In this document: in pieces, positions 1-64,000 of the stretch | Position numbering within the stretch: position 1 is the first letter of the stretch | Layout of the letters: every line of letters begins with the position of its first letter | Origin: Candidatus Borrarchaeum weybense | GTDB lineage: Archaea > Asgardarchaeota > Sifarchaeia > Borrarchaeales > Borrarchaeaceae | DNA length: 64,000 bases | NCBI GenBank assembly: GCA_019057385.1 | Contig: JAHQJS010000007.1 | Location: 811,685 to 875,684 of the forward strand | Reading direction: 5' to 3' | Program-made: the position numbers and the translations under genes | Notes under the pieces: model-generated | What the model was told of the DNA's origin: nothing | The model's input: the letters and a program-made list of their open reading frames with translations, nothing else | The model's database searches: none

Positions 1-1251
1 TCCTGAACAGGAAGAAGTGCTCTGGAAACTATCGGAGAAATGCAGACTCATCTATAATTTTGCCCTTGCCGAACGAAGGCACGCCTATCGACACGGCATT
101 AAGGGCGTGAATTATCGCAAACAGCAAAACGACCTGCCAAGGATCAAAAAGCAATACCCTGAATATACTTGGGTGTATTCGAAGGTGTTACAGTATGTGT
201 TGAGGTCATTAGCCGCCGATTATGAGTCGTTCTTTGCCCTTCGAAAAAATGGGTACGCCGAGGCCCGCTCCCCGCGATATAAAGGCAAACAGTACTTCAC
301 CACCATAGTCTATAACCAGTCAGGATTCAAGCTAGAACAAGGAACAATTTCCTTTTCCCATAACTACAATGATATCCCTTTGGGGTTCGCCCTGCCAGAA
401 AAATTCTCTTTTGACAACACGCAGGTCAAACAGGTCGCCATCTCCGCACAACGAAATCGCTATTTTGTGACCATCACCCACCAGGTGGAAGAACCGGCCT
501 ATGTGGATAACGAGCAGTACCAGGCCATTGACTTGGGTGTTACTCACATCGTGACTGCGGTAAACTCCCAGGGAAAGTTCTTGGTAGTAAATAATCAGCG
601 TCCAGACAAATACTGGAATCCCAAAATCGCCAGGATTCAAGCGCGGCGGGACAGGTGTAAGAAATTCAGCAACAGGTGGAAGCTCTTCAACCGTATCAAA
701 CGCAAGTACGAGCGGAAACGTGATGCACAGCTAAAAAATTTCCAGCACAAACTCAGTACGAAGTTAGTGAACAACACGAAGGCGAATACCCTTATTGTGG
801 GCGATCTTGAGATCAAAGCGATGGCACAGTCAAAGAATGTGCCGAACTTTATAAGATCGGGATTAAACCGCGCCACACAGAACACGGGTACGCTGGGGCG
901 GTTCGTGCATTTTCTAACCTACAAATCGAAACGAGTAGGTAAAAGATTAATAGAATTTGACGAATGCAATACCTCCCGAGAGTGTTATGTGTGTGGAAAA
1001 CTTCATTATATGCCAATATGGCAGCGAGTTATGAATTGTGAGTGTGGTAACGTGATTACTAGAGACAAAAATAGTTGCGTGGTGCTCATGAAACGTTACC
1101 TATCACAGAATGCTAAGTGGACAGGCTATCAAGCATTCCTTGATAATCTGCGACAAACAGCCAAAGGTAAAACGAAAGTACCCAGTCCCAGTGATGGATA
1201 TGGTTTGGAGGACTCGCAGGAAGCCCCCTCTGTCAAGGTGGGGTAGTTCAC
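1..1251 (+). mobile_element. IS200/IS605-family element (TnpB), left part outside window; right end ...GGGTAGTTCAC at 1251
   Basis: TnpB ORF, higher GC than flanks, subterminal hairpin-like GCAGGAAGCCCC...AAGGTGGGGTAGTTCAC end. Confidence 0.85.
17..1246 (+). CDS. tnpB: TnpB RNA-guided endonuclease (frame is open to the window edge, so 5' partial)
   Basis: AIDLG RuvC-I, VGDL/FDECNTS, CxxC...CxC zinc ribbon, RDKNS RuvC-III. Confidence 0.9.
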   Translation: MLWKLSEKCRLIYNFALAERRHAYRHGIKGVNYRKQQNDLPRIKKQYPEYTWVYSKVLQYVLRSLAADYESFFALRKNGYAEARSPRYKGKQYFTTIVYNQSGFKLEQGTISFSHNYNDIPLGFALPEKFSFDNTQVKQVAISAQRNRYFVTITHQVEEPAYVDNEQYQAIDLGVTHIVTAVNSQGKFLVVNNQRPDKYWNPKIARIQARRDRCKKFSNRWKLFNRIKRKYERKRDAQLKNFQHKLSTKLVNNTKANTLIVGDLEIKAMAQSKNVPNFIRSGLNRATQNTGTLGRFVHFLTYKSKRVGKRLIEFDECNTSRECYVCGKLHYMPIWQRVMNCECGNVITRDKNSCVVLMKRYLSQNAKWTGYQAFLDNLRQTAKGKTKVPSPSDGYGLEDSQEAPSVKVG

Positions 1252-1311
1252 GAATCTATCTGATTTCATGTTAACCAAGTCATAGCCTATTGAAGATTTT
1301 GATTTTCGACG

Positions 1312-2436
1312 GTGAGAACACTGCTAAACGATAAAGAAATAACTAGAGAACGAATACGATTACAATGCTTAGGCATAAAGAGCGAAGGAATTCATAAAGG
1401 TAGAAAAGGAGGAGCTGGTCCAACTGGTGGCAGATCTATGATTTTTCCCAATGGGACACTAGGAAATGTGCCACTCAGAGGAAATTTCGTACGTAGTTCT
1501 CCTTATACGTTAAGGGAAGTTGATACAGAGGTATATGAAATCTGGCACGACTTACGTGAAGAGTCAATAATGAAAGTAGGCTTCGTTCCTAGACCAAAGT
1601 TTTATGATAAACTCACTACAGACGATATTCCGATGTGGAAGCTTTCCGCACTTCACGGCGCCGATTGCGTTGCAACAACGTTAAACAGGTATTGTTTCCT
1701 CTGGCGGAAAGGAAAACAGTGTAGGTTCTGCTCGATTGAAATGGCAATAAAATCACATAACGGGATAAGTTTAGCAATCAAGAAACCTCGGTGGTTTCGT
1801 GAAGTTGTCGTCGAAGCATACAAAGAGGGAGTCTGTAACCACATTACCTTAACTTCTGGGACACCAGGCACTCCAGACAAAGGCTGCAAATTAACAGCAG
1901 ATGTTGTCAGTGAGGTAAAACGCTATGTAAATGTTCCAATTCATGGTCAGGTTGCCCCATTAGACGAAGATAAATTTCATTATTATGATATGCTCAGGGA
2001 TTCAGGCCTTGATACCCTTGGAATACATGCAGATGTTATCGATCCAGAGGTCATAAAGGTCATGTGCCCTGGAAAAGAAGATTTTGGATGGGAAAAATAT
2101 ATCAAAGCATGGAAATATGTTGTAGAACTCTTTGGTGAAAATCAGGTTACATCATTTGTATTAGCAGGTCTCGGAGAAAGAGATGATGTTCTTATTGAAG
2201 GCATGAAAAGAATGGCCAGCATCGGTGTCATTCCATATTTGATACCATTTAGGCCCTTACCAGAAACACCTCTTGCCGATGCACGACCTCCAGATCCTGA
2301 AAGAATGATTCGACTTTTTGGAGAGTTGCAACAAATTGTTTTAGATGCAGGTCTCGATGTATTTAAGAATAAAGGTGGCTGTATGAGATGTGGGGCCTGT
2401 AGTTCCAACAGAGAAGCAATTAAGTATGGAGTTTAA
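1312..2436 (+). CDS. Radical SAM protein, MSMEG_0568/LipS1-like (putative sulfur-inserting lipoate synthase component)
   Basis: GRKGGAGP N-terminal motif, CX8CX2C (CFLWRKGKQCRFC), C-terminal GCMRCGACS. Confidence 0.7.
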   Translation: MRTLLNDKEITRERIRLQCLGIKSEGIHKGRKGGAGPTGGRSMIFPNGTLGNVPLRGNFVRSSPYTLREVDTEVYEIWHDLREESIMKVGFVPRPKFYDKLTTDDIPMWKLSALHGADCVATTLNRYCFLWRKGKQCRFCSIEMAIKSHNGISLAIKKPRWFREVVVEAYKEGVCNHITLTSGTPGTPDKGCKLTADVVSEVKRYVNVPIHGQVAPLDEDKFHYYDMLRDSGLDTLGIHADVIDPEVIKVMCPGKEDFGWEKYIKAWKYVVELFGENQVTSFVLAGLGERDDVLIEGMKRMASIGVIPYLIPFRPLPETPLADARPPDPERMIRLFGELQQIVLDAGLDVFKNKGGCMRCGACSSNREAIKYGV

Positions 2437-2463
2437 TTTACAAAATTTGTTTTTTTTTGAAAT

Positions 2464-2515
2464 TTACTAGTAGCTAAGCAAGAAAGCACCACAGCTTTAG
2501 CTTGAGGTAGTTCAC
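2464..2515 (+). mobile_element. ~52 bp miniature IS200/IS605 derivative (PATE-like), copy 1
   Basis: TTACTAGTAGCTAAGCAAGAAAGCACCACAGCTTTAGCTTGAGGTAGTTCAC; near-identical inverted copy at 31357-31408; ends in the TnpB-element right-end motif. Confidence 0.8.
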
Positions 2516-2635
2516 ATTAAGACATTCAATTGGTTAAAAGATGTTATTTTGATTTTTAGTTATAGCCTTTTTTTGAAAGCGATTGAAGTAACAAATAAAT
2601 AGCACGAAAATAAATCAGGAATTGGAGAGAAATTA

Positions 2636-3085
2636 ATGACAACACACGAGAAAAGTAAGTTTCAATCACTTTCCGAACTGTTAGAAAAATTAAATGAAAA
2701 GGGAAATTTTGATGCGAGCGCTATTGCCAGTGAAGATGGTCTTGTCATGGCAGAACACATCCGTAATAACCTCAGCAGAGAAGCTTTAGCAGCAGTTTCT
2801 GCCCTTGTTTATGCTATGGGACAAAGAACCCAAGATTATCTAAAATTAAAGAAGATTTATGGTATTGGTTTTGATTCACCTTTGGGTCGTATTTATTTTC
2901 GTCCAATTGCTATCCGTGAAGATAAGAGAAAAACGAATTTGATATTAACAGTAATTGGAAACAATTCGACCCCTAGTTTTAAAGAAAGGCTTAATATCTT
3001 ATTATTTAAACGTTCTTTGGTTGAAACGCTTTTAGATTGGGCAAAACAATCCATAATTCAAATATTCAATGAATCTACTATCTAA
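2636..3085 (+). CDS. Roadblock/LC7 (MglB-like) domain protein
   Basis: ASAIASEDGLVMA...EALAAVSA pattern typical of roadblock fold. Confidence 0.75.
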   Translation: MTTHEKSKFQSLSELLEKLNEKGNFDASAIASEDGLVMAEHIRNNLSREALAAVSALVYAMGQRTQDYLKLKKIYGIGFDSPLGRIYFRPIAIREDKRKTNLILTVIGNNSTPSFKERLNILLFKRSLVETLLDWAKQSIIQIFNESTI

Positions 3086-3316
3086 AATACTTTAAGTTTG
3101 CCTAACTTAGCTTTGAATGAACTTATAGTCAATTGAAATTTCGGATTTGGATTATTTGTAGTCATTCTTTCAAGCAATTTCTTTTGCGTTTAGCACTTTC
3201 TTCTGATATTATAACATACCTCACCTAAGATTCAATAAAATCTTATTCGAAACAACAAAAATGTTTAACAACTGACTTTAATTACATCGTGATAATCAAT
3301 AATTCAGAGAAGGGAA

Positions 3317-4714
3317 ATGTTTATGGAAATTCAAAGTTTCCTTGAAGAAATCGTCGGAGAGCAATATGTACTTGCTGAAGACTTCGAAAAGATTGTTTAT
3401 TCGAGAGATGCAAGTATTGAGCCACCAATATTGCCAGATTATGTCGTAAGACCGAGAACTATTGAAGAAATTCAAAAAATCGTAAAATTGATTAATTCGG
3501 CATCCCATAGACACCCAATTCATATCAGATGCTCTTCAACAGCTTATTGGGGAGGTGGTGTACCTACTAAGGGAGGCATTATCCTTGATTTAAGCAGAAT
3601 GAATAAAATCATAGAAATAAACGAGGATACACAATGCGTCACGGTAGAGCCAGGTATCACGTTTGGTGAATTATTTGCAGCCTTGGAACAGAAAGGATAC
3701 AGAATAGGCGAACGACCAGAATCTGCATACTCTGCTTGTGTAGGAGGGCATGTTGCATCAATGGGTGCTGGTTTGGGACAATATATCTTTGGAAATCAAG
3801 GAGATCAGGTAACAGGATTAAATGTTGTGTTACCTGATGGTACACTCTTAACTACAGGGTCTGGTGCCCTTGAAAATACTCCAAAATTTACCAAATGGAT
3901 ATTCGGCCCTGATCTTTCAGGCTTATTTATTGGTTCAGAGGGAGTCCTAGGAGTTATTGTTGAGGTCACATTGAAACTTTATCCACTTCCAAGAGCTATG
4001 ACATTTGCTACTTTTGCCTTCGAGAATATTGAAGACGCCATAGAAGCTGTGTATCAAATTCAAAGAGGACCATTTTCGATCCAATATTTATCCTGTTTTG
4101 AAGGCGCCAGTTTTGTTAAAACATATCCGCAACTTGATTGGGGAAGCAAAGCTAAGCATGGCATTGTATTAACAATAGTGATTGAAGGTAGGAGTAAAGA
4201 AGATGCAGCCATTCAAAAAGAAGAGATAACACAAGAAGCGTTTAGACACCGCGGGGAAGATTTGGGGGAGGCATTTGCACGTGATATTTTCTGGAAAAAT
4301 CGATATAACTGGGCAGTAACGCGAACACTTCGAAAAGGTCTGAGAACAATTATTTTATTTCGCGTTCCAACGAAAAAAATACCCCTATTCTGGGAAGAAA
4401 CCCGTACTATCGGTGATCAGTTTGATCTCAAAATTGGACGGAGCTGCCAAGCAAGAAGTCGCCATTTTATTAGTTATCATCCCTCAATTCGCTATTCAGA
4501 AAAGACTCCTGAAATATGGGAAAAGGTCAAAGAATGTAAAAATGCGCTATACCTACGATTTATCGAACTAGGTGGAATGCCATGTCGATTACCTGGACAA
4601 TTGCCTGAATCTATTACACATAAATTCAAACACTACCTATTATTTCTTAGAAGACTAAAAACATGTATCGACCCCAATAATATTTTTTCATCAAGCAAAA
4701 TAGTTGGGTTGTAG
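3317..4714 (+). CDS. FAD-binding oxidoreductase (GlcD/D-lactate dehydrogenase-like)
   Basis: VVRP..EE, GGIILDLSRMNKI, VEPG, FIGSEGVLGVI, C-terminal DPNNIF. Confidence 0.85.
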   Translation: MFMEIQSFLEEIVGEQYVLAEDFEKIVYSRDASIEPPILPDYVVRPRTIEEIQKIVKLINSASHRHPIHIRCSSTAYWGGGVPTKGGIILDLSRMNKIIEINEDTQCVTVEPGITFGELFAALEQKGYRIGERPESAYSACVGGHVASMGAGLGQYIFGNQGDQVTGLNVVLPDGTLLTTGSGALENTPKFTKWIFGPDLSGLFIGSEGVLGVIVEVTLKLYPLPRAMTFATFAFENIEDAIEAVYQIQRGPFSIQYLSCFEGASFVKTYPQLDWGSKAKHGIVLTIVIEGRSKEDAAIQKEEITQEAFRHRGEDLGEAFARDIFWKNRYNWAVTRTLRKGLRTIILFRVPTKKIPLFWEETRTIGDQFDLKIGRSCQARSRHFISYHPSIRYSEKTPEIWEKVKECKNALYLRFIELGGMPCRLPGQLPESITHKFKHYLLFLRRLKTCIDPNNIFSSSKIVGL

Positions 4715-5879
4715 AAAATTGCTTATATCGAAACCAGAAGTTCTTACTGATGCACTATATAAGTGCGGACGATGCTCTTATTGTAGAGGATGTAATGCAG
4801 AAACACCAATCATCTGTCCAGCCTATGAACTTACAGATAAACTTGAAACAGTTTCTCCTAAAGGACGATTACAGATTGCAAGACGTCTTTTTGAAGGATC
4901 TATACAGCCCAGTAAAGAACTCTCAGAAGCTTTCTTTTTATGTCCTCTATGTGGAGATTGTCGAGATAAGTGTATTGAGGGGATAGATACTACGGAAGTA
5001 TTTGAAGTTATACGAGAAGTATTAGTTAAAGAAAATGCCGGAATAGATACTCATTCAAAGTTTATGGGGTCAATAGTCGAAAACAATAATCCCTATTTCG
5101 AACCGCATGAAAAGCGATTAGCATGGTTGCCAAAACAGCTCTCACCAAGTAATCCAATGACACCAGAATATGCTTATTTTGTTGGATGTACCTCTGCTTA
5201 CCGAAGGCAACCAATAGCAGTAGCTACCACGGAAATCCTCCAGACAGCGAAAGTGAAATTCACTTTTATGGACGAAGTTTGTTGTGGGTCACCTTTACTA
5301 AGAACTGGTCATAAAGAGGTTGCCAAGAAACTTGCGAAAAAAAACATTGAGACGATCAAAAAAACTGGCGTTAAAAAGGTCATCACCAGTTGTGCTGGAT
5401 GTTATAGGACGCTTAAAAAGGATTATCCAATACTTCTTGAGCAAGAACTTCCATTCGAAGTGATTCATTCAGCAGAGCTACTCGCAGAATTAATTAAAGA
5501 CGATCAATTAGAACTTTCAGAAGGCACGCCGATGAAGGTGACATATCACGATCCTTGTCACCTAGGTAGACACGTAGGGGTATACGAGCCTCCAAGGGAC
5601 GTTTTAAAACACATTCCAAATCTCAAATTTATTGAGATGACTGAAAATAGAAATAACGCACTTTGTTGTGGTGCGGGAGGAGGGTTTAGAGCGGGATATA
5701 AAGACCTGTCAATTGATTTAGCGGCTTTACGTGTGTCTCAAGTTAAAAATATAGATGCAGAAATTCTCTCCTCATCATGCCCATTCTGTCATTACAATCT
5801 CGAACTAGGACGAGATAAAATAGATAAAAACATAAAAATCGCAGATATTACGGAACTAATAGCAAGGCGACTTCTTTAG
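4704..5879 (+). CDS. Fe-S oxidoreductase, HdrD/GlcF-like (two CCG domains)
   Basis: CxxCxxC ferredoxin motifs, VCCG, YHDPCHLGR, CCGAGGG, SCPFC. Confidence 0.85.
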   Translation: MGCRKLLISKPEVLTDALYKCGRCSYCRGCNAETPIICPAYELTDKLETVSPKGRLQIARRLFEGSIQPSKELSEAFFLCPLCGDCRDKCIEGIDTTEVFEVIREVLVKENAGIDTHSKFMGSIVENNNPYFEPHEKRLAWLPKQLSPSNPMTPEYAYFVGCTSAYRRQPIAVATTEILQTAKVKFTFMDEVCCGSPLLRTGHKEVAKKLAKKNIETIKKTGVKKVITSCAGCYRTLKKDYPILLEQELPFEVIHSAELLAELIKDDQLELSEGTPMKVTYHDPCHLGRHVGVYEPPRDVLKHIPNLKFIEMTENRNNALCCGAGGGFRAGYKDLSIDLAALRVSQVKNIDAEILSSSCPFCHYNLELGRDKIDKNIKIADITELIARRLL

Positions 5880-5884
5880 CAAGG

Positions 5885-7186
5885 ATGACGTTAATTATGA
5901 CCGAAACGGATTTGTGGCTTCAAAAACTACAAGATGAGGATTCAAAGGTAAAAGAAGGTGCAGTATATGCTCTGGGTGAACTCGGTGACACAAGTGCTGT
6001 AGAGCCACTAATTATTATGCTCGAAGATCCTTCGTCTGATGTTCGAAAAAGTGCTGCGGTAGCATTAGGTTGGTTGAAAGACATACGAGCCGTAGATCCT
6101 CTTTTAAATTACCTCAAGAAGGCTCAAACAAGCGAGTTCAGTTCAATAACTTATGCACTCAGCGAATTAAAAGATAAGAAGGCAGTTGAACCGCTAATTC
6201 AAATAGCGCTTGGATCGGATTCTCAACAGATACGCAAACCGTGTATTCGTGCACTAGGTAAATTGAATGATAAGAGAGCGATAATCCCATTTTTAGAAAT
6301 TCTTTCAAACAAAGAAGCAAGAGATTTCCATATTTTCACTAATGAAACGCTTGACAGAATGTTAGATGACGAAGGAATTAAAACGCTTATCCAAGCGTTT
6401 GATTGTTCAAATGATGCTGTAAAATGGATTGCATCAAGAAAAATAAGGGAATTAAGCGAAAAAAGTTATGAGCCGCTGATCCAGGCTATAAAGGAAGGAA
6501 GTGGAGATATCAGAAAACATTCTATCATAACAATTGCAGAAATGAAAGAAATAAAGGATATTGCGTTCCTTAATCAATTTATTGAAGATGAAACCCTGAA
6601 ATATTATATAGCAATCGCCTTTGGAAAGCGTGGTAATACAAGAGCATTAGAGATCTTAATTGCGGGGCTTACACATCTTTCAGCATGGGTAAGAGAACAT
6701 TCGGCTTTGGCTTTAGGCATAATAAAGGAAAGAAAAGCCTTTGATGCGCTAATTATAGCATTGAAGGATACAGAACGAGAAGTTCGTGCGGCTGCTGCGT
6801 TTGCTCTTGGTGAACTAAAAGATGAAAAGGCTATCGATCCATTAATTCAAGCTATGATTTCTGAAAAGGGTGAGGATTGGTATACAAAAGGAGCTTTTGT
6901 TCGGGAAACTATTGCTAAAGCGCTTGGAGAAATAGGTGGCCACGCTTCAAAACCGCTTTTAGCAATCTTTGAAGAAAGTAAAGATTGGAACCTTCGTTTT
7001 ATTGCTGCTGTGGCTTTAGCATCAATGAAAAACCATGTCGGAATAAATTACTTAGTTCGAGGGTTGCTGCAGGGTACCTTATTTTTGCAATATGCGTGTC
7101 GTAGGATAATCAAAGAATTGGTCAAGGAAAATAAGATTTCGCCAGAAATACTCAAAAAACACCAATGGAGTTTCAGATGGGAATAA
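5885..7186 (+). CDS. HEAT (PBS lyase-like) repeat protein, paralog 1
   Basis: Repeated VR..AA.ALG.L.D..AV.PLI motifs. Confidence 0.85.
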   Translation: MTLIMTETDLWLQKLQDEDSKVKEGAVYALGELGDTSAVEPLIIMLEDPSSDVRKSAAVALGWLKDIRAVDPLLNYLKKAQTSEFSSITYALSELKDKKAVEPLIQIALGSDSQQIRKPCIRALGKLNDKRAIIPFLEILSNKEARDFHIFTNETLDRMLDDEGIKTLIQAFDCSNDAVKWIASRKIRELSEKSYEPLIQAIKEGSGDIRKHSIITIAEMKEIKDIAFLNQFIEDETLKYYIAIAFGKRGNTRALEILIAGLTHLSAWVREHSALALGIIKERKAFDALIIALKDTEREVRAAAAFALGELKDEKAIDPLIQAMISEKGEDWYTKGAFVRETIAKALGEIGGHASKPLLAIFEESKDWNLRFIAAVALASMKNHVGINYLVRGLLQGTLFLQYACRRIIKELVKENKISPEILKKHQWSFRWE

Positions 7187-7400
7187 CAGCACTTAATTAT
7201 CTGATGGTTTTCTCTGCATCTTATGAATACCTTCTAATTAATTATCTCCAAAAACCTTAAAAGAATGGGGTTCAATTCATACCACCGCTGATTCAGTATG
7301 GTATTCTTAAGCCTTTATGTAAGTTCATCTCTTACATCATGCTGCTTTGTGCGAAGAAAAATGGTTCCTCTCTGAAAAAATCGCTATAAAGTGATTTTTT

Positions 7401-8702
7401 ATGACTGACTTAGAAAAATTGCTACAGAGATTAAACGATAAGGACTCTAGGGGAAGGGAAGAGGCACTGTACGCCTTGGGTGAACTTGGTGATATACGTG
7501 CTGTAAAGCCACTGATTGATATACTCAAAGATCCTTCGATCCGATTGCGAAAAGGTGCTGCTGTGGCGTTAGGTTGGCTGAAAGATAAAAGGGCTGTTGA
7601 TCCTCTTTTAAAGTATCTTAAAACGGCTCAGGCGAGTGAGTTTAGTTCAATAACTTATGCACTCAGCGAATTAAAAGATAAGAAGGCAGTTGAACCGCTA
7701 ATTCAAATAGCGCTTGGATCGGATTCTCAACAGATACGCAAACCGTGTATTCGTGCGCTAGGCAAAATGGATGATAAGAGAGCAATAATTCCATTAATAG
7801 AAATTATTACAAATGAAAAAGAAGCTCTGGATTTTCAAAATTTCACTAAGGAAATTCTTGACAGAATGTTAGATGACGAAGGAATTAATGAGCTTATCAA
7901 AGCGTTTGATTATCCATATGAGGGGGTAAAATGGTTTGCATCAAGAAAATTAAGGGACTTAAGCGATAAAAGTTTTGAACCGCTTGTCCATGCTATAAAA
8001 GAAGGAAGTGGAGATCTAAGGAAATATTCTATTATAACAGTTGCAGAAATAGAGAATTCAAAAAATATTGATTTCCTTAATCAATTCATTAACGATGACC
8101 AATTGAAATACTATGCTGCAGTAGCATTAAGCCGAGGCGATACACAGGTTGTAAATATTTTAATTGAAGGACTTAAACACCCTTCAACATGGGTAAGAGA
8201 ACATTCTGCTTTAGCGTTAGGCAGGACAAAAGATAAGAAAGGCTTTGGTGTTTTAATTGCGGCACTTAAAGATCCAAGACGAGAAGTTCGCGCTGCTGCA
8301 GCAACAGCTTTAGGTGAACTGAGAGATGAAAACGCTATAGAGCCATTAATTCAAGCGATAGTTGATGAAACAAATGAGAACTACTATACGAAAGGTGCTT
8401 TTGTTCGGGAAGCTATCGCTAATGCCCTCGGGAAAATAGGTGGGGCTTCTGAACGTCTTTTAGAGCTTGCTAAAAATGAGAATATTAGATGGAATATTCG
8501 ATTTTTTTTCATAGTCGCTTTAGTTGAAATGGGAAACGAACAGGGAATAGATCTCATAATAGAAGGAATGAATCACTCTTTATGGTATATGCGTTATAAC
8601 TGTTCTAGGATACTCAAACGATTTGTCAAGGAAAAAAAGATTCCACTTGAGAAAATTAGAAAACCAATTGCATATTTCTTTGATCCTAGAGTTATTCGCT
8701 GA
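7401..8702 (+). CDS. HEAT (PBS lyase-like) repeat protein, paralog 2
   Basis: Same repeat pattern, colinear with 5885-7186. Confidence 0.85.
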   Translation: MTDLEKLLQRLNDKDSRGREEALYALGELGDIRAVKPLIDILKDPSIRLRKGAAVALGWLKDKRAVDPLLKYLKTAQASEFSSITYALSELKDKKAVEPLIQIALGSDSQQIRKPCIRALGKMDDKRAIIPLIEIITNEKEALDFQNFTKEILDRMLDDEGINELIKAFDYPYEGVKWFASRKLRDLSDKSFEPLVHAIKEGSGDLRKYSIITVAEIENSKNIDFLNQFINDDQLKYYAAVALSRGDTQVVNILIEGLKHPSTWVREHSALALGRTKDKKGFGVLIAALKDPRREVRAAAATALGELRDENAIEPLIQAIVDETNENYYTKGAFVREAIANALGKIGGASERLLELAKNENIRWNIRFFFIVALVEMGNEQGIDLIIEGMNHSLWYMRYNCSRILKRFVKEKKIPLEKIRKPIAYFFDPRVIR

Positions 8703-8833
8703 ACACTCCAGTTTACACATCGGAGTTGTGAGTTCGATGTGATATAATAAAGATTTATATAATGCTCAGTATATATGGTCATATGTCGATATACAAAAGA
8801 AATCAGTATTTTGTATTTTAAAGAGTTTTAGGC

Positions 8834-9145
8834 GTGTTTATGATGGCTCCAGCAAACATGATTCGTGCAAAGGTATTTAAAGCAATCGCAGATCCTACTA
8901 GACTCGAAATAATCGAATTCTTGAAAGATAGCGAGAAATGCCAATGCGAAATCCACCCAGAATTGGAAAAAAGCCAGTCTACGGTCTCGCAACACCTAAA
9001 GATTTTGTTAGACTGTGGGATTTTGGCTTTCAGACGCGATGGCCAAAAAAAGATGTACAAAATAAAAGACCCAGATGTACTGCAAATTATTGAGTTAATT
9101 GATGACATAATAACAAAACACTATTCACAATTTATTTTAACTTAA
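8834..9145 (+). CDS. ArsR/SmtB family transcriptional regulator
   Basis: FKAIADPTRLEII...SQSTVSQHLKIL. Confidence 0.9.
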   Translation: MFMMAPANMIRAKVFKAIADPTRLEIIEFLKDSEKCQCEIHPELEKSQSTVSQHLKILLDCGILAFRRDGQKKMYKIKDPDVLQIIELIDDIITKHYSQFILT

Positions 9146-9265
9146 ACAAACCAAATTGCCTATGACGAATCTAAGACGTAAGATATTCGAGTTTAATCTT
9201 TAAATTGAATTGTTCAAGAATTTCTTATGCTATAAAATACTTAAATCCTTAGATGGAGGCTTTGC

Positions 9266-9724
9266 ATGTCCCTTGAAGTAGAGGAAGATGAGGACGAATT
9301 CAGAGTGAATTACAATAACAATGTGATGCATTTTCCCAAGCATATATATTATACAGAACAAGATTTGTGGATGAGAGTAGGGGAGGTTAGCGGAATTGCA
9401 ACAGTTGGGCTAACTGACTATTCTTTATTATTACTTAGTGAAATTACTTCTTTAGAAATTAAAACAGATCCTGATACTGTTGTTTCGCCCATGGAAGAGA
9501 TCGGTTTTATAAAATCAAATAAAACTGAATTGAAAATATTTCCACCTGTTTCAGGAAAAATAATTGCCATAAATAGCAGGCTTAAAGATCAACCAAATGT
9601 AGGACGAGACAATTATGAGAGAGGATGGCTGTTCAAAATAAGTCCAAGTGAACTAGATTCGGAACTTCGTGATTTGTGCATTAATGCGAAATACTATGTT
9701 AAAGTCTTGCAAGAACGTTTGTAA
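9266..9724 (+). CDS. Glycine cleavage H-protein-like lipoyl carrier; stop codon supplied by the adjacent IS end
   Basis: YYTEQDLW, VGLTDY, KSNK lipoyl-Lys motif, PVSGKIIAIN, YERGWLFKI. Confidence 0.75.
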   Translation: MSLEVEEDEDEFRVNYNNNVMHFPKHIYYTEQDLWMRVGEVSGIATVGLTDYSLLLLSEITSLEIKTDPDTVVSPMEEIGFIKSNKTELKIFPPVSGKIIAINSRLKDQPNVGRDNYERGWLFKISPSELDSELRDLCINAKYYVKVLQERL

Positions 9725-11000
9725 ACTACCTCACGTTAAAGCTGTGAGGCTTTTAGCTGTACTTAGTTTCAGTCCCCTTCTGTGCAGAAGAGTTTCAACC
9801 TCATCGCACGCTAACACATGGGCGTGTTTACCACAGCCCAGCCCAGTAATCCGCATGTAGCGTCGGGCTATATTTCGTGCACCGTTTAAATCGGAATTCA
9901 GGGTATGACAACAGGTACGACATACAAAGAAGCCACGATGGCGGGAGGTGTTCCGGCTATGACAACGATTGCATTCCTTACTGGTATAGTGGGGGCGAAC
10001 ATAGACTACCCTGACGCCTTTCAGGGTCGCTTTGTACTCCAAAAAGCGTTGCAGTTCCCGGAAGGCCCATTTATGTACCCACCTGTTATATTTAGCTGTC
10101 TTCCTGATGTAGGTCAGTTCCTCCATCACCAGCACGTCGCCTTCGGACAGTTTCTCCACAATTCGCTTGGAGATGTTGTGGTTGACCCAGGTCATAAACC
10201 GTTTCCACGCGCCACTCACGCGTTGTAGTTTGCGTTTCGCGGCACGTGTGCCTTTAGACTGGAGTTCCGCCACCAAGCGCTCCCAGCGGATCCGTTGCTG
10301 TTTGACACTACCGAAGAACTCGGCGTCACTGGTTACTGCCAGCGTATTGACTCCTAAATCGACACCCAGTATTTTGCAGTGGTTGGTAGCTGTTGGCTGG
10401 AGGGTGGTCTCTTTGGAAAAGGTAAAGCAGAAGAAAAACCGCCCTTTGTAGTCCTTGATCAGGGTGCTCTCGCCCAGTTTCCAGGCCAGATAGGGCTCAA
10501 ATACTTCCGGAATCACTACTTGGAATCTGACACGCCCCTTAAGAGTTGACAATGAGAGACACGTCCAGTCTTTGGATACAGAGGCACAGCGCGGGAAATT
10601 ATACCTGATCGCCAGTTCTGGGGAGACTTCTGGTTTGGATCGCGCCCGTTTGACCATTTCAACCGCCTGAGTAATGGCATTGATCACCAGTTGCGCCTGT
10701 AGACCGAAACGCGCTTTCACCTCATATTAACAGCGTGGTTGCAATGCTGCCTTAGAGGTAATCTGATGTTGCCAGGCGACTTCAATGCAAAATTGGACCG
10801 CCTGCGCATAGACCCGCATGGTGTCATTCAGGACTTCAGAACCCTCAGCCAGTTTAACTTTGGCGGTCACCACCACTTTCATGAGAGAATATTATGAGCG
10901 TAACATTATTTAAAGGCAGAGAGACCCTGCTATAACTGAAACAGTGCCTCAATTCCTCCCCACCCTGAAGGATTGGTGCTTCCTTGAGGCGGAACCGTGA
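9721..11000 (-). mobile_element. IS200/IS605-family (IS1341-type, tnpB only) element
   Basis: Right end ...GTGAGGTAGTTTAC at 9721 (minus), left-end hairpin at ~10948-11000, GC-rich relative to flanks; left boundary approximate. Confidence 0.8.
9731..10882 (-). pseudogene. tnpB: tnpB with in-frame TAA at 10727-10729
   Basis: ATG at 10882 gives MKVVVTAKVKL...QPRC*YEVKARF in the same frame as the 329-aa ORF with GVDLG, MEEL, TSKECNRC, NSDLNGA motifs. Confidence 0.85.
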
Positions 11001-11062
11001 AAAGAATTGAAAAATAAGTACATATACAGAGCTATTAGGGAAGATAAGTGCATCGTCTCTTG

Positions 11063-11608
11063 TTAGAATGAAAGTCCAAATTCATATGCCTTTTTCATTG
11101 CTTCTTGATTCTCTTTAATTTCTCCTTTTTCATACGCTTTTGCTAAGAGTGTTCCAATAAATCTCATTTTCAAATAATCGAATGACATGTTAAACATATC
11201 AACTATAGGTCTACAGGCATCCGCACCTTCTTCCGAGGGAGTTACAAGAACGAATTTCTTACCTTCTAGTTTTCTGTTTGCAACAAAAGGTCTCATTCTA
11301 TCAATTAGAAGTTTCATCTTTCCAGTTGGTCCATACCAGTAGAGTGGAGTCCCAAATATGATTAAATCTGCCTCTTCCATTTTTGGATAAATCTCTTGCA
11401 TTCCATCATATAGGGGGCAGACGTAATCAGCTTTTTTACAAGCACGGCAATCAATACAAGGCGCTATATCATATTCGTACAGATACAATTTTTCGTTCTT
11501 ATGACCTTTTTTTTCACTGCCCTTCAAAATCTCTTCAACTAGTATGTCTGTATTACCCTCTTTTCTGGGACTGCCAATTAATGCCAAGATCTTCATAATA
11601 TCCCTCAT
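11063..11608 (-). CDS. Flavodoxin family / iron-sulfur flavoprotein (NADPH-dependent FMN reductase-like)
   Basis: GSPRKEGNT, CxxCxxCx5C, GTPLYW. Confidence 0.85.
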   Translation of the reverse strand: MRDIMKILALIGSPRKEGNTDILVEEILKGSEKKGHKNEKLYLYEYDIAPCIDCRACKKADYVCPLYDGMQEIYPKMEEADLIIFGTPLYWYGPTGKMKLLIDRMRPFVANRKLEGKKFVLVTPSEEGADACRPIVDMFNMSFDYLKMRFIGTLLAKAYEKGEIKENQEAMKKAYEFGLSF

Positions 11609-11647
11609 TAGGTCTTAGTTGTTCAGCGACATTTTCTCGTTCTTGAG

Positions 11648-12172
11648 TCAAATATCCGAAAGAGTTTTTATGATTTCTTTACAGAAGGCAGGGAGGTCAT
11701 CTGGTGTGCGAGAAGTGATTATGTTTCCATCTCTAACAACTTCTTGATCAAGATAAGTCGCTCCAGCATTTACCAGATCATCCTTTATTGCATAAAAACA
11801 TGTCGCCTTACGATCTTCTAAAAGATTTGCTGATATCAACAACCAAGGACCATGGCAAATTGCTGCGACAGGTCCTTTTTTATAAACCTCTTGAACTAGT
11901 TTAATCATCTTAGGATAGCGTCTAAAGCGATCTGGAGCGTAACCTCCAGGAATAACCAATGCATCAAGCTCATCAGAAGAAATCTTGTTGATATCAGTGT
12001 CAACTTTAACTGGAAGTCCATGTTTCCCGACATAATTTTCTTTCAATCCAGTTCCTATAAGTATAATCTTTGCACCTTCTTCTCTTAATCTATGTACAGG
12101 ATACCATAATTCAAGATCTTCGTATAAATCCTCTGCTAAAATTCCAATAGTCTTTCCTTCTAACTGTCCCAT
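11648..12172 (-). CDS. pfpI: DJ-1/PfpI family protease/deglycase
   Basis: YEDLEL, IPGG, AICHGP, SRTPDDLPAF. Confidence 0.9.
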   Translation of the reverse strand: MGQLEGKTIGILAEDLYEDLELWYPVHRLREEGAKIILIGTGLKENYVGKHGLPVKVDTDINKISSDELDALVIPGGYAPDRFRRYPKMIKLVQEVYKKGPVAAICHGPWLLISANLLEDRKATCFYAIKDDLVNAGATYLDQEVVRDGNIITSRTPDDLPAFCKEIIKTLSDI

Positions 12173-12297
12173 CCAAATTCCTCCTTCAACGACAATTTGA
12201 AACCTGTATATTCAACACCGCATAAAAATGATATCCATTTATGCAATAATGCATAAAAACACACTTTTTTATATGAACTACTCCTTTAATAGATTTC

Positions 12298-13842
12298 TTG
12301 GGTGTAAAAATGGTGCAAGCTATGATCAATACAAAATTGATGCAGGCAGTTCAAGATATGATTGGTGAACTTTCAACTAGCCTAGGAGAAGATAAATTAT
12401 CAATTGATAAGCCTACAAGACTTGTTTATAGAATTACTCACGGTCCTGAGGCGCTTCTACACGAAAGTTTAGATGATTTCACACCAGCAGCAATAGTGAG
12501 ACCAACATCCACGGAAGACGTTCAAACGATCGTTAAACTTGCAGATAAGTATGAGGTTCCGATCGTACCTCAAGGTGGACGAACATGCACATATGGGGCA
12601 GAAGCGATACGTGATTGCATTGTGATCGATACTGCTACAATGGATAAAATCCTTGAAATCGACGAAGGGAGTTATCGAATTACTGCTGAAGCAGGAGTGC
12701 GTGTTGTTGACTTTCACAGATACCTAGAAGAAAGAGGCTTCATGTGTGTAGACTTTCCAACAATGAATAAAGCAGCCACTTTAGGGGCTCGTGCCGCTCT
12801 TAATGGCTATAATAAGTTCGAAAATCGATGGGGAAGCTCAGGATATCATATTAAGGGATTAGAAGTCGTTTTACCCAATGGGGAGGCTGTCTGGCTTGGT
12901 AGAGGAACTAGTGCACCTACAAAATCAGTTGTAGGGCTTAATATGATGGACCTCTTCATTGGATCAAGAGGAACTCTGGGGGTTGTTACAAAAGTAACTG
13001 AACGCTTTATTGATATGCCTCCTAGCTATCACTATGGAATTAGAGCGTTTAAGGACTACGAAGACGGGCTTAAGACATATATAGATCTTAGAAAACCTTT
13101 GAATGCTGGTCTATTATGGAGATCAAAGGTATATCATAAATGGTTTTTGAGTCAAGCTGTAAAGGGTATGCTTGAGATTGATTTCCCAGATGATGTTGAA
13201 ATGTTGGTGGATTACCATATTCTAGGCGAGCCTGATGTTGTTGAACAAATGGAAAAACATGCAATAAGAATAATGGAAGACCACAATGGGTTTTGGAGAG
13301 ATGATATGCCCCCAACAGACATTATAGGAAGAATGCATGAGACAATAGAGAAATACATGGGAATGGGAGGATTATGGAGCGACCGGATTATAAATGGAGG
13401 AATGGCTAATCGAATAATTCCTCTAGACCCGATGATTCCTGATTCCAAGCTTTTAGAATATTATAAAGAATACTTGAAACTACTCCGCGAGATAGAAGAC
13501 GGTGAAAGTTATCCCGCGCTGACAGATAGTATGAAAGTCCTTAATCCAGCAGGACCAGTCCCTGGAGATGTAGGTTATAGCAAGATATGGATACTACTAC
13601 TTGCAAATTGGAATAAATGGGACAATGAAACGCGTAAAGAATTCAAAGACTGGTTCAGACGTCATGCTGAACTAGCATTGCGTTTTGATGGATCAATAAC
13701 AGGTACTCATGGCTTTATACCAAGAGAAATGGAAGTTGAACTTGTAAGAAAAGAAGTCGGTGAGAAAACCTACGAGTTCATGAAGATGATCAAAAAAACT
13801 ATTGACCCAAAGAACATTATGAATCCTAAGGTACGATTTTAG
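12298..13842 (+). CDS. FAD-binding oxidoreductase (GlcD-like)
   Basis: VRPTSTEDV, PQGG.T, FIGSRGTLGVVT, GSITGTHG, DPKNIMNP. Confidence 0.85.
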   Translation: MGVKMVQAMINTKLMQAVQDMIGELSTSLGEDKLSIDKPTRLVYRITHGPEALLHESLDDFTPAAIVRPTSTEDVQTIVKLADKYEVPIVPQGGRTCTYGAEAIRDCIVIDTATMDKILEIDEGSYRITAEAGVRVVDFHRYLEERGFMCVDFPTMNKAATLGARAALNGYNKFENRWGSSGYHIKGLEVVLPNGEAVWLGRGTSAPTKSVVGLNMMDLFIGSRGTLGVVTKVTERFIDMPPSYHYGIRAFKDYEDGLKTYIDLRKPLNAGLLWRSKVYHKWFLSQAVKGMLEIDFPDDVEMLVDYHILGEPDVVEQMEKHAIRIMEDHNGFWRDDMPPTDIIGRMHETIEKYMGMGGLWSDRIINGGMANRIIPLDPMIPDSKLLEYYKEYLKLLREIEDGESYPALTDSMKVLNPAGPVPGDVGYSKIWILLLANWNKWDNETRKEFKDWFRRHAELALRFDGSITGTHGFIPREMEVELVRKEVGEKTYEFMKMIKKTIDPKNIMNPKVRF

Positions 13843-13849
13843 ATGATAG

Positions 13850-15049
13850 ATGGTGATCTTAATGAGCGAAGAAATGGATGAACCCTTAACTTTACAGGAC
13901 CAAGAGCCACAACTATGGACTTGTATTTGTTGCTATTGTGGATTATGCATTGAAAGTTGTCCAGCCTATAGAGAATTGAAAAATGAGGCTGTTTCGGCAA
14001 GAGGAATCTCTCAAGTTGCGTTGGGTATTGCTTGGGATGAAATTGACCTCTCTGAGTTGTCGGATGATATCGTCTATGCTTGTACTGGGTGTAGATGGTG
14101 TGACTGGATTTGTTCACAAAATACTCCAATTAAAATAGTCCGTGACGGTTCAAGAAAAACAAGAGTAAGTGGTGCAACTGTATCAGAAATTCTGAGATCC
14201 ATGAAAGCAGAAGAAGGAACGATTCCTCCCGAGATTCGAGATGCTCTCAATAATATTGTAAAGCATGGAAACCCTTATGGTGGTCCAAAGGCGCAAAAAG
14301 ACAAATGGGTAGATGACCTTGGCATGAAAATAGATGGTTCAGAGACTATACTCTATGTAGGATCAACGGTTCCATACGACGATAGAGCTGCCAGAGCTGC
14401 AGAAGCATTAGTTAGCGTTTTCAAAAAAGCAAACCTAAATTTCGGTATACTAGGTAGCGAAGAAATAGATAGCGGTGCTTTTTCAAGAATGATGGGTGAA
14501 GAAGGCCTATTTTTTGAAATGTATGATTCGCTAATAGAGACTTTCGAGAAATATGGAATTAAAAAAATAATTTGTCTCTCTCCACATGATTACGATACTT
14601 TCAGAGAATATTACTATGATATTGATGGCATCGAAGTCAAGCATTATACAGAAGTACTCTGGGAAATGATTGATAGTGGCAAAATAGAATTTAATAACGA
14701 ATTTGATCAAAGAGTCACATACCACGATCCTTGTTATTTGGGGCGACGAAGTGAAATATATGATGCTCCACGAAAAATATTGCAGAGCATACCAAAACTA
14801 GATTTCGTTGAAATGTATTTTACAAGAGAGAATGCGCATTGTTGTGGTGGTGGAGGCACTGGACTCTGGCTAGATCTCCCTAAAATCAACATGGATATGA
14901 CGCGTTCTGATGAAGCTAAAGAAAAAGACGTGGATTATTTAGCTGTTGCATGTCCTATTTGCCTGCAAATGCTTGACAGTGCTATGAAGAGCAAGGATTA
15001 TGAAATAGAGGTTAGAGACATTGCTGAAATTGTAGAAAAAGCAATGTAG
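13850..15049 (+). CDS. Fe-S oxidoreductase, HdrD/GlcF-like
   Basis: CxxCxxCxxxCP, YHDPCYLGR, CCGGGG, ACPIC; first CCG domain has lost its cysteines. Confidence 0.85.
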   Translation: MVILMSEEMDEPLTLQDQEPQLWTCICCYCGLCIESCPAYRELKNEAVSARGISQVALGIAWDEIDLSELSDDIVYACTGCRWCDWICSQNTPIKIVRDGSRKTRVSGATVSEILRSMKAEEGTIPPEIRDALNNIVKHGNPYGGPKAQKDKWVDDLGMKIDGSETILYVGSTVPYDDRAARAAEALVSVFKKANLNFGILGSEEIDSGAFSRMMGEEGLFFEMYDSLIETFEKYGIKKIICLSPHDYDTFREYYYDIDGIEVKHYTEVLWEMIDSGKIEFNNEFDQRVTYHDPCYLGRRSEIYDAPRKILQSIPKLDFVEMYFTRENAHCCGGGGTGLWLDLPKINMDMTRSDEAKEKDVDYLAVACPICLQMLDSAMKSKDYEIEVRDIAEIVEKAM

Positions 15050-15111
15050 CCAATTATTTCTCTCACCATTTTTTTTAAATTTCTTTAAGAAAAAGAAAGG
15101 TGATCTGCAGT

Positions 15112-16077
15112 CTACATTTCTGAGTGTTTGCATAGTTCGAGGAGTCTGTTCCATTCTTTATCGACGTATTCTTGAATGACATTAATGATTACTTCATTTT
15201 TTTCTGGCTTGAATAGGTGTCTGAGTCGTCCTTGATACTTAAGATATTCTTCAATAGGGATTTTAGATGCTTTTTTGTCTGGATGATTTATAGTAAATTT
15301 GTGTCCCCACTCAATTTCATACAAAGGAAAGAATCGTGATTCGACTGCCAGGCGAGCCACTTGAATGCTCATGCTAGTATCAAATCTCCAGCCTCTGGTG
15401 CAGGGTTGAATACAATGCACAAAGGCAGGACCCTTGATATCTACTGCTCGTTTTACTTTTCGTACAAAATCTAAAGGATATGCAACACTGGCAGTTGCAG
15501 CGTATTCTAATCCGTGTGCAGCAATAATACGAATTAAAGGCTTCTTAGATCTTTTCTTACCTTGCTGGACTTTTCCAACTGGTGAAGTTGTCGTCCATGC
15601 TGCGTGCATGGTTGCCCCACTTCTTTGAATACCTGTGTTCATATATGCCTCATTGTCATAACAAATGTAAGCAAAGTCTTCACCGCGATCTATAGCTCCA
15701 CTTATTGATTGTAAACCAATATCATAAGTCCCGCCATCACCGCCTATAGTAACAACTTCAATATCGCGTTTTAGTATCTCACCCTTTCTCATTAATACGT
15801 CAAGACCTGCACGTACGCCTGAAGCTGTAGCTGCTGCATTTTCAAATGCATTGTGTATCCACGGGACACTCCACGCATTATGTGGGAAAATTGTGCCGGA
15901 TACTTCAAGGCATCCTGTAGCATTCACTACGATTAAGGGTTTATCAACTGCCTTTGTCATAAGTCGTGCAATTGTTCCTGCACCACAACCTGTACAAAGC
16001 CTATGTCCAGAATTAAATCGTTCTTCTTTTGGTAAATCTGAAAGTTTTGTTGGATAATCTGATGTCATTTTACTCAC
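15112..16077 (-). CDS. porB: 2-oxoacid (pyruvate):ferredoxin oxidoreductase beta subunit
   Basis: GHRLCTGC, ATGCLEV, GGDGGTYDIG, DNEAYMNTG. Confidence 0.9.
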   Translation of the reverse strand: MSKMTSDYPTKLSDLPKEERFNSGHRLCTGCGAGTIARLMTKAVDKPLIVVNATGCLEVSGTIFPHNAWSVPWIHNAFENAAATASGVRAGLDVLMRKGEILKRDIEVVTIGGDGGTYDIGLQSISGAIDRGEDFAYICYDNEAYMNTGIQRSGATMHAAWTTTSPVGKVQQGKKRSKKPLIRIIAAHGLEYAATASVAYPLDFVRKVKRAVDIKGPAFVHCIQPCTRGWRFDTSMSIQVARLAVESRFFPLYEIEWGHKFTINHPDKKASKIPIEEYLKYQGRLRHLFKPEKNEVIINVIQEYVDKEWNRLLELCKHSEM

Positions 16078-17264
16078 ACCTCTTTCCTAATACCATACCA
16101 CGTAATTGGCTGTTCAACTACTCCTTTCTTCAAGTCATCATACAGTATCTCATACATTTTCTTGAAATCAGCAATTGTGACATCTCTACCACCAAGACCT
16201 GCTATGAAATTCCTGAAAAGAGGACCTTCTCTTCCGGTATTCATTGTACTTGAAGTTTCGCTAAATGCGGGCCCATAGCTCCCGAAAGAGACCGCCCTAT
16301 CTACAACACCACACGCCTGAACTTCTCTTAGTGCAATACGCATTTCTTCAATAGGAAATGGTCTAAAACAACGTAATTTTACAAGTCCTACCCTCTCTCC
16401 TTCTTCTCGCATTTCATCTACAGTTGCTTTAGCAGTCCCGGTAAGTGAGCCCATCGTCACAAGAGCTACTTCAGCGTCATCCATGTGATAAGATTCAACA
16501 ATTGGATAATAACGTCCCCATCTATCACCAAATTCTTCTACTACATCTTTCATAACGTTTTTTGCATTGCGCATTGCTTCGTTTTGAGCTTTTTTAATAT
16601 CCATATAGTACTCAGGAAACGCACACGTGCCGACTGCGATCGGAGCATCAACATCAAGCCTGTAAAGTGGATCACGTCTTGGTAGAAATCCATCGATCGT
16701 TTTTTTGTCAGTAGGCTCAATGATTGCTACAGGCTCAATAGAATGGCTTAAAATGAACCCATCCAAGCATACCATTACTGGCAGAGAAACTCGTCTATCC
16801 TCCCCGACTTTAAACGCTTGAATTGTGCTATCGTAAGCCTCTTGACAATCTTCAACAAACCATTGAATCCATCCAGAGTCCCGCGCTAACATTGCATCAT
16901 TATGGTCACACCAGATGCTAATTGGTCCAGAAAGTGCACGATTTACGACTGTCATTACGACTGGAAATCTGGCTGATGCTACCAAGTACAAAATTTCACA
17001 CATTAGCGCTACTCCTTGAGATGCTGTAGCAGTATATACTCTTGCACCCGTTGAAGAGGCTCCATAACATGCAGACATAGCAGAATGTTCTGATTCAACG
17101 GTTATATATTCACAGTCGAGTTCTCCGTCTGCAACAAACTCTGATAGACGCTCGACAATAATTGTTTGAGGTGTAATAGGAAAAGCCGCAACTACGTCAG
17201 GATTACATAATTTTGCTGCTTCTGCAACCGCAAAATCACCCATCATCCCTAAGACTTTTGTCAT
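16074..17264 (-). CDS. porA: 2-oxoacid (pyruvate):ferredoxin oxidoreductase alpha subunit
   Basis: FPITPQT, ESEHSAMS, ATASQG, GLGGRD. Confidence 0.9.
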   Translation of the reverse strand: MTKVLGMMGDFAVAEAAKLCNPDVVAAFPITPQTIIVERLSEFVADGELDCEYITVESEHSAMSACYGASSTGARVYTATASQGVALMCEILYLVASARFPVVMTVVNRALSGPISIWCDHNDAMLARDSGWIQWFVEDCQEAYDSTIQAFKVGEDRRVSLPVMVCLDGFILSHSIEPVAIIEPTDKKTIDGFLPRRDPLYRLDVDAPIAVGTCAFPEYYMDIKKAQNEAMRNAKNVMKDVVEEFGDRWGRYYPIVESYHMDDAEVALVTMGSLTGTAKATVDEMREEGERVGLVKLRCFRPFPIEEMRIALREVQACGVVDRAVSFGSYGPAFSETSSTMNTGREGPLFRNFIAGLGGRDVTIADFKKMYEILYDDLKKGVVEQPITWYGIRKEV

Positions 17265-17540
17265 TTACAAATTTCACATCCCTAGTAGGATAATAATTCC
17301 ATTTAAATTTCCGCAAACTTCCTTTTAGTTCAATTTATCTGATATATATTTCTTACTTTTTTGAAAACTTTATTCAGAGATTTCGGATGTTTAATTATTT
17401 TTAAACCAAAAAGTTAAAAGATTTGATTATGTTATGCCTCAAAATAACAACTCTAATAATATGGCTCAAAACAATTAAGAGCCAATTTCATACCTTTTGA
17501 CGTCTGTTGTTAGAACCATTTAGTGAATACTTGGTGAATA

Positions 17541-19964
17541 ATGTTGGATGCCTCCTCCGAAAGTGTAGATACTGCTGAACACAGAATTGGAATTTTCGTC
17601 TGTCAATGTGGAGGAAATATTTCGAATGTTGTTGATGTAGAAGAAGTAAGTAAAGTCGCCAGCACTTGGAAATATGTTTTAGCTTCACAAACTAATCCAT
17701 TTACCTGTTCAAAACCTTCTCAAGAGTTGATAACTGACACTATAAAAGAAATGAAACTAAACAAAGTAATTATTGCGTCTTGCAGTCCACGATTGCACTT
17801 GATAACTTTTCAAAGTATGCTAGAACGCGCTGGATTAAATCCTTATTTGTTGGAATTTGTAAATATCAGAGAACAATGTTCATGGGTTCATGGGCCACAA
17901 ATGAGTAAGAAAGCAACACAAAAAGCTATAAGCTTACTAAGAGGGGGCTACGAAAGAAGTCTAGAACTTGAACCCTTGGAAGTTATAACAGAACCAACAT
18001 CAAATAATGTCCTAGTTATCGGTGGTGGAATCGCTGGCATGATGGCAGCATTAGAACTAGGGAATATAGGCTTCAAAGTCTATTTAGTAGAGAGACAACC
18101 CAGCATTGGCGGCAACATGGCAAAGCTGACTAAGGTTTTTCCAACCCTTGATTGTGCTCAATGTATTCTTACCCCACGAATGGCCGAAGTCGAACGAAAC
18201 GAAAATGTCACGCTTTTGACTTATTCGGAAGTTCAAGAAATTGGAGGGCGACCAGGCAATTACGATGCTAAAATTTTTGTTAAGCCTCGTGGTGTAGATC
18301 TAGAAAAATGTACCAGTTGTGGTGATTGTGCCGTTGGCTGCCCTGTAAAATGCATCAATGAATTTGAAGAAGAATTATTATCTAAACGAAGTGCTGCCTA
18401 TATCCCCTTTCTTCAGGCAGTACCACAGGTATATACAATAGACGAAAGTCATTGTCTTTATCATAAATATGGGATCTGTCGAATCTGTGAAAAAATATGC
18501 CCTGCAAACGCCATAAACTTAGATGATAAAGGGCAACTCTTAGAGCTTAGAGTAGGTAGTATAGTTGTTGCTACGGGATACGAAACATATGATGCACGGA
18601 AAATCGAAGAATATGGATATGGAACCTATCCCGATGTAATAACAATGCTACAACTAGAGCGCCTTACATCACTCTTTGGGCCTACAAAAGGTCATGTGAA
18701 GCGACTTAGTGATGGAAAAACAGCAAAAAAGATTGCTATTCTTTTATGTGCAGGCTCAAGAGATAAAAATCGTTACATTCCATACTGTAGTCGTATATGT
18801 TGTATGTATTCCATCAAACAAGCAACCCTCTTGAAAGAATATTATGAAGGAATTGATGTATGGGTTTTTTATACCGACATTCGAGCCACTGGGCGAGGGT
18901 ATGAAGAACTTTATTGGAGATCAGAAGAAGAAGGTGTCAGATTTATTAGAGGTAAAGTTTCTGAAGTCTGGCAGAGAAAAAATGGCAAGGTTATGATCAG
19001 AGCAGAAGATACGCTTACTCAAAACGTAATTGAAGAACCGTTTGATTTAGTAGCTTTGGCAACACCAATGGTTCCATCTAAAGGACTCGACAAGTTATCA
19101 GACATGATGAAAATACCATTAGGCGGAGATGAATTTATTCAAGAGAGGCACGTCAAACTCAATCCCGTTGATTCACTTCAAACTGGCATATTCACATGCG
19201 GTTGTGCGATAGGTCCAAAAGATGTTAGAGATACGGTATCTGATGCTTTGGGTTCAGCGGCACGCGTCTCCTCATTTTTATCTAAAGGATATATTATAAC
19301 GTCGCCCGAAAAAGCTGTCGTCGATATTACTAAGTGTACTGGATGCGAAATCTGTTTAGAAATCTGCCCTTCCAGCGCAATAAAAATGATTGAAGAGAAG
19401 GCAAAAGTTGACCCTCTTTTGTGTATAGAATGCGGTGCTTGTGTTCCAGAGTGCCCAGAGGCTGCAATCGATTTTAAGAATTTCACCGAAAAGCAGATTA
19501 TCTCCCAACTTCGAGGATTACTTCAAGATAAAGAACTTGACGAAATAAGGATAATCGCTTTTGTCGACAAGACCATTGGTTACACAGGGCTGGATTTTGT
19601 AGGACAGGATAGACAGAATTACCCCTTTGAAATTAGGGCTATTCGTGTCCCCTCGACTGCACTTCTCAGTAAACAACACATTAGTTATGCTTTTAGACTT
19701 GGGGCGGATGGAATCGTTGTTATCGAAGGAGATGCCACTAGAGAGAAGTTCACAAAGAAGAGGATTGAAGAAATCATTGATCTGATGGAAGATCTGGATA
19801 TCGAAGGTTCAAGGATATATTATAGCACTGTGGAACTCCCTGCATACAAGAAAATAGCTAATATCTTTGAAATTCAGGCAAAAATGATCAGTGAACTTGG
19901 TCCGATTCCAGAAGAAATCCGTGTACAACTCTTAGATGGTATTAAAATCGAAAAAGTGGTTTGA
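17541..19964 (+). CDS. hdrA: Heterodisulfide reductase subunit A fused to a C-terminal MvhD-like domain
   Basis: VCQCGGNI, ASCSPR, NIREQCSWVH, GGGIAG, FPTLDC, YCSRICC, ferredoxin motifs; C-terminal GADGIVV MvhD-like region. Confidence 0.9.
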   Translation: MLDASSESVDTAEHRIGIFVCQCGGNISNVVDVEEVSKVASTWKYVLASQTNPFTCSKPSQELITDTIKEMKLNKVIIASCSPRLHLITFQSMLERAGLNPYLLEFVNIREQCSWVHGPQMSKKATQKAISLLRGGYERSLELEPLEVITEPTSNNVLVIGGGIAGMMAALELGNIGFKVYLVERQPSIGGNMAKLTKVFPTLDCAQCILTPRMAEVERNENVTLLTYSEVQEIGGRPGNYDAKIFVKPRGVDLEKCTSCGDCAVGCPVKCINEFEEELLSKRSAAYIPFLQAVPQVYTIDESHCLYHKYGICRICEKICPANAINLDDKGQLLELRVGSIVVATGYETYDARKIEEYGYGTYPDVITMLQLERLTSLFGPTKGHVKRLSDGKTAKKIAILLCAGSRDKNRYIPYCSRICCMYSIKQATLLKEYYEGIDVWVFYTDIRATGRGYEELYWRSEEEGVRFIRGKVSEVWQRKNGKVMIRAEDTLTQNVIEEPFDLVALATPMVPSKGLDKLSDMMKIPLGGDEFIQERHVKLNPVDSLQTGIFTCGCAIGPKDVRDTVSDALGSAARVSSFLSKGYIITSPEKAVVDITKCTGCEICLEICPSSAIKMIEEKAKVDPLLCIECGACVPECPEAAIDFKNFTEKQIISQLRGLLQDKELDEIRIIAFVDKTIGYTGLDFVGQDRQNYPFEIRAIRVPSTALLSKQHISYAFRLGADGIVVIEGDATREKFTKKRIEEIIDLMEDLDIEGSRIYYSTVELPAYKKIANIFEIQAKMISELGPIPEEIRVQLLDGIKIEKVV

Positions 19965-20084
19965 CTATTTGATTGATTATTATTTTCTCTGTTTTTTTTT
20001 AAGATCTAAAACATTTTTAAATTGTCAACTTTCTCTTACTCACTGCAAATTTTATTTTGATCACTTCATTTTGGAGGTTAACAG

Positions 20085-20861
20085 TTGGACATAATTGTTT
20101 GTGTAAAACATGTTCCCGATGTAGCGGGTGCTGAAATCTTAATCGATGAAAGCGGTAAAAAAATAAAAACCGGAGATTTACCATTCGAAATTAACGAATG
20201 GGACGAATACGCAATTGAAGAGGCAATACTGATAAAAGAAAGACTTGGAACTGGATCCGTCACCGCGATAACAATTGGTGATGATAATGCAGAAGCCACT
20301 TTACGGAGATGTCTAGCTAAAGGCGCCGATAAAGCAATCAGAGTTCATGATGATGCATTTGAAGGTTCCGATGCCTATGCTATCGCAAAAATTCTTTACA
20401 ATGCAATTAAGGATTTGCCATTCGATTTGGTATTTACTGGCTTACAAACTAATGATGAAGGATATGGCCAGGTGGGAGGAATTCTCTCAGAATTTTTGGA
20501 AATTCCACATGCGAGCCTAGTTAAGAAGATAGAAATAAAGGATAAACTAATAGAGGTTAATCGAGAACTTGAGGGTGGTTTAGAAGAGGTTCTAGAACTT
20601 CAATTACCTGCATTACTTACTATTCAAACTGGAATCAATGAACCAAGATATGTTTCTATTATGGGCATACGCAAAGCTAAAAAGAAAGAATTGCAAGTCA
20701 TCAGCTTAAATGAATTAGAATTAACTCCTGAAGAAGTCGGGATTTCTGGATCTTGGCTTCAAATCGAGGAGTTATCCATTCCAAAACCTACGAAGCAAGT
20801 TGTCATTCTAGATGATGCTACAAAAATTGCTGAGGTCTTACGTGCAAGGGGGTTAATATAG
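20085..20861 (+). CDS. etfB: Electron transfer flavoprotein beta subunit
   Basis: IVCVKHVPD, INEWDEYAIEEA, INEPRY. Confidence 0.92.
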   Translation: MDIIVCVKHVPDVAGAEILIDESGKKIKTGDLPFEINEWDEYAIEEAILIKERLGTGSVTAITIGDDNAEATLRRCLAKGADKAIRVHDDAFEGSDAYAIAKILYNAIKDLPFDLVFTGLQTNDEGYGQVGGILSEFLEIPHASLVKKIEIKDKLIEVNRELEGGLEEVLELQLPALLTIQTGINEPRYVSIMGIRKAKKKELQVISLNELELTPEEVGISGSWLQIEELSIPKPTKQVVILDDATKIAEVLRARGLI

Positions 20862-21839
20862 ATGAGCATCTTTGTATTAGTGGAACACAGGCAAGGCGAG
20901 ATTAGGGACATCACCTTCGAGATGTTAAGCAAGTGTAAAGAAATCTCCAAAGATATAAATGTTAAAACAACTGCTGTGCTTTTGGGAAATGACGTTGAAC
21001 AATTTTTAGACCCCCTTAAGGGTTATGCTGATACGATCGTATGCTGCCGTGATGAGAAACTTGAATATTTCAATTCAAGAACATATCAAATGGTATTATC
21101 TCATCTAATCAATGAGAACAAACCTCTTTTAACCCTGATTGGACACACATCATATGGTATTGACTTAGCCCCAGGTTTAGCTATTAAACTGCAAATACCA
21201 TTAGCTACTGATTGTGCAGATTTTTCCGTTGAAGATGATCAATTAAGGATAGTTCGTCAGATGTATGGTGGTAAAGTGAATGCTAGGGCTACTCTCAAAA
21301 AAGCTGAAAGCTATCTTATAACTATTCGTCCTGCATCCTTTGAAGCAAAAGAACCAGAAACAAAGGATAGCGAAGTTATCAATTTAGAATCGTCGTTAAA
21401 AGAAGAGCCAATTGATAAGCGATTTATCAAATATGTCGAACCAGAAGTAAGCGACGTAGACATAACTGCAAGCGACATCCTTGTTTCTATTGGACGCGGA
21501 ATCAAAGAGGATAAGAATATTCCGATAATCGAAGAACTTACTACTGCGCTGGGAGGCGTTATCTCTTGTTCTCGACCAATTGTTGATAAAGGTTGGCTCG
21601 ATAAAGGTCGTCAAGTTGGTACTTCAGGAAAGACAGTAAAACCTAAGTTGTATCTTGCACTTGGTATTAGTGGAGCATTTCAACACATTGCAGGTATGAA
21701 AGACTCCGATCTAGTTATCGCAATCAATAAAGACGCAAATGCCCCTATCTTCGGCGTTGCTGATTTTGGTATTGTAGATGATTTATTTAAAGTAGTTCCT
21801 GAATTATCACAAAAAATAAAGGAAATGAAAGGTGCATAG
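20862..21839 (+). CDS. etfA: Electron transfer flavoprotein alpha subunit
   Basis: GRG, SRPIVD, QVGTSGKTVKPKLY, GISGAFQH, AINKD. Confidence 0.92.
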   Translation: MSIFVLVEHRQGEIRDITFEMLSKCKEISKDINVKTTAVLLGNDVEQFLDPLKGYADTIVCCRDEKLEYFNSRTYQMVLSHLINENKPLLTLIGHTSYGIDLAPGLAIKLQIPLATDCADFSVEDDQLRIVRQMYGGKVNARATLKKAESYLITIRPASFEAKEPETKDSEVINLESSLKEEPIDKRFIKYVEPEVSDVDITASDILVSIGRGIKEDKNIPIIEELTTALGGVISCSRPIVDKGWLDKGRQVGTSGKTVKPKLYLALGISGAFQHIAGMKDSDLVIAINKDANAPIFGVADFGIVDDLFKVVPELSQKIKEMKGA

Positions 21840-21845
21840 TTCAGG

Positions 21846-23021
21846 ATGGTGATTTTTATGGACTTCAGACTAACAACTGATCAACTGGATATCAAAAAAG
21901 CGATCAGTGAATTTGCCGAGAAGGAATTTACTAAGGAAATTGCACTAGAATGCGATAAAAACGAACAATTCCCGCATGAATTACATAAAATGGCAGCTGA
22001 ACTGGGCTTTATAGGAATACATTTTCCCGAGCAGTACGGAGGAGGAGAATTCGGAACTTTTGAGAACTGTCTTTACGTGGAAGAGATCTGCCGAGTCGAT
22101 TCATGTCTTGGTGGTGCACTTTTACTCCCAGACTTTGCGAGTGAATTGATTATGGACCGAGGCACAGAAGAACAAAAGCAGAAATATCTCCCTAAAGTTG
22201 CTTCGGGAGAATTTATTTCAGCGGGTGCATTTACAGAACCTGAACACGGGAGCGACATTACTAAAATGGATACAACTGCTATAAAAAGTGGAAACGAATG
22301 GGAAATCAATGGTAATAAGACACTTATTTCTAACGCAACAATTGCTGATTTTTATATCGTTTTATGCCAAACTGACATGGAAGTTAGTCCATCATATCGT
22401 GGACAATCCCTTATCATTGTAGAGAAAGATGCTGATGGTTTAGATGTAACTAAATTCAAAGATAAATTAGGATGCCGATCGGCACCCACTGGAGATCTAT
22501 CGTTCGCTAATGTGATTGTCCCAGAATCTAATCTTGTTGGCGAGTTAAATAAAGGGTTCTATCATAGTCTAGAATTTTTCAACAAATCGAGAATAGAGAT
22601 CGCCGCACAAGGAGTTGGTACAGCTCAAGGTGCGTTTGAACGTGCCTTCAACTATGCAAAGGAACGGAAAGCCTTTGGTGAACCAATTATTACCGGATTT
22701 CAAGCAATCAGCCATAAGTTAGCTGACATGAGCATCAAAATTGAAGCTGCTCGCTTACTCACCTATAAAGCTGCGTGGTTAGCTGATCAAGGACAAATCG
22801 ATCCCGCTATTTCATCGATGGCTAAGGCATATGCTGGCAGAATAGCTGTTGAGGTAGCTGATGAGGCAATACAGATTCTTGGAGGCGCCGGTTATATCGC
22901 AGAAAACGAAGTAGAGAGGTTTTATAGAGATGCGAAACTCATAGAGATCTATGAAGGCACTAGAGAGATCCAAAAAAACACTATTGTCAGGTCACTAATC
23001 AAAAAGGGCGTTAAGAGTTAA
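21846..23021 (+). CDS. Acyl-CoA dehydrogenase, paralog 1
   Basis: FTEPEHGSD, NGNKTLISN, ERKAFG, ERFYRDAK, IYEGT. Confidence 0.92.
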   Translation: MVIFMDFRLTTDQLDIKKAISEFAEKEFTKEIALECDKNEQFPHELHKMAAELGFIGIHFPEQYGGGEFGTFENCLYVEEICRVDSCLGGALLLPDFASELIMDRGTEEQKQKYLPKVASGEFISAGAFTEPEHGSDITKMDTTAIKSGNEWEINGNKTLISNATIADFYIVLCQTDMEVSPSYRGQSLIIVEKDADGLDVTKFKDKLGCRSAPTGDLSFANVIVPESNLVGELNKGFYHSLEFFNKSRIEIAAQGVGTAQGAFERAFNYAKERKAFGEPIITGFQAISHKLADMSIKIEAARLLTYKAAWLADQGQIDPAISSMAKAYAGRIAVEVADEAIQILGGAGYIAENEVERFYRDAKLIEIYEGTREIQKNTIVRSLIKKGVKS

Positions 23022-23068
23022 AAGAGAGATTCTAAAGTACAAAGCCGAAAAAAGGAGGAGGAGGCTTT

Positions 23069-24238
23069 TTGCGTTTTACACCTACAACTGATCAATTAGA
23101 TATTCGCAAAGCAGTCAAGGAATTTGCTGAGAAGGAATTTACTAAGGAAATTGCACTAGAATGCGATAAAACTGAACTGTTTCCCTATAAACTTCATAAG
23201 ATGGCAGCTGAACTAGGCTTTATAGGGATACACTTTCCCGAGCAGTACGGAGGAGGAGGATTCGGAACTCTTGAGAACTGTCTATATGTAGAGGAGATTT
23301 GTCGAGTTGACTCGGGTCTTGGCATCGCACTTTCTCTATCAGATCTTGCTTCTGAGTTGATTATAAATCACGGATCCGAAGAACAAAAACAAAAATACCT
23401 TCCTAAAGTAGCGAGTGGAGATTTCATTTCTGCAGTCGCACTTACAGAGCCTGAGCATGGAAGTGACATCACTGAAATGGATACAACTGCTATTGCTGTA
23501 AAAAGTGGCGATGAATGGGAAATCAATGGCTGTAAGACACTCATTTCTAATGTATCAATTGCTGGTTTTTATATCGTGCTCTGCCAAACTATTAAAGAAG
23601 TTTCTCCAACTTATAGAGGGCAATCCCTTATTATTGTAGACGCAGATACAGAAGGTCTGGAATATTCGCTATTCAAAGACAAGTTAGGATGTAGAGCTTC
23701 TCCTACTGGAGAGCTTAGTTTTTGCAATGTACACGTTCCAGAGGAAAATCTTCTTGGAATACTTAACAAAGGATTTTACCATACATTGAATTTCTTCAAT
23801 CAAAGCAGGGTTGAAATTGCGGCACAAGGAGTTGGCATCGCTCAAGGTGCATTTGAACGTGCCTTTAATTACGCAAAGGAACGGAAAGCTTTTGGAAAAC
23901 CAATTATTACTGGATTTCAAGCAATTTCGCATAAACTTGCCGATATGAGCATCAAAATTGAGGCTGCTCGACTTTTAACGCACAAAGCAGCATGGCTAGT
24001 AGATCAAGGACAACCGGATCCAGCAATATCTTCTATGGCAAAAACTAACGCAGGTAGAGTAGCAGTTGAAGTGGCTGATGAAGCAATACAAGTACTTGGT
24101 GGAGCGGGATATCTTGCGGAAAATGAAGTCGAGCGTTTTTACAGGGACGCTAAAATTATTGAAATCTATGAAGGCACTAGAGAGATTCAGAAAAACACTA
24201 TAGTCAGATTTCTACTCAAAAGAGGAATTAAAAACTAA
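23069..24238 (+). CDS. Acyl-CoA dehydrogenase, paralog 2
   Basis: Same motifs, tandem duplicate. Confidence 0.92.
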   Translation: MRFTPTTDQLDIRKAVKEFAEKEFTKEIALECDKTELFPYKLHKMAAELGFIGIHFPEQYGGGGFGTLENCLYVEEICRVDSGLGIALSLSDLASELIINHGSEEQKQKYLPKVASGDFISAVALTEPEHGSDITEMDTTAIAVKSGDEWEINGCKTLISNVSIAGFYIVLCQTIKEVSPTYRGQSLIIVDADTEGLEYSLFKDKLGCRASPTGELSFCNVHVPEENLLGILNKGFYHTLNFFNQSRVEIAAQGVGIAQGAFERAFNYAKERKAFGKPIITGFQAISHKLADMSIKIEAARLLTHKAAWLVDQGQPDPAISSMAKTNAGRVAVEVADEAIQVLGGAGYLAENEVERFYRDAKIIEIYEGTREIQKNTIVRFLLKRGIKN

Positions 24239-24278
24239 TTTTATTGTGATTTTATAGCTTTCTCCCCATTTCGTGGGC

Positions 24279-24941
24279 TTATATGAAAATCTTTAACTGT
24301 TCTAACAATGACAACATTTTCTTTTGCATTATGGGATCATATTCATCAAACATATTGACCAATTCTACTTCTGACAAAATTCGCCCTCTCTCAATAACTT
24401 CTTCAAGCCATGTTTGGATAAATAAGGGATGCTGATGTGTATTAAACACATCTACAGAATGATCCTTAGTTACACGCAGCCAGCCTTTTGGAAGAGTTAA
24501 TAGGAGAGGATTTAATGAATATTCACTAGGACTGTCAACAAAATCTGCAAGTCGATGCCACTCTATTATAGTTGTTAATTGACGGATTTTATCTGTTGGA
24601 ATACAGAATGGATTGAACGCCTCAAATGTTGTGGGAGTGCTTTTCCAATTGAGTGTGTGTTCTAAAAGTCTCCCTTGTGTTACGGAAAGGGATTGTGGAG
24701 AAAGTTTAAACACAAAAGCTGCACGTGGAGGTCGTGAATATTCACTTGAATAAAGTGATTTTAATGCATAAGGTAGTTTGCTTGAATATTCAGCACAATA
24801 GTCCTGAGACGAAAGTCGTGCTTTAGATGCAGGAATTTCTTGATATGGTACACCATATTTTCTAAGACCAATTATAACTGCGTTGAGAGAGCTTGGATCT
24901 TCTTGTAATTGCCCAAAATAAAATCCCTTAAGTTGAGCCAT
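24279..24941 (-). CDS. Hypothetical 220-aa protein, tandem family member A
   Basis: Long ORF with SD (GGAGGTGA); homologous to 25118-25777 and 27795-28457. Confidence 0.75.
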   Translation of the reverse strand: MAQLKGFYFGQLQEDPSSLNAVIIGLRKYGVPYQEIPASKARLSSQDYCAEYSSKLPYALKSLYSSEYSRPPRAAFVFKLSPQSLSVTQGRLLEHTLNWKSTPTTFEAFNPFCIPTDKIRQLTTIIEWHRLADFVDSPSEYSLNPLLLTLPKGWLRVTKDHSVDVFNTHQHPLFIQTWLEEVIERGRILSEVELVNMFDEYDPIMQKKMLSLLEQLKIFI

Positions 24942-25117
24942 TGCTCACCTCCCCATAGTTGGTACATGGTTAAAACATAGTTGAAATAAAGATAATTTGA
25001 TAATTACCAAATAATGTAAGCTTTTCGTTTAAATAAGGACTAGATAGCTACCTTCAATTAAAGTAACTTCACCGTGAATATTTGTCTTTATACAGTACGT
25101 TTCCAAAGTTTTGGGTC

Positions 25118-25777
25118 TCATTTAAAAATTTTAAACTTCTCCAATAGCTTTATGAGATTCTTCTTCATATAAGGATCATATTCGTCCAACATATTAACTA
25201 ATTCTACTTCTGATAAAACTCGCTCTCTCTCAATTACTTCTTCAATCCACACTTGAAGGAAAAGCGGGTTTTGGTGAGTATTAAAAACATCGATCTGTTC
25301 TCTAGTTACGCGGAGCCAACCTTTTGGAAGAGTGAGTAAGATTGGATTTAATGAGTAATCACTTGGATGTTCAACATAATCTGCAAGTCGATGCCACTCT
25401 ATTAATGTGGTTAATTGACGGATTTTATCTGTTGGAATACAAAATGGATTGAACGCTTCAAATGTTGTGTTGGTGTGTTTCCAGTTTAGCGTGTATTCTA
25501 AGAGTATACCTTTAATTGTAGAAAGCGATTTTCTAGACATTTTAAATAGAAAACAAGCTCTCGGCGGTCGTGAATACTCACCCGAATAGAGTTCTGTCAA
25601 CGCCTCAGTTAGTGTGCTTGTATATTCAGCACAATAGTCCTGAGATGAAAGTCGTGCTTTAGATGCAGGAATTTCTTGATATGGTACACCATATTTTCTA
25701 AGAGATGCCATAACTGCGTTCACAGAGTTTGGGTCTTCTTCCAATTGACCAAAATGGAATTCTTCAAGTTGTGCTAT
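25118..25777 (-). CDS. Hypothetical 220-aa family member B (homology extends to an ATA codon at 25777)
   Basis: (I)AQLEEFHFGQLEEDP aligns with MAQLKGFYFGQLQEDP of paralog A. Confidence 0.7.
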   Translation of the reverse strand: MAQLEEFHFGQLEEDPNSVNAVMASLRKYGVPYQEIPASKARLSSQDYCAEYTSTLTEALTELYSGEYSRPPRACFLFKMSRKSLSTIKGILLEYTLNWKHTNTTFEAFNPFCIPTDKIRQLTTLIEWHRLADYVEHPSDYSLNPILLTLPKGWLRVTREQIDVFNTHQNPLFLQVWIEEVIERERVLSEVELVNMLDEYDPYMKKNLIKLLEKFKIFK

Positions 25778-25862
25778 CGGGATCCCCTCTCTGTCGGAAG
25801 AGACTTCCTGCTGATTATGTTAAAATTTTCAACTTCTCCAATAATATAGTACTTTCTTCTTC

Positions 25863-27486
25863 GTGAACTACCGCCCAACAAGTTGGGTGGCTTCTGCCTT
25901 CACGGATTTTTGAGCTGTCTCTACGAGAGAAAGCAAGAACCCGCTCATCGACAGTTCGGGGTGGTCCACAGCACCCCCCGTTCCTTCGCAGAGGAACACT
26001 TTGGGTTTCGCCTTACGATTTTTACGACCGTTCTGTTTTTTTAGCCCGGTAAGGCACATTAGAGCGTCTATCAGGATGTTGAACGCAGCATTTACGTCTC
26101 TATCGGCAGTAAATCCGCATTTCAGGCACCTGAACGCCCTGTCTTTAACTTCTACCTTCCTTGAACCACACCACGAACAGCGACGGGTGGTCCACCACTC
26201 ATTGGTCACCAAGGGTACTCCGTCATGCATCAGTACCGCTATCGCGATACGCTCGGCGCAGTCCTTGAAGGCCCAATGGTTGACGCGTTTTCGATTCCTG
26301 CGATGCCCTGAACCCTTTTAGTGACAATTACGCACTTTGTCGGGATAGCCTATGACCACCAACGAACCTGTAAGGTGCTTGGCAATATCAATCGCCAACT
26401 TTCTCCTGAAATCCTTGGCAAAATTTACCCGCTTACAGTAGAGTTTCTTCACTACCGCGTACTTCCCTAAGCGTTGTAATTTGGCGATCCTATTGTTTAG
26501 TTGACGCATATGGATGAAGAACTTTTTGTAGTCCTCTTTTTTAAACAGCATGACGTTGCCGTCGCCCGATAACTCGCACGTTACGGTCGTCGCCAGCCGC
26601 TTCAAACCCAGGTCGATGCCGGTCAGCGACTTCAACACCGGCATAACGTCCTTTTCTACAACGACATGGGCTTCGTAGCGTTTCAATCGGTGATTTTTAA
26701 CGATCTGAAAAGACTTAACACGCCATTCTTTGTCGTAGAGGTGCTTCGCGGCATACGGATACATATATAACGGTAGGTGTAATTTTTCGCCTTTTTTGAG
26801 GGTGGAAATTCGTGCCCAGAGAGGAAACTCCTTCGCAATGCGGGGAAGCGATATGTCGCCTACACGGTAGTCGAACATGACGGCTAGCTTCCCCCTGATA
26901 GTCGGTGGTGAGGGTTGCCTCTGCTTCCAGCGGTAGAGTTTGTGCTGGAGCTTTCGCAACCGTTTCCTGTCTTTAGCGGTGCTCTTCCTGGCAAGGCGTT
27001 TTTTACAGGTGGTGATGGACTTTTCCAGACGCGTAATCTCCCGCTGCCACTCACGATACAGTTCCCGATAGGATTTGAACATCCAGAGGGCTTTATCGCG
27101 GCAGGCTTGCACGAACCCTGATGACAACCCAGTCAGGGTCTGTATGTGCTGTCGGTATTGCTCCGCCTCTTTAACACCCGTTATGTTTTCAGCGATGATT
27201 TTCTCAAGAAACAGTTGTACACCATAGGTAAGCCAGGCGGTAAGTTTGTCGAGGAACTTTATTTTCGTTGTGGTGATCCTGTCATCAACGGGAAGCACTA
27301 GTGTCTTGCACATAGTTAATGGTTTGGCAAGTTGCAGTTCCAGTCCCATCCTCCACCACACCCTAAGAACTTATGGAACACGAGACTTAAAAAACTTTCG
27401 CCAACCAGCATATCGTGAAAAAAAGTACCACCATAGCTACGCAATTCATCCCACCAACTAGTTGGGGGGTCTTCTTGCGAAATTAT
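25863..27486 (-). mobile_element. IS200/IS605-family (tnpB only) element inserted 3' of TTAT without target duplication
   Basis: Right end ...GGGCGGTAGTTCAC at 25863, left end ATAATTTCGCAAGAAGACCCCCCAACTAGTTGG; flanks rejoin to a host reading frame. Confidence 0.88.
25868..27361 (-). pseudogene. tnpB: tnpB with in-frame TAA at 26318-26320
   Basis: ORFs 26318-27361 and 25868-26230 share a frame: GIDLG...VIGYP..RNCH*KGSG...NEWWTTRRCSWC...DRDVNAA. Confidence 0.85.
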
Positions 27487-27690
27487 ATAAAAGGATCATA
27501 TTTTTCAAATAAGTTGACCAATTCTACTTCTGATAATATTCGCCCCTTTTCAATCACTTCTTCAAGCCACGCTTCAAGGAAAAATGGATTATGGTGGGTA
27601 TTAAAAATATCAACAGTATGATCTTTAGTGACGCGAAAACATCCTTGTTTGAGTGTGAGAAATATTGGGTCTAATGAACTTTCATTTACG
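27487..27690 (-). pseudogene. 5'-truncated, IS-interrupted fourth member of the 220-aa family (tail continues at 25815-25862)
   Basis: SLDPIFLTLKQGCFRVTKDH...YDPF matches paralog C-termini. Confidence 0.75.
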
Positions 27691-27794
27691 CAGTGAGAGA
27701 GAGATTCAAAAGAATACAATAGTACGCTTCCTACTTAAGCGGGGCATCAAAAGCTAATTTCTCTGTGAATAACCTTTTTCAAAGTCTTTTGGCT

Positions 27795-28457
27795 TCATCC
27801 TATAATCTTTAAGTTTTCCAATAGCCTCAAAGCTTTCTTCCCCATAAAGGGATCATATTTATCGAGCATTGCGAGCAATTCCACTTCTGATAGAATTCGT
27901 CCTCTTTCGATCACTTCTTCAAGCCACGCTTCAAGGAAAAACGGATGCTGGTGGGCATTAAAAACATCAACGATATGATCTTTAGTGGCACGAAACCATC
28001 CTTTTGAAATAGTAAGTGATATGGGATCTAATGAATAATCACCTAACTCTTCACCATAATGCGCAAGTCGATACACGTCCCTTATTTTTGTCAATTCAAG
28101 CACTTTATCTACAGGAATACAAAATGGATCGAATGCTACGAATGTTGAGGGCGTTCTTTCCCAGTTTATGGTATGCTCTAGAAGCTTCCCTCGGATTAAA
28201 GAAAGTGGTTGCGGAGAAATTTTAAACACAAAAACTGCACGAAGAGGTCTTGAGTATTCACTGGAATAGATTTCACTTAGCGCTTCTGGCAACTTGTTGG
28301 TAAATCCAGCATAACAATCACGGGTTGAGAGTCGAGCTTTTGATTCATAAATCTCTCTAAAAGGCACTCTATATTTTCTTAGAGAAATAACAACTTGATT
28401 ATATGAACTTGGGTCTTCTTCCAGTTGACCAAAGTGAAAGCCTTCAATTTGTGCCAT
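27795..28457 (-). CDS. Hypothetical 220-aa family member C
   Basis: Full-length homolog of 24279-24941. Confidence 0.75.
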   Translation of the reverse strand: MAQIEGFHFGQLEEDPSSYNQVVISLRKYRVPFREIYESKARLSTRDCYAGFTNKLPEALSEIYSSEYSRPLRAVFVFKISPQPLSLIRGKLLEHTINWERTPSTFVAFDPFCIPVDKVLELTKIRDVYRLAHYGEELGDYSLDPISLTISKGWFRATKDHIVDVFNAHQHPFFLEAWLEEVIERGRILSEVELLAMLDKYDPFMGKKALRLLENLKIIG

Positions 28458-28595
28458 AGGAGGCCATCTCTAATTTTACATATAATATATTGCTCACTAT
28501 AATAAGATTATCTAACTCGAAGTAATCAAGATAACTATCACTTCGAAAGAGATCTAGAAAAAGAACTTAAGAAAATTTATTTATGCTATACAATC

Positions 28596-29081
28596 TTAAT
28601 TTAAGATAAATATTGCATAATTCAAGGCCATCGCAAGACTTACCCAAGCAATATAAGGAATAAGCAATAGTCCTGGCGTCAGAGAAATCCTGAAGAAACT
28701 TATAATTGTCAGCAATATAGTTATCCAAAGTATTATGATTATGATGAGCGCAGCAAAGAGCTCCTTAAGTCCGAAGAATACTGGTGTCCATAATCCATTG
28801 AGAAACAACTGAAGCGCAAAGAAGATAAGTCCTACTTTTATTTTTTGTTCATCCAAACCCCTGCGCCACACAAGGAATGCTGATATCCCCATTAACGTAT
28901 AGAGAATCGTCCAAACTGGCCCAAACAGCCAATTGGGTGGTGTGAAAAAAGGCTTATTCAGAGTTGTATACCAGGTTGGAATTGCATCCATCGTAAAAAT
29001 CGTACCAATAAGACCTGATGCCTGACAAATGAAAATGCTTATTATTAAATTGCGAACATCAACTAAAGTGATTTTTTCCAT
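28596..29081 (-). CDS. tspO: TspO/MBR tryptophan-rich sensory protein
   Basis: WY..L.KP.FTPPNWLFGPVWT.LY, PYIAWV; ATG at 29081 preferred. Confidence 0.9.
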   Translation of the reverse strand: MEKITLVDVRNLIISIFICQASGLIGTIFTMDAIPTWYTTLNKPFFTPPNWLFGPVWTILYTLMGISAFLVWRRGLDEQKIKVGLIFFALQLFLNGLWTPVFFGLKELFAALIIIIILWITILLTIISFFRISLTPGLLLIPYIAWVSLAMALNYAIFILN

Positions 29082-29248
29082 ATCAATCAACCCTAATGGC
29101 AAATATCCAATAGCAGACAAAAATCTTGGTTATCTTATAATCTTAAAATACTTCATTAATTAATTTGACGAATAGAGCAAATTTTAATTAAAGTGCTCCG
29201 GAGAGTGCCGTAAAAGCGGATATAGAAACATCAATGGAAGTCTAACAA

Positions 29249-29905
29249 TTGAATGTCTTTGTTTCTTGGAGCGGTGGTAAAGAAAGTAGCCTAGCCTTGT
29301 ATAAGGCGTTAAAAGAAGGTCTCAAGGTTGGATATCTATTCACTATGCTCAACGAAGACGGTTTACGATCTAGAGGACATGGCTTAAGAAAAGAAGTTAT
29401 TGAAGCACAAGCTAAGGCTATCCAAATTCCAATAATCTATGGAAAGGCTACCTGGGACTCGTATGAAGATGAATTTAAGAGGGTAATTAGGGATCTGAAG
29501 AACAGAGGAATCGAAGGTGGAGTATTTGGAGACCTAGACTTTCAAGAAAACAGAGACTGGGTTGAGAAGGTTTGTAGCGAAGTTGGGCTCCAAGTATATG
29601 AACCATTATGGAAGCAAAAATACGAAATAGTGCTTGCTGAGTTCATGGATAGGGGGTTTGAAGCTATAATTGTCAGCGCTAAATCCGATCTCATAGATTC
29701 CAACTGGATAGGACATCCCCTTAATTGGGATTTTATAGAGTTCCTCAGAAGGCGAAAAATCGATCTGTGTGGCGAAAATGGGGAATATCACACACTCGTA
29801 ACTAACGGTCCAATATTTAAGCGACATTTGAAGATACTTGAAAGCCGAGAATTGGAAAAAACTGATCGATGGCTTCTTGATATATTGAAAAGTGACATAA
29901 TTTAG
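29249..29905 (+). CDS. Diphthine-ammonia ligase-like ATP pyrophosphatase (Diphthami_syn_2), copy 1
   Basis: SWSGGKES PP-loop, VFGD, PLW, CGENGEYHT. Confidence 0.85.
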   Translation: MNVFVSWSGGKESSLALYKALKEGLKVGYLFTMLNEDGLRSRGHGLRKEVIEAQAKAIQIPIIYGKATWDSYEDEFKRVIRDLKNRGIEGGVFGDLDFQENRDWVEKVCSEVGLQVYEPLWKQKYEIVLAEFMDRGFEAIIVSAKSDLIDSNWIGHPLNWDFIEFLRRRKIDLCGENGEYHTLVTNGPIFKRHLKILESRELEKTDRWLLDILKSDII

Positions 29906-29906
29906 A

Positions 29907-31022
29907 TTATTTGACTGATTCTAATATTAATTCGGCGATATCCATGACCTTAATTTCATCTTCCTTATCCAATGTTTTAACGGCAGCATCGAGAGTAACA
30001 ACGCAAAACGGACATGAGGTCACTAACAGTTCTGCTCCTACGTCAATGGCATTCTCAACTCTCTTTTCGGCATTATTTGGTCCTGAAACATCGAACCACA
30101 TTCTACCACCGCCTCCCTCACAGCATAAACTCTGATTTTTGATTCTATCTAACTCAATAAATTCTATTCCTGGAATATTTTCAATTATTTGCCTTGGTTC
30201 ATCAAAAATTCCGTTATGTTTACCAAGAAAGCAAGGATCATGATATGTGGCTGTTTTTTCGATTCTTTTTGAAAAAGTTAGTTTTCCATTATTGATTAAC
30301 TCTGCAAGTAGTTGTGAATGATGTTGGACCTTCAAATCTAACTCATATTTGTTCTTAAACACATTATATCCATGTGGACAGGAAACCAGTATGCTCTTTA
30401 CGTCATATTTTTCAAATAACTCGGTATTATCCTCAATAAGTAGTTCGAATAATCCCTGTTCACCCAAACCGAGAATTTCATTACCACAACAATTCTCGTC
30501 TTTATCCAAAACTCCAAAATCAACTTCTGTTGTATTTAAACACATTATTAACGCCTTAGCGATGTCTTGTGCGCGTGTATCATAAGCTGTAGTACATCCA
30601 ATAAAATAGAGTATATCGGCGCCTTCTGAAATGTGTTTTAAATTGAAAGCAGTCGCCCATTCCATTCTGCTTGCTCTACTTTGATTCCATGGGTTGCCAT
30701 GCTTAAAAACACTTTCCAAGGCATCTTTAAGTGTTGCTGGGACTATACCTTCCTCAACCAAGGTGCTGCGTATATCGATTATCATATCAAGCGGACTTAA
30801 CTGCTTAGGACACCGAAGTTCACATGTCGAACATGTAGTACAACTCCATATTTGATCTTCAGGCGGTATTTTAAGTCTTTTAAAGACGGCAATTTCTCGT
30901 AGGATATTTCGCACGTTCAAATAAGATCTTGTGGCTACTGGGCATGAACCTGTGCATACCCCACACTGAATGCATTCGTTCAGCAGTAGTTTTTTATTGA
31001 ATTCTTGGGCGATATTTTCCAT
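29907..31022 (-). CDS. HdrD-like Fe-S oxidoreductase
   Basis: CIQCGVCTGSCP, CTTCSTCELRCP, CCG, YHDPCFLG. Confidence 0.88.
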   Translation of the reverse strand: MENIAQEFNKKLLLNECIQCGVCTGSCPVATRSYLNVRNILREIAVFKRLKIPPEDQIWSCTTCSTCELRCPKQLSPLDMIIDIRSTLVEEGIVPATLKDALESVFKHGNPWNQSRASRMEWATAFNLKHISEGADILYFIGCTTAYDTRAQDIAKALIMCLNTTEVDFGVLDKDENCCGNEILGLGEQGLFELLIEDNTELFEKYDVKSILVSCPHGYNVFKNKYELDLKVQHHSQLLAELINNGKLTFSKRIEKTATYHDPCFLGKHNGIFDEPRQIIENIPGIEFIELDRIKNQSLCCEGGGGRMWFDVSGPNNAEKRVENAIDVGAELLVTSCPFCVVTLDAAVKTLDKEDEIKVMDIAELILESVK

Positions 31023-31037
31023 GTACTCATCACTGTT

Positions 31038-31217
31038 CTACGACATTGTTATTACTTCAAGATACAATATAATGGTCTCTTTTATTCGTTCAATAAGCAT
31101 ACTCAACATTTTTGCTTGTGTATGACAGCCTGAGAGTTCCATAACACATGCAACATAATATTCGTCTTCATCTTTTTCAATTTTCAGTGCATATTGCTTC
31201 TGCTTAGAATACCACAT
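31038..31217 (-). pseudogene. HicB-family (UPF0150) antitoxin, probably degenerate; no HicA seen
   Basis: IEKDEDEYYVA...ELSGCHTQAK...ERIKETI.LYLE. Confidence 0.6.
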
Positions 31218-31356
31218 GGATATCTCCAAGTTATTCACAATAAAAAGATATGTTTTAGAGATCGATTGCTCTTTTGAAGATAACATAATTTAAATTCTTT
31301 TCTAATCGGCTCCTAAGCAGTGTGAATGCACCTTCATCTGCATTTTCGATATTATT

Positions 31357-31408
31357 GTGAACTACCTCATACTAAAGCTGTGGTGCTTTCTTGCTTAGCT
31401 ACTAGTAA
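31357..31408 (-). mobile_element. ~52 bp miniature IS200/IS605 derivative, copy 2
   Basis: Reverse complement matches 2464-2515 with 2 mismatches. Confidence 0.8.
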
Positions 31409-31500
31409 AAGAGTAGTATTTTTTGTGTTTGAGTACGAAAAAAGCATGTAACACAAGGTTTATTAAGAACAAACAGGCAATTCAACGTTTGGTGAAATTT

Positions 31501-31668
31501 ATGCCCTTAATTGAAATTTCAGGTTACGGGTTCTCTGCAGAACAAAAAAGAAATATTTCACGGGAAGTTGTTGACGTTATTTCCAAAATATCAGGCAAAG
31601 ATAAGAAGCTTTTCGTTGTTGTATTTAGAGATATTAAAAGTGAAGACTGGGCGATGGCAGGAGAATAG
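31501..31668 (+). CDS. 4-oxalocrotonate tautomerase family protein
   Basis: MP start (catalytic Pro1), EQKR, W..AG end; SD GGTGA upstream. Confidence 0.8.
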   Translation: MPLIEISGYGFSAEQKRNISREVVDVISKISGKDKKLFVVVFRDIKSEDWAMAGE

Positions 31669-31680
31669 TCCGTCAAATAG

Positions 31681-31729
31681 TTATAATTTCTCCGCAGGAA
31701 GCTCCAACCGTAAGGGTGGGGTAGTTCAC
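31681..31729 (+). mobile_element. ~49 bp miniature IS200/IS605 derivative (second type)
   Basis: TTATAATTTCTCCGCAGGAAGCTCCAACCGTAAGGGTGGGGTAGTTCAC: start resembles the left end at 27486, end resembles the right end at 1215-1251. Confidence 0.7.
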
Positions 31730-31769
31730 GTATGAGTTTTAAAAGTCTAAATTCGTAAAAAATGGAAGT

Positions 31770-32351
31770 GTGAATATGGATCTGACAGTTACATATTTTG
31801 AACAAACAGGAAAGTTAAACACTGAAAATGTACTGAATATCGCCAAAAAGCACGCGAAAAAATTCAACATAAAAAATATCATAATTGCCTCAACAACTGG
31901 TTACACTGGGCTTAAAGCAACCGAATTCTTTGATTCAGCAGATTATAATCTTGTAGTAGTCTCACATTCTGCAGGATTTAAAGAACGTGGTTTCCAAGAA
32001 CTGGGTGGAGAGGAAAGACATGCGATTGAAGAACGTGGCGCAAATGTATTAACATGCACTCATGCTTTTGCAGGTGTAGAACGAGCTTTTAGATTTAAAC
32101 TAAACATGTGGCAACCAGTTGAAACCTTTGCTCGGACTGTTCGATTCGTTTTCGGGGAAGGAATCAAGGTGGTAATGGAAATTACGATGATGGCTGCTGA
32201 CGCCGGACTAATAACTCTCGATGAAGATGTGATTGCTATTGCTGGCACAGGCCGAGGAGCGGACACAGCATGTATAATAAAACCAGAATATACGTCTAAC
32301 TTTTTAGATATGAGATTAAAAGCTATCTTATGTAAGCCATTTAATTTTTAG
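31770..32351 (+). CDS. Pyruvate kinase C-terminal-like domain protein (MTH1675 type)
   Basis: YF..G..NT, IIASTTGYT, GEGIKV..EI..MAADAG, GTGRGADTA. Confidence 0.8.
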   Translation: MNMDLTVTYFEQTGKLNTENVLNIAKKHAKKFNIKNIIIASTTGYTGLKATEFFDSADYNLVVVSHSAGFKERGFQELGGEERHAIEERGANVLTCTHAFAGVERAFRFKLNMWQPVETFARTVRFVFGEGIKVVMEITMMAADAGLITLDEDVIAIAGTGRGADTACIIKPEYTSNFLDMRLKAILCKPFNF

Positions 32352-32416
32352 CCACTTTCCTTTATTTATTTTAGCCAATATAAAAGTAATACAAGCAAAA
32401 ATCTTACTAAATGATC

Positions 32417-33628
32417 TCATTTTGTCAAATCAAAAAGAAGGGGCATTATTCTTTCCCCGCGAATTCTTGATAGACCTCCTTTTGAAGCTGCTTTCTCGTT
32501 AAATGCTTTTACTTTGTCCTTTTTTATTTTAGTTCCATAAATTGAGATTGGTGTCGGATCGGCTGTATGATCCTTATAATCTACAGGGGTAGCGTGATCT
32601 GACACGAGAATGATATAAAGTTCTTCCCAGGCAATTTGATCAAGAAGCAATCCCACCATACAATCTATTTTTTCAATTATTTCCACCTTCCCTTCGAAAT
32701 CTCCATCGTGACCTGCTTCATCGGGTCCCTCTATATGAAGCAAAACCAAATCGTGATCTTCTAGAAGATTTAAAGCAGCACTAGCCTTGGCATAAACATT
32801 TGTATCTATGTATCCAGTAGCTTCTGGCACATCAACAACTGTCATGTTGATAAATTTGCAAAGGCCTTTAATTAAACTAACTGCGCCTACACACGCTCCT
32901 TTCAAGTTCCAGTTATTAGGAGGGGCTCTTAAATCTGAAACATATCCTCCCTTCCAGGGAATCACCACATTTGCGGGAAATTTATTTTGTGTTTTACGAG
33001 TTACATTTATTGAGTGATCACGAAGTAGTTCATACGATGTTTCTATGAACTCATTTAAGATCTTTGTAGTCCTTATGGCACTCTTTGAATCCTTTACAGG
33101 TTTAATTATAGCTTTTTCACCCTCTTGCATGATCTTTGGGCAAATAACTTCTGAGGAACAGTTTTTGCCTCTTAAAATTAAAGAACCTCTAAAGTCTAGA
33201 CTTTCTTGAAATAATAATTCAACACCATCAATTTCATTCAATTCTCTTTTGATCAAATCTGCTAGTACTCTAACTCTTTCTCTAATTCTTCCTGCACGTG
33301 CATCAATAATATCATACTCTTTGTTTATCGTTGCAAAATTGCATCTAAATACGATATCACCAATCATGGGGATCAGACCTGCACCTAAAGCTTCAAAAAA
33401 ACCTCTTCCATTTTTAATTTTGGTATAGTCATATCCGAGCATAGAAAGATGTGCTTCTGCGCTCCCTGGGGCTATTCCAGGCGCTATTGCATTTAAAAGA
33501 CCGTTGATTCCTTCCGCTGCTATGTAATCCATATTTGGAGTATTCGCCCATTCTAACGGAGTAAAACTTCGTATTTCCGATGTTCTATCCGCCATTCCAT
33601 CTCCAACAATAAAAAGAAATTTCTTCAT
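32417..33628 (-). CDS. apgM: Cofactor-independent phosphoglycerate mutase (archaeal ApgM family)
   Basis: VGDGMAD, TPLE.A.TPNMD, PGS..AHL, DEAGH, SDHATP; ATG at 33628 preferred. Confidence 0.8.
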   Translation of the reverse strand: MKKFLFIVGDGMADRTSEIRSFTPLEWANTPNMDYIAAEGINGLLNAIAPGIAPGSAEAHLSMLGYDYTKIKNGRGFFEALGAGLIPMIGDIVFRCNFATINKEYDIIDARAGRIRERVRVLADLIKRELNEIDGVELLFQESLDFRGSLILRGKNCSSEVICPKIMQEGEKAIIKPVKDSKSAIRTTKILNEFIETSYELLRDHSINVTRKTQNKFPANVVIPWKGGYVSDLRAPPNNWNLKGACVGAVSLIKGLCKFINMTVVDVPEATGYIDTNVYAKASAALNLLEDHDLVLLHIEGPDEAGHDGDFEGKVEIIEKIDCMVGLLLDQIAWEELYIILVSDHATPVDYKDHTADPTPISIYGTKIKKDKVKAFNEKAASKGGLSRIRGERIMPLLFDLTK

Positions 33629-33739
33629 GTCTATGCGCTTCCAAAATCCCTTAAATCTTTTCTGTAAAGCCTTAGAGCTTATACTGTATCCAATCATTAA
33701 AGGAGGCTATTTCCATTTGTCAATGACGTTGGATTCTGC

Positions 33740-33785
33740 TCTGGATCTAAATACAGGGAGAGATAGAATGAATATTAGAGACCTA
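33740..33785 (-). ncRNA. Candidate sRNA/leader RNA copy C (UCUAUCUCUCC...GAUCC family); 3' extent uncertain
   Basis: TTTATATA box at 33815-33808, AGGT 24 nt downstream, shared core at 33743-33768; weaker stem than copies A and B. Confidence 0.4.
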
Positions 33786-33963
33786 GGTTAATATATCCTA
33801 CTTCAAATATATAAATATGATATATTCTCTGTAATCGCATAAAAAGAACGACATGCCAGAAACTTGCCATAACGTTTACAATGTCGATTCTGAAACCCTA
33901 TGCGATTAAATACGACGTCAAGATTTGAAATGCTACTGTTCGATTGATTAAGAGGTACGATGA

Positions 33964-35046
33964 ATGCAGAACATTAACATCTTGTCTTTATTTTTATTTT
34001 TTGAAAATGTTTTAAGAGCAGATCAGAGACTGCAAATGCTCATAACAATTTTCTTAGCCTTTTTAATAGATTTAACGGTAGGAGAACCACCAGAATCCAT
34101 ACATCCAGTAGTATTGATAGGAAAAGTGATTAGGAAGTTAAAGAATGCTTTGAAGCATCAAAATCCACGCATAGAGAAATTCAATGGTTTAATACTAGCA
34201 GTAAGCACAATTATAATCTTTGTAATTCCCTTACTTTCATTGTTAATGATTGTTCGTATATTTCTTGGAATATTGGCCTCGATTTTATTCGCGGCATACC
34301 TTCTAAAAACAACCTTCTCAATGAAGTTTTTTATCAGTTTAATATCTCCAATTGCAAACGCACTCGAAAGAAATGATATTGAGGACGCCAGAAACCTTGT
34401 ATCACGTGTGGTTGGAAGGGATACGTCAATCTTAGATAGCAGGCTAGTTGCATCAGCAGCAGTTGAAACGACTGCAGAAGGGATACCTGATTCTTTGATC
34501 TCACCAATTTTTTATTTTATTATTTTTGGAGTATTTGGAATTGTAACTGGAATAATTGGTGCGTTAGTATTTCGAGCAGTAAGCACTTTGGACTCGATGG
34601 TTGGTTACAAAGATTCCGAACATATCAATATAGGTATGGTTTCAGCAAGATTAGATGATGTTGCGAATTTCATTCCTGCTCGTCTTTCCGCATTATTAAT
34701 CGTTATTGCCTCTGCTCTTCTTAGAGAAAATTATAAAAACTCATGGAAAATAATGTGGAGAGATGGATCTACAACAAGTAGCATTAATTCTGGATGGGTG
34801 ATGGCTGCTGCTGCCGGTGCGCTTAATGTTCAACTTGAAAAGCCGGGAAATTATTTGCTTGGGGATGCTATTGAGGTTGTGAACACAAGCCATATTTTTC
34901 GAACCACTAAAATATTGAAATTTACGATATTACTCTTTATATTGTTTATATGCTTTCCACTCATCCTTTTTAGTCCATTTGTCAGCCGTCCATTGCTTAG
35001 ATTTATTGCTGTATCAATAGCATCGATTTTAATGGTTTATATTTAA
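33964..35046 (+). CDS. cbiB: Adenosylcobinamide-phosphate synthase CbiB
   Basis: GEPP..HPV, VGRDT, TLDSMVGYK, ARLDDVANFIPARL. Confidence 0.9.
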   Translation: MQNINILSLFLFFENVLRADQRLQMLITIFLAFLIDLTVGEPPESIHPVVLIGKVIRKLKNALKHQNPRIEKFNGLILAVSTIIIFVIPLLSLLMIVRIFLGILASILFAAYLLKTTFSMKFFISLISPIANALERNDIEDARNLVSRVVGRDTSILDSRLVASAAVETTAEGIPDSLISPIFYFIIFGVFGIVTGIIGALVFRAVSTLDSMVGYKDSEHINIGMVSARLDDVANFIPARLSALLIVIASALLRENYKNSWKIMWRDGSTTSSINSGWVMAAAAGALNVQLEKPGNYLLGDAIEVVNTSHIFRTTKILKFTILLFILFICFPLILFSPFVSRPLLRFIAVSIASILMVYI

Positions 35047-35076
35047 TGACCTTTATAATATCAAAAAGCTATATTT

Positions 35077-35760
35077 GTGATAAAAATGACACCAGATATA
35101 GAAGAGATCAAAATTGATGGAATAACTGCTGAGATTAACGAAAATGCCATTATAATTAACTCAGATATTCCATTGAAAACTTTAAGTTCAGCAGTTCTAA
35201 ATGGGGGACTCATTGAAAGTCGAAGCATATTGAACTATCAAGTTCCTTTAGATTATTCACATGATGATCCAAAAAAGGACTTAAAACGTGTTTCTGAGGC
35301 ATTTGATCTTAAACCACCAGTAATTGGGCTGATGACTGGTGTCAATATTAAAAATGTTTCAATTAAAAACGAAATGCGTAATAACATATCAACATGTGCA
35401 ATAATAACAGCGGGGCTTTCTAATCCTGCCGCTGCTGGAGATTATATTCCTATACAAGATTTCGGTACGATAAATATTATTGTGTTGATTGATGCTGATT
35501 TGACGAATTCTGCATTAGTAGATGCAATTAAAACAATAACTGAGGCAAAAACCTTAGTATTGCATGATTTAGATATAAGAAGTCCCTATTCGAAACATTT
35601 TGCGACAGGTACAACGAGTGATGCAGTAGTTGTTGCATGTACAGGACAAGGCGGAACTTATGAATATGCTGGTACTGCAACCAAAGTGGGTTATTTAAGT
35701 GCCAGAGTCGTTATAAAGGCTTTAAAGATCGCTCTAGAGAAACAAGAGGGAATTGTATAG
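35077..35760 (+). CDS. cbiZ: Adenosylcobinamide amidohydrolase CbiZ
   Basis: LSSAVLNGG, GLMTG, TAGLSN, GTINI, TEAK, ATGTTSD. Confidence 0.88.
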   Translation: MIKMTPDIEEIKIDGITAEINENAIIINSDIPLKTLSSAVLNGGLIESRSILNYQVPLDYSHDDPKKDLKRVSEAFDLKPPVIGLMTGVNIKNVSIKNEMRNNISTCAIITAGLSNPAAAGDYIPIQDFGTINIIVLIDADLTNSALVDAIKTITEAKTLVLHDLDIRSPYSKHFATGTTSDAVVVACTGQGGTYEYAGTATKVGYLSARVVIKALKIALEKQEGIV

Positions 35761-35774
35761 CGGAGGCGAAAAAG

Positions 35775-36629
35775 CTGGCATTTAAGAAAATTAAGTATCT
35801 ATTTTCATTTCTTACAACTTTGCCTGTTAAAGGTCCTGAATCCTTTGAAGAAATAGCAGATGGCTTCTACATTGCACCATTTGTCGGCTTTATAATAGGC
35901 TGTCTCGCAGGTCTCTTAGCTTATATTCTATCTTTAATTTTTCCTCCTTTACTTACTGGAATACTAATTTTGGGATTTCTTTTCCTGATAACTGGATTAC
36001 ATCATACAGACGGGCTATTTGATTTTGGCGATGGTTTAATGGCACATGGAGATCCGGAAAGACGACTAGAAGTTATGACAGACCTAAGAATTGGTGTAGG
36101 TGGGATAGGATTAGGTTTAATAATACTAATGACTACATTTCTGTCTATTTCTGAGATAATTAGACTCTCCAGTCCATTTTCCGCACTTATTATTCCCGGA
36201 TCATTTCGTGTTAATACGTTCCTAGAATTCTTTCTTGGTATACCTATGATTATACAAGCCTTAATTATAGCTGAAGTTTCAGCAAAATTGTCTATGGTTA
36301 TGATAGCAGCAGCAGGAAAACCCGCAAAAAAGGAAAGTATGGCTTTAACAGTCATTAAAAGAATGAAAAACAAAGGCAAATTCGCAATAAGTATAATTCT
36401 TTCGCTACTGTTTCTAGTTCCTTTTCAGTGGATTGGAATAATTGGTTTGTTTACTGGAATACTAGTAGCACTTTTAATCAACTCTATATCAGTTAAACGA
36501 TTCAATGGGATTACAGGGGATGTAATGGGTGCAACAAATGACATTTCACGCGTAGTAACTTTGTTATGCATAATAGCAATCACCGAAATGGTTTGTCCGT
36601 GTGCATTGGGCTTTAGGATACCGATCTAG
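35775..36629 (+). CDS. cobS: Adenosylcobinamide-GDP ribazoletransferase CobS (probable CTG start at 35775)
   Basis: FLTTLP N-terminal motif, TGLHHTDGLFDFGDG, GITGDVMGA. Confidence 0.88.
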   Translation: MAFKKIKYLFSFLTTLPVKGPESFEEIADGFYIAPFVGFIIGCLAGLLAYILSLIFPPLLTGILILGFLFLITGLHHTDGLFDFGDGLMAHGDPERRLEVMTDLRIGVGGIGLGLIILMTTFLSISEIIRLSSPFSALIIPGSFRVNTFLEFFLGIPMIIQALIIAEVSAKLSMVMIAAAGKPAKKESMALTVIKRMKNKGKFAISIILSLLFLVPFQWIGIIGLFTGILVALLINSISVKRFNGITGDVMGATNDISRVVTLLCIIAITEMVCPCALGFRIPI

Positions 36630-36635
36630 CCAAAA

Positions 36636-37268
36636 GTGAGTAGAATGAAGGTAACTGCGTTGATAATGGGAGGGGGCAAAGGTACTAGAATGAAATCTAA
36701 AGAAGAAAAAACATTAATTCTATTGAATGGCAAGCCAATAATCTATTGGGTTATCGATGCGATCCACGCTGCTAAAAATGTTAAGGAAATAATCGTAGCA
36801 ACTAGTTATGCATCACCACAAACGAGAAAATATTTACATCAACTTGATGTTAAGATCATAGATACTCCAGGAAAGGGATTCCATGAAGATATGAAACATG
36901 CAATCCTTACTGAACAGATTAAGGATCATGTCTTGGTAGTCGCTGGAGATTTACCTCTTCTAACAGGAGAGTTAATTGATATAATAGTTGATTATTATGC
37001 GACTTTGGAAATCCCGAGCTTGGCGGTTATGGTTCCACTTGAAGTTTTTATAAAACATGATTTAACGCCTTCGATAATATTTACCATTGATGAAAAACAA
37101 GTAATACCAGTAGGTGTAAATATAAATGATGGAAGTCATATTGATAAGAAGGAAATAGATCAAGAAATCATGATTGTCGAAGACGTTAGATTAGCATGCA
37201 ATGTGAACACCTTGAATGACTTATCTATTGCAAAAAGTCTTTTCCAGCAACTACGAAAATTAAAGTAA
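36636..37268 (+). CDS. cobY: Adenosylcobinamide-phosphate guanylyltransferase CobY
   Basis: MGGGKGTRM...EK, DLP, NVNT..DL; context. Confidence 0.85.
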   Translation: MSRMKVTALIMGGGKGTRMKSKEEKTLILLNGKPIIYWVIDAIHAAKNVKEIIVATSYASPQTRKYLHQLDVKIIDTPGKGFHEDMKHAILTEQIKDHVLVVAGDLPLLTGELIDIIVDYYATLEIPSLAVMVPLEVFIKHDLTPSIIFTIDEKQVIPVGVNINDGSHIDKKEIDQEIMIVEDVRLACNVNTLNDLSIAKSLFQQLRKLK

Positions 37269-38474
37269 TGAGTCTTTACGCTCCTTTGTTTTGTTAGAAA
37301 ATGAGATGTTAAGAATCTCTGCTATGGTAGGGGCTATATTCAGGATGTTTCCGTTTTCATGGAATCCTTTAGATAAATTACTCCCAATAAGCGATAAGAA
37401 AATTCCCATATCAGAAGACGAAAGGGATCCATGAATTGCTTTTGCATAGTGAGAATCTGTAACTCCTCCCTTAAAACATACAGTAAGATCGCCGATGTCT
37501 TTAGTAACAACATAGTATGGACTCAGTTCGTGAGGGCGTGCAACAAATTCAACTTTAGATCCAAAAGAAGACAGAATTTTGTGTTGAATCTCATTGATGA
37601 GTGAATTTGATTCAGAATACAAATAAGAGAGTCCCCCATTTCTAATTATAATTGCAGAGTTATCCTCAATCGGAAGTGTTATTCTCTCCGTAACTTCTGT
37701 TGACCCATGGTCGCTCATTATAAAAATAACTGGAGAGTCGTACTTATTCATAATGTATGAAAGGAGTTCTTCTATAATTTTTTCCAATAATGGAAGATGA
37801 TTATTAACTTCTGCTGAATCCTTACCATAATAGTGCTTTAAAAAGTCTAGATAAGGAAAGTGAAATAATAATAAATCACTAGCATCATTTTTAATCGCTT
37901 GTTTTGCTAATTGCATAACCCAGATGTCTGGATTGTCGACATATTTTTGCCCGAGAGGATCATTAACATCGTCAACATGAAAAGAATAGGAATCGTCTAT
38001 CTGTTCACTTATCCAATAGGGTACCTTCGATAAAGGTACTTCAAATGGAAATGAGGCAATATCCTCATACTTGATATAAGTAGGTTCTAGGATTATGTCT
38101 GCACCTCTGCCACAGATTCTTCCTACGGCAAAACCAGTGATCATCATCGTTCTTAAACCATTTTTACTAGCTATTTCAAAGATAGTTTCTGTCGCTATCG
38201 CATTTGGATCCCAATTTCTTACGTCCTGAAAAAGCATCTTCTTTTTTTGAGTTCTATCATAGAAATTACCGATTATACCATGTTTATTTGGCGGCAAGCC
38301 TGTGAGCATACTTGAAATTGACGAAAATGTAAGCGATGGAAAGATTGTCTGTGCATTTGGAAAATGCATCGCGTTATTTTTCAGATTGGATAACTGCGGA
38401 CATTTTTGAAGATCATTATGAGTCAAACTATCAATTAATATGATAAAGACCTTATTTTGGTTCATGAGATCCAT
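37260..38474 (-). CDS. Alkaline phosphatase superfamily (nucleotide pyrophosphatase/phosphodiesterase) protein
   Basis: ILIDSL, FPSLT...TGL.P..HGI, D..KH, SDHG, HGS, IAPTI. Confidence 0.8.
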   Translation of the reverse strand: MDLMNQNKVFIILIDSLTHNDLQKCPQLSNLKNNAMHFPNAQTIFPSLTFSSISSMLTGLPPNKHGIIGNFYDRTQKKKMLFQDVRNWDPNAIATETIFEIASKNGLRTMMITGFAVGRICGRGADIILEPTYIKYEDIASFPFEVPLSKVPYWISEQIDDSYSFHVDDVNDPLGQKYVDNPDIWVMQLAKQAIKNDASDLLLFHFPYLDFLKHYYGKDSAEVNNHLPLLEKIIEELLSYIMNKYDSPVIFIMSDHGSTEVTERITLPIEDNSAIIIRNGGLSYLYSESNSLINEIQHKILSSFGSKVEFVARPHELSPYYVVTKDIGDLTVCFKGGVTDSHYAKAIHGSLSSSDMGIFLSLIGSNLSKGFHENGNILNIAPTIAEILNISFSNKTKERKDSLL

Positions 38475-38497
38475 TCCAAACGCCTATAATATAATAT

Positions 38498-39559
38498 CTA
38501 GCTAGTTCTTTCACTAACACCTGCATCGGCAAAAGTAGCCATCTCGTTGAGAATTTTTATGCTTGCTTCGACTAATGGCATGGCTAATGCGGCACCTGTT
38601 CCTTCACCTAGTCTGAGATCAAGATTTAAAAGCGGCCTTTTATTAAACGTTTCTAGAATGATTTGATGGCCACGCTCTACCGATAAATGGGAGGCAATGA
38701 AATAATCTTTTACATTTGGCTGTAATTTATATGCTACTAGAGCCCCAGCACTAGAAATAAATCCGTCTAGTAAAATAGGTATCTTATGTGCTGCTGCTGC
38801 TAAAACCACACCAGTAATGCCGCCAATTTCAAAACCTCCAACTTTCGATAATACATCAATAGGATCAGTAATATCAGGATTATGCTTCGCCAAGGCTTTT
38901 TTTATTACATCGATTTTGTGAGCTAGCATTTCATCGTCAATACCAGTTCCCCGACCTGTTACTTGTTCAACGGGTGCTCCTGTAAGGGCAGCTACTATTG
39001 CAGAACTTGTAGTTGTATTGCCAATGCCCATATCTCCACAACCAACTATATCAATACCATTCTTAGCCTCTTGCTCAAATACCTCAATTCCCGCTTCAAT
39101 AGATCTAATTGCCTCATCTTTAGACATAGCATGGTCTTCAGCAAAATTTTTTGTGCCATAATTGATTTTCTTATTGATAATTTTGCCAGAAGCTTCATTA
39201 AGATCGGCTGCAACCCCCATATCTACTACTACGACTTTAGCATCAACATGCCTTGCCAATACGTTAATGGCAGCTCCACCTCTCACGAAATTGTATACCA
39301 TTTGTGGTGTAACCTCTTGAGGATACCCCGTAACGCTTTCTTTGACTACTCCGTGATCTCCTGCTAGTACAAAAATTACTTTCTTCTTTATCTTATATTC
39401 CTCATTTTCAGTTATCGTCAATACATCTTTAGTGATTTCTTCTAGCATTCCAAGAGAGCCAAGCGGTTTTGTAAGAGCATCTAGACGTTTTTGCGTTTTT
39501 GCTTTTAATTCATTCTTAATTGGTGAGATTTGATTTAATGTTTTCTTCAATACGTCCAT
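38498..39559 (-). CDS. cobT: Nicotinate-nucleotide--dimethylbenzimidazole phosphoribosyltransferase
   Basis: LTKPLGSLG, AGDHGV, MGIGNTT, LRLGEGTGA, MATFADAGV. Confidence 0.92.
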   Translation of the reverse strand: MDVLKKTLNQISPIKNELKAKTQKRLDALTKPLGSLGMLEEITKDVLTITENEEYKIKKKVIFVLAGDHGVVKESVTGYPQEVTPQMVYNFVRGGAAINVLARHVDAKVVVVDMGVAADLNEASGKIINKKINYGTKNFAEDHAMSKDEAIRSIEAGIEVFEQEAKNGIDIVGCGDMGIGNTTTSSAIVAALTGAPVEQVTGRGTGIDDEMLAHKIDVIKKALAKHNPDITDPIDVLSKVGGFEIGGITGVVLAAAAHKIPILLDGFISSAGALVAYKLQPNVKDYFIASHLSVERGHQIILETFNKRPLLNLDLRLGEGTGAALAMPLVEASIKILNEMATFADAGVSERTS

Positions 39560-39660
39560 CTTAAACCCTCATTAAATCTTTTTGACAACTCCAACAATTC
39601 TATAGCCTTTACTAGGACCAAAGGATGCTCATGTGAATCTATAATCAATTGAAACCTTCC

Positions 39661-40611
39661 TTAGTTTTTTACAGGATAGAGACCACATATTTTGCAATAA
39701 TTCTTATTCATTGCAACTCCTCCACCACATCTTGGGCATATTTTTTCGTTATCATTAGGAGGAGGTATCTCCCCAACCGTCTCACGATATATCTTGAAAT
39801 AATAAGCTTGTTCTTGACTATCTAAAGGAACAATCTTGGACAAATCATTGAATTCTTCCGTCTCAATACAAAATATTGTACTTAGATTTGTACTTCCGCT
39901 TCCTGCTTCTATCGGATACTTGGGCCTCCATACAACATCTGGAGATAAAATCTCTTCAAACGCTTTTCTTAGTATGTATTTTCCATGAGTTATTCCTTTA
40001 CGTTCTGCTATTTTGAGCTCAGCAGGAATCTTAAGTGCTAAATCTATTATTCTTTCGTCAAGAATAGGCTGGAATACCCTTAATCCTAAACTTTCACCTA
40101 TAGGCTTAGCAGAAAAAGACCAACGTTCTACACCCTCAGTTATCCATTTATCTACATCGCAGGGTTCTAGTTCAAACATGAAAGAATAGCCTGCGAAGAG
40201 TTCATCGCCTCCATCACCGGTGAGGACTGATTTAACACCAAACTCTTTTAGATATTTCAAACCGATATAGATTGTTATGTCATTTCTAATTTCCATTGGA
40301 TCGAATGTTCTAAGCGTTTTAATTACATATTCTGCAGCCTCAGCAGCTTCCTCAAGGGTAAAAAGTTTAACAAAGTTTTGAAATGAAAACCGGTCAGCAA
40401 CTATTTTTGCATAATAGAGATCAGGTGCGTCGCTATCAGAAAAACCAACTGAAAGAGTAATCGGCTTAAAATATCGGCTAACTAAAGCTGCTACAATTGA
40501 AGTATCAAGACCACCTGAAAGCAGGAAAGCATCGGCATAATAATCTTGAATGACTTCATTAAAAACTCTTAAAATTTCGTCTGTATACTTCTTTATACTA
40601 TGTTCTTGCAA
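39661..40611 (-). CDS. Asparagine synthase C-terminal-domain protein with terminal zinc ribbon
   Basis: LSGGLDTS, TGDGGDELFAGY, KYILRKAF, CPRC...CKIC; no glutaminase domain. Confidence 0.8.
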   Translation of the reverse strand: MQEHSIKKYTDEILRVFNEVIQDYYADAFLLSGGLDTSIVAALVSRYFKPITLSVGFSDSDAPDLYYAKIVADRFSFQNFVKLFTLEEAAEAAEYVIKTLRTFDPMEIRNDITIYIGLKYLKEFGVKSVLTGDGGDELFAGYSFMFELEPCDVDKWITEGVERWSFSAKPIGESLGLRVFQPILDERIIDLALKIPAELKIAERKGITHGKYILRKAFEEILSPDVVWRPKYPIEAGSGSTNLSTIFCIETEEFNDLSKIVPLDSQEQAYYFKIYRETVGEIPPPNDNEKICPRCGGGVAMNKNYCKICGLYPVKN

Positions 40612-40628
40612 GTGTTTTTTACCCCCTA

Positions 40629-41285
40629 CTAGATTACGTTAAAATCCTCTATCTCAAGAAGCAATCGGTCGTCTTTCACAACTTTTTTGCTCGCTACTAT
40701 TTCTATACGCCGCTGGAAGAATGGACCATTAGTTACAAGGGTGTGATATTCACCATTTTCGCCACACAAATCGATTTCTCGACTTCTGAGGTAATCTATA
40801 AATTCCCAGTTAAGGGGATGTCCTATCCAGTCGTCATGTATAAGATCAGATTTAACGCTGATAATTTTGGCTTCAAAACCATTATTTATGAATTCCATTA
40901 GTAGATTTTCGTATTTTTGCTTCCATAACGGTTCAAAAACATCGAGTTCAGCTTCTTCACAAACCTTCTCGACCCAATCTCTGTTTTCCTGAAAATCTAT
41001 GTCTCCAAATACTCCGCTTTCGATGCCTCTATTCCTCAGTTCCTTAATTCTTCTCTTAAATTCTCGTTCATAATCTTCCCAAGAAGCCCTCCCATAAACT
41101 ATTGGAATTCCAATTGCTTTAGCTTGTGCATCAATAATTTCTTTTCTTAAACCATGACCTCTAGACCGTAAACCGTCTTCGTCAAGCATGTTAAATAGGA
41201 ATTCAACATGTAAACCGGTTTTCAGAGCTCTAAATAACGCCAAGCTACTTTCTTTACCACCGCTCCAAGAAACAAAAACTCTCAA
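40629..41285 (-). CDS. Diphthine-ammonia ligase-like ATP pyrophosphatase, copy 2
   Basis: Close paralog of 29249-29905. Confidence 0.85.
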   Translation of the reverse strand: MRVFVSWSGGKESSLALFRALKTGLHVEFLFNMLDEDGLRSRGHGLRKEIIDAQAKAIGIPIVYGRASWEDYEREFKRRIKELRNRGIESGVFGDIDFQENRDWVEKVCEEAELDVFEPLWKQKYENLLMEFINNGFEAKIISVKSDLIHDDWIGHPLNWEFIDYLRSREIDLCGENGEYHTLVTNGPFFQRRIEIVASKKVVKDDRLLLEIEDFNVI

Positions 41286-41316
41286 CGGATTTCACCTTCT
41301 TTATTATGAATTTACT

Positions 41317-42426
41317 CTATTGAATAATTTGATTAAGCGCACCTAAGAGGCGTTTATTCTCTTTTTCAGTTCTTATTCCAATTCGAATATGATTATCACC
41401 CAGGGGCTTAAATGACGAGCAATTTCTTACTAAAATGCCGAGTTCCCTTAGTTCCTGTTCAAGACGAGTTCCTGTTAAACCAGTTCCACTAACATCAACA
41501 AAAAAATAATTTGCATCTGGTAATTCCGTCTTAAGCCCTCTTATTTTTGCTAAGTTCTCCATAAGAAATCTTTTTTGTTTATAGAAGAGTTCCTTAGATT
41601 TTTCTAGATAAGATATATCCTTTAAAGCCGCAATTGCTGCTACTTGTGCTAAATAGTTTACGTTCCATTCAAGTTTGGCGCGGCTCATATATGAGATTAA
41701 TTCCTTAGATCCTATTCCATACCCGACTCTAAGTCCTGGTATAGCAAATATTTTGGTGAGCGAGTGAATTACAAAGACATTTGTATGTTGTGTAACTCTG
41801 ATGGCATAACTTACACCTTTTTCTGTGCTGTCTATGAAAACTTCATCGAGAAAAACGAGAACCTGTTTTTCATTAGCGTCTTCGACAATGCTTTGAAGTT
41901 CATCTGGCGGCATCAATTTTGAAGTAGGATTGTTTGGATTGCATAGAAAAATCGCTTTGGTTTTATCGGTTATTTTTGCAATTATATCACTTGAATTAAC
42001 AATAAAATCAGGAGATTTCAATTCTACAAATATAGGAAGTGCGCCCATGAATTCTGTCGCAACCGTATATTCGTCAAAAGTCGGAATGGGAATAATTACT
42101 TCGTCGCCCTCTTCAAAAAAAGTCTCTGCAAATAATCTTATCAGTTCATTCGAGCCATTCCCAACTATTAGATTTTCCTCATGTAGATTGTAAATCTTGG
42201 TAAGTTCCTTTTTAAATTCTGTCGAATGAGAATCTGGATAATGAGAAAGATTATGCAAATTTCGTCTTATCACTTCTATAACGGATTCTGGGGGTCCAAT
42301 AGGGTTTATACTAGCACTGAAATCTATTAATTCTATTGCTTGTACATTGGGGTTTTTCTTATAGTGCCAAAACTTGCCCCCATGAGTGCTTGCCTTCAAT
42401 TCTATTATAGATTTACGCGGTCGCAT
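41317..42426 (-). CDS. cobD: Threonine-phosphate decarboxylase CobD (HisC-like PLP enzyme)
   Basis: HGG, DFSASINP, NPNNPT, DEVF, SLTK.FAIPGLRVGY; cobamide context. Confidence 0.8.
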   Translation of the reverse strand: MRPRKSIIELKASTHGGKFWHYKKNPNVQAIELIDFSASINPIGPPESVIEVIRRNLHNLSHYPDSHSTEFKKELTKIYNLHEENLIVGNGSNELIRLFAETFFEEGDEVIIPIPTFDEYTVATEFMGALPIFVELKSPDFIVNSSDIIAKITDKTKAIFLCNPNNPTSKLMPPDELQSIVEDANEKQVLVFLDEVFIDSTEKGVSYAIRVTQHTNVFVIHSLTKIFAIPGLRVGYGIGSKELISYMSRAKLEWNVNYLAQVAAIAALKDISYLEKSKELFYKQKRFLMENLAKIRGLKTELPDANYFFVDVSGTGLTGTRLEQELRELGILVRNCSSFKPLGDNHIRIGIRTEKENKRLLGALNQIIQ

Positions 42427-42474
42427 TATTTCACCCTTAATAAATATAGATAAAAAGAAAGGGCAATAATATCA

Positions 42475-43077
42475 TCATATTGCCTCTTTCACTTTAAGTC
42501 CGATCCTATATCCAATTATACCTGCAACAAATCCAAAAATTACACCAACAATTACATTCAAAACAATAAACACGCCGTAGGGTACACCAAAGAAGAATTC
42601 TACAAATGCGACATACTCAGGATACGTAATTGTTAGCAAACCCAGCTGGAACGGATAGAACACAATTGCTCTTAAGCATGCTCCGATGCCTGCTTTTAGA
42701 GAATTATTAGGATATCCACCAGTGATATAGAAGAAAGCCTCTATTAATGCTCCAGGTAAAATATCAGATGCTAGACCGATTACTGAAAAAATATTTGGAA
42801 ATAAAACTACTTCAAGAAGCCCATGGAGAAAGAAGATAAGAAAAACTGTTCCTCCCTTTCTTATTATTGTAGCTGCGAGCAGTACAAGAGTCATCGCTAA
42901 GAGTTCATAAACTATAACGGATACTACCCAGCTAAGCGGGGCCGGTATAGCAGCGAGCCCAATAAACCAAATTTGTTGCACACCATACCAGACGCCAACA
43001 AAAATTGCAATAACAACTAAATCAAATGTAGCAAACCGTTTGAAAAACCCTTTTTCTTGCTCAGTTTCCATTGTCAC
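42475..43077 (-). CDS. ECF transporter substrate-binding (S) component, probably corrinoid/precursor specific
   Basis: Hydrophobic ~200 aa, RKGG motif, downstream of ecfA/ecfT. Confidence 0.65.
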   Translation of the reverse strand: MTMETEQEKGFFKRFATFDLVVIAIFVGVWYGVQQIWFIGLAAIPAPLSWVVSVIVYELLAMTLVLLAATIIRKGGTVFLIFFLHGLLEVVLFPNIFSVIGLASDILPGALIEAFFYITGGYPNNSLKAGIGACLRAIVFYPFQLGLLTITYPEYVAFVEFFFGVPYGVFIVLNVIVGVIFGFVAGIIGYRIGLKVKEAI

Positions 43078-43097
43078 TGTTTCACCTCCTTAGTTTT

Positions 43098-43928
43098 TCA
43101 TACTACTATTTGCATTAACTCTACGCTAATATTCTGAATAGAAAAGACTTCAATCAAGACAATAATAGATAAAGCAACCAGAAGGACTGAAAAAACCAAC
43201 ATGAGATAATCTCTACTTCCTAATTGAAGGGTCTCCATCGTAGTTGGATTTTTTGTAGCTCGAAAGCCTCGTGCATCTAGAGAATACGCTAATTGCATAC
43301 TTCTACGTATCGAATGAATAATTAAAGGCGTAAACAATCTTTTGATTGATTTAATACGCCCTATTATACCACTTGTTTCAATTCCCCGAACATTTGCAAC
43401 TGCTGTTAACTTCTTCCATTGTTCAATTGCGAGTGGAATGAAACGAATCGTAATGATTACCATGATTGTTAGCTCATAAGGACAACGTAGTTTTCTAAGT
43501 GCACTCACCATTCTACTGGGTTCTGTGGTAAGGGAAACCAATAATGCCATTGAGACTAATGATAATGTTCTGAATGAAAATGTAATTGAAGCAAGAAGAA
43601 TCTCGGTGTAGATTCCAGAACCACCTATTATCGGAATCACTGCGGGAATTACTTCTATGTACGTTAAACGTTCTTTAGGCGCAATTCTTGAAAATACTGT
43701 TGAAGAAACAAACATAAAAGCAAAAAGTAACGCTATACTTTTAAAAAAGTAACTAACGGTCTTAATAGGTAACTTTGCAAGTAACCAAGCGCAAAGAACG
43801 GCGATAAATGAAAGAAATAGAATAAGTGCATCGTGAATTGTACTTATTAGCATCAAGAAAGACATCGAAGTTATCAACTTAACTCTAGGATCCAAGCTTG
43901 ATGAACTAAAATTTATACTATTCTGCAC
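43098..43928 (-). CDS. ecfT: ECF transporter transmembrane component T
   Basis: LDPRVKL, RFIP, VRG and DARGF motifs. Confidence 0.85.
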   Translation of the reverse strand: MQNSINFSSSSLDPRVKLITSMSFLMLISTIHDALILFLSFIAVLCAWLLAKLPIKTVSYFFKSIALLFAFMFVSSTVFSRIAPKERLTYIEVIPAVIPIIGGSGIYTEILLASITFSFRTLSLVSMALLVSLTTEPSRMVSALRKLRCPYELTIMVIITIRFIPLAIEQWKKLTAVANVRGIETSGIIGRIKSIKRLFTPLIIHSIRRSMQLAYSLDARGFRATKNPTTMETLQLGSRDYLMLVFSVLLVALSIIVLIEVFSIQNISVELMQIVV

Positions 43929-43942
43929 TTATCTCGCCCTTC

Positions 43943-45454
43943 TCAGTTTTCCATTATTGGTAGTTGCACATTTTCTGTCGGAAATTGCCTAGAATTATTT
44001 TGTGCCATGTTTTGGTTAATGTGAGTTTCCATTATTTTCCCATTTTCTAATAAAAGTACTCTATTTGATATTGCACTGAGAAATTCCAAATCATGTGAGA
44101 TTGTAATTAATGTGTGTGTTTCATTCAATTCTTGAGCCAATTTGATGAAATCTTGCTTATGCTTATAGTCTTGTCCAGTTGTAGGCTCATCGAAAATCAA
44201 AATATTCGGTTGTGATACTAATAACGAAGCAATTGCAACCCTTTCTCTTTCCCCATAACTTATTTTAAAAGTACCTTTGTTATCGTAACCCTTAAGATTC
44301 AATAAATCGAGGGTTTCGTTTAAAAGCTTGTTTTTCTCATCCTCACTCAATCTTTGAATCCAAGGCGCGTATAAAATTTCATTTGAAACCTTGGTCGTCA
44401 GAATATTATCGTCTGGGTTTTGAAAGAGCACACCGATTTTCCTTATTGCTTGTTTACGTTTATAACTCCCGATCAGCTTTCCATCAATCATTATAGAGCC
44501 TTGTTTTGGCTTAAGAACGCCTGCTAAGATAAGTGCAAGAGTCGTTTTTCCAGAACCATTCTCACCCATTATTCCCAGGGATTCTCTTTCAAAGATTGAA
44601 AAAGAAATGTCAGTTAAAACGGAGTAATTATTATAGGAGAATGAAAGATTTTCTACTTGCAAGATTTTAGATCCATTAGTAATATTGGATTGTAGTGAGG
44701 GGTATATGGTCGTATTCAAAGGCTGTATTCCATAAGTGTTACAAAATTTTGTGTCTGTTAATATTTGAGGATCATCTGCAACTATTTCTCCACGATTTAG
44801 AACGATAACCCGATCGGTAATTTTACTAACTTCTTTTGTCCTATGCTCTGCAATTATAACAGTGATATTTTGATTTTCGCTGATTTGATCGATTAATGCT
44901 AGTATTTTTCTACCTGTTTTAAGGTCAATATTTGAAGTGGGCTCATCAAAAACCATTATAGCTGGACGAAAAGCAAGCATAGACGCAATACAGACTCTCT
45001 GTTGCTGTCCCATTGATAGTTCTGTCAATGGTTTTTCGGCAAATTTCTCCATTTCTACTGCTTCAAGTGCAAAATAAACCCTTTCTTGTATTTCCTCAGG
45101 AGGCAATCCTAAATTCTGTGGACCAAACGCTACTTCATCTTTAACCTTTAGAGAAAATAGTTGGGCCGATGGATTTTGGAGCACAACACCAACTTTATTT
45201 TTTAAGTGATAGGGAGGTGTTCTTTGGAGATTTTCACGTCCAACAGTTATATTGCCTTTAATTTTTCCTTCGGAATAAGAGTGCGGTATTAATCCGCTTA
45301 TACATAATACTAATGTTGACTTGCCGCATCCGCTGGGTCCAACAATTAGTAAACGCTCACCTTTATTGACTTTCAGATTGAAATCCTTCAAGGCAGGTTT
45401 CTCTGTGTTCGAATAACAATAAGAAAAATTCTCAACATGAATAAGCGGATTCAT
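43943..45454 (-). CDS. ECF transporter duplicated ATPase
   Basis: Two Walker A (GPSGCGKS, GENGSGKT), QNP, DEPT. Confidence 0.9.
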   Translation of the reverse strand: MNPLIHVENFSYCYSNTEKPALKDFNLKVNKGERLLIVGPSGCGKSTLVLCISGLIPHSYSEGKIKGNITVGRENLQRTPPYHLKNKVGVVLQNPSAQLFSLKVKDEVAFGPQNLGLPPEEIQERVYFALEAVEMEKFAEKPLTELSMGQQQRVCIASMLAFRPAIMVFDEPTSNIDLKTGRKILALIDQISENQNITVIIAEHRTKEVSKITDRVIVLNRGEIVADDPQILTDTKFCNTYGIQPLNTTIYPSLQSNITNGSKILQVENLSFSYNNYSVLTDISFSIFERESLGIMGENGSGKTTLALILAGVLKPKQGSIMIDGKLIGSYKRKQAIRKIGVLFQNPDDNILTTKVSNEILYAPWIQRLSEDEKNKLLNETLDLLNLKGYDNKGTFKISYGERERVAIASLLVSQPNILIFDEPTTGQDYKHKQDFIKLAQELNETHTLITISHDLEFLSAISNRVLLLENGKIMETHINQNMAQNNSRQFPTENVQLPIMEN

Positions 45455-45530
45455 TTTAGTAACATCAATCTCCTTTAAGGTAGTTCTTCATCTCCATATA
45501 GACAGATGTCATACACTCCAACCAATAGAT

Positions 45531-45621
45531 GGTACTTTACGTAAGTAAAGAGGTAGGCACTTTAAAGGATCAAAAGGAGAGATAGAATTTGTAAGCATGA
45601 AATTGTAAAAGATACCTACCT
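45531..45621 (-). ncRNA. Candidate sRNA/leader RNA copy A
   Basis: TATA at 45652-45645, 5' AGGUAGGUAUCUUU pairing with AAAGUGCCUACCU, loop with UUCUAUCUCUCCUUUUGAUCC, 3' hairpin CUUUAC/GUAAAG. Confidence 0.55.
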
Positions 45622-45659
45622 AGGGTAGGTTATCCTACCCTAGATATATATAGTTTTCG
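45614..45659 (-). promoter_or_regulatory. BRE/TATA promoter followed by overlapping inverted repeats (candidate operator)
   Basis: Minus strand CGAAAAC-TATATATA then CTAGGGTAGG-ATAA-CCTACCCTAG, overlapping ACCTACC-N3-GGTAGGT. Confidence 0.55.
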
Positions 45660-45903
45660 ATTGTCCGCGCACGTATCCATTAGATGATTTATGTCGAAAA
45701 ATAAACCATTGAATTTATTACAGATTTTACTCCAATTTTGTAGGTACAATTCGATCTGGTTCCATTAAAGAGGATTTCGCCGCGTAAAACGGTCTATTGA
45801 TAGGAATCTTTCCTAGAAATCCCCTTTTTTTCATTATTTTTCAATTTCAAAACGGTTTCGTGCCAATATACAGTGTTTACCCCTCGATAGGTTAAAAAAT
45901 ACT

Positions 45904-47754
45904 TCATTTTCTAGAGATCCTATCTTTGTGAGGGATATACATAGATTTAGCATACTCTCTTGTAAAATCTGGATCAAGCACAAGTTCCAAATAACGAACT
46001 TTTCGGCCAATCTCCTCTGACATTTTCCTAGATTCTTTGGATAGAAGTGCCATCCTTGCACCGGTTCCCGCAGCGTTCCCTACCGATTTAATTATTTCTA
46101 TAGGAAAGTTAGGAATCATCCCGATAGTGATGGCTGCCTCTGGATCTACATAGCACCCAAAAGCGCCAGCAATAAAAACATGCGCAACATCATCAATTTT
46201 AATTCCTTTATTTTTTAATAAAAGTGCGGCTCCGGCATGCATTGCTGCTTTAGCTAGTTGCAATTGTTTTATATCTTCTTGAGAAATAGCGAGGTTTTCT
46301 TCAAGAACTGTTTCATCTTTCCGCAAGAGTATAAATTTAGACTCTCCTTTTTTGTCGACAATCCTTGGAGTGGGAAGAGAAACGTTTATACGCCCTCTGT
46401 GATTTATAATTCCCGCCTTAAACATTTCCGAAAGGGCGTCAATTATTGCTGAACCACAGATACCTCTAGGTTTCGCATCATCTATTGTTTTATAGGTGAC
46501 TTCAAAAGTTACAGGATCGATTTTTAAGCGTTCAATTGCCCCAGTCGATGCACGTATTCCATGCTTGATATACGCACCTTCAAAGGCGGGCCCTGATGCA
46601 CAAGAACACACAAGTATATCATCTTTATTTCCAAGAGCGATTTCTGTATTCGTACCAATATCTAAGGTCAAACATATTTCATCAGATTTGTATATTTCTG
46701 TAGCTAATATTTCAGCGACTTTATCTCCTCCCACAAAGCCCGCTATTATAGGAAGAAGGTGAACATTTCCATAAGAATATATATCAAGTTTCAACTTTTC
46801 TGTGGGAATATCCAGCGAATTTTTCACCACTGGAACATACGGTGCTATCGGTAAATAATCAGAAGGGATACGTAAGAATGTATGATGCATAGCAGTATTT
46901 CCGACCGCACAGATCTCATAAACCTCGTATAATTTCACCTCTGCTTTTTCACAAAGTGACTCTATGAGTTGATTTATTCCTTCAACGATAATATCAGACA
47001 TTAAATTTGGGTTCTTTGTTGCAAAAGTGATTCTTGAAACAACATCTTCTCCATAAGGGATTTGCGGATTCATAATAGAGTCAGCAGCCATCAAACTTCC
47101 ATTATAAAGATTGATCAAATAGGCAGCAATCTTAGTAGTTCCAATATCTAGTGCTACCCCATAATTTTTCTCGAATGTCATCCCACGCTCAATATCAATG
47201 ATCTTTTGGTTATTCCAAATTGTTACGGTCACAACCCAATCTCCATCTCTTAAAACGTGAGGAATCTTTTTGAGAATGTTAAAGTCTATTCCAATATTGT
47301 GTCCAAGAATGTTATGAACTTCATCCATAATTCGCTCTGCATCAGCTCTAAGATCCTGAAGAGCTGGTGGGGTCATCTTCAACACTACTTTCTGAACAAA
47401 CGGATCAAATTCTATAGGAACTTCAATACCTTCAATCTGAAGCCGTTGTTTTCCAGTTCTGCTGTTTATTGGTATTTCTACAGTGACATTTCCTTTTGGA
47501 ACTGTGCAACACGCCAATCTGTATCCTTTTTGAATTTCTAGTTGAGTGAGAATTCTTTTTTCATCATCGGTAATTAGGTTGACAGCATTTTTTTCTGAAT
47601 TTATTATAATCTTACATTTACCACATATTGCGGTTCCTCCACAAATAGCTTGAATATCTATGCCTCCCTTTATTGCGCCTTCCAATATGGTTTCGCCGTT
47701 GGCGATGGTAACCCTTTTTCCATCAGGTTGAAATGTTATTTCACTTTGATTCAT
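45904..47754 (-). CDS. ATP-dependent corrinoid reductive activator (RamA/RACo-like ASKHA protein with N-terminal 2Fe-2S)
   Basis: CGG.A.CGKC...RLAC, DIGTT, DIGTNTE, GPAFEG, GICGS, AGAFG, GNAAG.GA. Confidence 0.88.
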   Translation of the reverse strand: MNQSEITFQPDGKRVTIANGETILEGAIKGGIDIQAICGGTAICGKCKIIINSEKNAVNLITDDEKRILTQLEIQKGYRLACCTVPKGNVTVEIPINSRTGKQRLQIEGIEVPIEFDPFVQKVVLKMTPPALQDLRADAERIMDEVHNILGHNIGIDFNILKKIPHVLRDGDWVVTVTIWNNQKIIDIERGMTFEKNYGVALDIGTTKIAAYLINLYNGSLMAADSIMNPQIPYGEDVVSRITFATKNPNLMSDIIVEGINQLIESLCEKAEVKLYEVYEICAVGNTAMHHTFLRIPSDYLPIAPYVPVVKNSLDIPTEKLKLDIYSYGNVHLLPIIAGFVGGDKVAEILATEIYKSDEICLTLDIGTNTEIALGNKDDILVCSCASGPAFEGAYIKHGIRASTGAIERLKIDPVTFEVTYKTIDDAKPRGICGSAIIDALSEMFKAGIINHRGRINVSLPTPRIVDKKGESKFILLRKDETVLEENLAISQEDIKQLQLAKAAMHAGAALLLKNKGIKIDDVAHVFIAGAFGCYVDPEAAITIGMIPNFPIEIIKSVGNAAGTGARMALLSKESRKMSEEIGRKVRYLELVLDPDFTREYAKSMYIPHKDRISRK

Positions 47755-47780
47755 AGATATATGCTCCGATTATGTATTAT

Positions 47781-48698
47781 TTAGAATATTCTGTAAAGAG
47801 GATGGTTCTTGGTTCTAGTTTTTATACGATCTTCTCGCATTGCATATGCAATTATTGCATCAGTCATTGCGGCTGCAGGAAATATTATCTCTGCATTTTT
47901 TATTGGACCATATAGGATAAAATTGGCTCCTGCATTTTGAAGAATCGTCACACAACCTGTCATACATGTTTTCTTTGCATCCATTCCATATTCCTTTAGG
48001 CGCGTCCATTGCAGAAGTTGTCTGTATGGTGATCCTCCAGCCGGTAGGCCAAACTCTTCTTTAATTAAAGGGATTGCTTTAGCCACTAGGCCAACACCTG
48101 GTATATCGCAAGGTGACCCATCGATTAACGTATTTTTGACCCCTGATCTCTCTGCAATTGTTAAAAGACCTTCCTGACGCGAGGTCCCATTTAGTATTTC
48201 AACTCTTCCTGCTGGCTTGGGACTCGAGAGATTAAAGGAGTAGATTATAGCAGAGTCCACCCCTGCCTCTTTTATAGCCATTAATTCCTCTTCTTTTGTA
48301 AAATAAGCTATGTGATTATAAACAATTCTATCACTTAAACCTACCTCTGCAGAGTGTTGGACGGCCGAAATTTTTACATCCATCTGGGGACTATAAAGCA
48401 ATATAGGAGCATCGGTGAGATTCGCTACAAAATCAATATATTTACAAATGGCTTCAGGGCTTGTACCTACAACATCTATCATTATAGGGTTGCCGGTTTT
48501 TTCCGACAACTCAGATTGTTTTTCTATGAATTCTTCTGCTTTCTGCTTGTCGAATGCCCCTGTTTTTTCGTTTTCAACGATTTTATCGCCGTGATAGAAG
48601 ATTGTTCCAATTAATACAGTAGGGAGTTCTCCTAGCTGTCCGCCCACTTCAACGTTTCCTATACGAAATACTTTCTGTTCATTCTCAAATTTAAACAC
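47781..48698 (-). CDS. mtrH: MtrH-family methyltransferase (corrinoid:pterin), paralog 1
   Basis: MFKFE.EQ, GGQ.GELPTVL.G.IFY, FGLP.G, ILYGPI. Confidence 0.85.
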   Translation of the reverse strand: MFKFENEQKVFRIGNVEVGGQLGELPTVLIGTIFYHGDKIVENEKTGAFDKQKAEEFIEKQSELSEKTGNPIMIDVVGTSPEAICKYIDFVANLTDAPILLYSPQMDVKISAVQHSAEVGLSDRIVYNHIAYFTKEEELMAIKEAGVDSAIIYSFNLSSPKPAGRVEILNGTSRQEGLLTIAERSGVKNTLIDGSPCDIPGVGLVAKAIPLIKEEFGLPAGGSPYRQLLQWTRLKEYGMDAKKTCMTGCVTILQNAGANFILYGPIKNAEIIFPAAAMTDAIIAYAMREDRIKTRTKNHPLYRIF

Positions 48699-48807
48699 GC
48701 TGTTCTACTCCTGAAAGAAGAAATGCTTTCCATTAGGGAGTTAAAGACATATTATCTCCCAATTCATCGTTTTTAAACCTAAGGACCTTGTTGACTTTTA
48801 AAATGAT

Positions 48808-49737
48808 TTAGAAAATCTTGTAAAGTGGGTGTTCTCTAGTTCTCGTTTTAACCTTATGTTTTCGCATTGCATATGCAATTATTGCATCAGTCATTGCAGC
48901 TGCAGGAAATATTATCTCTGCATTTTTTATTGGACCATATAGAATGAAATCGGCACCTGCCCTTTGTAGGACTGTCACAGAACACGCCATACAAATTTTC
49001 TTTGCAAGTTTCCCATATTCCTTTACGCGTGTCCATTCTAGGACAGCATTGCAAGGAGCACCTCCTGCGGGTAGGCCAAATTCCTGTTTAATTAGTGTAG
49101 CCGCTTCGGCTACTAGTCCAACACTTGGCACGTCAAACGTTGCTCCATCTATCAAAGTATTTTCGACCCCTGTTTTCTCAGCAATTTTTAATAGGCTCTG
49201 ATCGTTTGATTCTTTTCCATACAGCATTTCAAGTCTACCTTTAGGCCATGCATTAGATGGATTAAAGGTTAAAAGTAACGCGGATTTAACACCTACCTCT
49301 TTTATTGCTGTTAATTCCTCCTCGTAGGTCTTGTACCAAATAGAATTATAAACAATTCTATTGAGTAAGCCAACTTCTGCAGCGTGTTTGATGCCTTCGA
49401 TTTTTACATCCATAAACGAACTATCTACTAATATAGGAGCATCTGTGAGATTCGCTACAAAATCAATATATTTACAGATAGCTTCAGGACTTGTGCCTAC
49501 AACATCTAGCATTACAGGATTACAAGTTTTTTCCGACAACTCAGATTGTTTTTCTATGAATTCTTCTGCTTTCTGCTTGTCGAATGCCCCTGTTTTTTCG
49601 TTTTCAACGATTTTATCGCCGTGATAGAAGATTGTTCCAATTAATACGGTAGGTAACTCCCCTGGCTGTCCACCCACCTCAACGTCTCCTATATGAAAAA
49701 TTTTCTGTTCATTCTCAAATTTAAACAAATTTATCAC
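48808..49737 (-). CDS. mtrH: MtrH-family methyltransferase, paralog 2
   Basis: As above with VDSS and YNSI pterin-binding residues. Confidence 0.87.
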   Translation of the reverse strand: MINLFKFENEQKIFHIGDVEVGGQPGELPTVLIGTIFYHGDKIVENEKTGAFDKQKAEEFIEKQSELSEKTCNPVMLDVVGTSPEAICKYIDFVANLTDAPILVDSSFMDVKIEGIKHAAEVGLLNRIVYNSIWYKTYEEELTAIKEVGVKSALLLTFNPSNAWPKGRLEMLYGKESNDQSLLKIAEKTGVENTLIDGATFDVPSVGLVAEAATLIKQEFGLPAGGAPCNAVLEWTRVKEYGKLAKKICMACSVTVLQRAGADFILYGPIKNAEIIFPAAAMTDAIIAYAMRKHKVKTRTREHPLYKIF

Positions 49738-50065
49738 TATCCCTTGACGTTTACATATGAGTTCACGTTAGCTTATTAAAGAAAAATATTACTCTACTCT
49801 ATTTTTATAGTTGAATACTATAGATTTATATAAGTTGTCTTTGTAGGAATTCATGATAAATTCGTTAAAAAACCTGGGATATGGAAATTTTTGAAATTAA
49901 AGTTCCGCAGTTCTAAAATGAAAAAAAGGCCATGAACACAGTATTTATAGCTGAAAGTGACAAAAAGTGAGTCTACATTACTTGAATCGTAGTATCTTAA
50001 TTACGTAAGTTTATTAATTGTATATGATCCACAAAAAGTTTATGAATCGTTAATGCAACAACTGC

Positions 50066-50428
50066 ATGATGAGAAAAAACCTTATAAGAGATCTAAAGGT
50101 GGAAGTTATGGAAATTGCCATAGAGTTTTCAGATGAAGAACTCAAATTAGTAAAAAAGTTACTAACGAGTAAAAAAGATAAGCGTCCAACAAAAGAAATT
50201 TTAGAGGAAAAATTTCGTGATTATAAAATAGGTCTGGTTTTTAGTGCACACCACAAACTAAGTGAAATTTGTCCAAAGTGCGGCTCAATTGAGACCACAC
50301 AAGATATGGATTGGAACTCGATTGACGATGGAAATGGAAAAAATATAATATTTTTAAAATGTAAAAATTGCAGTAACAAATTCAGTATTATTTGGAATCC
50401 TTTTGAAACAGATCCCCCCTCATGGTAA
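50066..50428 (+). CDS. Small hypothetical zinc-ribbon protein, paralog 1
   Basis: CPKCGS...CKNC; homologous to next ORF; start may be 50108. Confidence 0.6.
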   Translation: MMRKNLIRDLKVEVMEIAIEFSDEELKLVKKLLTSKKDKRPTKEILEEKFRDYKIGLVFSAHHKLSEICPKCGSIETTQDMDWNSIDDGNGKNIIFLKCKNCSNKFSIIWNPFETDPPSW

Positions 50429-50443
50429 GCAAAGAAACAGTAC

Positions 50444-50824
50444 TTGGTCCTAATGAATAAAAAAATAAATGGAGCACTTGTTATGAATAGTCTAAGGGAA
50501 TCATTGAAAATAAAAGTAATTTTCTCAAAAGAAGAAATCGAAATATTCAAAAACCTATTAGAAGGGAGAAAAGAAATACGCCCTCTAAAAAAGATCTTGG
50601 AAGAGAAAATAACAGAATACCAATTAGGACTAATTTATAATGCAAAAGTAATACTGAATGATGCCTGCCCAAGCTGCGGGTCACTAAACACAAAAGAGGA
50701 TCATAATCGTCCGCCGACACTCACAAAGGGTGGAAATTTTATAATATATCGCCAATGTTGCGAATGTAACACAAAATTCAGTGCACATTTTATACCATCC
50801 TTCGAAGCTGACTATAGTATTTAA
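50444..50824 (+). CDS. Small hypothetical zinc-ribbon protein, paralog 2
   Basis: CPSCGS...CCEC; shared FS.EE...LL...RP.K.ILEEK..Y..GL pattern. Confidence 0.6.
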   Translation: MVLMNKKINGALVMNSLRESLKIKVIFSKEEIEIFKNLLEGRKEIRPLKKILEEKITEYQLGLIYNAKVILNDACPSCGSLNTKEDHNRPPTLTKGGNFIIYRQCCECNTKFSAHFIPSFEADYSI

Positions 50825-51006
50825 GACCTGTCTTTCATTGTTAAACATTTCTAGAATGCGTCTTCACGCAAATCGACTTTGTGAGGTATGTAAAATAGTT
50901 TAGAAAGCAAGATCAAGAAGGAAACTCAATGATCGAGAGGAATTTTTCAATAAGATTTTCTTTAATAAGATAAATACATACTCATATCGAATAGAAGGGA
51001 GATATA

Positions 51007-51981
51007 TTGTTAAAATTTGAAAAGCCACAAGAAATATTTAGAATTGGTAATGTTGAGATCGGAGGGCAACCTGGAGAATTGCCTACCGTATTAGTTGGAA
51101 GCATATTCTATTATAAAGATAGAATTGTTGAGAACCAACATCAAGGTATTTTTAAGAAGAAAGAAGCACTACGAATAATCAATAAGGTAGATACCATATC
51201 CATGAAGACAGGAAATCCCTACGTGATAGATATAGAAGCAATTAGTAATCGTTCAATTGAAAAATTCATAGACTTTGTTTCGGAAGTAACAGAGGCACCC
51301 TTTTTTATAAATAGCACTAATATCCCAGTCAGGCTACATGGTGCCAAGTACGTAAATGAAAAAGGTCTCCAAAATAGGACAATCTACGCTTCTATAAATT
51401 TCAAGGTAGAAAAAAGTGAAATTGAAGTGCTAGAACAATCAAAAATAGATGCTGTACTAGTTCAAGCATTTAACCCTCAAAACCCGTGGTCTAAAGGAAT
51501 GATGAAGATTATGAGAGAGGGACTCAATGGAGAAGGACTTGTAGATATGGTAATAAAGGCAGGAATAAAAAAACCCCTCCTCTTTGCAAACATCTACGAT
51601 GTACCGAGCATTGGTATCGGTGGAGAAACTGTCTACATGTTAAAAAATGAGTTTGGTTTGCCGAGTGGTACAGCTCCGGTGGGTGTAGTCGGTGTATGGG
51701 GGAAAACGAAAGAGGCCAAAGAACTATATGCGCAAATAACCAGTATTTGTGGCGCAAACGCCGCAGTTTTCTCAAAACTCATGGGATCAGATTATATACA
51801 TTACGGTTCTTTGAAAAGAGCCGCAAAAATTTTTCCATCAGTTGCCATGATTGATGCTATAATAGCTTATAATGCAAAGTTATACGGAGTTGAACCAAAG
51901 ATAATAACACCTGCCTTACAAGATTTTTTTGATACTCCTGACAAAACAGTACCTCCGAAATACTTGCACGCTGAAAATTAA
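51007..51981 (+). CDS. mtrH: MtrH-family methyltransferase, divergent paralog 3
   Basis: KFEKPQ, GGQPGELPTVLVGSIFY, FGLPSG. Confidence 0.8.
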   Translation: MLKFEKPQEIFRIGNVEIGGQPGELPTVLVGSIFYYKDRIVENQHQGIFKKKEALRIINKVDTISMKTGNPYVIDIEAISNRSIEKFIDFVSEVTEAPFFINSTNIPVRLHGAKYVNEKGLQNRTIYASINFKVEKSEIEVLEQSKIDAVLVQAFNPQNPWSKGMMKIMREGLNGEGLVDMVIKAGIKKPLLFANIYDVPSIGIGGETVYMLKNEFGLPSGTAPVGVVGVWGKTKEAKELYAQITSICGANAAVFSKLMGSDYIHYGSLKRAAKIFPSVAMIDAIIAYNAKLYGVEPKIITPALQDFFDTPDKTVPPKYLHAEN

Positions 51982-52173
51982 AATAAGAACATATAGGACG
52001 ATATCGAGGGAGAATGTCTATTCAATATGCACGACTTGATACGACATCTATGGTTCATCTTACGAATTGAAAGAGATGATGCGGGAAAGAATTAAGTATA
52101 GTTTATTGAGTAGACATTTTGGATGATGAAAAACCTCTTTTGAGATGAAAAATCTTTTATAATGACGTGTCTT

Positions 52174-53910
52174 TTAGAAGACTGTATATTTTTTCTCGTG
52201 ATCTTTATACTGTGGCAAATGGCTCGCAGACAAAAAGCCAGGCAATTGTCGCCCTATGGCATCGGGGGGGATCTCTTCTTTCTTTTCCTTTTTTAAATTG
52301 AGCATATCGTCAATCCTCAAAATCGATATAGCTGTCTCACACGCTCCTTTGAATATTGCTTTAGTAACTGCCAATGGCATAATGATACCAGCGTTCATCA
52401 TATTATCAATTTTCTTACCTAACGCATTATATCCATACCACATATTGGCAGACTGTTGATGTTCCGCAATGAGGAAAGGTAGAATATCTAATGAATTCAA
52501 CCCTGTATTTGTCACCAACGCTCTTGGAATGCAAAGCAGAGCATCTGCAAAGGCTTTTACAGCAAATTGTTCCTTACCGTGAAATTCTCGTGAAAACTCT
52601 GTCAGTCGTTTTTTCAATTCTACCTCAACAGCCCCGCCGCCAGCAACTATCTTATTACATTTGAAAAGATTTGCTGTAGCGTAAAGAACATCAAGCACTG
52701 TTTTTTCGACATCCTCCATTATTTCTTTCGAAATGCCACGTATTAATATACACACTGATTGCGGGGTTTTGCATCCCTCAATAACAACAATTTTATTATC
52801 ACCAACTTTTCTCTCCTCAACCAAATTGGCTGATCCTAAATCCTCTTCCTTTAAGTCGTCAAGATCTCTAACTATATTTGCATTACAAGCCTTGGCAACC
52901 CTTAGTATAAATTTTTGCTTTGCAGCCCATCGATATAGTGTTACAGCCATAATTCCAGCTCTGGCCAGAAAATATGCCGCCAAATCATCAATACGTTTTT
53001 CACAGAAAACAACGTTTGCACCTGCTGCCTTTATCTTATTTACCCAATCTTTTAAGATCTGTGCCTTCTTATCTATGAAAGGTTTGATTAATTCTGGATT
53101 ATTTATTTCAATCTTTCCCTGAACTGTAGGAGGGTGATGTTCAAGTTTTTCTATCTCTAAAGGATGAGTAAGAACTGCAATCTTCGGATTTTTGACGTGC
53201 TTCGGCATTTGTGGATGAATCAATTGTTCATCCATAACCATTCCGCGTACAAAAATTGAATCGTTAACGGTCTTACCAGGTTTTTTAACGATATGAACCA
53301 GATCAATATTAGCAATCCAGTTGTTGTCTCTTTTTTCCTTGATTCGTTCAATAACATCAAGAACGATATCTGTTAATACTAAACTAGCCTTTGCACCCAG
53401 TTTGGTAGACATGATGGTATAGACTACTTTTTTGAGAATCTTTCTATCAGCAGACTCTATTTCTACTGCAATCTCGTCCAGAATCCTAAGTGCTTTCTTT
53501 AATGCCTCCTTGTATCCATGAATAATAATTGAAGGATGTATCTTATCGTCTAATAGTCTCTCTGCGCGTTCTAGAAACTCGCTTGCTAATACAACGGACG
53601 AAATAGAGCCATCACCCGTTGTATCCTTTTGAGCGGTTGCCAAATGGATCAGAATCTTTGCTACAGGATGCCATATGCTCATTCTTTTAAGTATCGTTGC
53701 CCCATCACAAGAGATAATGAAGTATTTGAGACTATCTACAAGGAACTTCTTCGAACCGCTAGGACCAAGACTTTTCTGTAGAATAGCTCTAATTATCTTT
53801 GCGATCAAAATATTACTCTTTACTAACTCTGAGCCATTTAACTGACTTATACCTTCTCTAATCAGTGGAGAAGTCATTAGTGCAGCATCTATGTTTGACA
53901 TCTCTCTCAC
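52174..53910 (-). CDS. Divergent group II chaperonin (thermosome/CCT-like)
   Basis: LGP.G..K, DGATIL, HPVAK, GDG, IHP..II.GY, GGGAVE, ILRIDD. Confidence 0.88.
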   Translation of the reverse strand: MREMSNIDAALMTSPLIREGISQLNGSELVKSNILIAKIIRAILQKSLGPSGSKKFLVDSLKYFIISCDGATILKRMSIWHPVAKILIHLATAQKDTTGDGSISSVVLASEFLERAERLLDDKIHPSIIIHGYKEALKKALRILDEIAVEIESADRKILKKVVYTIMSTKLGAKASLVLTDIVLDVIERIKEKRDNNWIANIDLVHIVKKPGKTVNDSIFVRGMVMDEQLIHPQMPKHVKNPKIAVLTHPLEIEKLEHHPPTVQGKIEINNPELIKPFIDKKAQILKDWVNKIKAAGANVVFCEKRIDDLAAYFLARAGIMAVTLYRWAAKQKFILRVAKACNANIVRDLDDLKEEDLGSANLVEERKVGDNKIVVIEGCKTPQSVCILIRGISKEIMEDVEKTVLDVLYATANLFKCNKIVAGGGAVEVELKKRLTEFSREFHGKEQFAVKAFADALLCIPRALVTNTGLNSLDILPFLIAEHQQSANMWYGYNALGKKIDNMMNAGIIMPLAVTKAIFKGACETAISILRIDDMLNLKKEKKEEIPPDAIGRQLPGFLSASHLPQYKDHEKKYTVF

Positions 53911-54501
53911 CTATGCTATTCTTACTCGAAACTTAATGATTATCATACCGATCAATGAATCCAGTCCTTTTACTTATATTATTTCAGAAATCACTTTGCT
54001 AATGACTCCATATACCTTTTTGTGCAAAATCACATTTTTGAAAGATTTTAAGAATGTATTTAAGACGTCATTTTACATGTTTGTAAATAATTTACTTGGA
54101 ACTAAGCCATAGATTGCACTTTCCTTTGATTTGCAAATAAAGGACTAACTCACTTTGGCTTTAAGCAAATTTCAAAAAGATTCTATAAATTCACAATATA
54201 TAGAGATACAAGTCTGGGAATGAAACGAGGAGTTATTCTCGAAGAGCTGGAGAGGCAGCATATATATATACTTATGCGTTGGCAAACACCAGAGTTCAAA
54301 ACTGTTTTGATCCTCCCTTTTAATTTTGAGGATATGTACATTCATTGATAGGTTCATTTGAGCAAAGAGCAATCCGAGGTGGTAATTGTCTACTATCAAA
54401 TGTTATAAAGTTTTTTACTCGAACGAATACGCCAATAACTCAAGAGGAATTTTGTAGGGATCGTCTCTTTGCAAGGCTTAGTGTGATTGTACATGCATAT
54501 A

Positions 54502-54948
54502 CTACGATTTACTTTTTTTTCTTCTTTTTTTAAATGAAAGTAAACAATTCTGAAATTCATCAAAAGATTTTTTGGAAATAATGCCGATTAAATTACCATC
54601 GTCATCAACCACACAAAGCCTGTTTATCGTAGTCCTCTCGAATTGGGACGCAATATCAAAGACTCTATCATTTGAGAATACGGAATATATGGACGACACC
54701 ATCACATCTTTTGCTATAAATTCGCAAGGATTCTTGCCTTCCGAGATTAATTTGACAATTACTCCTTCGGTAATAATACCAACAGGCTTGTTCGAGTTTA
54801 TAACAAGAATGCTATCAACCTGATGGCTGATCATTAATTCAGCAACTTTTGTTAAGTTATCTTCCAGATCACATGTAACAATATCTATAACCATATCAAT
54901 CGCTAAGGGAGCGATCTTATTAATTTCTTCACTCATTTTCTTCACCAT
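54502..54948 (-). CDS. CBS domain pair protein
   Basis: VAELM, PVGIITE, AKDVM, VVDDDGNLIGIIS. Confidence 0.85.
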   Translation of the reverse strand: MVKKMSEEINKIAPLAIDMVIDIVTCDLEDNLTKVAELMISHQVDSILVINSNKPVGIITEGVIVKLISEGKNPCEFIAKDVMVSSIYSVFSNDRVFDIASQFERTTINRLCVVDDDGNLIGIISKKSFDEFQNCLLSFKKRRKKSKS

Positions 54949-55064
54949 GTTTTTAGGTTCTTCCTAATCAAATTAGATCCGATTATTTTTTGCTGTGAAT
55001 GCCGGAAAAAGAATTATCAATTCCTTTAAAAAATAAAAAAGGTTGAGGGGAATTGTCAAAGTCG

Positions 55065-56327
55065 CTAGAAGGGCTTTGCAATTCTTTTTATTTCTGCTGT
55101 GCTTTCCGTGGGTTGAAGCGCCTCTAAATCAATTGGAAATGTACCGTATTCTTTTACCTTTCTGATAAGGTATTTGAATCTTTGCATTGTACATGCAGGT
55201 GAAACCGTGTCCAGTTTGACAGGTACAGAGCCTCCTCCTGGTGCTGTATCTCTTATATGTCTTCTTACTCGTTCATCTAAGATCTCCAAGGCAGCATAAT
55301 TGATGGTTTCAGCATCGGTTCCGACAACCCAGAGTTTCTTGTTTTTCGCAGATATTTTTTTTGCAGCAGCTAAGTCAGCTATTCGTGTATCCATCCCATA
55401 CATGAACACAATGAATCCACTATTATCCATGTAATGTTGCCAAAAGTTTTTCCAGTCATCAACAGCTTCGTAAAATCTGAATACGCCCCAGTTGTTATAG
55501 GGTGTTCTCTTTATGACCTTCATAGCAGCTGGCATTGCGAATTCTTCCCAGTTCTTTGTACCGATCAGCGGAACGTCGCATGCGGCAGCCCACATGAAAG
55601 GAAATAGTGTTGGTGCATGGGGCTTTACAACTTCTTCGTATTGAAACTTACCATAGTCGGTCGCTAAATCCACGTATAAGTCTAAGACTTTCCACAAGAA
55701 TTCAGGATCTCTGCGTGCCCATTTAATAAGTCTTGTGAATCCCATAGTCTTAAATGCGATGTCCCAAGGGGTAGCTTGGAAGTAGAAGGGTGTAAGACGA
55801 CCGGGTAAGGTCTCAAATATTGTCTTCATTATACCAGCAAAAAATGGTCCTCTGCCCTCTGTACTTAAGTCGGGTACTCTTAATTTGTCAAAATCTGCCT
55901 TCTCTTTGATTATTTCTCCATCTGGTGCTACACAGGGGTACGACGTTGTTGGACGGAGGAGTTTGCACCCTAGTACTTCAGGCTCGATGTTGTATACATC
56001 AAAGTCAGCCTGTGGAAACTCATGTTCCAGCTTGTCTACAACCCAATATTGACTCGCCACGAGTTTTTTATAGCTATAGCAGCACTCAAGTAAAGGAATT
56101 TTTGAGTGGTGTGAGGCAAACGTTTCCATAAGCCCAGTAGGCCCAGGTATTCGCCATTTAGGTTCTTTATAGGTTGCAAGTCTTGCTATGGCTTCAGCAG
56201 GTGTCTCAGGATATTTATCAATTCTAGCCTTGATTTTTTCTGTGTGTTCTTGGATTCTCTTTTCCATTTCTGGCTCTGTCTTTTCCTCGTATACTTTCTC
56301 ACCAAATATAGTTTCTCCAAAACCCAT
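55065..56327 (-). CDS. Uroporphyrinogen decarboxylase-family methyltransferase (divergent MtaA/CmuA-like)
   Basis: YNIEPEVLGC, DPE, EEFAMP, APGGG, VKEYG; co-transcribed with corrinoid protein. Confidence 0.7.
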   Translation of the reverse strand: MGFGETIFGEKVYEEKTEPEMEKRIQEHTEKIKARIDKYPETPAEAIARLATYKEPKWRIPGPTGLMETFASHHSKIPLLECCYSYKKLVASQYWVVDKLEHEFPQADFDVYNIEPEVLGCKLLRPTTSYPCVAPDGEIIKEKADFDKLRVPDLSTEGRGPFFAGIMKTIFETLPGRLTPFYFQATPWDIAFKTMGFTRLIKWARRDPEFLWKVLDLYVDLATDYGKFQYEEVVKPHAPTLFPFMWAAACDVPLIGTKNWEEFAMPAAMKVIKRTPYNNWGVFRFYEAVDDWKNFWQHYMDNSGFIVFMYGMDTRIADLAAAKKISAKNKKLWVVGTDAETINYAALEILDERVRRHIRDTAPGGGSVPVKLDTVSPACTMQRFKYLIRKVKEYGTFPIDLEALQPTESTAEIKRIAKPF

Positions 56328-56343
56328 TTTTTATACACCTCTA

Positions 56344-56985
56344 TTAAACTGCTCCTATTAGTCTTTTACACTCGCGTACAGCATCAGCTGCATCTCTGCC
56401 GAATCCGTCCGCATTGTATTGAATTAACATATCACGATATGCGCCAGCACCACCGATTATATATTTTACTTTGTCCCTAACACCAGCCTCAGTAAGTGCC
56501 TTCTCAATTGCTGGAAGCTCTATATCAGCTGTTGATGTAGAATAGGCGGAAGCCCCAATTAACTCTGGGTTGTATTTCTTTATTGCCTCAACGAATTTTT
56601 CAGGATAGACATCTGAGCCCAAATCAATGACTTTAAATCCAGCACCTCTCAGAAATGCACCAACAAGGTTTTTTCCGATGTCATGAACATCTCCTCTAAC
56701 AACTCCAAGAACTATCGTCGCAATAAAATCTGCGTTACCACTTTTTTCCAATTCAGGAAGGACAATATTCAGGGATTTTTTCGCAGCTTCACCAACCATC
56801 ATTAGATCAGCAATGAAGTACTCTTTTTGCTCAAGTCTTTTCCCTGCAACTGTCAAGCCATTTTTCATCGCATCGATGACTTCCATTGGCTTTGCACCTT
56901 CATTAACCGCACGTTTTGTCAGCGCTTCTGCATCGTCATCTTCGCCCTCAAGAATAGCGTTTTCTAAGTCCTTTAAAGTAGACAT
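56344..56985 (-). CDS. Methyltransferase cognate corrinoid protein (MtaC/MttC-like)
   Basis: Cap domain (EYFIADL) + GDVHDIGKNLV B12 motif, GASA, IIGGA. Confidence 0.9.
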   Translation of the reverse strand: MSTLKDLENAILEGEDDDAEALTKRAVNEGAKPMEVIDAMKNGLTVAGKRLEQKEYFIADLMMVGEAAKKSLNIVLPELEKSGNADFIATIVLGVVRGDVHDIGKNLVGAFLRGAGFKVIDLGSDVYPEKFVEAIKKYNPELIGASAYSTSTADIELPAIEKALTEAGVRDKVKYIIGGAGAYRDMLIQYNADGFGRDAADAVRECKRLIGAV

Positions 56986-57632
56986 TTTTTCTATCTCTCC
57001 TAGTTTTGATCCATTTTACATATTTTTTGGATGAACCTCTATTTTCAAGAAGTCCATTTAAGTTATAGCGAATTATTATTATAGTTTTACTATAAAAAGT
57101 TTATTACTTAATAATAATTTTTTTGTATTTATGATATAATTTATTATAATTATGAATATGCTTTTTTCAAATAACAATTTAATACATCCAATCCTGGTGT
57201 TTCCTTTTTACGAAAAAATCGTACTATGAAGTCGGTATTCTACATCGGATCGATATTCATTCGGGCGAGCCCTTCAGGGTATTTTAATAAAGAATAATTT
57301 TCTTACAATTAGTTTATAAGCTCCGCGTAGTGTAAAAATATAAGAATGCCAATATTAACGGAAAGAAGTCACAGGTTACATTCTGCATGTGAAACTGGCA
57401 TAACAAGAAGGATCCTTTGTCAGTTGCATATTTTATTTGAGCTCCTGCAAATCAACCAATTTCACTCTTTAAAGGATTAATGGAATCGTGAATTCAAACA
57501 TTTTAAAAATGTACTTACCTTAATACTTATAAATATGGATTAGATTTTTATTATAATTAGTTTGTATTTCCCTAATATAATATTTGAAAACGAGATTATG
57601 TAGCGGAAACTATTATTCGCATTATCTATAGA

Positions 57633-58778
57633 GTGATTGCAATGGACGTATCGATACTCAAAATTAAGGAAGACCTTTTAGAAAAGGTAAAACTAGCAGT
57701 AATTGATGGCAACGATATTATAATCGGTAAATATATATTAAACGTATTGAATTCGAACATTCCAAATCCATTTGACTCTATTATGACCGTTCTTATTGAA
57801 GGCATTAAAAGAGTTGCAGATATGTACGAAACAGGAGAATGTGAGCTGCCAGATTTGATACTAGCGGGGGAATCACTCAAAGAAGCACTTAGTATTATAA
57901 CAAATAACGTGCGCGACCCCTCTAGTTTTTTACAAATAAAAAAAGGAAAAGTTATCCTAGGAACTGTAGAAGGTGACACTCATGATATCGGCAAAAATGT
58001 CGTTGCAGCCATGCTTCAAGCTAATGGTTTTGAAGTTATAGATCTCGGACAGAACGTACCACCTCAGATATTCGTCGAAAAGGCAGTAGAAGAAAAGGCG
58101 AATATTATAGGGGCCTCTTCATTTATGTCAAGCACTAGAAATTCTCAAAAAAAGATTTTAGAAGAATTAGAAAAGGTGGGACTTAGAGATAAAATTATTT
58201 TTCTCATCGGTGGGGCTGCGGTCTCAAAAGATTATGCCAAAACGATTGGTGCAGATGGATATGCGAAAGACGCTTTTGAGACAGTTGAACTGCTTGAGGG
58301 CTTGGTTAATAACCAAAAGAAAATTACACCAGAAAAAAATCACAAATTATTACTTAAAATGGAAGAAAACAGAAAAATGATTGAACAATTAGCTGATCAA
58401 GTCAAACAGTTTCAAGATATTATTGGGAAGACAACTAGTAGAGAAGTGAATGTTGATAAAAGTCGCCTTTTAATTTCGCAGAAGTTCATAAATGTCAAAA
58501 ATATAACGTTTTCAGAAGAAAAGGTTTACAAAATATTATCAAGTTTGTCCAACAAAGTTCGCTTAAGGGTTCTTATGGCTCTATGGCAAAAACCTTTACA
58601 TTTTTCCGAAATCGAAGAAGTCATATCAGTTAAAGGCGGTCATCTTCAATTTCACGTGGGAAAATTAAAAAACGAAGGATTAATTGAACAAAAGAAGAAC
58701 CGAGGAAAATACTCAGTTACTCAAAAAGGCAAAAAAGTAATAATGATAACAAGTCAATTATCATCGCTTGAGAATTAA
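57633..58778 (+). CDS. Corrinoid-binding protein fused to C-terminal ArsR-type winged HTH (putative regulator)
   Basis: GDTHDIGKNVV, IGGAAV, GADGYA then LSNKVRLRVL...FSEI...GGHLQFHVGKL..GLI...Y.VT.KG. Confidence 0.82.
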   Translation: MIAMDVSILKIKEDLLEKVKLAVIDGNDIIIGKYILNVLNSNIPNPFDSIMTVLIEGIKRVADMYETGECELPDLILAGESLKEALSIITNNVRDPSSFLQIKKGKVILGTVEGDTHDIGKNVVAAMLQANGFEVIDLGQNVPPQIFVEKAVEEKANIIGASSFMSSTRNSQKKILEELEKVGLRDKIIFLIGGAAVSKDYAKTIGADGYAKDAFETVELLEGLVNNQKKITPEKNHKLLLKMEENRKMIEQLADQVKQFQDIIGKTTSREVNVDKSRLLISQKFINVKNITFSEEKVYKILSSLSNKVRLRVLMALWQKPLHFSEIEEVISVKGGHLQFHVGKLKNEGLIEQKKNRGKYSVTQKGKKVIMITSQLSSLEN

Positions 58779-58809
58779 CACACACTTAGAATATTCTTGG
58801 CAAGAGTAA

Positions 58810-59097
58810 GTGACATCCTCCCCAGCCGTTCGGCTGGGGCTTACAGCTTTCCATCGTGGTCTCGTTCCCTCACGGGAAGCGATGTTTCGCCTACTTCTAT
58901 GGGCTTACGGAAACTTACCAGGTTGCACACGCTGCTCAATCACTATCCTGCCCCTTATTCAGGGGAATTTCTTGCGATGCTGGATAGCGACCTCATGCAC
59001 GGGCTTCCTCACGCTTACCCCTGTCACTACGCTGACTGGTCGCTTATGGGAGGATATGCCTCCACCCCAGTCGGAAGGGGACTTCCCACCGCATAAG
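58810..59097 (-). mobile_element. ~290 bp ORF-less IS200/IS605 derivative made of structured RNA (stand-alone omega-RNA-like)
   Basis: GC-rich island; right end AAGCCCCAGCCGAACGGCTGGGGAGGATGTCAC; multiple stems with GNRA loops on minus strand. Confidence 0.7.
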
Positions 59098-59631
59098 TTA
59101 AAAAGTAAATCGCCAAAAAAAATCAAATCGAGTTTCGTGTGGGCTTATTTTATTAATCATCTAATTAGTTCCAGCGTCTATTAGGCAATTTACAATGTGG
59201 CTGAATGATAGGATATAGACCCCTTCTACCTGGGCAGTTTTCGCTGAAGGAGGTATCTACTCGCCTTTAGACTGTGACAGTTCAAAAAGAAATAATATGT
59301 GCGTAAGGATAGTTGAGTGATATCTAAACTAAAGACCTCTAAAATCAAAAACATGCATTTACTCATTTCTTAAACAGTTTAAACGAAGCAAGATTGCCTT
59401 GATAGAGAAAATTCTCCAGATACCCTTGGAAGCGATACGAAGATGATCGCATAGTGAATATAGAGAATTTTGCTGGTTTCAACGAGAGATAAAAATTATT
59501 CAAAAAAATTGAAGTTTTTAAAGCAAAATGTGATGAATCGTGATTATATCAATGCCAGCTTTGACCTTTGGCTGGAAATGAACATATCTCCTGATAACAG
59601 AGCAAAGGGGCAAAAAATTGCTTATGATTCA

Positions 59632-60315
59632 TCAAATATTATATTCGCAGTGTTGGGTAAGAGATTCACCGCTAAAAGATTTCTTTCGGTATTCACAAGT
59701 TCTTGGACAATATTGGCAGGCAAAGTATTCTTCTGGTGTGGCCGCGAAAATGCCTGAAAGTGATTTTCTAGGTATCATTAAAAAACTGGGCGTAAGATGA
59801 ACCCCTATAGTCCCAGTCGGATTCAAAATCTGAAAAATAACCTCTTGTTGCTTGATATCAAAGAGTTTACCTGTTCCAGATCCCGGAGTAAAGTTGGATA
59901 TTGTGCTTCCCAATTTTTCTTTCATTAAAGATCTGACGTAGGCAGCTGCTTTCTCTACTGCGTAATCTGCTATACACTCCATGATAAATCCTCGAAGTAT
60001 GCTACTTTTAGTTTCTTCTGAAGCTTTTTTTTCCAGTCCTGGTCCAATTGTAACTATATAGGGAACTACTGTTTGATTAACTTTTAATACTTCACCAAGG
60101 ATCGAACTCTTTAGAATGTATTCGCTTTCTAATTGGATTTCATCCTTCTTAATACTAGTCACTTTTAATAAGGTGTATACTGTCGTAGGTTCAATCAATC
60201 GACGGCAGTCCTCTATAAGCGGTACTACTTTCGTCTCCTTCATTCTTCTGTTTTTTAGAGTTCGTATTAAGTCCCTAGCATCTAAATCAATAGGTATGAA
60301 ATCAATTACTTCCAC
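59632..60315 (-). CDS. Methionine synthase activation-domain-like protein with C-terminal CxxC..C..R, copy 1
   Basis: VTIG..LE, PG.G, Q..IF..L, IGV.LTPS.LM.P.KS.SGI, CQYCPR.C..R. Confidence 0.78.
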   Translation of the reverse strand: MEVIDFIPIDLDARDLIRTLKNRRMKETKVVPLIEDCRRLIEPTTVYTLLKVTSIKKDEIQLESEYILKSSILGEVLKVNQTVVPYIVTIGPGLEKKASEETKSSILRGFIMECIADYAVEKAAAYVRSLMKEKLGSTISNFTPGSGTGKLFDIKQQEVIFQILNPTGTIGVHLTPSFLMIPRKSLSGIFAATPEEYFACQYCPRTCEYRKKSFSGESLTQHCEYNI

Positions 60316-60639
60316 GAAAACGCCTCCTTAATTAAAGCAATTGTGAGTTTGTGGCGGAAGTTCTGTATCCCTGGAAGTAATATAAGAATATCGGGTCTAA
60401 ATAAAAGGAGTCCGTTTTCAATACCCGATAAAACTTTATAACAATGTCACATCCTTTTGCAAGAGACTTGAGGGACACCATACTCACTTTGTCGATAGTC
60501 TCTAGCGCATTATCCAATAGGCTTCTCAAATTAGTAAGATTTGCTTTCTTCTCTTCTAATTGCAACGAGAAGAATTTCTGAGAATTCATCCACAGACTCA
60601 AGCTCGTGGCTTTCTTGAGGTGTCTCATAAGAAAAAATA

Positions 60640-60734
60640 GGTACTTATTTTGAATAATGAAGGTAGGCACACCCAGGATCATGTAAAGGAGAGATAGACT
60701 TTATCAAAATCCATTGGAGGGATATGCCTACCTT
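60640..60734 (-). ncRNA. Candidate sRNA/leader RNA copy B
   Basis: TTTTATAC box 60763-60756; 15-bp stem AAGGUAGGCAUAUCC/GGGUGUGCCUACCUU with G-U pairs; loop contains UCUAUCUCUCCUUUACAUGAUCC. Confidence 0.55.
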
Positions 60735-61134
60735 AGGTGCGACCACTTCATTGCTGTATAAAAGTCTTATTGTACAACATTCAGCAATCAAATCCTTCTG
60801 AAATAAGTTACAATTTAGTATGTTTTCTGCGTCGAAGTCGAAGCGAGGGGCATCGATAATAAATTTGAAGATTATAAAAGAGAGATATAGAACAAAATGG
60901 GTGATACTAGAGGATAAAAAAGACAATAAAAATCAACATATTGCAAAAACTTACGTTTTAAGATTTCGTTCATATTCATTCGATTTGTAGTTTACTCAGG
61001 AAAATTTTATATCCATAAACCTTAATATTACATCTCTACAAATTTTTTATTAATGTACTAGAAGTTTTATATAAGTCTGAAAAACTTGTGATATTTGAAG
61101 AGCACAATTATTAGAAATATTATCTCACAAGAAG

Positions 61135-61977
61135 GTGATATTACATTTGATAAAAATCTCCATCGTTAAAGCGGGTAATATCGCTACGTCAACAGTTATT
61201 GATATTATTTTAGATGAACGAGCTCATAGAGAAGACATCATGATTAGAACCTTTGGCACTGGCTCAAAAATGCAATTAGAGTATATTAAAGAGGTTGTAG
61301 AAATTGCTGTTGCCATTGATCCCGATTTACTAATTTTTGTAGGACCAAATATTTCCTCAAAACGGAATATAGAAACTGCAAATATCTTAAAAGAATTAAA
61401 TATGCCAATTATTTTGATAGGAGATGCAAAAGACCTCAAGATTACTGAAATACTAGATTCATTCAATATCGGTTATATTATTTTGGAAGGCGATCCGTTA
61501 CTTGGGGCTAAAAGAGCAATACTTGATTCTACAGAAATGGTATTATTTAATGCTAATATATTGAAAGTGCTTTCAGTCTCGGGAACAATCCGTTTATTGC
61601 AACATGAATTGAATAAAGTAATCACTAGTCTGAAAGATAAAGGAATCCATCTCCCTAAAATAATAGTGAGTTCTGATCTTGCACTGCAATATGCTGGTAT
61701 CAAAAATCCCTACGCTCATGCAAAAGCAAAAGCCGCCTACGAAATGAATATCCTAGTCCACAAGTTAAATTACCAAGGTTGTTTTGTTCTTAAGAAGAAA
61801 GATGAATACATCCCCTGTGTAATTAGTGCACATGAATTGGCGGAGTCCGCTGCAGACCTGGCGCAAACAGCAAGGAATATTGAAAAAATCAATGATTCTA
61901 TTTTAAGAGATCCCCATGATCGATTTGGACAAATATTGAAAAAGACAAGTCTCTATGAAGATTTATCTGTCATTTAA
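61135..61977 (+). CDS. mtd: F420-dependent methylene-H4MPT dehydrogenase
   Basis: KAGNIA.S...LDERA.REDI, G.GSKM, D..LGAKR..LD.TEM..FN, NPYA.AKA.AA, R.PH. Confidence 0.88.
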   Translation: MILHLIKISIVKAGNIATSTVIDIILDERAHREDIMIRTFGTGSKMQLEYIKEVVEIAVAIDPDLLIFVGPNISSKRNIETANILKELNMPIILIGDAKDLKITEILDSFNIGYIILEGDPLLGAKRAILDSTEMVLFNANILKVLSVSGTIRLLQHELNKVITSLKDKGIHLPKIIVSSDLALQYAGIKNPYAHAKAKAAYEMNILVHKLNYQGCFVLKKKDEYIPCVISAHELAESAADLAQTARNIEKINDSILRDPHDRFGQILKKTSLYEDLSVI

Positions 61978-62184
61978 ATCGAGAGCGATGTAACTTCAAA
62001 CCAATCGCTTATTTCTTTGTTAATAAACGTTTTAGAAGTTAGTAGAATCTCAAATGATCATAGAAATGTGTTAGATCTTTTAACGAAAAAATAAGTTAAC
62101 TAAGCACTTTTATAGGAGTTCTGAGTATTATAGAATGACTAAAGTGACATAGACGACAAGTAGTTTTTACTCTAAGGGATTAGT

Positions 62185-63117
62185 ATGATAGAAAAATTTG
62201 ACATTATCATCATAGGTGCGGGGTGTGCTGGTCTAGCTGCTGGGATATACGCTGGGCGTTTTGGATTAAGCACTGCGATATTTGATAAACAACTTCCTGG
62301 TGGTCAGATAAACCTCACGGATGTTGTTGAAAACTACCCTGGATATGAAATGATATCAGGACAAGATCTATCAGAGATAATGGTGAAGCAAGTAGAGAAT
62401 GCCGGTGCAAAAATCTTTGAATTTGAAGAGATTCGTGATTTAGATCTCTCGCAACCAATAAAAAAGGTAGTTAGTGAGATGGGAGAATACGAAGCTAAGG
62501 TTGTAATTCTTACAACAGGATCAAATTACAGAAGATTAGGTATTCCTGGTGAGAAAGAATATACAGGAAAAGGCGTGAGTTATTGTGCAACGTGTGATGG
62601 CCAACTTTATAAAAAAAAGAAGGTCATAACAGTTGGGGGAGGAGATGTCGCTGCAACTTATACAAGATATCTTAAAGAAATTGACGTTAATGTGCGTTTA
62701 GTCCATAGAAGAGATCAATTACGTGCTAAAGAATCATTGCAAAAGGATTTAGAGCGTCTTGGTGTCGAGATTATCTGGGATACTATAGTTACAGAAATCT
62801 TTGGCGATGATGAAAGCGTTACTGGTGCGAAACTGAAAAACATCAATACAAGTGAAGAAACAAAAATGGAGCTGGATGGCGTTTTTATCCATATCGGGAG
62901 CCTGCCAACTAACGACTTATCCAAAAAAGCGGGTATTGAACTTGACGAGCGTGGATACATTATTGTCAATAAAAAGAATGAAACAAATATACTAGGAATT
63001 TATGCTGCAGGAGATAATACTGGAAGTGAAGCTCAGTTAGCGATAGTAGTTGGTGAAGGTGTTAATGCCGCTATCCATGCCTATCAGTATATAAAAGGGG
63101 GATGGAATGGCTCTTGA
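62185..63117 (+). CDS. trxB: Thioredoxin reductase
   Basis: IIGAG.AGL.A, GGQ, VENYPG, GVSYCATCDG, HRRD. Confidence 0.9.
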   Translation: MIEKFDIIIIGAGCAGLAAGIYAGRFGLSTAIFDKQLPGGQINLTDVVENYPGYEMISGQDLSEIMVKQVENAGAKIFEFEEIRDLDLSQPIKKVVSEMGEYEAKVVILTTGSNYRRLGIPGEKEYTGKGVSYCATCDGQLYKKKKVITVGGGDVAATYTRYLKEIDVNVRLVHRRDQLRAKESLQKDLERLGVEIIWDTIVTEIFGDDESVTGAKLKNINTSEETKMELDGVFIHIGSLPTNDLSKKAGIELDERGYIIVNKKNETNILGIYAAGDNTGSEAQLAIVVGEGVNAAIHAYQYIKGGWNGS

Positions 63118-63223
63118 ACGAAACTACTACTAGATACTGGCTTCCTATTTCACAAACAATACTTGATTTCGTTAAAGGTGCTTTTATCATTAATGAAAAC
63201 TGAACAAAGAAATCATTTCGAGC

Positions 63224-63907
63224 TCAATAGGTATCTTGTTCACATTGGTGACCAATATACTCGCCGCTGTACTCTTTCCTTCTATGTTCACACTTACGAG
63301 GGCAGTATTCACACGTCACATAATCATTAGGAGTTGCAGCAAAAACTCCTGAGATTGATTTTTTGGGCAACATTAAATAAGTTGGCGTAAGACGGACTCC
63401 GATTGTATTTGGATCTATGATCTTAAATAATACTTCTTGCTGATTGATATTAAAGAGTCTACCTGTACCTGTTCCTGGTGAAAAATTGTTTATATCGTTC
63501 CCTAGTTTTTCCTTAGCTAGAGAGCTTATATAAAGCCTTGCCTTATCTAAAACATAATCTGCTATCTGTTCCATAACGAATGCTTTAAGGATATTAATCT
63601 TTGACTCTTTTGATGTATATGTTTCAAGTTGAGATCCTATTGTAACAACATGAGGAACAATTGTTTGATCATTTTCTACTGAGTCTCCAAGGATTATACT
63701 CTTTATACTGTATCCATTGTCTACTTGGATCTCGGAATTATTAACCTTGGTTACTTGCACGAACTTGTAAACAGCTTTTGGCTCAATTAGTTCTATACAT
63801 TCATCTATAAGCGGTACAACATCTTTTTCTCTTATCCTTCTTTTACCTAGTGTTTCCAGTAAATCATCAACATCCAATTCGAAAGGGATAGGATCGATTA
63901 CTTCCAT
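63224..63907 (-). CDS. Methionine synthase activation-domain-like protein, copy 2
   Basis: Close paralog of 59632-60315. Confidence 0.78.
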   Translation of the reverse strand: MEVIDPIPFELDVDDLLETLGKRRIREKDVVPLIDECIELIEPKAVYKFVQVTKVNNSEIQVDNGYSIKSIILGDSVENDQTIVPHVVTIGSQLETYTSKESKINILKAFVMEQIADYVLDKARLYISSLAKEKLGNDINNFSPGTGTGRLFNINQQEVLFKIIDPNTIGVRLTPTYLMLPKKSISGVFAATPNDYVTCEYCPRKCEHRRKEYSGEYIGHQCEQDTY

Positions 63908-64000
63908 GGCAACGCTCTCCTTAATTTACATAAACTCAATTCATTGTAGATGATATATTGCCAGTGACATATAACAATTTCGATATAACAGTTGAGGTTG

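Follow-up and report, generated by a model that had tools for sequence, protein, structure and literature searches.

The 64,000-nucleotide stretch of Candidatus Borrarchaeum weybense DNA analysed here (the window) raises the question of why the ribosome-binding site of a corrinoid-protein gene recurs in antisense in the leaders of three other B12-related genes. Our analysis provides a framework in which these elements, termed copies A, B and C, may act as base-pairing RNAs that mask the ribosome-binding site of the corrinoid gene, a reading that we give about an even chance of being correct. The positions of all features are collected in Table 1.

The element common to the four sites is the 11-mer GGAGAGATAGA, with exact matches at 33757-33767, 45576-45586 and 60688-60698 on the plus strand and at 56990-57000 on the minus strand. 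Extended by a GGATC block, the sites span 33743-33767, 45567-45586, 60676-60698 and 56990-57012, which reproduces the positions given in a preliminary description of this DNA to within one base. The 4.18-Mb genome has no further exact copy of the 11-mer, all four lying in the window and inside 27 kb, and at up to one mismatch there are six occurrences against a mean of 1.0 in window shuffles; the motif is not abundant genome-wide, and the earlier judgement that chance is an unlikely origin holds. The core by itself is unspecific, since GGAGAGA is a frequent Shine-Dalgarno sequence in this genome (50 candidate starts). Three of the four copies are antisense, each in the 5' leader of a B12-related gene on the minus strand, and the fourth is sense and forms the Shine-Dalgarno sequence of the corrinoid-protein gene, an orientation retained in every lineage. 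Between the two motif blocks the spacer varies by copy and lineage (4, 7, 9 or 12-13 nt), and the paired block falls approximately +17 to +75 nt from the predicted starts at all four sites. Predicted TATA boxes, as read from the sequence, end 22-23 nt 5' of an AGGT common to A, B and C, in agreement with the distance first proposed. All three copies occupy 5' regions of minus-strand genes and thus are not the free-standing intergenic loci for which they had been taken.

Table 1. Positions in the window of the three copies, the corrinoid-protein leader and neighbouring genes.
Feature	Position	Strand	Remarks
Candidate RNA copy A	45527..45624	-	5' leader of ECF transporter/cobamide-salvage operon
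Copy A P1 stem	5' arm 45621-45608, 3' arm 45563-45551	-	encloses ~45-nt loop
Copy A antisense block UCUAUCUCUCC-UUUU-GAUCC	45586-45567	-	within P1-closed loop
Copy A conserved AGUACC	45536-45531	-	
Copy A promoter	45618..45652	-	TATA run 45652-45644; predicted start ~45621
Copy A promoter palindrome CTAGGGTAGG-ATAA-CCTACCCTAG	45641-45618	-	perfect; TATA box to predicted start
Gene block downstream of A	41317..45454	-	
ECF double ATPase	43943-45454	-	downstream of A; Pfam
CbiQ	43098-43928	-	downstream of A; Pfam
200-aa protein, no family	42475-43077	-	downstream of A
CobD-like aminotransferase	41317-42426	-	downstream of A; Pfam
Candidate RNA copy B	60632..60736	-	fold, R1 match, orthologues
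Copy B P1 stem	5' arm 60734-60720, 3' arm 60674-60660	-	
Copy B antisense block UCUAUCUCUCC-N7-GAUCC	60698-60676	-	within loop
Copy B AGUACC	60645-60640	-	followed by U6 tract 60637-60632
Copy B TATA box TTTTATAC	60756..60763	-	23 nt 5' of AGGT
Gene block downstream of B	59632..60628	-	
DUF1638 gene remnant, 98 aa	60332-60628	-	downstream of B
MetH-activation-domain-like gene	59632-60315	-	downstream of B
Copy C	33743..33784	-	start of phosphoglycerate-mutase-like gene leader; unstructured
Copy C UCUAUCUCUCC-N9-GAUCC	33767-33743	-	
Copy C TATA box	33814-33805	-	predicted transcription start ~33784
Corrinoid-protein mRNA leader	56986..57055	-	5' hairpin at 57055-57033
GGAUC-AAAACUA-GGAGAGAUAGA	57012-56990	-	ends 4 nt 5' of AUG at 56985
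Proposed regulated operon	55065..56985	-	corrinoid protein + methyltransferase
Corrinoid protein	56344-56985	-	Pfam B12-binding, B12-binding_2
UroD-family methyltransferase	55065-56327	-	Pfam URO-D

Copies A and B share a 13-15-bp stem, P1, at their predicted 5' end, which corresponds to the AGGUAGG.../...CCUACCU helix recognised at the outset. Their folds score z -3.9 and -5.1 and match covariance model R1 with 91.9 and 95.9 bits, respectively; at copy C neither P1 nor a stable fold was found (fold z +0.5), and R1 gives no match. Across 12 metagenome homologues 96.8% of P1 cells are paired (36-48% in slid controls) and five of the seven distal pairs change on both sides, covariation that supports a structured RNA on the strand first proposed. 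That strand assignment had been argued from G-U pairs, and these are indeed consistent, at several positions, with the gene (minus) strand only. The gene strand also folds better than its complement, by energy and relative to shuffles, for A and B here and for B of the sister genome, Candidatus Borrarchaeum yapensis; for the sister genome's A it is favoured by z-score alone, weakly. Relatives do not conserve the small hairpin originally placed 3' of the stem; they keep only AG(U/C)RCC, 14-15 nt past the stem. Among seven close A-type lineages the complementary blocks are invariant and the 5' half of the loop is variable, and A-type and B-type RNAs have little in common beyond the base of P1 and these blocks. 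The diverged A-type leaders of lineages L063 and L066 keep P1 and have lost the complementary block, which implies a function of the stem that is independent of the corrinoid-leader target. A model of A and B matched in this genus only among 151 Asgard genomes, and Rfam gave no match in the window at gathering score and none at the A and B loci up to E 10, in line with the earlier remark that this is not a described RNA family. A small protein-coding gene was rejected, with no open frame conserved among A or B homologues: an ATG-initiated frame in A was not found in relatives, and in the sister genome the 93-aa frame over B is interrupted by an indel of 1 nt.

The preliminary description left open whether the copies are redundant trans-acting sRNAs or 5' leaders; A and C are operon leaders, and the stand-alone option fails for these two. 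Nine A-type leaders homologous to copy A lie upstream of orthologous ECF ATPases, with identical downstream gene order in L038 and L072. Nine lineages keep a palindrome at the A promoter, each half-site having a single variable position; because this position is compensated in only four of the nine, a DNA operator fits better than an RNA hairpin. The palindrome occurs once in this genome and once in the sister genome, and a scan of 185,579 species genomes listed a single record, that of the sister genome, the window's own genome being possibly excluded. Copy C is near-identical in the sister genome and partly decayed in L038, where a 4-nt insertion interrupts the 11-mer and GAUCC is gone. Copy B has orthologues in the sister genome and L042, both of which also keep AATAAGACTTTTATA around its TATA box. 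A U-tract follows B in all three of these lineages and is confined to B among the copies, as is a separate promoter for the next gene: in the sister genome the DUF1638 gene after B has a TATA box of its own, as read from the sequence. B may thus be a separate small RNA of discrete length, about 100 nt, ending at the U-tract. The DUF1638 gene is intact in the sister genome (215 aa) and L042 (204 aa), and B itself is intact here despite truncation of that gene.

The complementarity between the copies and the corrinoid leader is extensive and evolutionarily retained. The predicted duplexes comprise 18-28 bp at -29 to -36 kcal/mol (z -5 to -8 against shuffles), and in A and B the complementary block is displayed in the P1-closed loop. 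Earlier counts of 21 bp with a 3-nt bulge for A and 12+6 bp for B were confirmed; for C, put at 5+12 bp, the program gives 23 bp through wobbles and bulges. Complementarity between orthologous pairs, on which the original proposal had been staked, is kept in the four lineages that have both partners (this genome, the sister genome, L042 and L072), across which the corrinoid proteins have diverged to 67-71% identity. On the target side, a leader block of about 30 nt is kept in eight contigs with 66-71% identical orthologues and in L072, a contig found via its transporter gene, with one changed base in two; it is not present upstream of corrinoid orthologues at 50-59% identity. Three metatranscriptome runs contain part of the query stretch 55100-57050 from the corrinoid operon, which records presence in the run only. 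Beside the corrinoid gene a B12-binding winged-helix protein is encoded (57633-58778), and the sister genome and L042 encode one as well.

In a genome-wide duplex scan of the kind suggested at the outset, the leader ranked first of the non-self sites for A (-30.9, with the runner-up at -30.3), third of them for B and outside the top 14 for C, and was not a clear energy outlier. The RNAs and the target show no compensatory covariation; the paired blocks never vary and are therefore uninformative on this point. The spacer reads CUA here and CAA in relatives, and in B and C the changes weaken the pairing rather than restoring it, while B of L042 and C of L038 carry duplex-weakening changes that are uncompensated, their targets being unchanged. 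Spacer indels (4-13 nt) are compatible with RNA pairing since they are tolerated as bulges.

These features can be assembled into a model in which three paralogous promoters (TATA, about 22 nt, AGGU) would drive RNAs A, B and C, whose first 40-100 nt would carry a pyrimidine-rich UCUAUCUCUCC(UU), a spacer and (UUUU)GAUCC. Presented in A and B in a loop under the 13-15-bp 5'-terminal P1, this block would pair with the corrinoid leader from GGAUC onwards, across the Shine-Dalgarno GGAGAG, stopping 4 nt short of the AUG. The resulting 18-28-bp duplex would block binding of the small ribosomal subunit and yield less corrinoid protein, and synthesis of the co-transcribed methyltransferase would probably be lowered too. 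With A and C as leaders of cobamide uptake or salvage operons and B preceding a DUF1638 gene, expression of B12-acquisition genes would hold back synthesis of the B12-requiring apoprotein. Transcription, in vivo pairing, the repressive sign and the physiological logic of this circuit are what we infer from sequence. A bolder form, messenger-to-messenger control in which cobamide uptake and salvage leaders double as antisense regulators of a cobamide-dependent methyltransferase mRNA, is put forward tentatively, as a possibility that may well fail.

The same pairing could operate in the reverse or in a mutual direction, with an abundant corrinoid mRNA leader acting on the three B12-related leaders, for example by opening or cleaving them, such that cofactor demand would adjust uptake and salvage. 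We regard this as unlikely. The complementarity evidence is symmetric, A and C belong to mRNA leaders and are not sRNAs in their own right, and the conserved block of the corrinoid leader is longer than the part shared with A, B and C and is accompanied by a 5' hairpin that is also conserved, all of which would suit this direction. However, the block in A, B and C lies 100-170 nt away from their own start codons, with no overlap, whereas the pairing site in the corrinoid mRNA includes the Shine-Dalgarno sequence itself, where pairing has an obvious consequence.

Nor do we think it probable that the copies are cis-only leader structures, in which P1 and the pyrimidine-rich loop govern mRNA stability or translation in their own operons, perhaps through cobamide sensing, and the corrinoid match is a Shine-Dalgarno by-product. 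Such a role would fit the location of all three copies in 5' leaders of B12-related genes, as with bacterial cobalamin riboswitches, the retention of P1 in L063 and L066 despite a changed block, and a conserved stretch of about 70 nt after B in the sister genome and L042 that repeats the P1 5' arm and could form an alternative helix. Against it, the A loops pair with their own start sites no better than shuffles (z -0.2 to -2.3), and the complementarity to the corrinoid leader reaches past the Shine-Dalgarno sequence to AUAGA and GGAUC(AAAA), which are lacking at the start sites of A, B and C. Unlike an aptamer, the loop lacks conserved internal helices and is strongly diverged in L063 and L066, and B persists here after truncation of its downstream gene. 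A cobalamin riboswitch (clan of RF00174 and variants) likewise precedes cobamide transport and salvage genes and combines a pyrimidine-rich element with a Shine-Dalgarno sequence, but this candidate was rejected: no Rfam riboswitch model matches the A and B loci up to E 10, no conserved multi-helix or B12-box core is present, and cis pairing near chance also speaks against its expression platform.

A third explanation, rather improbable in our view, takes the motif as a double-stranded DNA site for a transcription factor such as the neighbouring B12-binding winged-helix protein, with four promoters in one regulon and strand irrelevant. As DNA the four sites are identical in kind, the B12-binding and winged-helix fusion is encoded beside the corrinoid gene and occurs in the sister genome and L042 too, and an operator-like palindrome is conserved at A's promoter. 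The motif itself is asymmetric, though, with blocks 4 to 13 bp apart depending on the copy; it sits about 17 to 75 nt past the predicted starts in all four cases and not at the TATA box or start, its orientation is fixed in every lineage, and the stem around it in A and B has G-U pairs that are meaningful only in RNA. An operator was rejected on asymmetry, spacing and position. Very improbable is an origin as non-functional relics, in which an inverted duplication or a small mobile element once carried a piece of the corrinoid leader into the other three: the narrow distribution (one genus among 151 phylum genomes) and a P1 resembling terminal inverted repeats would fit, but P1 occurs in only two copies per genome at sites syntenic in several lineages, which also speaks against a miniature inverted-repeat element, its pairing is maintained through double changes and G-U pairs, and the blocks are invariant while the flanking loop and neighbouring proteins diverge.

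Masking of a ribosome-binding site by A, B and C, the reading that we favour, has counterparts among known regulators. In Methanosarcina mazei, sRNA41 is reported to bind the ribosome-binding sites of operon mRNAs for acetyl-CoA decarbonylase/synthase by means of loops that resemble an anti-Shine-Dalgarno sequence; organism, sequence and target set differ from those of A, B and C. SreA and SreB of Listeria, which act in trans, derive from terminated riboswitches whose ligand is known, and share with the present case an mRNA leader whose 5' part also serves as a base-pairing regulator of another mRNA; here, by contrast, there is no recognisable aptamer, and only B, with its U-tract, is a plausible case of premature termination. 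The sibling multi-copy bacterial sRNAs Qrr and OmrA/B are likewise paralogous RNAs with a common seed for one target site, but are free-standing and Hfq-dependent, whereas the copies here are embedded in leaders of functionally related archaeal operons. sRNA162 of M. mazei is a single, experimentally demonstrated archaeal RNA that uses a single-stranded region to pair with an mRNA, thereby masking the ribosome-binding site, and it too has a link to the control of methyltransferase and corrinoid metabolism (PMC3510493). The proposed mode of action and the corrinoid/methyltransferase link are alike; sRNA162 has no sequence or structural similarity to A, B and C, which have no Rfam match. Here there are three paralogues in an Asgard lineage, two of them operon leaders and all known from sequence alone, with the pairing block of A and B in a stem-closed loop.

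In summary, the antisense match is kept in related lineages, and the leaders therefore probably link corrinoid-protein synthesis to B12 supply; the wider coupling of B12 supply to methylotrophy is one that we infer from gene context only. Should the bolder, messenger-to-messenger form be correct, transcription of cofactor-acquisition genes would directly set translation of the cofactor-consuming apoprotein. Asgard archaea would then have their first regulatory RNA circuit whose target is defined, an RNA-based equivalent in function to the B12 riboswitch of bacteria.

The 11-mer GGAGAGATAGA has four exact copies, and no others, in the whole assembly (4.18 Mb, 8 contigs, 37% G+C) rather than being abundant genome-wide, and each stands 4-9 nt from a GGATC at the loci where the preliminary description had placed the motif. 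Our ORF map and Pfam scans position all three plus-strand copies upstream of minus-strand genes: downstream of copy A come genes for an ECF-type double ATPase, CbiQ and cobamide salvage; copy B is followed by a 98-aa remnant and then a gene resembling the MetH activation domain, and copy C by a phosphoglycerate-mutase-like gene that diverges from cbiB. The remaining, minus-strand copy forms the Shine-Dalgarno region of the gene for a 213-aa corrinoid protein, with a UroD-family methyltransferase next. From these gene strands it follows that A, B and C, which would be transcribed in this direction, read UCUAUCUCUCC...GAUCC, and that the 5' leader of the corrinoid-protein gene (the corrinoid leader) reads the complement. 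The expected TATA boxes are present in all three copies and end 22-23 nt before the common AGGU. A role for the plus-strand copies as ribosome-binding sites of tiny plus-strand ORFs was rejected, as nothing of the kind is conserved; an ATG directly follows the motif only in C (7 codons), and there is none in B. The sister genome, Candidatus Borrarchaeum yapensis, holds a further exact copy of TCTATCTCTCC in an AT-rich intergenic region ~750 nt upstream of that genome's regulator gene; this copy lacks both GATCC and a stem and may have arisen by chance. Between CbiQ and an aminotransferase lies a gene for a 200-aa protein without Pfam match, in an order conserved in two relatives (L038 and L072); its location makes it a possible substrate-binding S component for the ECF transporter.

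Locations of the RNAs, their proposed target and associated features (window positions unless a contig of a relative is named)
Feature	Position	Strand	Predicted start	11-mer position (strand)
Copy A	45527-45624	-	~45621	45576 (+)
Copy B	60632-60736	-	~60734	60688 (+)
Copy C	33743-33784	-	~33784	33757 (+)
Corrinoid leader	56986-57055	-		56990 (-)
Hairpin of corrinoid leader	57033-57055	-		
Palindrome in A promoter	45618-45641	-		
B12-binding winged-helix gene	57633-58778	+		
B12-binding winged-helix gene, relative	L042:14607-15758			
Remnant of DUF1638 gene	60332-60628	-		
Intact DUF1638-type gene, sister genome	L002:1802-2449			
Conserved stretch after B, sister genome	L002:1565-1640			
Conserved stretch after B, relative	L042:16490-16565	-		
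Gene for 200-aa protein	42475-43077	-		
Diverged A-type RNAs	L063:9827-9922; L066:619-716			
Additional motif copy, sister genome	L018 (C78:52047)	-		

Copies A and B share a conserved RNA structure on the gene strand. Both fold into the long stem that had been claimed for them, with a large loop at its end (z -3.9 for A, -5.1 for B), while C shows no fold (z +0.5), and RNAalifold predicts the same 5'-terminal stem, P1, from homologues comprising nine A-type and three B-type sequences, which came from the sister genome, a pattern scan of metagenome contigs, and contigs with corrinoid-protein or ECF ATPase orthologues. With these 12 sequences aligned to a covariance model (an eight-sequence version of the analysis was also made), 96.8% of P1 cells are paired and both partners have changed in five of the seven distal pairs, which supplies the covariation called for; sliding the partner by 1-3 columns lowers pairing to 36-48%. 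The diverged A-type RNAs of L063 and L066 keep P1 with an almost wholly different distal sequence. The six proximal pairs are invariant and lie directly at the predicted start, which would put P1 at the very 5' end of the RNA. That G-U pairs fix the orientation is largely borne out: at several positions they become A-C mismatches on the other strand, and of four comparisons with the complementary strand, three favour the gene strand by folding energy as well as against shuffles, and the fourth (A of the sister genome) favours it weakly and by z-score alone. The small hairpin described after the stem was rejected, as it is absent as a conserved feature in relatives; an AG(U/C)RCC motif 14-15 nt after P1 is kept instead. 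L063 and L066 also retain the A promoter and its palindrome, and their loops carry other pyrimidine-rich sequence (CCCUCC, CUCUCC/CUCUCU); no orthologous corrinoid gene was found on either contig, L063's own corrinoid gene being 39% identical.

The antisense relation between the loops and the corrinoid leader is likewise conserved. In each of the four lineages with both partners on hand, complementarity is preserved as duplexes of 18-28 bp that extend from GGAUC across the Shine-Dalgarno (-29 to -36 kcal/mol; z -5 to -8 relative to shuffled loops). Indels alter the distance between the two blocks, which is 4 nt in the window's A, 12-13 nt in other A-types (these have a second CUCC block), 7 nt for B and 9 nt for C; in the duplex these indels become bulges, and within the A-type loop the blocks are invariant and the 5' half variable. 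On the target side, corrinoid orthologues of 66-71% identity on eight contigs, and a further orthologue on L072 (reached via the transporter gene), all carry, just before the AUG, an almost invariant ~30-nt block with GGAUC-AAAACAA-GGAGAGAUAGA, from which only L051/L052 depart, by one change, their leader reading GGAGAGAUAUA; the block is absent from orthologues at 50-59% identity. Upstream of it, at the predicted mRNA 5' end, a hairpin (GGACUUCU...AGAGGUUC) recurs in the leaders of orthologues, and the base changes in it, including those in the window's genome, leave it paired. The RNAs and the corrinoid leader show no compensatory covariation; the paired blocks are invariant, the CAA-to-CUA change in the window's leader is unmatched in B or C, and B of L042 and C of L038 have uncompensated changes. 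The genome-wide target scan that had been proposed, run as a seeded scan with the 27-31-nt core only, has the corrinoid leader as best non-self site for A, by a small margin over the next site (-30.9 vs -30.3), as third for B and outside the top 14 for C; scans with 47-nt loops and 65-nt targets were discarded as too noisy, long AU/GU-rich duplexes dominating them. GGAGAGA is a common Shine-Dalgarno in this genome (50 candidate starts), so specificity would rest on the extension beyond the core.

The interpretation in the preliminary description is borne out in part, for the structure, its strand and the conserved antisense relation. We hold with moderate confidence that A, B and C are base-pairing RNAs masking the ribosome-binding site of the corrinoid-protein mRNA: the block in each would pair with the corrinoid leader in vivo and cover that site, and a physiological coupling may result. 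Regulation that is reversed or mutual, with the corrinoid leader acting on the three leaders, seems to us unlikely. A purely cis role, as an anti-Shine-Dalgarno or riboswitch acting on the RNA's own gene, is similarly doubtful, since loops pair with their own start sites no more strongly than shuffled sequences do, conservation reveals no aptamer-like core, and the match to the corrinoid leader reaches beyond any Shine-Dalgarno. The shared motif is quite improbable as a DNA operator, being asymmetric, constant in orientation, variable in block spacing and well downstream of the predicted starts, within a stem that has RNA-only G-U pairs. Relic duplication, which does not fit the conservation pattern, is very improbable.

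The preliminary description allowed for either small RNAs or 5' leaders, and the copies divide between the two. A continues into the ECF operon and lacks a U-tract, which marks it as a leader, and C is a leader of ~170 nt. B is the best candidate for a discrete small RNA, since U-tracts follow it in three lineages, the DUF1638 gene downstream of it in the sister genome has its own TATA box, and B has survived truncation of that gene. The DUF1638-type protein is intact in the sister genome (215 aa) and in L042; in the window's genome a deletion removed the 5' part of the gene and ~200 nt of leader, so that an intact B now adjoins a C-terminal remnant. After B, the sister genome and L042 share a conserved stretch of ~70 nt, lost by deletion from the window's genome; within it the P1 5' arm is repeated (AAGGCAU(A/G)UC), and this repeat might form an alternative helix with the P1 3' arm. 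Three metatranscriptome runs contain part of the corrinoid operon, and none is listed for a 4.8-kb stretch.

Between A's TATA box and predicted start lies a perfect palindrome, CTAGGnTAGG-ATAA-CCTAnCCTAG, conserved in nine lineages, including those with a diverged RNA loop. An RNA hairpin of A was rejected as its explanation, the one variable position being compensated in just four of the nine; from its sequence it is probably a DNA operator for a dimeric protein regulator. It occurs once each in the window's genome and the sister genome, the two of the genus that have it, and the sister's record is the only one listed when 185,579 species genomes were scanned. A gene adjoining the corrinoid gene, and divergent from it, has B12-binding_2 and B12-binding domains fused to a C-terminal winged helix (DUF7347/ArsR-like); comparable genes are found close to the system in the sister genome (388-aa frame) and L042. 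The encoded protein is a candidate cobamide-sensing transcription factor and an obvious candidate to bind the A-promoter palindrome.

The host is an Asgard archaeon, not a methanogen, from an isolated lineage whose family is one genus and whose class has one further genome; its closest protein homologues are in MAGs named Promethearchaeota and Sifarchaeia, and metagenomes containing the DNA come from marine, estuarine and marsh sediment. The covariance model matches only A and B in the window's genome and, among 151 genomes of the phylum, only this genome and its sister. Three incomplete genomes of the genus (69-77% complete) are without the RNAs, the orthologous corrinoid gene and the ECF ATPase, which their incompleteness may explain. 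The sister contig is a mosaic relative to the window's genome (L006 against window 33600-33880; L019; L060): the copy C regions are alike but for 1 base in ~280 and the ECF ATPase is 93% identical, compared with 74% for the A leader and 71% for the corrinoid protein, which suggests recombination between lineages or a chimeric assembly; the sister bin is rated 11% contaminated. As had been surmised, A, B and C fall outside every curated RNA family: Rfam gave no match at the gathering score and, at E up to 10, sub-threshold chance matches only (for example C/D-box and miRNA models far below their cut-offs), and no tRNA or tmRNA was found.

To our knowledge, and in the literature we searched, Asgard archaea have so far yielded no regulatory RNA for which an mRNA target is defined. 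How archaea adjust cobamide-dependent enzymes to the supply of cobamide is poorly understood, because bacterial-type B12 riboswitches are not detected here. Leader-derived trans-acting RNAs and sibling sRNAs exist in bacteria, and A, B and C resemble them. Their proposed mechanism is the one by which archaeal sRNA162 acts, base pairing that masks a ribosome-binding site (PMC3510493). RNAs of ~100 nt and a target of 23 nt that overlies a ribosome-binding site form a concrete pair, short enough to be assayed without culture, and its interest is raised by this ease of testing, by its occurrence in an Asgard archaeon and by its place within the leaders of cofactor-supply operons. If the masking of the corrinoid mRNA is true, archaeal operon leaders can serve as sibling antisense regulators, and the methyl-transfer metabolism of sediment Asgard lineages would gain a post-transcriptional layer.

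Follow-up and report, generated by a model that had tools for sequence, protein, structure and literature searches.

Introduction

Masking of the ribosome-binding site (RBS) by small RNAs is established in archaea, as in the case of sRNA162, sRNA154 and sRNA41 of Methanosarcina mazei (PMC3510493; review PMC5867862). The locus described here lies in a 64,000-nucleotide stretch of DNA from the archaeon Candidatus Borrarchaeum weybense (the window, to which all coordinates without a prefix refer), and it resembles these M. mazei sRNAs in having an exposed C/U-rich anti-RBS segment that is complementary to a Shine-Dalgarno region, in a target that belongs to C1/methyl metabolism, and in the predicted outcome, namely blocked translation initiation, which here is predicted from sequence alone. 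Unlike the M. mazei sRNAs, with which they share no sequence or structure homology, the elements of the window come in three paralogous copies that apparently sit in the 5' leaders of mRNAs and not in intergenic stand-alone genes. The host is also different, being an Asgard archaeon, and the theme is B12 instead of nitrogen.

The leaders of metabolic operons can themselves act in trans. The riboswitch/leader RNAs SreA and SreB of Listeria act in trans on the prfA mRNA, and the Rli55/EutX RNAs are trans-acting RNAs under the control of a B12 riboswitch. Our locus shares with both systems a metabolic-operon 5' leader as the proposed trans regulator, and with Rli55/EutX it also shares the B12 theme. 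Unlike them, our elements have no evident ligand-binding aptamer and match nothing in Rfam: no match was returned in the window at gathering thresholds, cobalamin riboswitch RF00174 and related families included, and none to the elements at E <= 5 in the region 33500-61000. To our knowledge, no cobalamin riboswitch is known in archaea. A third point of comparison is the CarH/LitR type of regulator, in which, as here, a protein with a B12-binding domain and a DNA-binding domain is encoded beside the regulated genes. The local regulator differs from CarH/LitR in carrying a C-terminal ArsR-like wHTH and not an N-terminal MerR domain, and the motif that we describe lacks the repeat symmetry and the promoter overlap expected of CarH/LitR operators. 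Our literature searches found no description of a regulatory RNA-target pair in Asgard archaea.

A two-block motif in a B12-gene island

We compared the source genome of the window (G000) with a sister genome (G004), a JGI contig (L052), a metagenome contig (L061) and an ENA contig (L066). When both strands of the 4.18 Mb source genome were searched for the two blocks with a spacer of N(2-14), the pattern was found in four copies, all of the form GGATC-N(4-9)-GGAGAGATAGA and all inside one 27 kb island of B12 genes. Three of them read on the plus strand, namely sites A (33743-33767, spacer 9), B (45567-45586, spacer 4) and C (60676-60698, spacer 7), and the fourth, site D (56990-57012, spacer 7), reads on the minus strand. 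Under a first-order Markov model, the 11-mer GGAGAGATAGA alone is expected 2.25 times per genome and the two-block pattern 0.010-0.023 times. Sites A, B and C are mutually homologous over about 120 nt, with nhmmer retrieving exactly these three copies in the genome, and D is therefore an independent occurrence. As such, with the pattern expected only 0.010-0.023 times, D is not a chance match.

An earlier sequence-only reading of this DNA had placed both shared blocks across the Shine-Dalgarno sequence of the leader of a corrinoid protein gene and close to its AUG. The match is indeed exact and stops 4 nt short of the AUG: on the minus strand, 56983-57012 reads GGATCAAAACTAGGAGAGATAGA-AAAA-ATG. 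In mRNA sense, site D is GGAUC-AAAACUA-GGAGAGAUAGA and includes the Shine-Dalgarno core GGAG. In the search for other leaders with the motif, the two-block pattern was found only at A-D; 11-mers with one mismatch do lie beside other start codons, where the N-terminal sequences of the genes do not look B12-related and the sites were set aside. One two-block match with one mismatch, at C6:54269, falls inside coding sequence and was likewise dismissed.

Outside the source genome, the motif, the ECF gene and the methyltransferase gene were not found in four of the five other genomes of the same class (69-80% complete), and a scan of genome contigs with the methyltransferase protein returned no match. 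Among 400 genomes of the phylum, 17 motif matches lay outside the genus; they sit in coding-like sequence, for instance the gyrB GGSAKQGRDR motif, and were attributed to chance. The leaders of the orthologues in L053 and L054, whose methyltransferase is about 70% identical, have a canonical Shine-Dalgarno sequence, GGAGGTGA, and lack the motif, so the motif is apparently restricted to a single genus-level clade.

Structure and strand of elements A, B and C

The motif copies A, B and C belong to larger elements that are best read on the minus strand. Element B (45551-45621, minus strand) is a stem-loop, AGGUAGGUAUCUUU...AAAGUGCCUACCU, whose loop contains UCUAUCUCUCC-UUUU-GAUCC and for which seven variants were recovered from other genomes and metagenomes. 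Its BRE/TATA, CGAAAACTATATATAT (45643-45659, minus strand), which reads CGAAAAC-TATATATA, is conserved in all seven variants and lies 23 nt before the stem-opening AGGU. Element C (60661-60733, minus strand) is a stem-loop of the same kind, AGGUAGGCAUAUCC...GGGUGUGCCUACCU, with UCUAUCUCUCC-UUUACAU-GAUCC in its loop, a predicted TATA box TTTTATAC (60756-60763, minus strand) and a 90% identical orthologue in the sister genome. Element A (33700-33785, minus strand) is degenerate and has no long stem, at most a weak remnant of one. It carries UCUAUCUCUCC-CUGUAUUUA-GAUCC and has a predicted TATA box, TTTATATA, at 33810-33817 on the minus strand. The archaeal-type BRE/TATA sequences are in minus-strand orientation and end 22-24 nt before the stem, and both B and C are flanked by AGGTAGG.../...CCTACCT.

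The stem of B and C has 16 pairs. Across six distinct sequences its pairing reaches 89.6%, clearly above slid controls, and B and C differ by compensatory changes at three of the pairs. Counted over nine sequences, G·U cells number 12 when the stem is read as minus-strand RNA and 5 when it is read as plus-strand RNA. The minus-strand elements fold more stably than shuffled sequences (z-scores of -5.7 and -4.4), and the exposed UCUAUCUCUCC...GAUCC sits in the 3' half of the large loop. The 11-mer is predicted to be unpaired with a probability of 0.73-0.99 in 7/7 folded RNAs; the GAUCC block is less exposed, with a predicted unpaired probability of 0.04-0.73. Conservation between B and C is limited to the stem and these single-stranded 16 nt. 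Promoter orientation and the strand asymmetry of the stem thus agree with the earlier proposal that the motif is in sense at D and antisense in the predicted transcripts of A, B and C. Transcription of the three elements from the plus strand was considered and rejected on the orientation of the BRE, the G·U bias and the lack of a plus-strand gene after B. A small ORF following the plus-strand motif was rejected as well, the reading frames not being conserved among A, B and C.

The same reading had spoken of three candidate RNAs, and on this point we differ in that the elements look more like mRNA leaders than like free-standing sRNAs. No run of U5 or longer follows the stem of A or B ahead of the start codon, and both elements continue into the genes downstream; in C, a U6 tract is present in the source genome and absent from the sister genome. 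Since A and B have no discrete U-tract 3' end and that of C is found in the source genome only, we read A, B and C as probable, possibly processed 5' leaders of operons for cobamide salvage, cobamide transport and corrinoid reactivation.

Gene context of the elements

Genes were assigned by Pfam annotation. Element A lies between a PhosphMutase/Metalloenzyme gene (32417-33697, minus strand), of which it is the predicted leader, and a cbiB-cbiZ-cobS-nucleotidyltransferase cluster on the plus strand. In the predicted leader of that plus-strand cluster, at 33832-33908, there is a nested stem-loop (AAUCGCAUA...UAUGCGAUU, with the inner stem GAACGACAU...AUGUCGAUUC). In L061 this region retains 92% identity, against only about 84% for the neighbouring proteins, and the stem-loop may be a second leader element.

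Element B is the predicted leader of an ECF transporter/cobamide salvage operon that starts at 45454 and encodes, in order, a fused ECF ATPase, CbiQ, a 200-aa protein, a CobD-type aminotransferase, CobT and further proteins. The 200-aa protein (42475-43077, minus strand) has no Pfam match and is 99.5-100% identical in the sister genome and L061; its position suggests that it is the substrate-binding (S) component for a cobamide or a precursor.

Element C is found upstream of a DUF1638 remnant and the gene of a MetH-activation-domain protein. The 116-aa ORF that follows element C (60332-60682, minus strand) is the C-terminal remnant of a DUF1638 protein that is intact at the same place in the sister genome (215 aa, L050:4910-5557). 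The annotated ATG of this ORF falls inside the motif and probably does not serve as a start codon. The interval between B and D contains a RACo activase gene and three genes of the MtrH family, and a gene for a B12-binding/wHTH regulator (57633-58778), with the ArsR-like wHTH at the C-terminus, is located between D and C.

Site D and the corrinoid-protein leader

The gene downstream of site D (56344-56985, minus strand) encodes a 213-aa corrinoid protein with Pfam B12-binding_2 and B12-binding domains. It heads an operon that also contains the genes of a URO-D-fold methyltransferase (55065-56327; Pfam URO-D) and a CBS protein (54502-54948; Pfam CBS). A BRE/TATA is predicted for this operon at 57090-57105 on the minus strand (AATAAACTTTTTATAG) and is conserved in the three-genome alignment of the leader. 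It would place the transcription start near 57069; the leader would then measure about 85 nt and the motif would span roughly +58 to +80. A leader hairpin, GGACUUCU-loop-AGAGGUUC (57033-57055, minus strand), lies between the BRE/TATA and the motif. It has G·U pairs in mRNA sense and the consensus GGRCUUCU...AGARGUYC, and is kept through changed bases in the sister genome and L052. Because this G·U-bearing hairpin is conserved, transcription would start upstream of the motif. A tract rich in A that lies 15-30 nt upstream of D might serve as the promoter instead, in which case the start would fall inside or after the motif.

The leader alignment comprises the source genome, the sister genome (methyltransferase 80% identical) and L052 (88% identical), and it has just two conserved islands: the BRE/TATA about 80 nt upstream, AATAAACT[T/A]TTTATA, and a 27-nt stretch around the motif, AATGGATCAAAAC[T/A]AGGAGAGATAGA. 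The sole substitution in the second island falls within a 3-nt stretch that is predicted to bulge from the duplex of B with D. Site D is conserved at 22/23 positions in the sister genome and likewise in L052, with diverged flanks, and even the N-terminal coding sequence diverges while the 27-nt island is kept. The 3' end of the 16S rRNA is GGAUCACCUCCU. The GGAG of site D lies 11 nt before the ATG, in the tail of a genome-wide GGAG-to-ATG distribution that peaks at 8-9 nt, and its spacing is plausible, not optimal.

The D-bearing segment is inverted between the source and sister genomes, and the motif stays in sense with its gene. The rearranged block comprises the MtrH, chaperonin, CBS, methyltransferase and corrinoid protein genes together with D (window positions ~51000-57012, corresponding to G004:C78:52136-59000) and has been repositioned as well as inverted. 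Protein identity between the two genomes is 93-99.7% in the cobamide salvage half of the island and 57-82% in the methyltransferase half.

With D adjoining an inversion breakpoint, and with B and C bounded by 10-bp inverted ends (AAGGTAGGCA/TGCCTACCTT), one could regard the four copies as relics of a small mobile or recombination-associated repeat that has no regulatory role. However, the family has only three members in the genome, and their positions are orthologous in all the genomes and contigs compared; there are no visible target-site duplications, D has no inverted ends, and no remnant of the motif lies near the other rearrangement boundary. Moreover, conservation is far higher in the blocks than around them. 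We consider repeat debris a highly improbable explanation.

Complementarity between the elements and site D

Besides the rarity and conservation of the motif, the stem with its strand bias and the accessibility of the loop, we observed direct complementarity of the three elements to site D, amounting to 11 + 5 bp in the case of A, 11 + 6 bp in that of C and 11 + 9 bp in that of B. When only the bare blocks are paired with D, the duplex energies are -25.3 kcal/mol for A, -28.0 for B and -27.1 for C; values from duplexfold on long RNAs are inflated by chained loops and are left out. All motif-bearing variants of B (6/6) keep UUUUGAUCC and all variants of D (3/3) keep GGAUCAAAA, so that 9 + 11 = 20 complementary nt are retained. 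When the loop regions were scanned against 13,120 candidate start regions, D ranked first as the partner of B, first for C and second for A, with a margin of about 3 kcal/mol over the next candidates, a ranking that is not independent of the initial motif observation.

These features are consistent with RNA-RNA masking of the corrinoid ribosome-binding site by the A, B and C leaders, which is our favoured reading and which we place at about even. The three leaders would expose UCUAUCUCUCC...GAUCC, in a loop that in B and C is closed by the long conserved stem, and, either within their mRNAs or after processing, they would pair with GGAUC...GGAGAGAUAGA in the leader of the corrinoid/methyltransferase mRNA. 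The predicted duplex would extend over the Shine-Dalgarno core as far as position -5, so binding of the 30S subunit should be blocked. When the cofactor is scarce, the genes for cobamide supply would be strongly transcribed and translation of the apo-corrinoid protein would be held back. The transcription starts, the meeting of the RNAs in trans, repression as the direction of the effect and the link to B12 status are the steps of this scheme that we infer.

The loops might instead act only in cis, either by folding as anti-Shine-Dalgarno sequences onto GGAGAU further downstream or by binding an RNA-binding protein, with D, a Shine-Dalgarno-like sequence, matching them only through common descent, for instance by inverted duplication. 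The lack of a U5 tract behind the stem in A and B, both of which continue into genes, would suit such a role, and so would the anti-Shine-Dalgarno-like CUCUCC/CUCC that the loops hold, sometimes twice. In the B mRNA, AAAGGGAGAU, 14 nt before the AUG, is complementary to the loop sequence AUCUCCUUUU over 8-10 bp; the L066 loop keeps CCUCC and CUCUCC and not the full 11-mer; and the motif resembles the 16S 3' end, GGAUCACCUCC. Nevertheless, likeness between Shine-Dalgarno and anti-Shine-Dalgarno sequences covers 5-6 nt and not the exact 11 + 5 to 11 + 9 nt found here, and a purely cis role leaves unexplained why a 27-nt island is conserved at D amid diverged flanks and diverged N-terminal coding sequence. 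We therefore regard action in cis alone as quite unlikely; a cis anti-Shine-Dalgarno role of the loops as an additional function is plausible.

The motif as a possible DNA operator

The location of the four sites also invites a reading at the level of DNA, in which the two-block motif would be the double-stranded site of a B12-responsive factor, such as the B12-binding/wHTH protein encoded at 57633-58778, controlling four promoters with its orientation immaterial. All four sites belong to B12-related transcription units, the regulator gene lies between D and C, the motif and the wHTH regulator co-occur in the source and sister genomes, and the same 16 nt are perfectly kept on either strand, as would be the case for a shared protein site. 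However, the motif has neither dyad nor direct-repeat symmetry, the spacer between its would-be half-sites is not fixed (4-14 nt), and its predicted positions, at about +18 to +77, do not overlap the BRE/TATA. The sister genome has no copy upstream of the regulator gene, and in A, B and C the motif always occupies the same place inside an RNA stem-loop with strand-biased G·U pairs. Furthermore, a far more operator-like palindrome, CTAGGNTAGG-N4-CCTANCCTAG, already lies between the TATA box of B and its predicted start. On balance, we think it unlikely that the motif is a DNA operator. Were it one, the four sites would define the regulon of an undescribed B12-binding wHTH regulator.

The palindrome upstream of B, CTAGGGTAGG-TTAT-CCTACCCTAG at 45620-45643, is kept in 7/7 B variants, of which only about half have a complementary pair at its variable centre. 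It resembles the operator of a dimeric protein and, as a candidate site for the wHTH regulator, would be preferable to the two-block motif.

Variation among relatives

Across all copies, those of relatives included, the spacer between the blocks varies between 4 and 14 nt. The two blocks themselves are invariant in the source genome, the sister genome, L052 and eight RNA copies, and no compensatory change between seed and target was seen. Perfect conservation of 16 nt in at least eight copies is more than pairing alone needs. In L061, 5 nt are inserted into the 11-mer of element A and GATCC is replaced by AATCT, although the flanks are 92% identical.

The ENA contig L066, whose ECF protein is 85% identical, retains the promoter and a 14-15-bp stem in which the bases differ. 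Its B loop has diverged to UCCAGCUCUCC...UAUUC. Since L066 keeps the scaffold with another loop, the scaffold is older than the present loop sequence. A D-like site, GGAGAGATAAA (one mismatch, in sense), lies in L066 2 nt before the ATG of a 57-aa ORF that heads a paralogous corrinoid operon (39% identity), and about 6 bp of complementarity are left between this site and the L066 loop. In its arrangement, the B scaffold of L066 faces the divergent paralogous corrinoid operon (L066:9325-9400 and L066:9830-9897). As it stands in this contig, the pattern does not fit simple one-to-one pairing. A 9-nt complement in L066, AUACCCUCC/GGAGGGUAU, was considered as covariation and was not counted, its order being non-colinear and its position overlapping a possible TATA box.

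The earlier interpretation, which took the variable spacer to suit RNA-RNA pairing better than a dimeric protein operator, is supported in part. The 4-14 nt spacer, the lack of a dyad, the exposed loops and the conserved island at D are on its side, and the mismatch in L066 and the invariance of the blocks count against it.

Implications

Going beyond the pairing itself, we tentatively propose, at somewhat below even confidence, that the leaders of the salvage, transport and reactivation operons have a second role: as three paralogous anti-RBS RNAs acting in trans, they would tie translation of the corrinoid methyl-carrier protein to cofactor supply. The seed sequence may have arisen through inverted duplication of the target's own leader. 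Both partners are short and defined, a stem-loop of about 75 nt and a leader of about 85 nt, which allows them to be studied without culturing the source organism. A conserved RNA-target pair within a cobamide-salvage/corrinoid-methyltransferase island offers a testable hypothesis for how B12-dependent enzymes are matched to the supply of their cofactor. If true, it would constitute a post-transcriptional B12 circuit and the first regulatory RNA-target pair described in Asgard archaea.

What the first reader, a model, noticed from the sequence alone, without database searches (positions are those of the whole stretch)
57633..58778. Methyltransferase-type corrinoid protein fused to a winged-HTH: a one-component methyl/B12 sensor
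Seen: a complete MtaC-like cap + Rossmann domain with intact DxHxxG, a helical linker (KMEENRKMIEQLADQVKQFQ), then an ArsR-like wHTH. The gene is divergent from the corrinoid protein + methyltransferase operon. Established: the known B12-binding regulator CarH has an N-terminal MerR HTH and senses light through AdoCbl, a different architecture. Inference: the neighbouring methyltransferase could methylate this protein's cobalt, turning substrate availability into a transcriptional signal.
Basis: partly seen in the sequence, partly recalled or inferred. Interest (0 to 1): 0.75.

Follow-up and report, generated by a model that had tools for sequence, protein, structure and literature searches.

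The report
Corrinoid carrier fused to ArsR-type regulator
A Lokiarchaeon (Asgard archaeon) from sediment encodes a real, selected fusion of a vitamin-B12 methyl-carrier protein to a DNA-binding domain; it is most likely an undescribed, non-light B12-based gene switch for its methyl-transfer and cobamide gene island, but so far it is seen in one genus only and nothing has been measured.

Summary
The gene (true start ATG 57642, end 58778, 378 aa) has four parts. [quoted passage not shown]

The fusion is not an artefact. A contig from an independent study spans the domain junction. About ten full-length orthologues (69-71% identity) exist. Cap, Rossmann and wHTH are all under purifying selection (dN/dS 0.04-0.24).

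It is rare. It forms one 50%-identity cluster among 1.84 billion representatives. Among 301 genomes of the phylum it occurs only in this genus.

The sensor half is of the methyl-carrier type (MttC, MtmC, MtaC, 1Y80), not the CarH type; the GxxW and EH light-signature elements checked are absent. The cap residue equivalent to MetH F714 is F/Y in 40 of 40 nearest carriers but Glu in every fusion.

The divergent pairing with the corrinoid and URO-D operon is specific to this genome, where the locus is rearranged. Only linkage to the methyl-transfer/cobamide island is conserved. No operator was found.

Methylation-state sensing remains plausible but unproven. Cobamide-availability sensing is a serious rival.

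Earlier notes from this scan report analogous, equally unstudied regulator-corrinoid fusions in bacteria.

The parts
57642..58778 (+). Fused corrinoid-protein/wHTH gene, 378 aa from ATG 57642. The mechanical ORF starts at GTG 57633 (P0001, 381 aa; residue numbers in this report follow P0001).
   Evidence: (database version P0006 is 378 aa)
57631..57637 (+). Shine-Dalgarno-like GAGTGAT, 4 nt before the ATG. The orthologues have AAGTGAT at the same place.
57675..57899 (+). B12-binding_2 four-helix cap (residues 15-89). It includes the ELPD cap helix.
   Evidence: model pLDDT 80-90; dN/dS 0.04-0.19
57843..57845 (+). Codon of Glu71, the position equivalent to E. coli MetH Phe714 in the cap over the upper cobalt ligand. 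It is Glu in all 10 full-length fusion sequences compared, Ile in the unfused twin P0017, and Phe/Tyr in 40 of 40 nearest stand-alone corrinoid proteins.
57945..58286 (+). B12-binding Rossmann domain (residues 105-218). DxHxxG lies at 57975-57992. An SxL-like segment (residues 162-168) and GG (193-194) are conserved.
58308..58526 (+). Helical linker (residues 226-298). It is predicted as a long helix 233-269 with low confidence. It is the least constrained part (dN/dS 0.29-0.78). It is homologous to the linker that precedes the wHTH in archaeal regulators of about 250 aa.
58536..58742 (+). ArsR/SmtB-like winged helix-turn-helix (DUF7347, residues 302-370). The recognition helix carries the KGGHLQFH motif. 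The only Cys in the protein is C70 in the cap, so a Cys-based (alpha3N-type) metal site is excluded; an alpha5 His/Asp/Glu site was not checked.
56986..57641 (.). 656-bp AT-rich spacer shared with the divergent corrinoid operon. 56986-57149 is conserved with the corrinoid-operon leader of L008. 57150-57631 has no counterpart in relatives.
56344..56985 (-). Ordinary stand-alone corrinoid protein (213 aa, P0002). It is 32-33% identical to the sensor half.
55065..56327 (-). URO-D-family methyltransferase (420 aa, P0003), co-operonic with P0002. It is a candidate substrate:corrinoid MT1 of the Mto/Mtv type.
45904..51981 (.). Rest of the methyl-transfer set. RACo-type reductive activase (45904-47754, -). 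Three MtrH-family methyltransferases (47781-48698 -, 48808-49737 -, 51007-51981 +). Two small paralogous ORFs (50066-50824, +).
35820..45454 (.). Cobamide salvage and uptake genes of the same island: CobS, a CobY-like nucleotidyltransferase, CobT, a class I/II aminotransferase, and an ECF CbiQ with an ABC ATPase.

Best explanation
This is a one-component transcription regulator in which a methyl-carrier-type corrinoid protein has replaced the usual N-terminal sensor of an archaeal linker + DUF7347/ArsR wHTH regulator.

The protein binds a cobamide base-off/His-on through H117. The state of that cobamide is methyl-Co(III) or demethylated Co(I)/Co(II). The island's own enzymes set this state: a URO-D-type MT1 loads methyl from a substrate, MtrH-type MT2 removes it to H4MPT, and RACo re-reduces. 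The state changes how the cap sits on the corrin. The unusual Glu71 faces the upper ligand in that cap. The change is passed through the helical linker to the wHTH pair, altering DNA binding at promoters of the methyl-transfer/cobamide island.

Shown: the architecture, intact cofactor motifs, methyl-carrier ancestry, selection on all modules, and island linkage.

Inferred: cobamide binding, DNA binding, which cobalt state is read, and the targets.

The generic claim 'cobamide-dependent, non-photoreceptor transcription factor' I put at about 0.7. The specific methylation-state mechanism I put at 0.35.
For: 1. Domain calls and DxHxxG are present.
2. The sensor half scores 1e-50 to 1e-45 against the MtgC, pyl_corrinoid and MtbC models, but only 3e-7 against CarH.
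3. The best solved relatives by sequence and fold are 1Y80, MttC 7XCN, 4JGI, MtmC 3EZX and MtaC 2I2X. CarH ranks from 39 downward at about 20% identity.
4. Pairwise dN/dS among four orthologues: cap 0.04-0.19, Rossmann 0.10-0.23, wHTH 0.11-0.24, linker 0.29-0.78.
5. The C-half including the linker is homologous (E about 1e-15) to a large archaeal family of roughly 250-aa ArsR-type regulators with a different N-terminal domain. The same wHTH also follows receiver domains and accompanies ATP-cone domains. So it behaves as an output module behind interchangeable sensors.
6. The gene has its own 430-650-bp upstream region and a Shine-Dalgarno-like motif. Carriers, by contrast, are co-operonic with their MT1.
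7. In every locus it lies within a few kb of MT1, corrinoid protein, MtrH, RACo, Met_synt_B12-like and H4MPT genes.
8. The cap substitution F714-equivalent to Glu is fixed in the fusion clade.
9. The fusion is confirmed in an independent assembly.
Against: - No operator was found. The one inverted repeat conserved in relatives (TAATATT-N2-AATATTA before the TATA-like box) is absent from this window and from other island promoters.
- Adjacency to the MT1 operon is not conserved.
- The adjacent carrier is only 32-33% identical, so nothing ties this MT1 to this sensor.
- A polar residue at the F714 position also occurs in Thermus MetH, where it is Gln. The substitution therefore does not by itself show a non-catalytic role.
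- The wHTH and linker are modelled with low confidence.
- An unfused twin (P0017, 69% identical) exists, so the same corrinoid module can work without a DNA-binding domain.
- The cobamide-availability reading fits the context equally well.
Confidence: 0.35

Rival explanations
1. Cobamide-availability sensor. The protein reads apo versus holo (and perhaps which cobamide is bound), not methylation. It controls cobamide uptake and salvage and/or the expression of cobamide-dependent methyltransferases. This is the job that B12 riboswitches do in bacteria.
For: The same island carries CobS, a CobY-like enzyme, CobT, an aminotransferase and an ECF CbiQ/ABC transporter. No cobalamin riboswitch was found in the window or in the whole 4.18-Mb genome, while the search's controls were detected. 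The unfused twin P0017 sits directly upstream of the orthologous ECF transporter operon in another lineage. The genome has at least eight other corrinoid proteins to supply with cofactor.
Against: A simple holo/apo sensor would not obviously need the very strongly conserved cap (dN/dS 0.04-0.19). In this genome and in L001, L005 and L008 the gene is not next to the transporter. No shared operator was found at the salvage genes.
Confidence: 0.25
2. Redox or inactivation sensor. It reports oxidised Co(II) cobamide, meaning oxidative damage to the corrinoid pool, and induces the repair set: RACo, Met_synt_B12-like activation-domain proteins and a thioredoxin-reductase-like protein.
For: The conserved neighbours downstream of the gene are repair-type modules: two Met_synt_B12-like genes, a TrxR-like gene and RACo, plus DUF1638 in relatives. 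A Cys is nearly invariant at position 70, beside the upper-ligand pocket.
Against: Cys70 is Tyr in one orthologue. DUF1638 is absent from the whole of this genome. There is no direct evidence.
Confidence: 0.1
3. It is still a working methyl carrier. The wHTH serves dimerisation or protein docking, or DNA binding is incidental, and transcription is not regulated by cobalt state.
For: All carrier motifs are intact, and the closest relatives are carriers, including the 69%-identical unfused P0017.
Against: The wHTH is under purifying selection and keeps the ArsR recognition-helix pattern. The homologous module is the DNA-binding output of a large regulator family. The gene is monocistronic, away from any MT1, in most lineages. 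The cap aromatic that is fixed in carriers has been lost.
Confidence: 0.1
4. CarH-like photoreceptor using adenosylcobamide.
For: B12-binding domains fused to HTH domains are known light sensors (PMC11796333). There is a weak CarH model hit at 3e-7.
Against: Two of the four elements of the published light signature (GxxW, EH, GxxH, GxxxP) were checked. The N-half has no Trp at all. It has no Glu-His dipeptide in three of the four orthologues checked; L008 has one EH whose position was not checked. There is no MerR domain. The best DNA holders are sediment and marine-sediment metagenomes.
Confidence: 0.02

Closest known systems
Methyltransferase-cognate corrinoid proteins (MttC 7XCN, MtmC 3EZX, MtaC 2I2X, Moorella 1Y80, D. 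hafniense O-demethylase CP 4JGI; TIGR02370)
   Same: The N-terminal 225 residues share their features. There is a four-helix cap and a Rossmann domain. The DxHxxG, SxL-like and GG motifs are present. Identity is 34-46%, with E-values of 1e-36 to 1e-24. The genomic setting includes MT1, MtrH-type MT2 and a RACo activase, like the Mto/Mtv systems (PMC8630106).
   Different: It carries a 155-residue linker + wHTH extension. It scores below the curated cutoff (163.7 against 215.3 bits). It is not co-operonic with an MT1. The cap position equivalent to MetH F714 is Glu rather than Phe/Tyr.
CarH/LitR B12-dependent photoreceptor repressors (T. thermophilus CarH 5C8D)
   Same: A B12-binding cap + Rossmann module is joined in one chain to a DNA-binding domain, and cofactor state is expected to gate DNA binding.
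   Different: The domain order is reversed, with the DNA-binding domain at the C-terminus. The output domain is ArsR-type wHTH, not MerR. The GxxW and EH elements of the light signature are absent. The sensor descends from methyl carriers (about 20% identity to CarH). The likely signal is chemical, not light.
Archaeal ArsR-family regulators of about 250 aa with a C-terminal DUF7347/HTH_5 wHTH (for example P0126, P0128), and ArsR/SmtB structures HlyU 3JTH and BigR 3PQJ
   Same: The linker and wHTH are homologous (E about 1e-15 to the archaeal family; 7e-5 to HlyU). The layout is the same: sensor, helical linker, wHTH.
   Different: Those proteins carry a Cys-rich helical N-domain, or a receiver or ATP-cone domain, instead of a corrinoid protein. 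In the regulators examined and the clusters listed no B12-binding domain appears.
Uncharacterised bacterial analogues: a Chloroflexota cluster with B12-binding_2 + B12-binding + HTH_Crp_2 (353 aa, 55 members), and AraC-corrinoid fusions in gut Clostridia noted earlier in this scan
   Same: A methyl-carrier-type corrinoid module is fused to a DNA-binding domain. The Clostridial ones are reported inside methyl-transfer operons.
   Different: The DNA-binding families differ (Crp, AraC), and for AraC the domain order differs too. These are independent fusions in bacteria, and none is characterised. I know the Chloroflexota cluster only from the Atlas listing and the AraC ones only from unchecked notes.

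Membership tests
Methyltransferase-cognate corrinoid protein (TIGR02370 / MtaC-MtbC-MttC-MtgC) | B12-binding_2 helical cap followed by a B12-binding Rossmann domain | tested here: met
   PF02607 41.6 bits (cutoff 23); PF02310 92.6 bits (cutoff 32.1). Fold matches to MttC, MtmC, 4JGI and MtaC at E 1e-16 to 1e-13.
Methyltransferase-cognate corrinoid protein (TIGR02370 / MtaC-MtbC-MttC-MtgC) | Base-off/His-on motif DxHxxG plus SxL and GG | tested here: met
   D115-x-H117-x-x-G120 is present in all orthologues. S167, T168, G193 and G194 are invariant, and S162 and S166 are conserved in at least 90% of rows.
Methyltransferase-cognate corrinoid protein (TIGR02370 / MtaC-MtbC-MttC-MtgC) | Score above NCBIfam curated cutoffs | tested here: not met
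   TIGR02370 163.7 against 215.3; MtgC 171.9 against 310; MtbC 155 against 350. The ordinary neighbour P0002 is also below cutoff (161.5), so this is weak evidence.
Methyltransferase-cognate corrinoid protein (TIGR02370 / MtaC-MtbC-MttC-MtgC) | Stand-alone protein of about 210-260 aa encoded in an operon with its MT1 | tested here: not met
   It is 378 aa with a wHTH extension. It has its own upstream region. The MT1 operon is divergent here and 7 kb away in relatives.
Methyltransferase-cognate corrinoid protein (TIGR02370 / MtaC-MtbC-MttC-MtgC) | Aromatic cap residue at the MetH F714 position (F/Y-L/I-P motif) | tested here: not met
   Glu in 10 of 10 fusions; F/Y in 40 of 40 nearest carriers. 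The mapping to F714 comes from the 1BMT alignment.
Methyltransferase-cognate corrinoid protein (TIGR02370 / MtaC-MtbC-MttC-MtgC) | Accepts and donates methyl groups with MT1 and MT2 | not testable with these tools
   Needs biochemistry.
CarH/LitR photoreceptor | N-terminal MerR-type HTH | tested here: not met
   No MerR hit; the only DNA-binding domain is the C-terminal wHTH.
CarH/LitR photoreceptor | Light-response signature in the B12 module (GxxW, EH, GxxH, GxxxP; PMC11796333) | tested here: not met
   No Trp in residues 1-227 of any of the four orthologues. No Glu-His dipeptide in three of them; L008 has one, position not checked. GxxH and GxxxP were not examined.
ArsR/SmtB wHTH regulators | ArsR-type winged helix-turn-helix | tested here: inconclusive
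   HTH_5 21.7 bits against cutoff 22. NCBIfam HTH_metalloreg 27.3 against 55. The profile of the C-half hits HlyU at 7e-5 and BigR at 1.2e-3. DUF7347 is met (35.4 against 27.6). Membership holds at superfamily level; the curated ArsR cutoffs are narrowly missed.
ArsR/SmtB wHTH regulators | Metal or thiol sensing site in the wHTH (alpha3N Cys motif or alpha5 His/Asp/Glu site) | tested here: inconclusive
   The only Cys in the protein is C70 in the cap, so an alpha3N Cys site is excluded. The alpha5 site uses His, Asp and Glu; the wHTH contains His residues and this site was not checked.
ArsR/SmtB wHTH regulators | Homodimer that binds inverted-repeat operators | tested here: inconclusive
   No conserved operator was identified. 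Oligomeric state is not established.

The most novel reading that the evidence does not exclude
The protein is a methyl-corrinoid signalling switch. A catabolic methyltransferase methylates the cobalt of a transcription factor's own cofactor, and an MtrH enzyme removes the methyl. Flux through a C1 methyl-transfer pathway is thereby read directly as a reversible organometallic modification of a regulator. This would be a non-photochemical mode of B12-based gene control. Such control has not been described in any organism, and its bacterial look-alikes (AraC- and Crp-corrinoid fusions) would share it.
Probability: 0.3. Interest if true: 0.85.

Novelty: new variant of a known kind. Interest (0 to 1): 0.62.

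Why it matters
The B12-binding transcription factors characterised so far, CarH/LitR and their relatives in the papers read here, are light sensors built on adenosylcobalamin. A regulator built from a methyl-carrier corrinoid protein would show that the methyl, redox or loading chemistry of cobamides can also serve as a transcriptional signal.

It would also give a candidate answer to how archaea, in which no B12 riboswitch was found here, tune cobamide-dependent C1 metabolism. It would offer a handle on what Asgard archaea in sediments demethylate.

The case is small, at one genus, and purely sequence-based. However, independent analogous fusions in bacteria suggest a recurring, unstudied design. 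A defined protein of 378 aa is directly testable in vitro.

Tried and rejected
- **Operator search.** I looked for inverted and direct repeats in 56986-57641. I aligned upstream regions from four lineages. I scanned for the one conserved inverted repeat, TAATATT-N2-AATATTA. I aligned the corrinoid-operon leaders. The repeat is conserved only in relatives, is absent from this window and does not recur at other island promoters. The GCAAG-N8-CTTGC palindrome before the ATG is perfect in only one lineage. No operator is claimed.
- **Conserved RNA in the spacer.** None was found by alignment or by Rfam.
- **Homodimer prediction (collected).** The result was 'no answer' (0.31 against a mark of 0.42). 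It is not used either way.
- **Expression.** The single RNA run laid (X19, contigs) touched only parts of the neighbouring corrinoid gene and nothing of the fused gene. This gives no conclusion on expression.
- **Wider relatives of the fusion.** The word-based search with the C-half found only the same 11 proteins. The exhaustive HMM search found no second fused cluster.
- **Bacterial analogues.** I could not retrieve the Chloroflexota B12+Crp sequences, because the Atlas gives no ids, so their context is untested.
- **DUF1638 as an obligate partner.** Rejected. It is convergent to the gene in relatives but absent from this whole genome.
- **Assembly artefact.** Rejected.
- **Literature.** Six full-text searches found no description of a corrinoid-protein/ArsR fusion. 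MtaR of Eubacterium limosum is a PocR/AraC protein and is unrelated.
Full report
**What is there**

The ORF 57633-58778 (+) translates without stops to 381 aa. Pfam finds these domains:
- B12-binding_2, residues 15-89, 41.6 bits.
- B12-binding, residues 105-218, 92.6 bits.
- DUF7347, a winged helix, residues 302-370, 35.4 bits. All three are above their cutoffs.
- ArsR HTH_5 at 21.7 bits, against a cutoff of 22.

The cobalt-ligand motif is D115-T-H117-D-I-G120.

The start is better placed at ATG 57642. GAGTGAT sits 4 nt upstream of it, and the orthologues have AAGTGAT in the same register. The GTG lies inside that ribosome-binding motif. The database copy is also 378 aa.

A thermosome gene next door and a relative named Promethearchaeota place the organism among the Asgard archaea. 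The best DNA holders are sediment and marine-sediment metagenomes.

**The fusion is real and selected**

- A 1020-nt contig from a different study covers 57660-58679 at 98% identity. It therefore bridges the Rossmann, linker and wHTH junctions.
- A 1796-nt contig from another sample covers 56470-58265. It confirms the divergent arrangement with the corrinoid gene.
- About ten full-length orthologues of 383-384 aa share 69-71% identity.
- Pairwise Nei-Gojobori dN/dS among four lineages:

| Module | dN/dS |
|---|---|
| Cap | 0.04-0.19 |
| Rossmann domain | 0.10-0.23 |
| wHTH | 0.11-0.24 |
| Linker | 0.29-0.78 |

All three folded modules are therefore maintained.

**The fusion is rare**

- I ran an exhaustive HMM search with the C-terminal 154 residues over 1.84 billion cluster representatives. 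It found a single fused cluster plus one fragment.
- Among 301 genomes sampled across the phylum, a full-length C-half match occurs only in this genome and one other of the same genus. The three other genomes of the genus are 69-77% complete and show none.
- The own genome has at least eight further corrinoid proteins, all unfused. The best is 41-42% identical.

**Origin of the two halves**

*The N-half is of the methyl-carrier type.*
- It scores 1e-50 to 1e-45 against the MtgC, pyl_corrinoid and MtbC models, and 3e-7 against CarH.
- Its closest solved relatives by sequence and by fold are Moorella 1Y80, MttC (7XCN), the D. hafniense corrinoid protein 4JGI, MtmC and MtaC, followed by MetH. CarH appears only from rank 39, at about 20% identity.
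- The published light-sensing signature is GxxW, EH, GxxH and GxxxP (PMC11796333). I checked the first two elements. The N-half contains no Trp. It contains no Glu-His dipeptide in three of four orthologues; L008 has one, whose position I did not check.

*The C-half, including most of the linker, belongs to a regulator family.*
- It is homologous at E about 1e-15 to a large archaeal family of roughly 250-aa ArsR-annotated regulators. Their N-terminal part is a different, Cys-rich helical domain.
- The same wHTH also follows receiver domains and accompanies ATP-cone domains in other archaea.
- At profile level it matches the ArsR/SmtB proteins HlyU and BigR.

The simplest history is that a corrinoid protein replaced the sensor domain of such a regulator.

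*An unfused twin exists.* P0017 (228 aa) is 69% identical to the sensor half. It comes from another metagenomic lineage. It is a separately spaced gene after a URO-D methyltransferase and a corrinoid protein, directly upstream of the ECF transporter operon. No DNA for that contig could be fetched.

**A clade-specific change at the cofactor pocket**

I aligned the protein to the MetH fragment 1BMT, whose chain index plus 650 gives the residue number. This maps Y65, E71, L72 and I76 onto F708, F714, L715 and V719. From memory of the MetH literature, these cap residues pack over the methyl ligand. That point was not checked here.

Position 71 varies as follows:
- Phe or Tyr in 40 of 40 of the nearest stand-alone corrinoid proteins.
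- Glu in all ten fusions.
- Ile in P0017.

The preceding residue is Cys in nine of ten fusions. Thermus MetH has Gln at this position, so a polar residue there is compatible with catalysis. Even so, a fixed carboxylate over the upper axial site is the one feature that sets this clade apart from ordinary carriers. It is a natural candidate for state read-out.

**Context**

The window is a combined cobamide and methyl-transfer island.

| Coordinates | Strand | Gene |
|---|---|---|
| 35820 | + | CobS |
| 36636 | + | CobY-like nucleotidyltransferase |
| 38498 | - | CobT |
| 41317 | - | Aminotransferase |
| 43098-45454 | - | ECF CbiQ and ABC ATPase |
| 45904-47754 | - | RACo activase |
| 47781-49737, 51007-51981 | -, + | Three MtrH-family methyltransferases |
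| 52174-53910 | - | Thermosome |
| 54502-54948 | - | CBS protein |
| 55065-56327 | - | URO-D-family methyltransferase |
| 56344-56985 | - | Corrinoid protein |
| 57642-58778 | + | Fused gene |
| 59632, 63224 | - | Two Met_synt_B12-like genes |
| 61135 | + | Methylene-H4MPT dehydrogenase |
| 62185 | + | TrxR-like gene |

The set of MT1 (about 47 kDa, MtvB-type), corrinoid protein, MtrH-type MT2 and RACo-like activase parallels the Mto O-demethylase system of Methermicoccus (PMC8630106). That parallel is an analogy, not a substrate assignment.

No cobalamin riboswitch is found in the window or in the whole genome. The same search detects riboswitches in seven control bacteria.

- In L001/G050, L005 and L008 the order is: corrinoid, URO-D, CBS, thermosome (+), then MtrH (-), two small ORFs (+), the fused gene (+), DUF1638 (-).
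- Here the order is: small ORFs, MtrH (+), the inverted thermosome-to-corrinoid block, then the fused gene.
- Similarity between this window and the relatives upstream of the fused gene begins only 10 nt before the ATG.
- DUF1638 is absent from the entire genome.
- In its place, directly after the stop codon, lies a multi-copy repeat of about 270 nt.

What is conserved is membership of the island, not a particular divergent promoter.

**Mechanism**

I favour a cobamide-state-dependent regulator. I put the generic claim at about 0.7. Within it, I put reading of the methylation/ligation state set by the island's MT1, MtrH and RACo enzymes at 0.35.

Arguments for this:
- The methyl-carrier ancestry of the sensor.
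- The very strong constraint on the cap, which must open for methyl transfer and close over the ligand.
- The Glu71 change.

The main rival, at 0.25, is sensing of cobamide loading in a riboswitch-less organism. The salvage and uptake genes in the island and the position of P0017 support it.

A Co(II) damage sensor (0.1) and a carrier with a non-regulatory wHTH (0.1) remain possible. A photoreceptor is unlikely (0.02).

None of these could be separated computationally. No operator was found, and the wHTH and linker are modelled at low confidence.

**Comparison and novelty**

The protein works like CarH only in the broad sense of a B12 module gating a DNA-binding domain. It fails CarH membership on domain type, domain order and the GxxW/EH signature elements.

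It is derived from carrier corrinoid proteins but fails the carrier criteria of size, operon position and cap aromatic.

I found no paper describing this architecture.

It is not unique in concept:
- The ESM Atlas lists a Chloroflexota cluster with B12-binding_2 + B12-binding + HTH_Crp_2.
- Earlier unchecked notes of this scan report AraC-corrinoid fusions in Clostridial methyl-transfer operons.
- They also report corrinoid/URO-D/DUF1638 cassettes feeding kinases, and an ArsR-DUF4430 candidate B12 sensor in a methanogen.

I therefore class it as a new variant of a known kind (B12-domain transcription factors). It would belong to what may be a wider, uncharacterised class of methyl-carrier-based sensors.

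Noticed in passing
window 58790-59105: A hairpin-rich, GC-richer segment of about 270-316 nt directly after the fused gene's stop codon is a multi-copy repeat. It gives 24 BLAST pieces in the own genome: about 8 copies at 82-88% identity, split into two halves with roughly 70 nt between them. Same-genus genomes carry copies at 92-95% identity. There is no Rfam match. The minus strand folds with z = -2.4. It occupies the place where relatives have DUF1638. It looks like a MITE-like element or a repeated ncRNA family.
   Followed up: partly
window 61106-63992 vs L001 10521-13407: The DNA of the MTD, TrxR-like and Met_synt_B12-like genes is 93% identical to another species' contig. All flanking orthologous genes are only 71-78% identical. 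This suggests a recent exchange between species or a chimeric bin; the genome's estimated contamination is 7%.
   Followed up: no
window 50066-57641 vs L001/L005/L008: The locus has undergone at least two rearrangements relative to three related lineages. The corrinoid-to-MtrH block is inverted, and the two small paralogous ORFs have been relocated. The breakpoint lies about 10 nt upstream of the fused gene's ATG.
   Followed up: yes
window 33743-33768, 45567-45587, 60676-60698 and 56986-57000: The + strand motif AGGAGAGATAGA recurs at three intergenic loci. It equals the ribosome-binding region of the corrinoid-protein mRNA on the minus strand at 56986. RNAs transcribed from the minus strand at these loci would therefore pair with that site. 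The 60.7-kb copy is conserved upstream of a URO-D gene in L008. This is the subject of another finding.
   Followed up: partly
window 50066-50428 and 50444-50824: Two tandem paralogous small ORFs of 120 and 126 aa are conserved at 59-74% identity in relatives, where they lie directly upstream of the fused gene. They have only weak zinc-ribbon or DUF6664 hints and no known function.
   Followed up: partly
metagenome contig carrying P0017 (no DNA available): An unfused 228-aa twin of the sensor half (69% identity, Ile at the F714 position) lies after a URO-D gene and a corrinoid gene and directly before the ECF transporter operon. In this window the equivalent interval (45455-45903) is empty apart from the sRNA-like motif.
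   Followed up: partly
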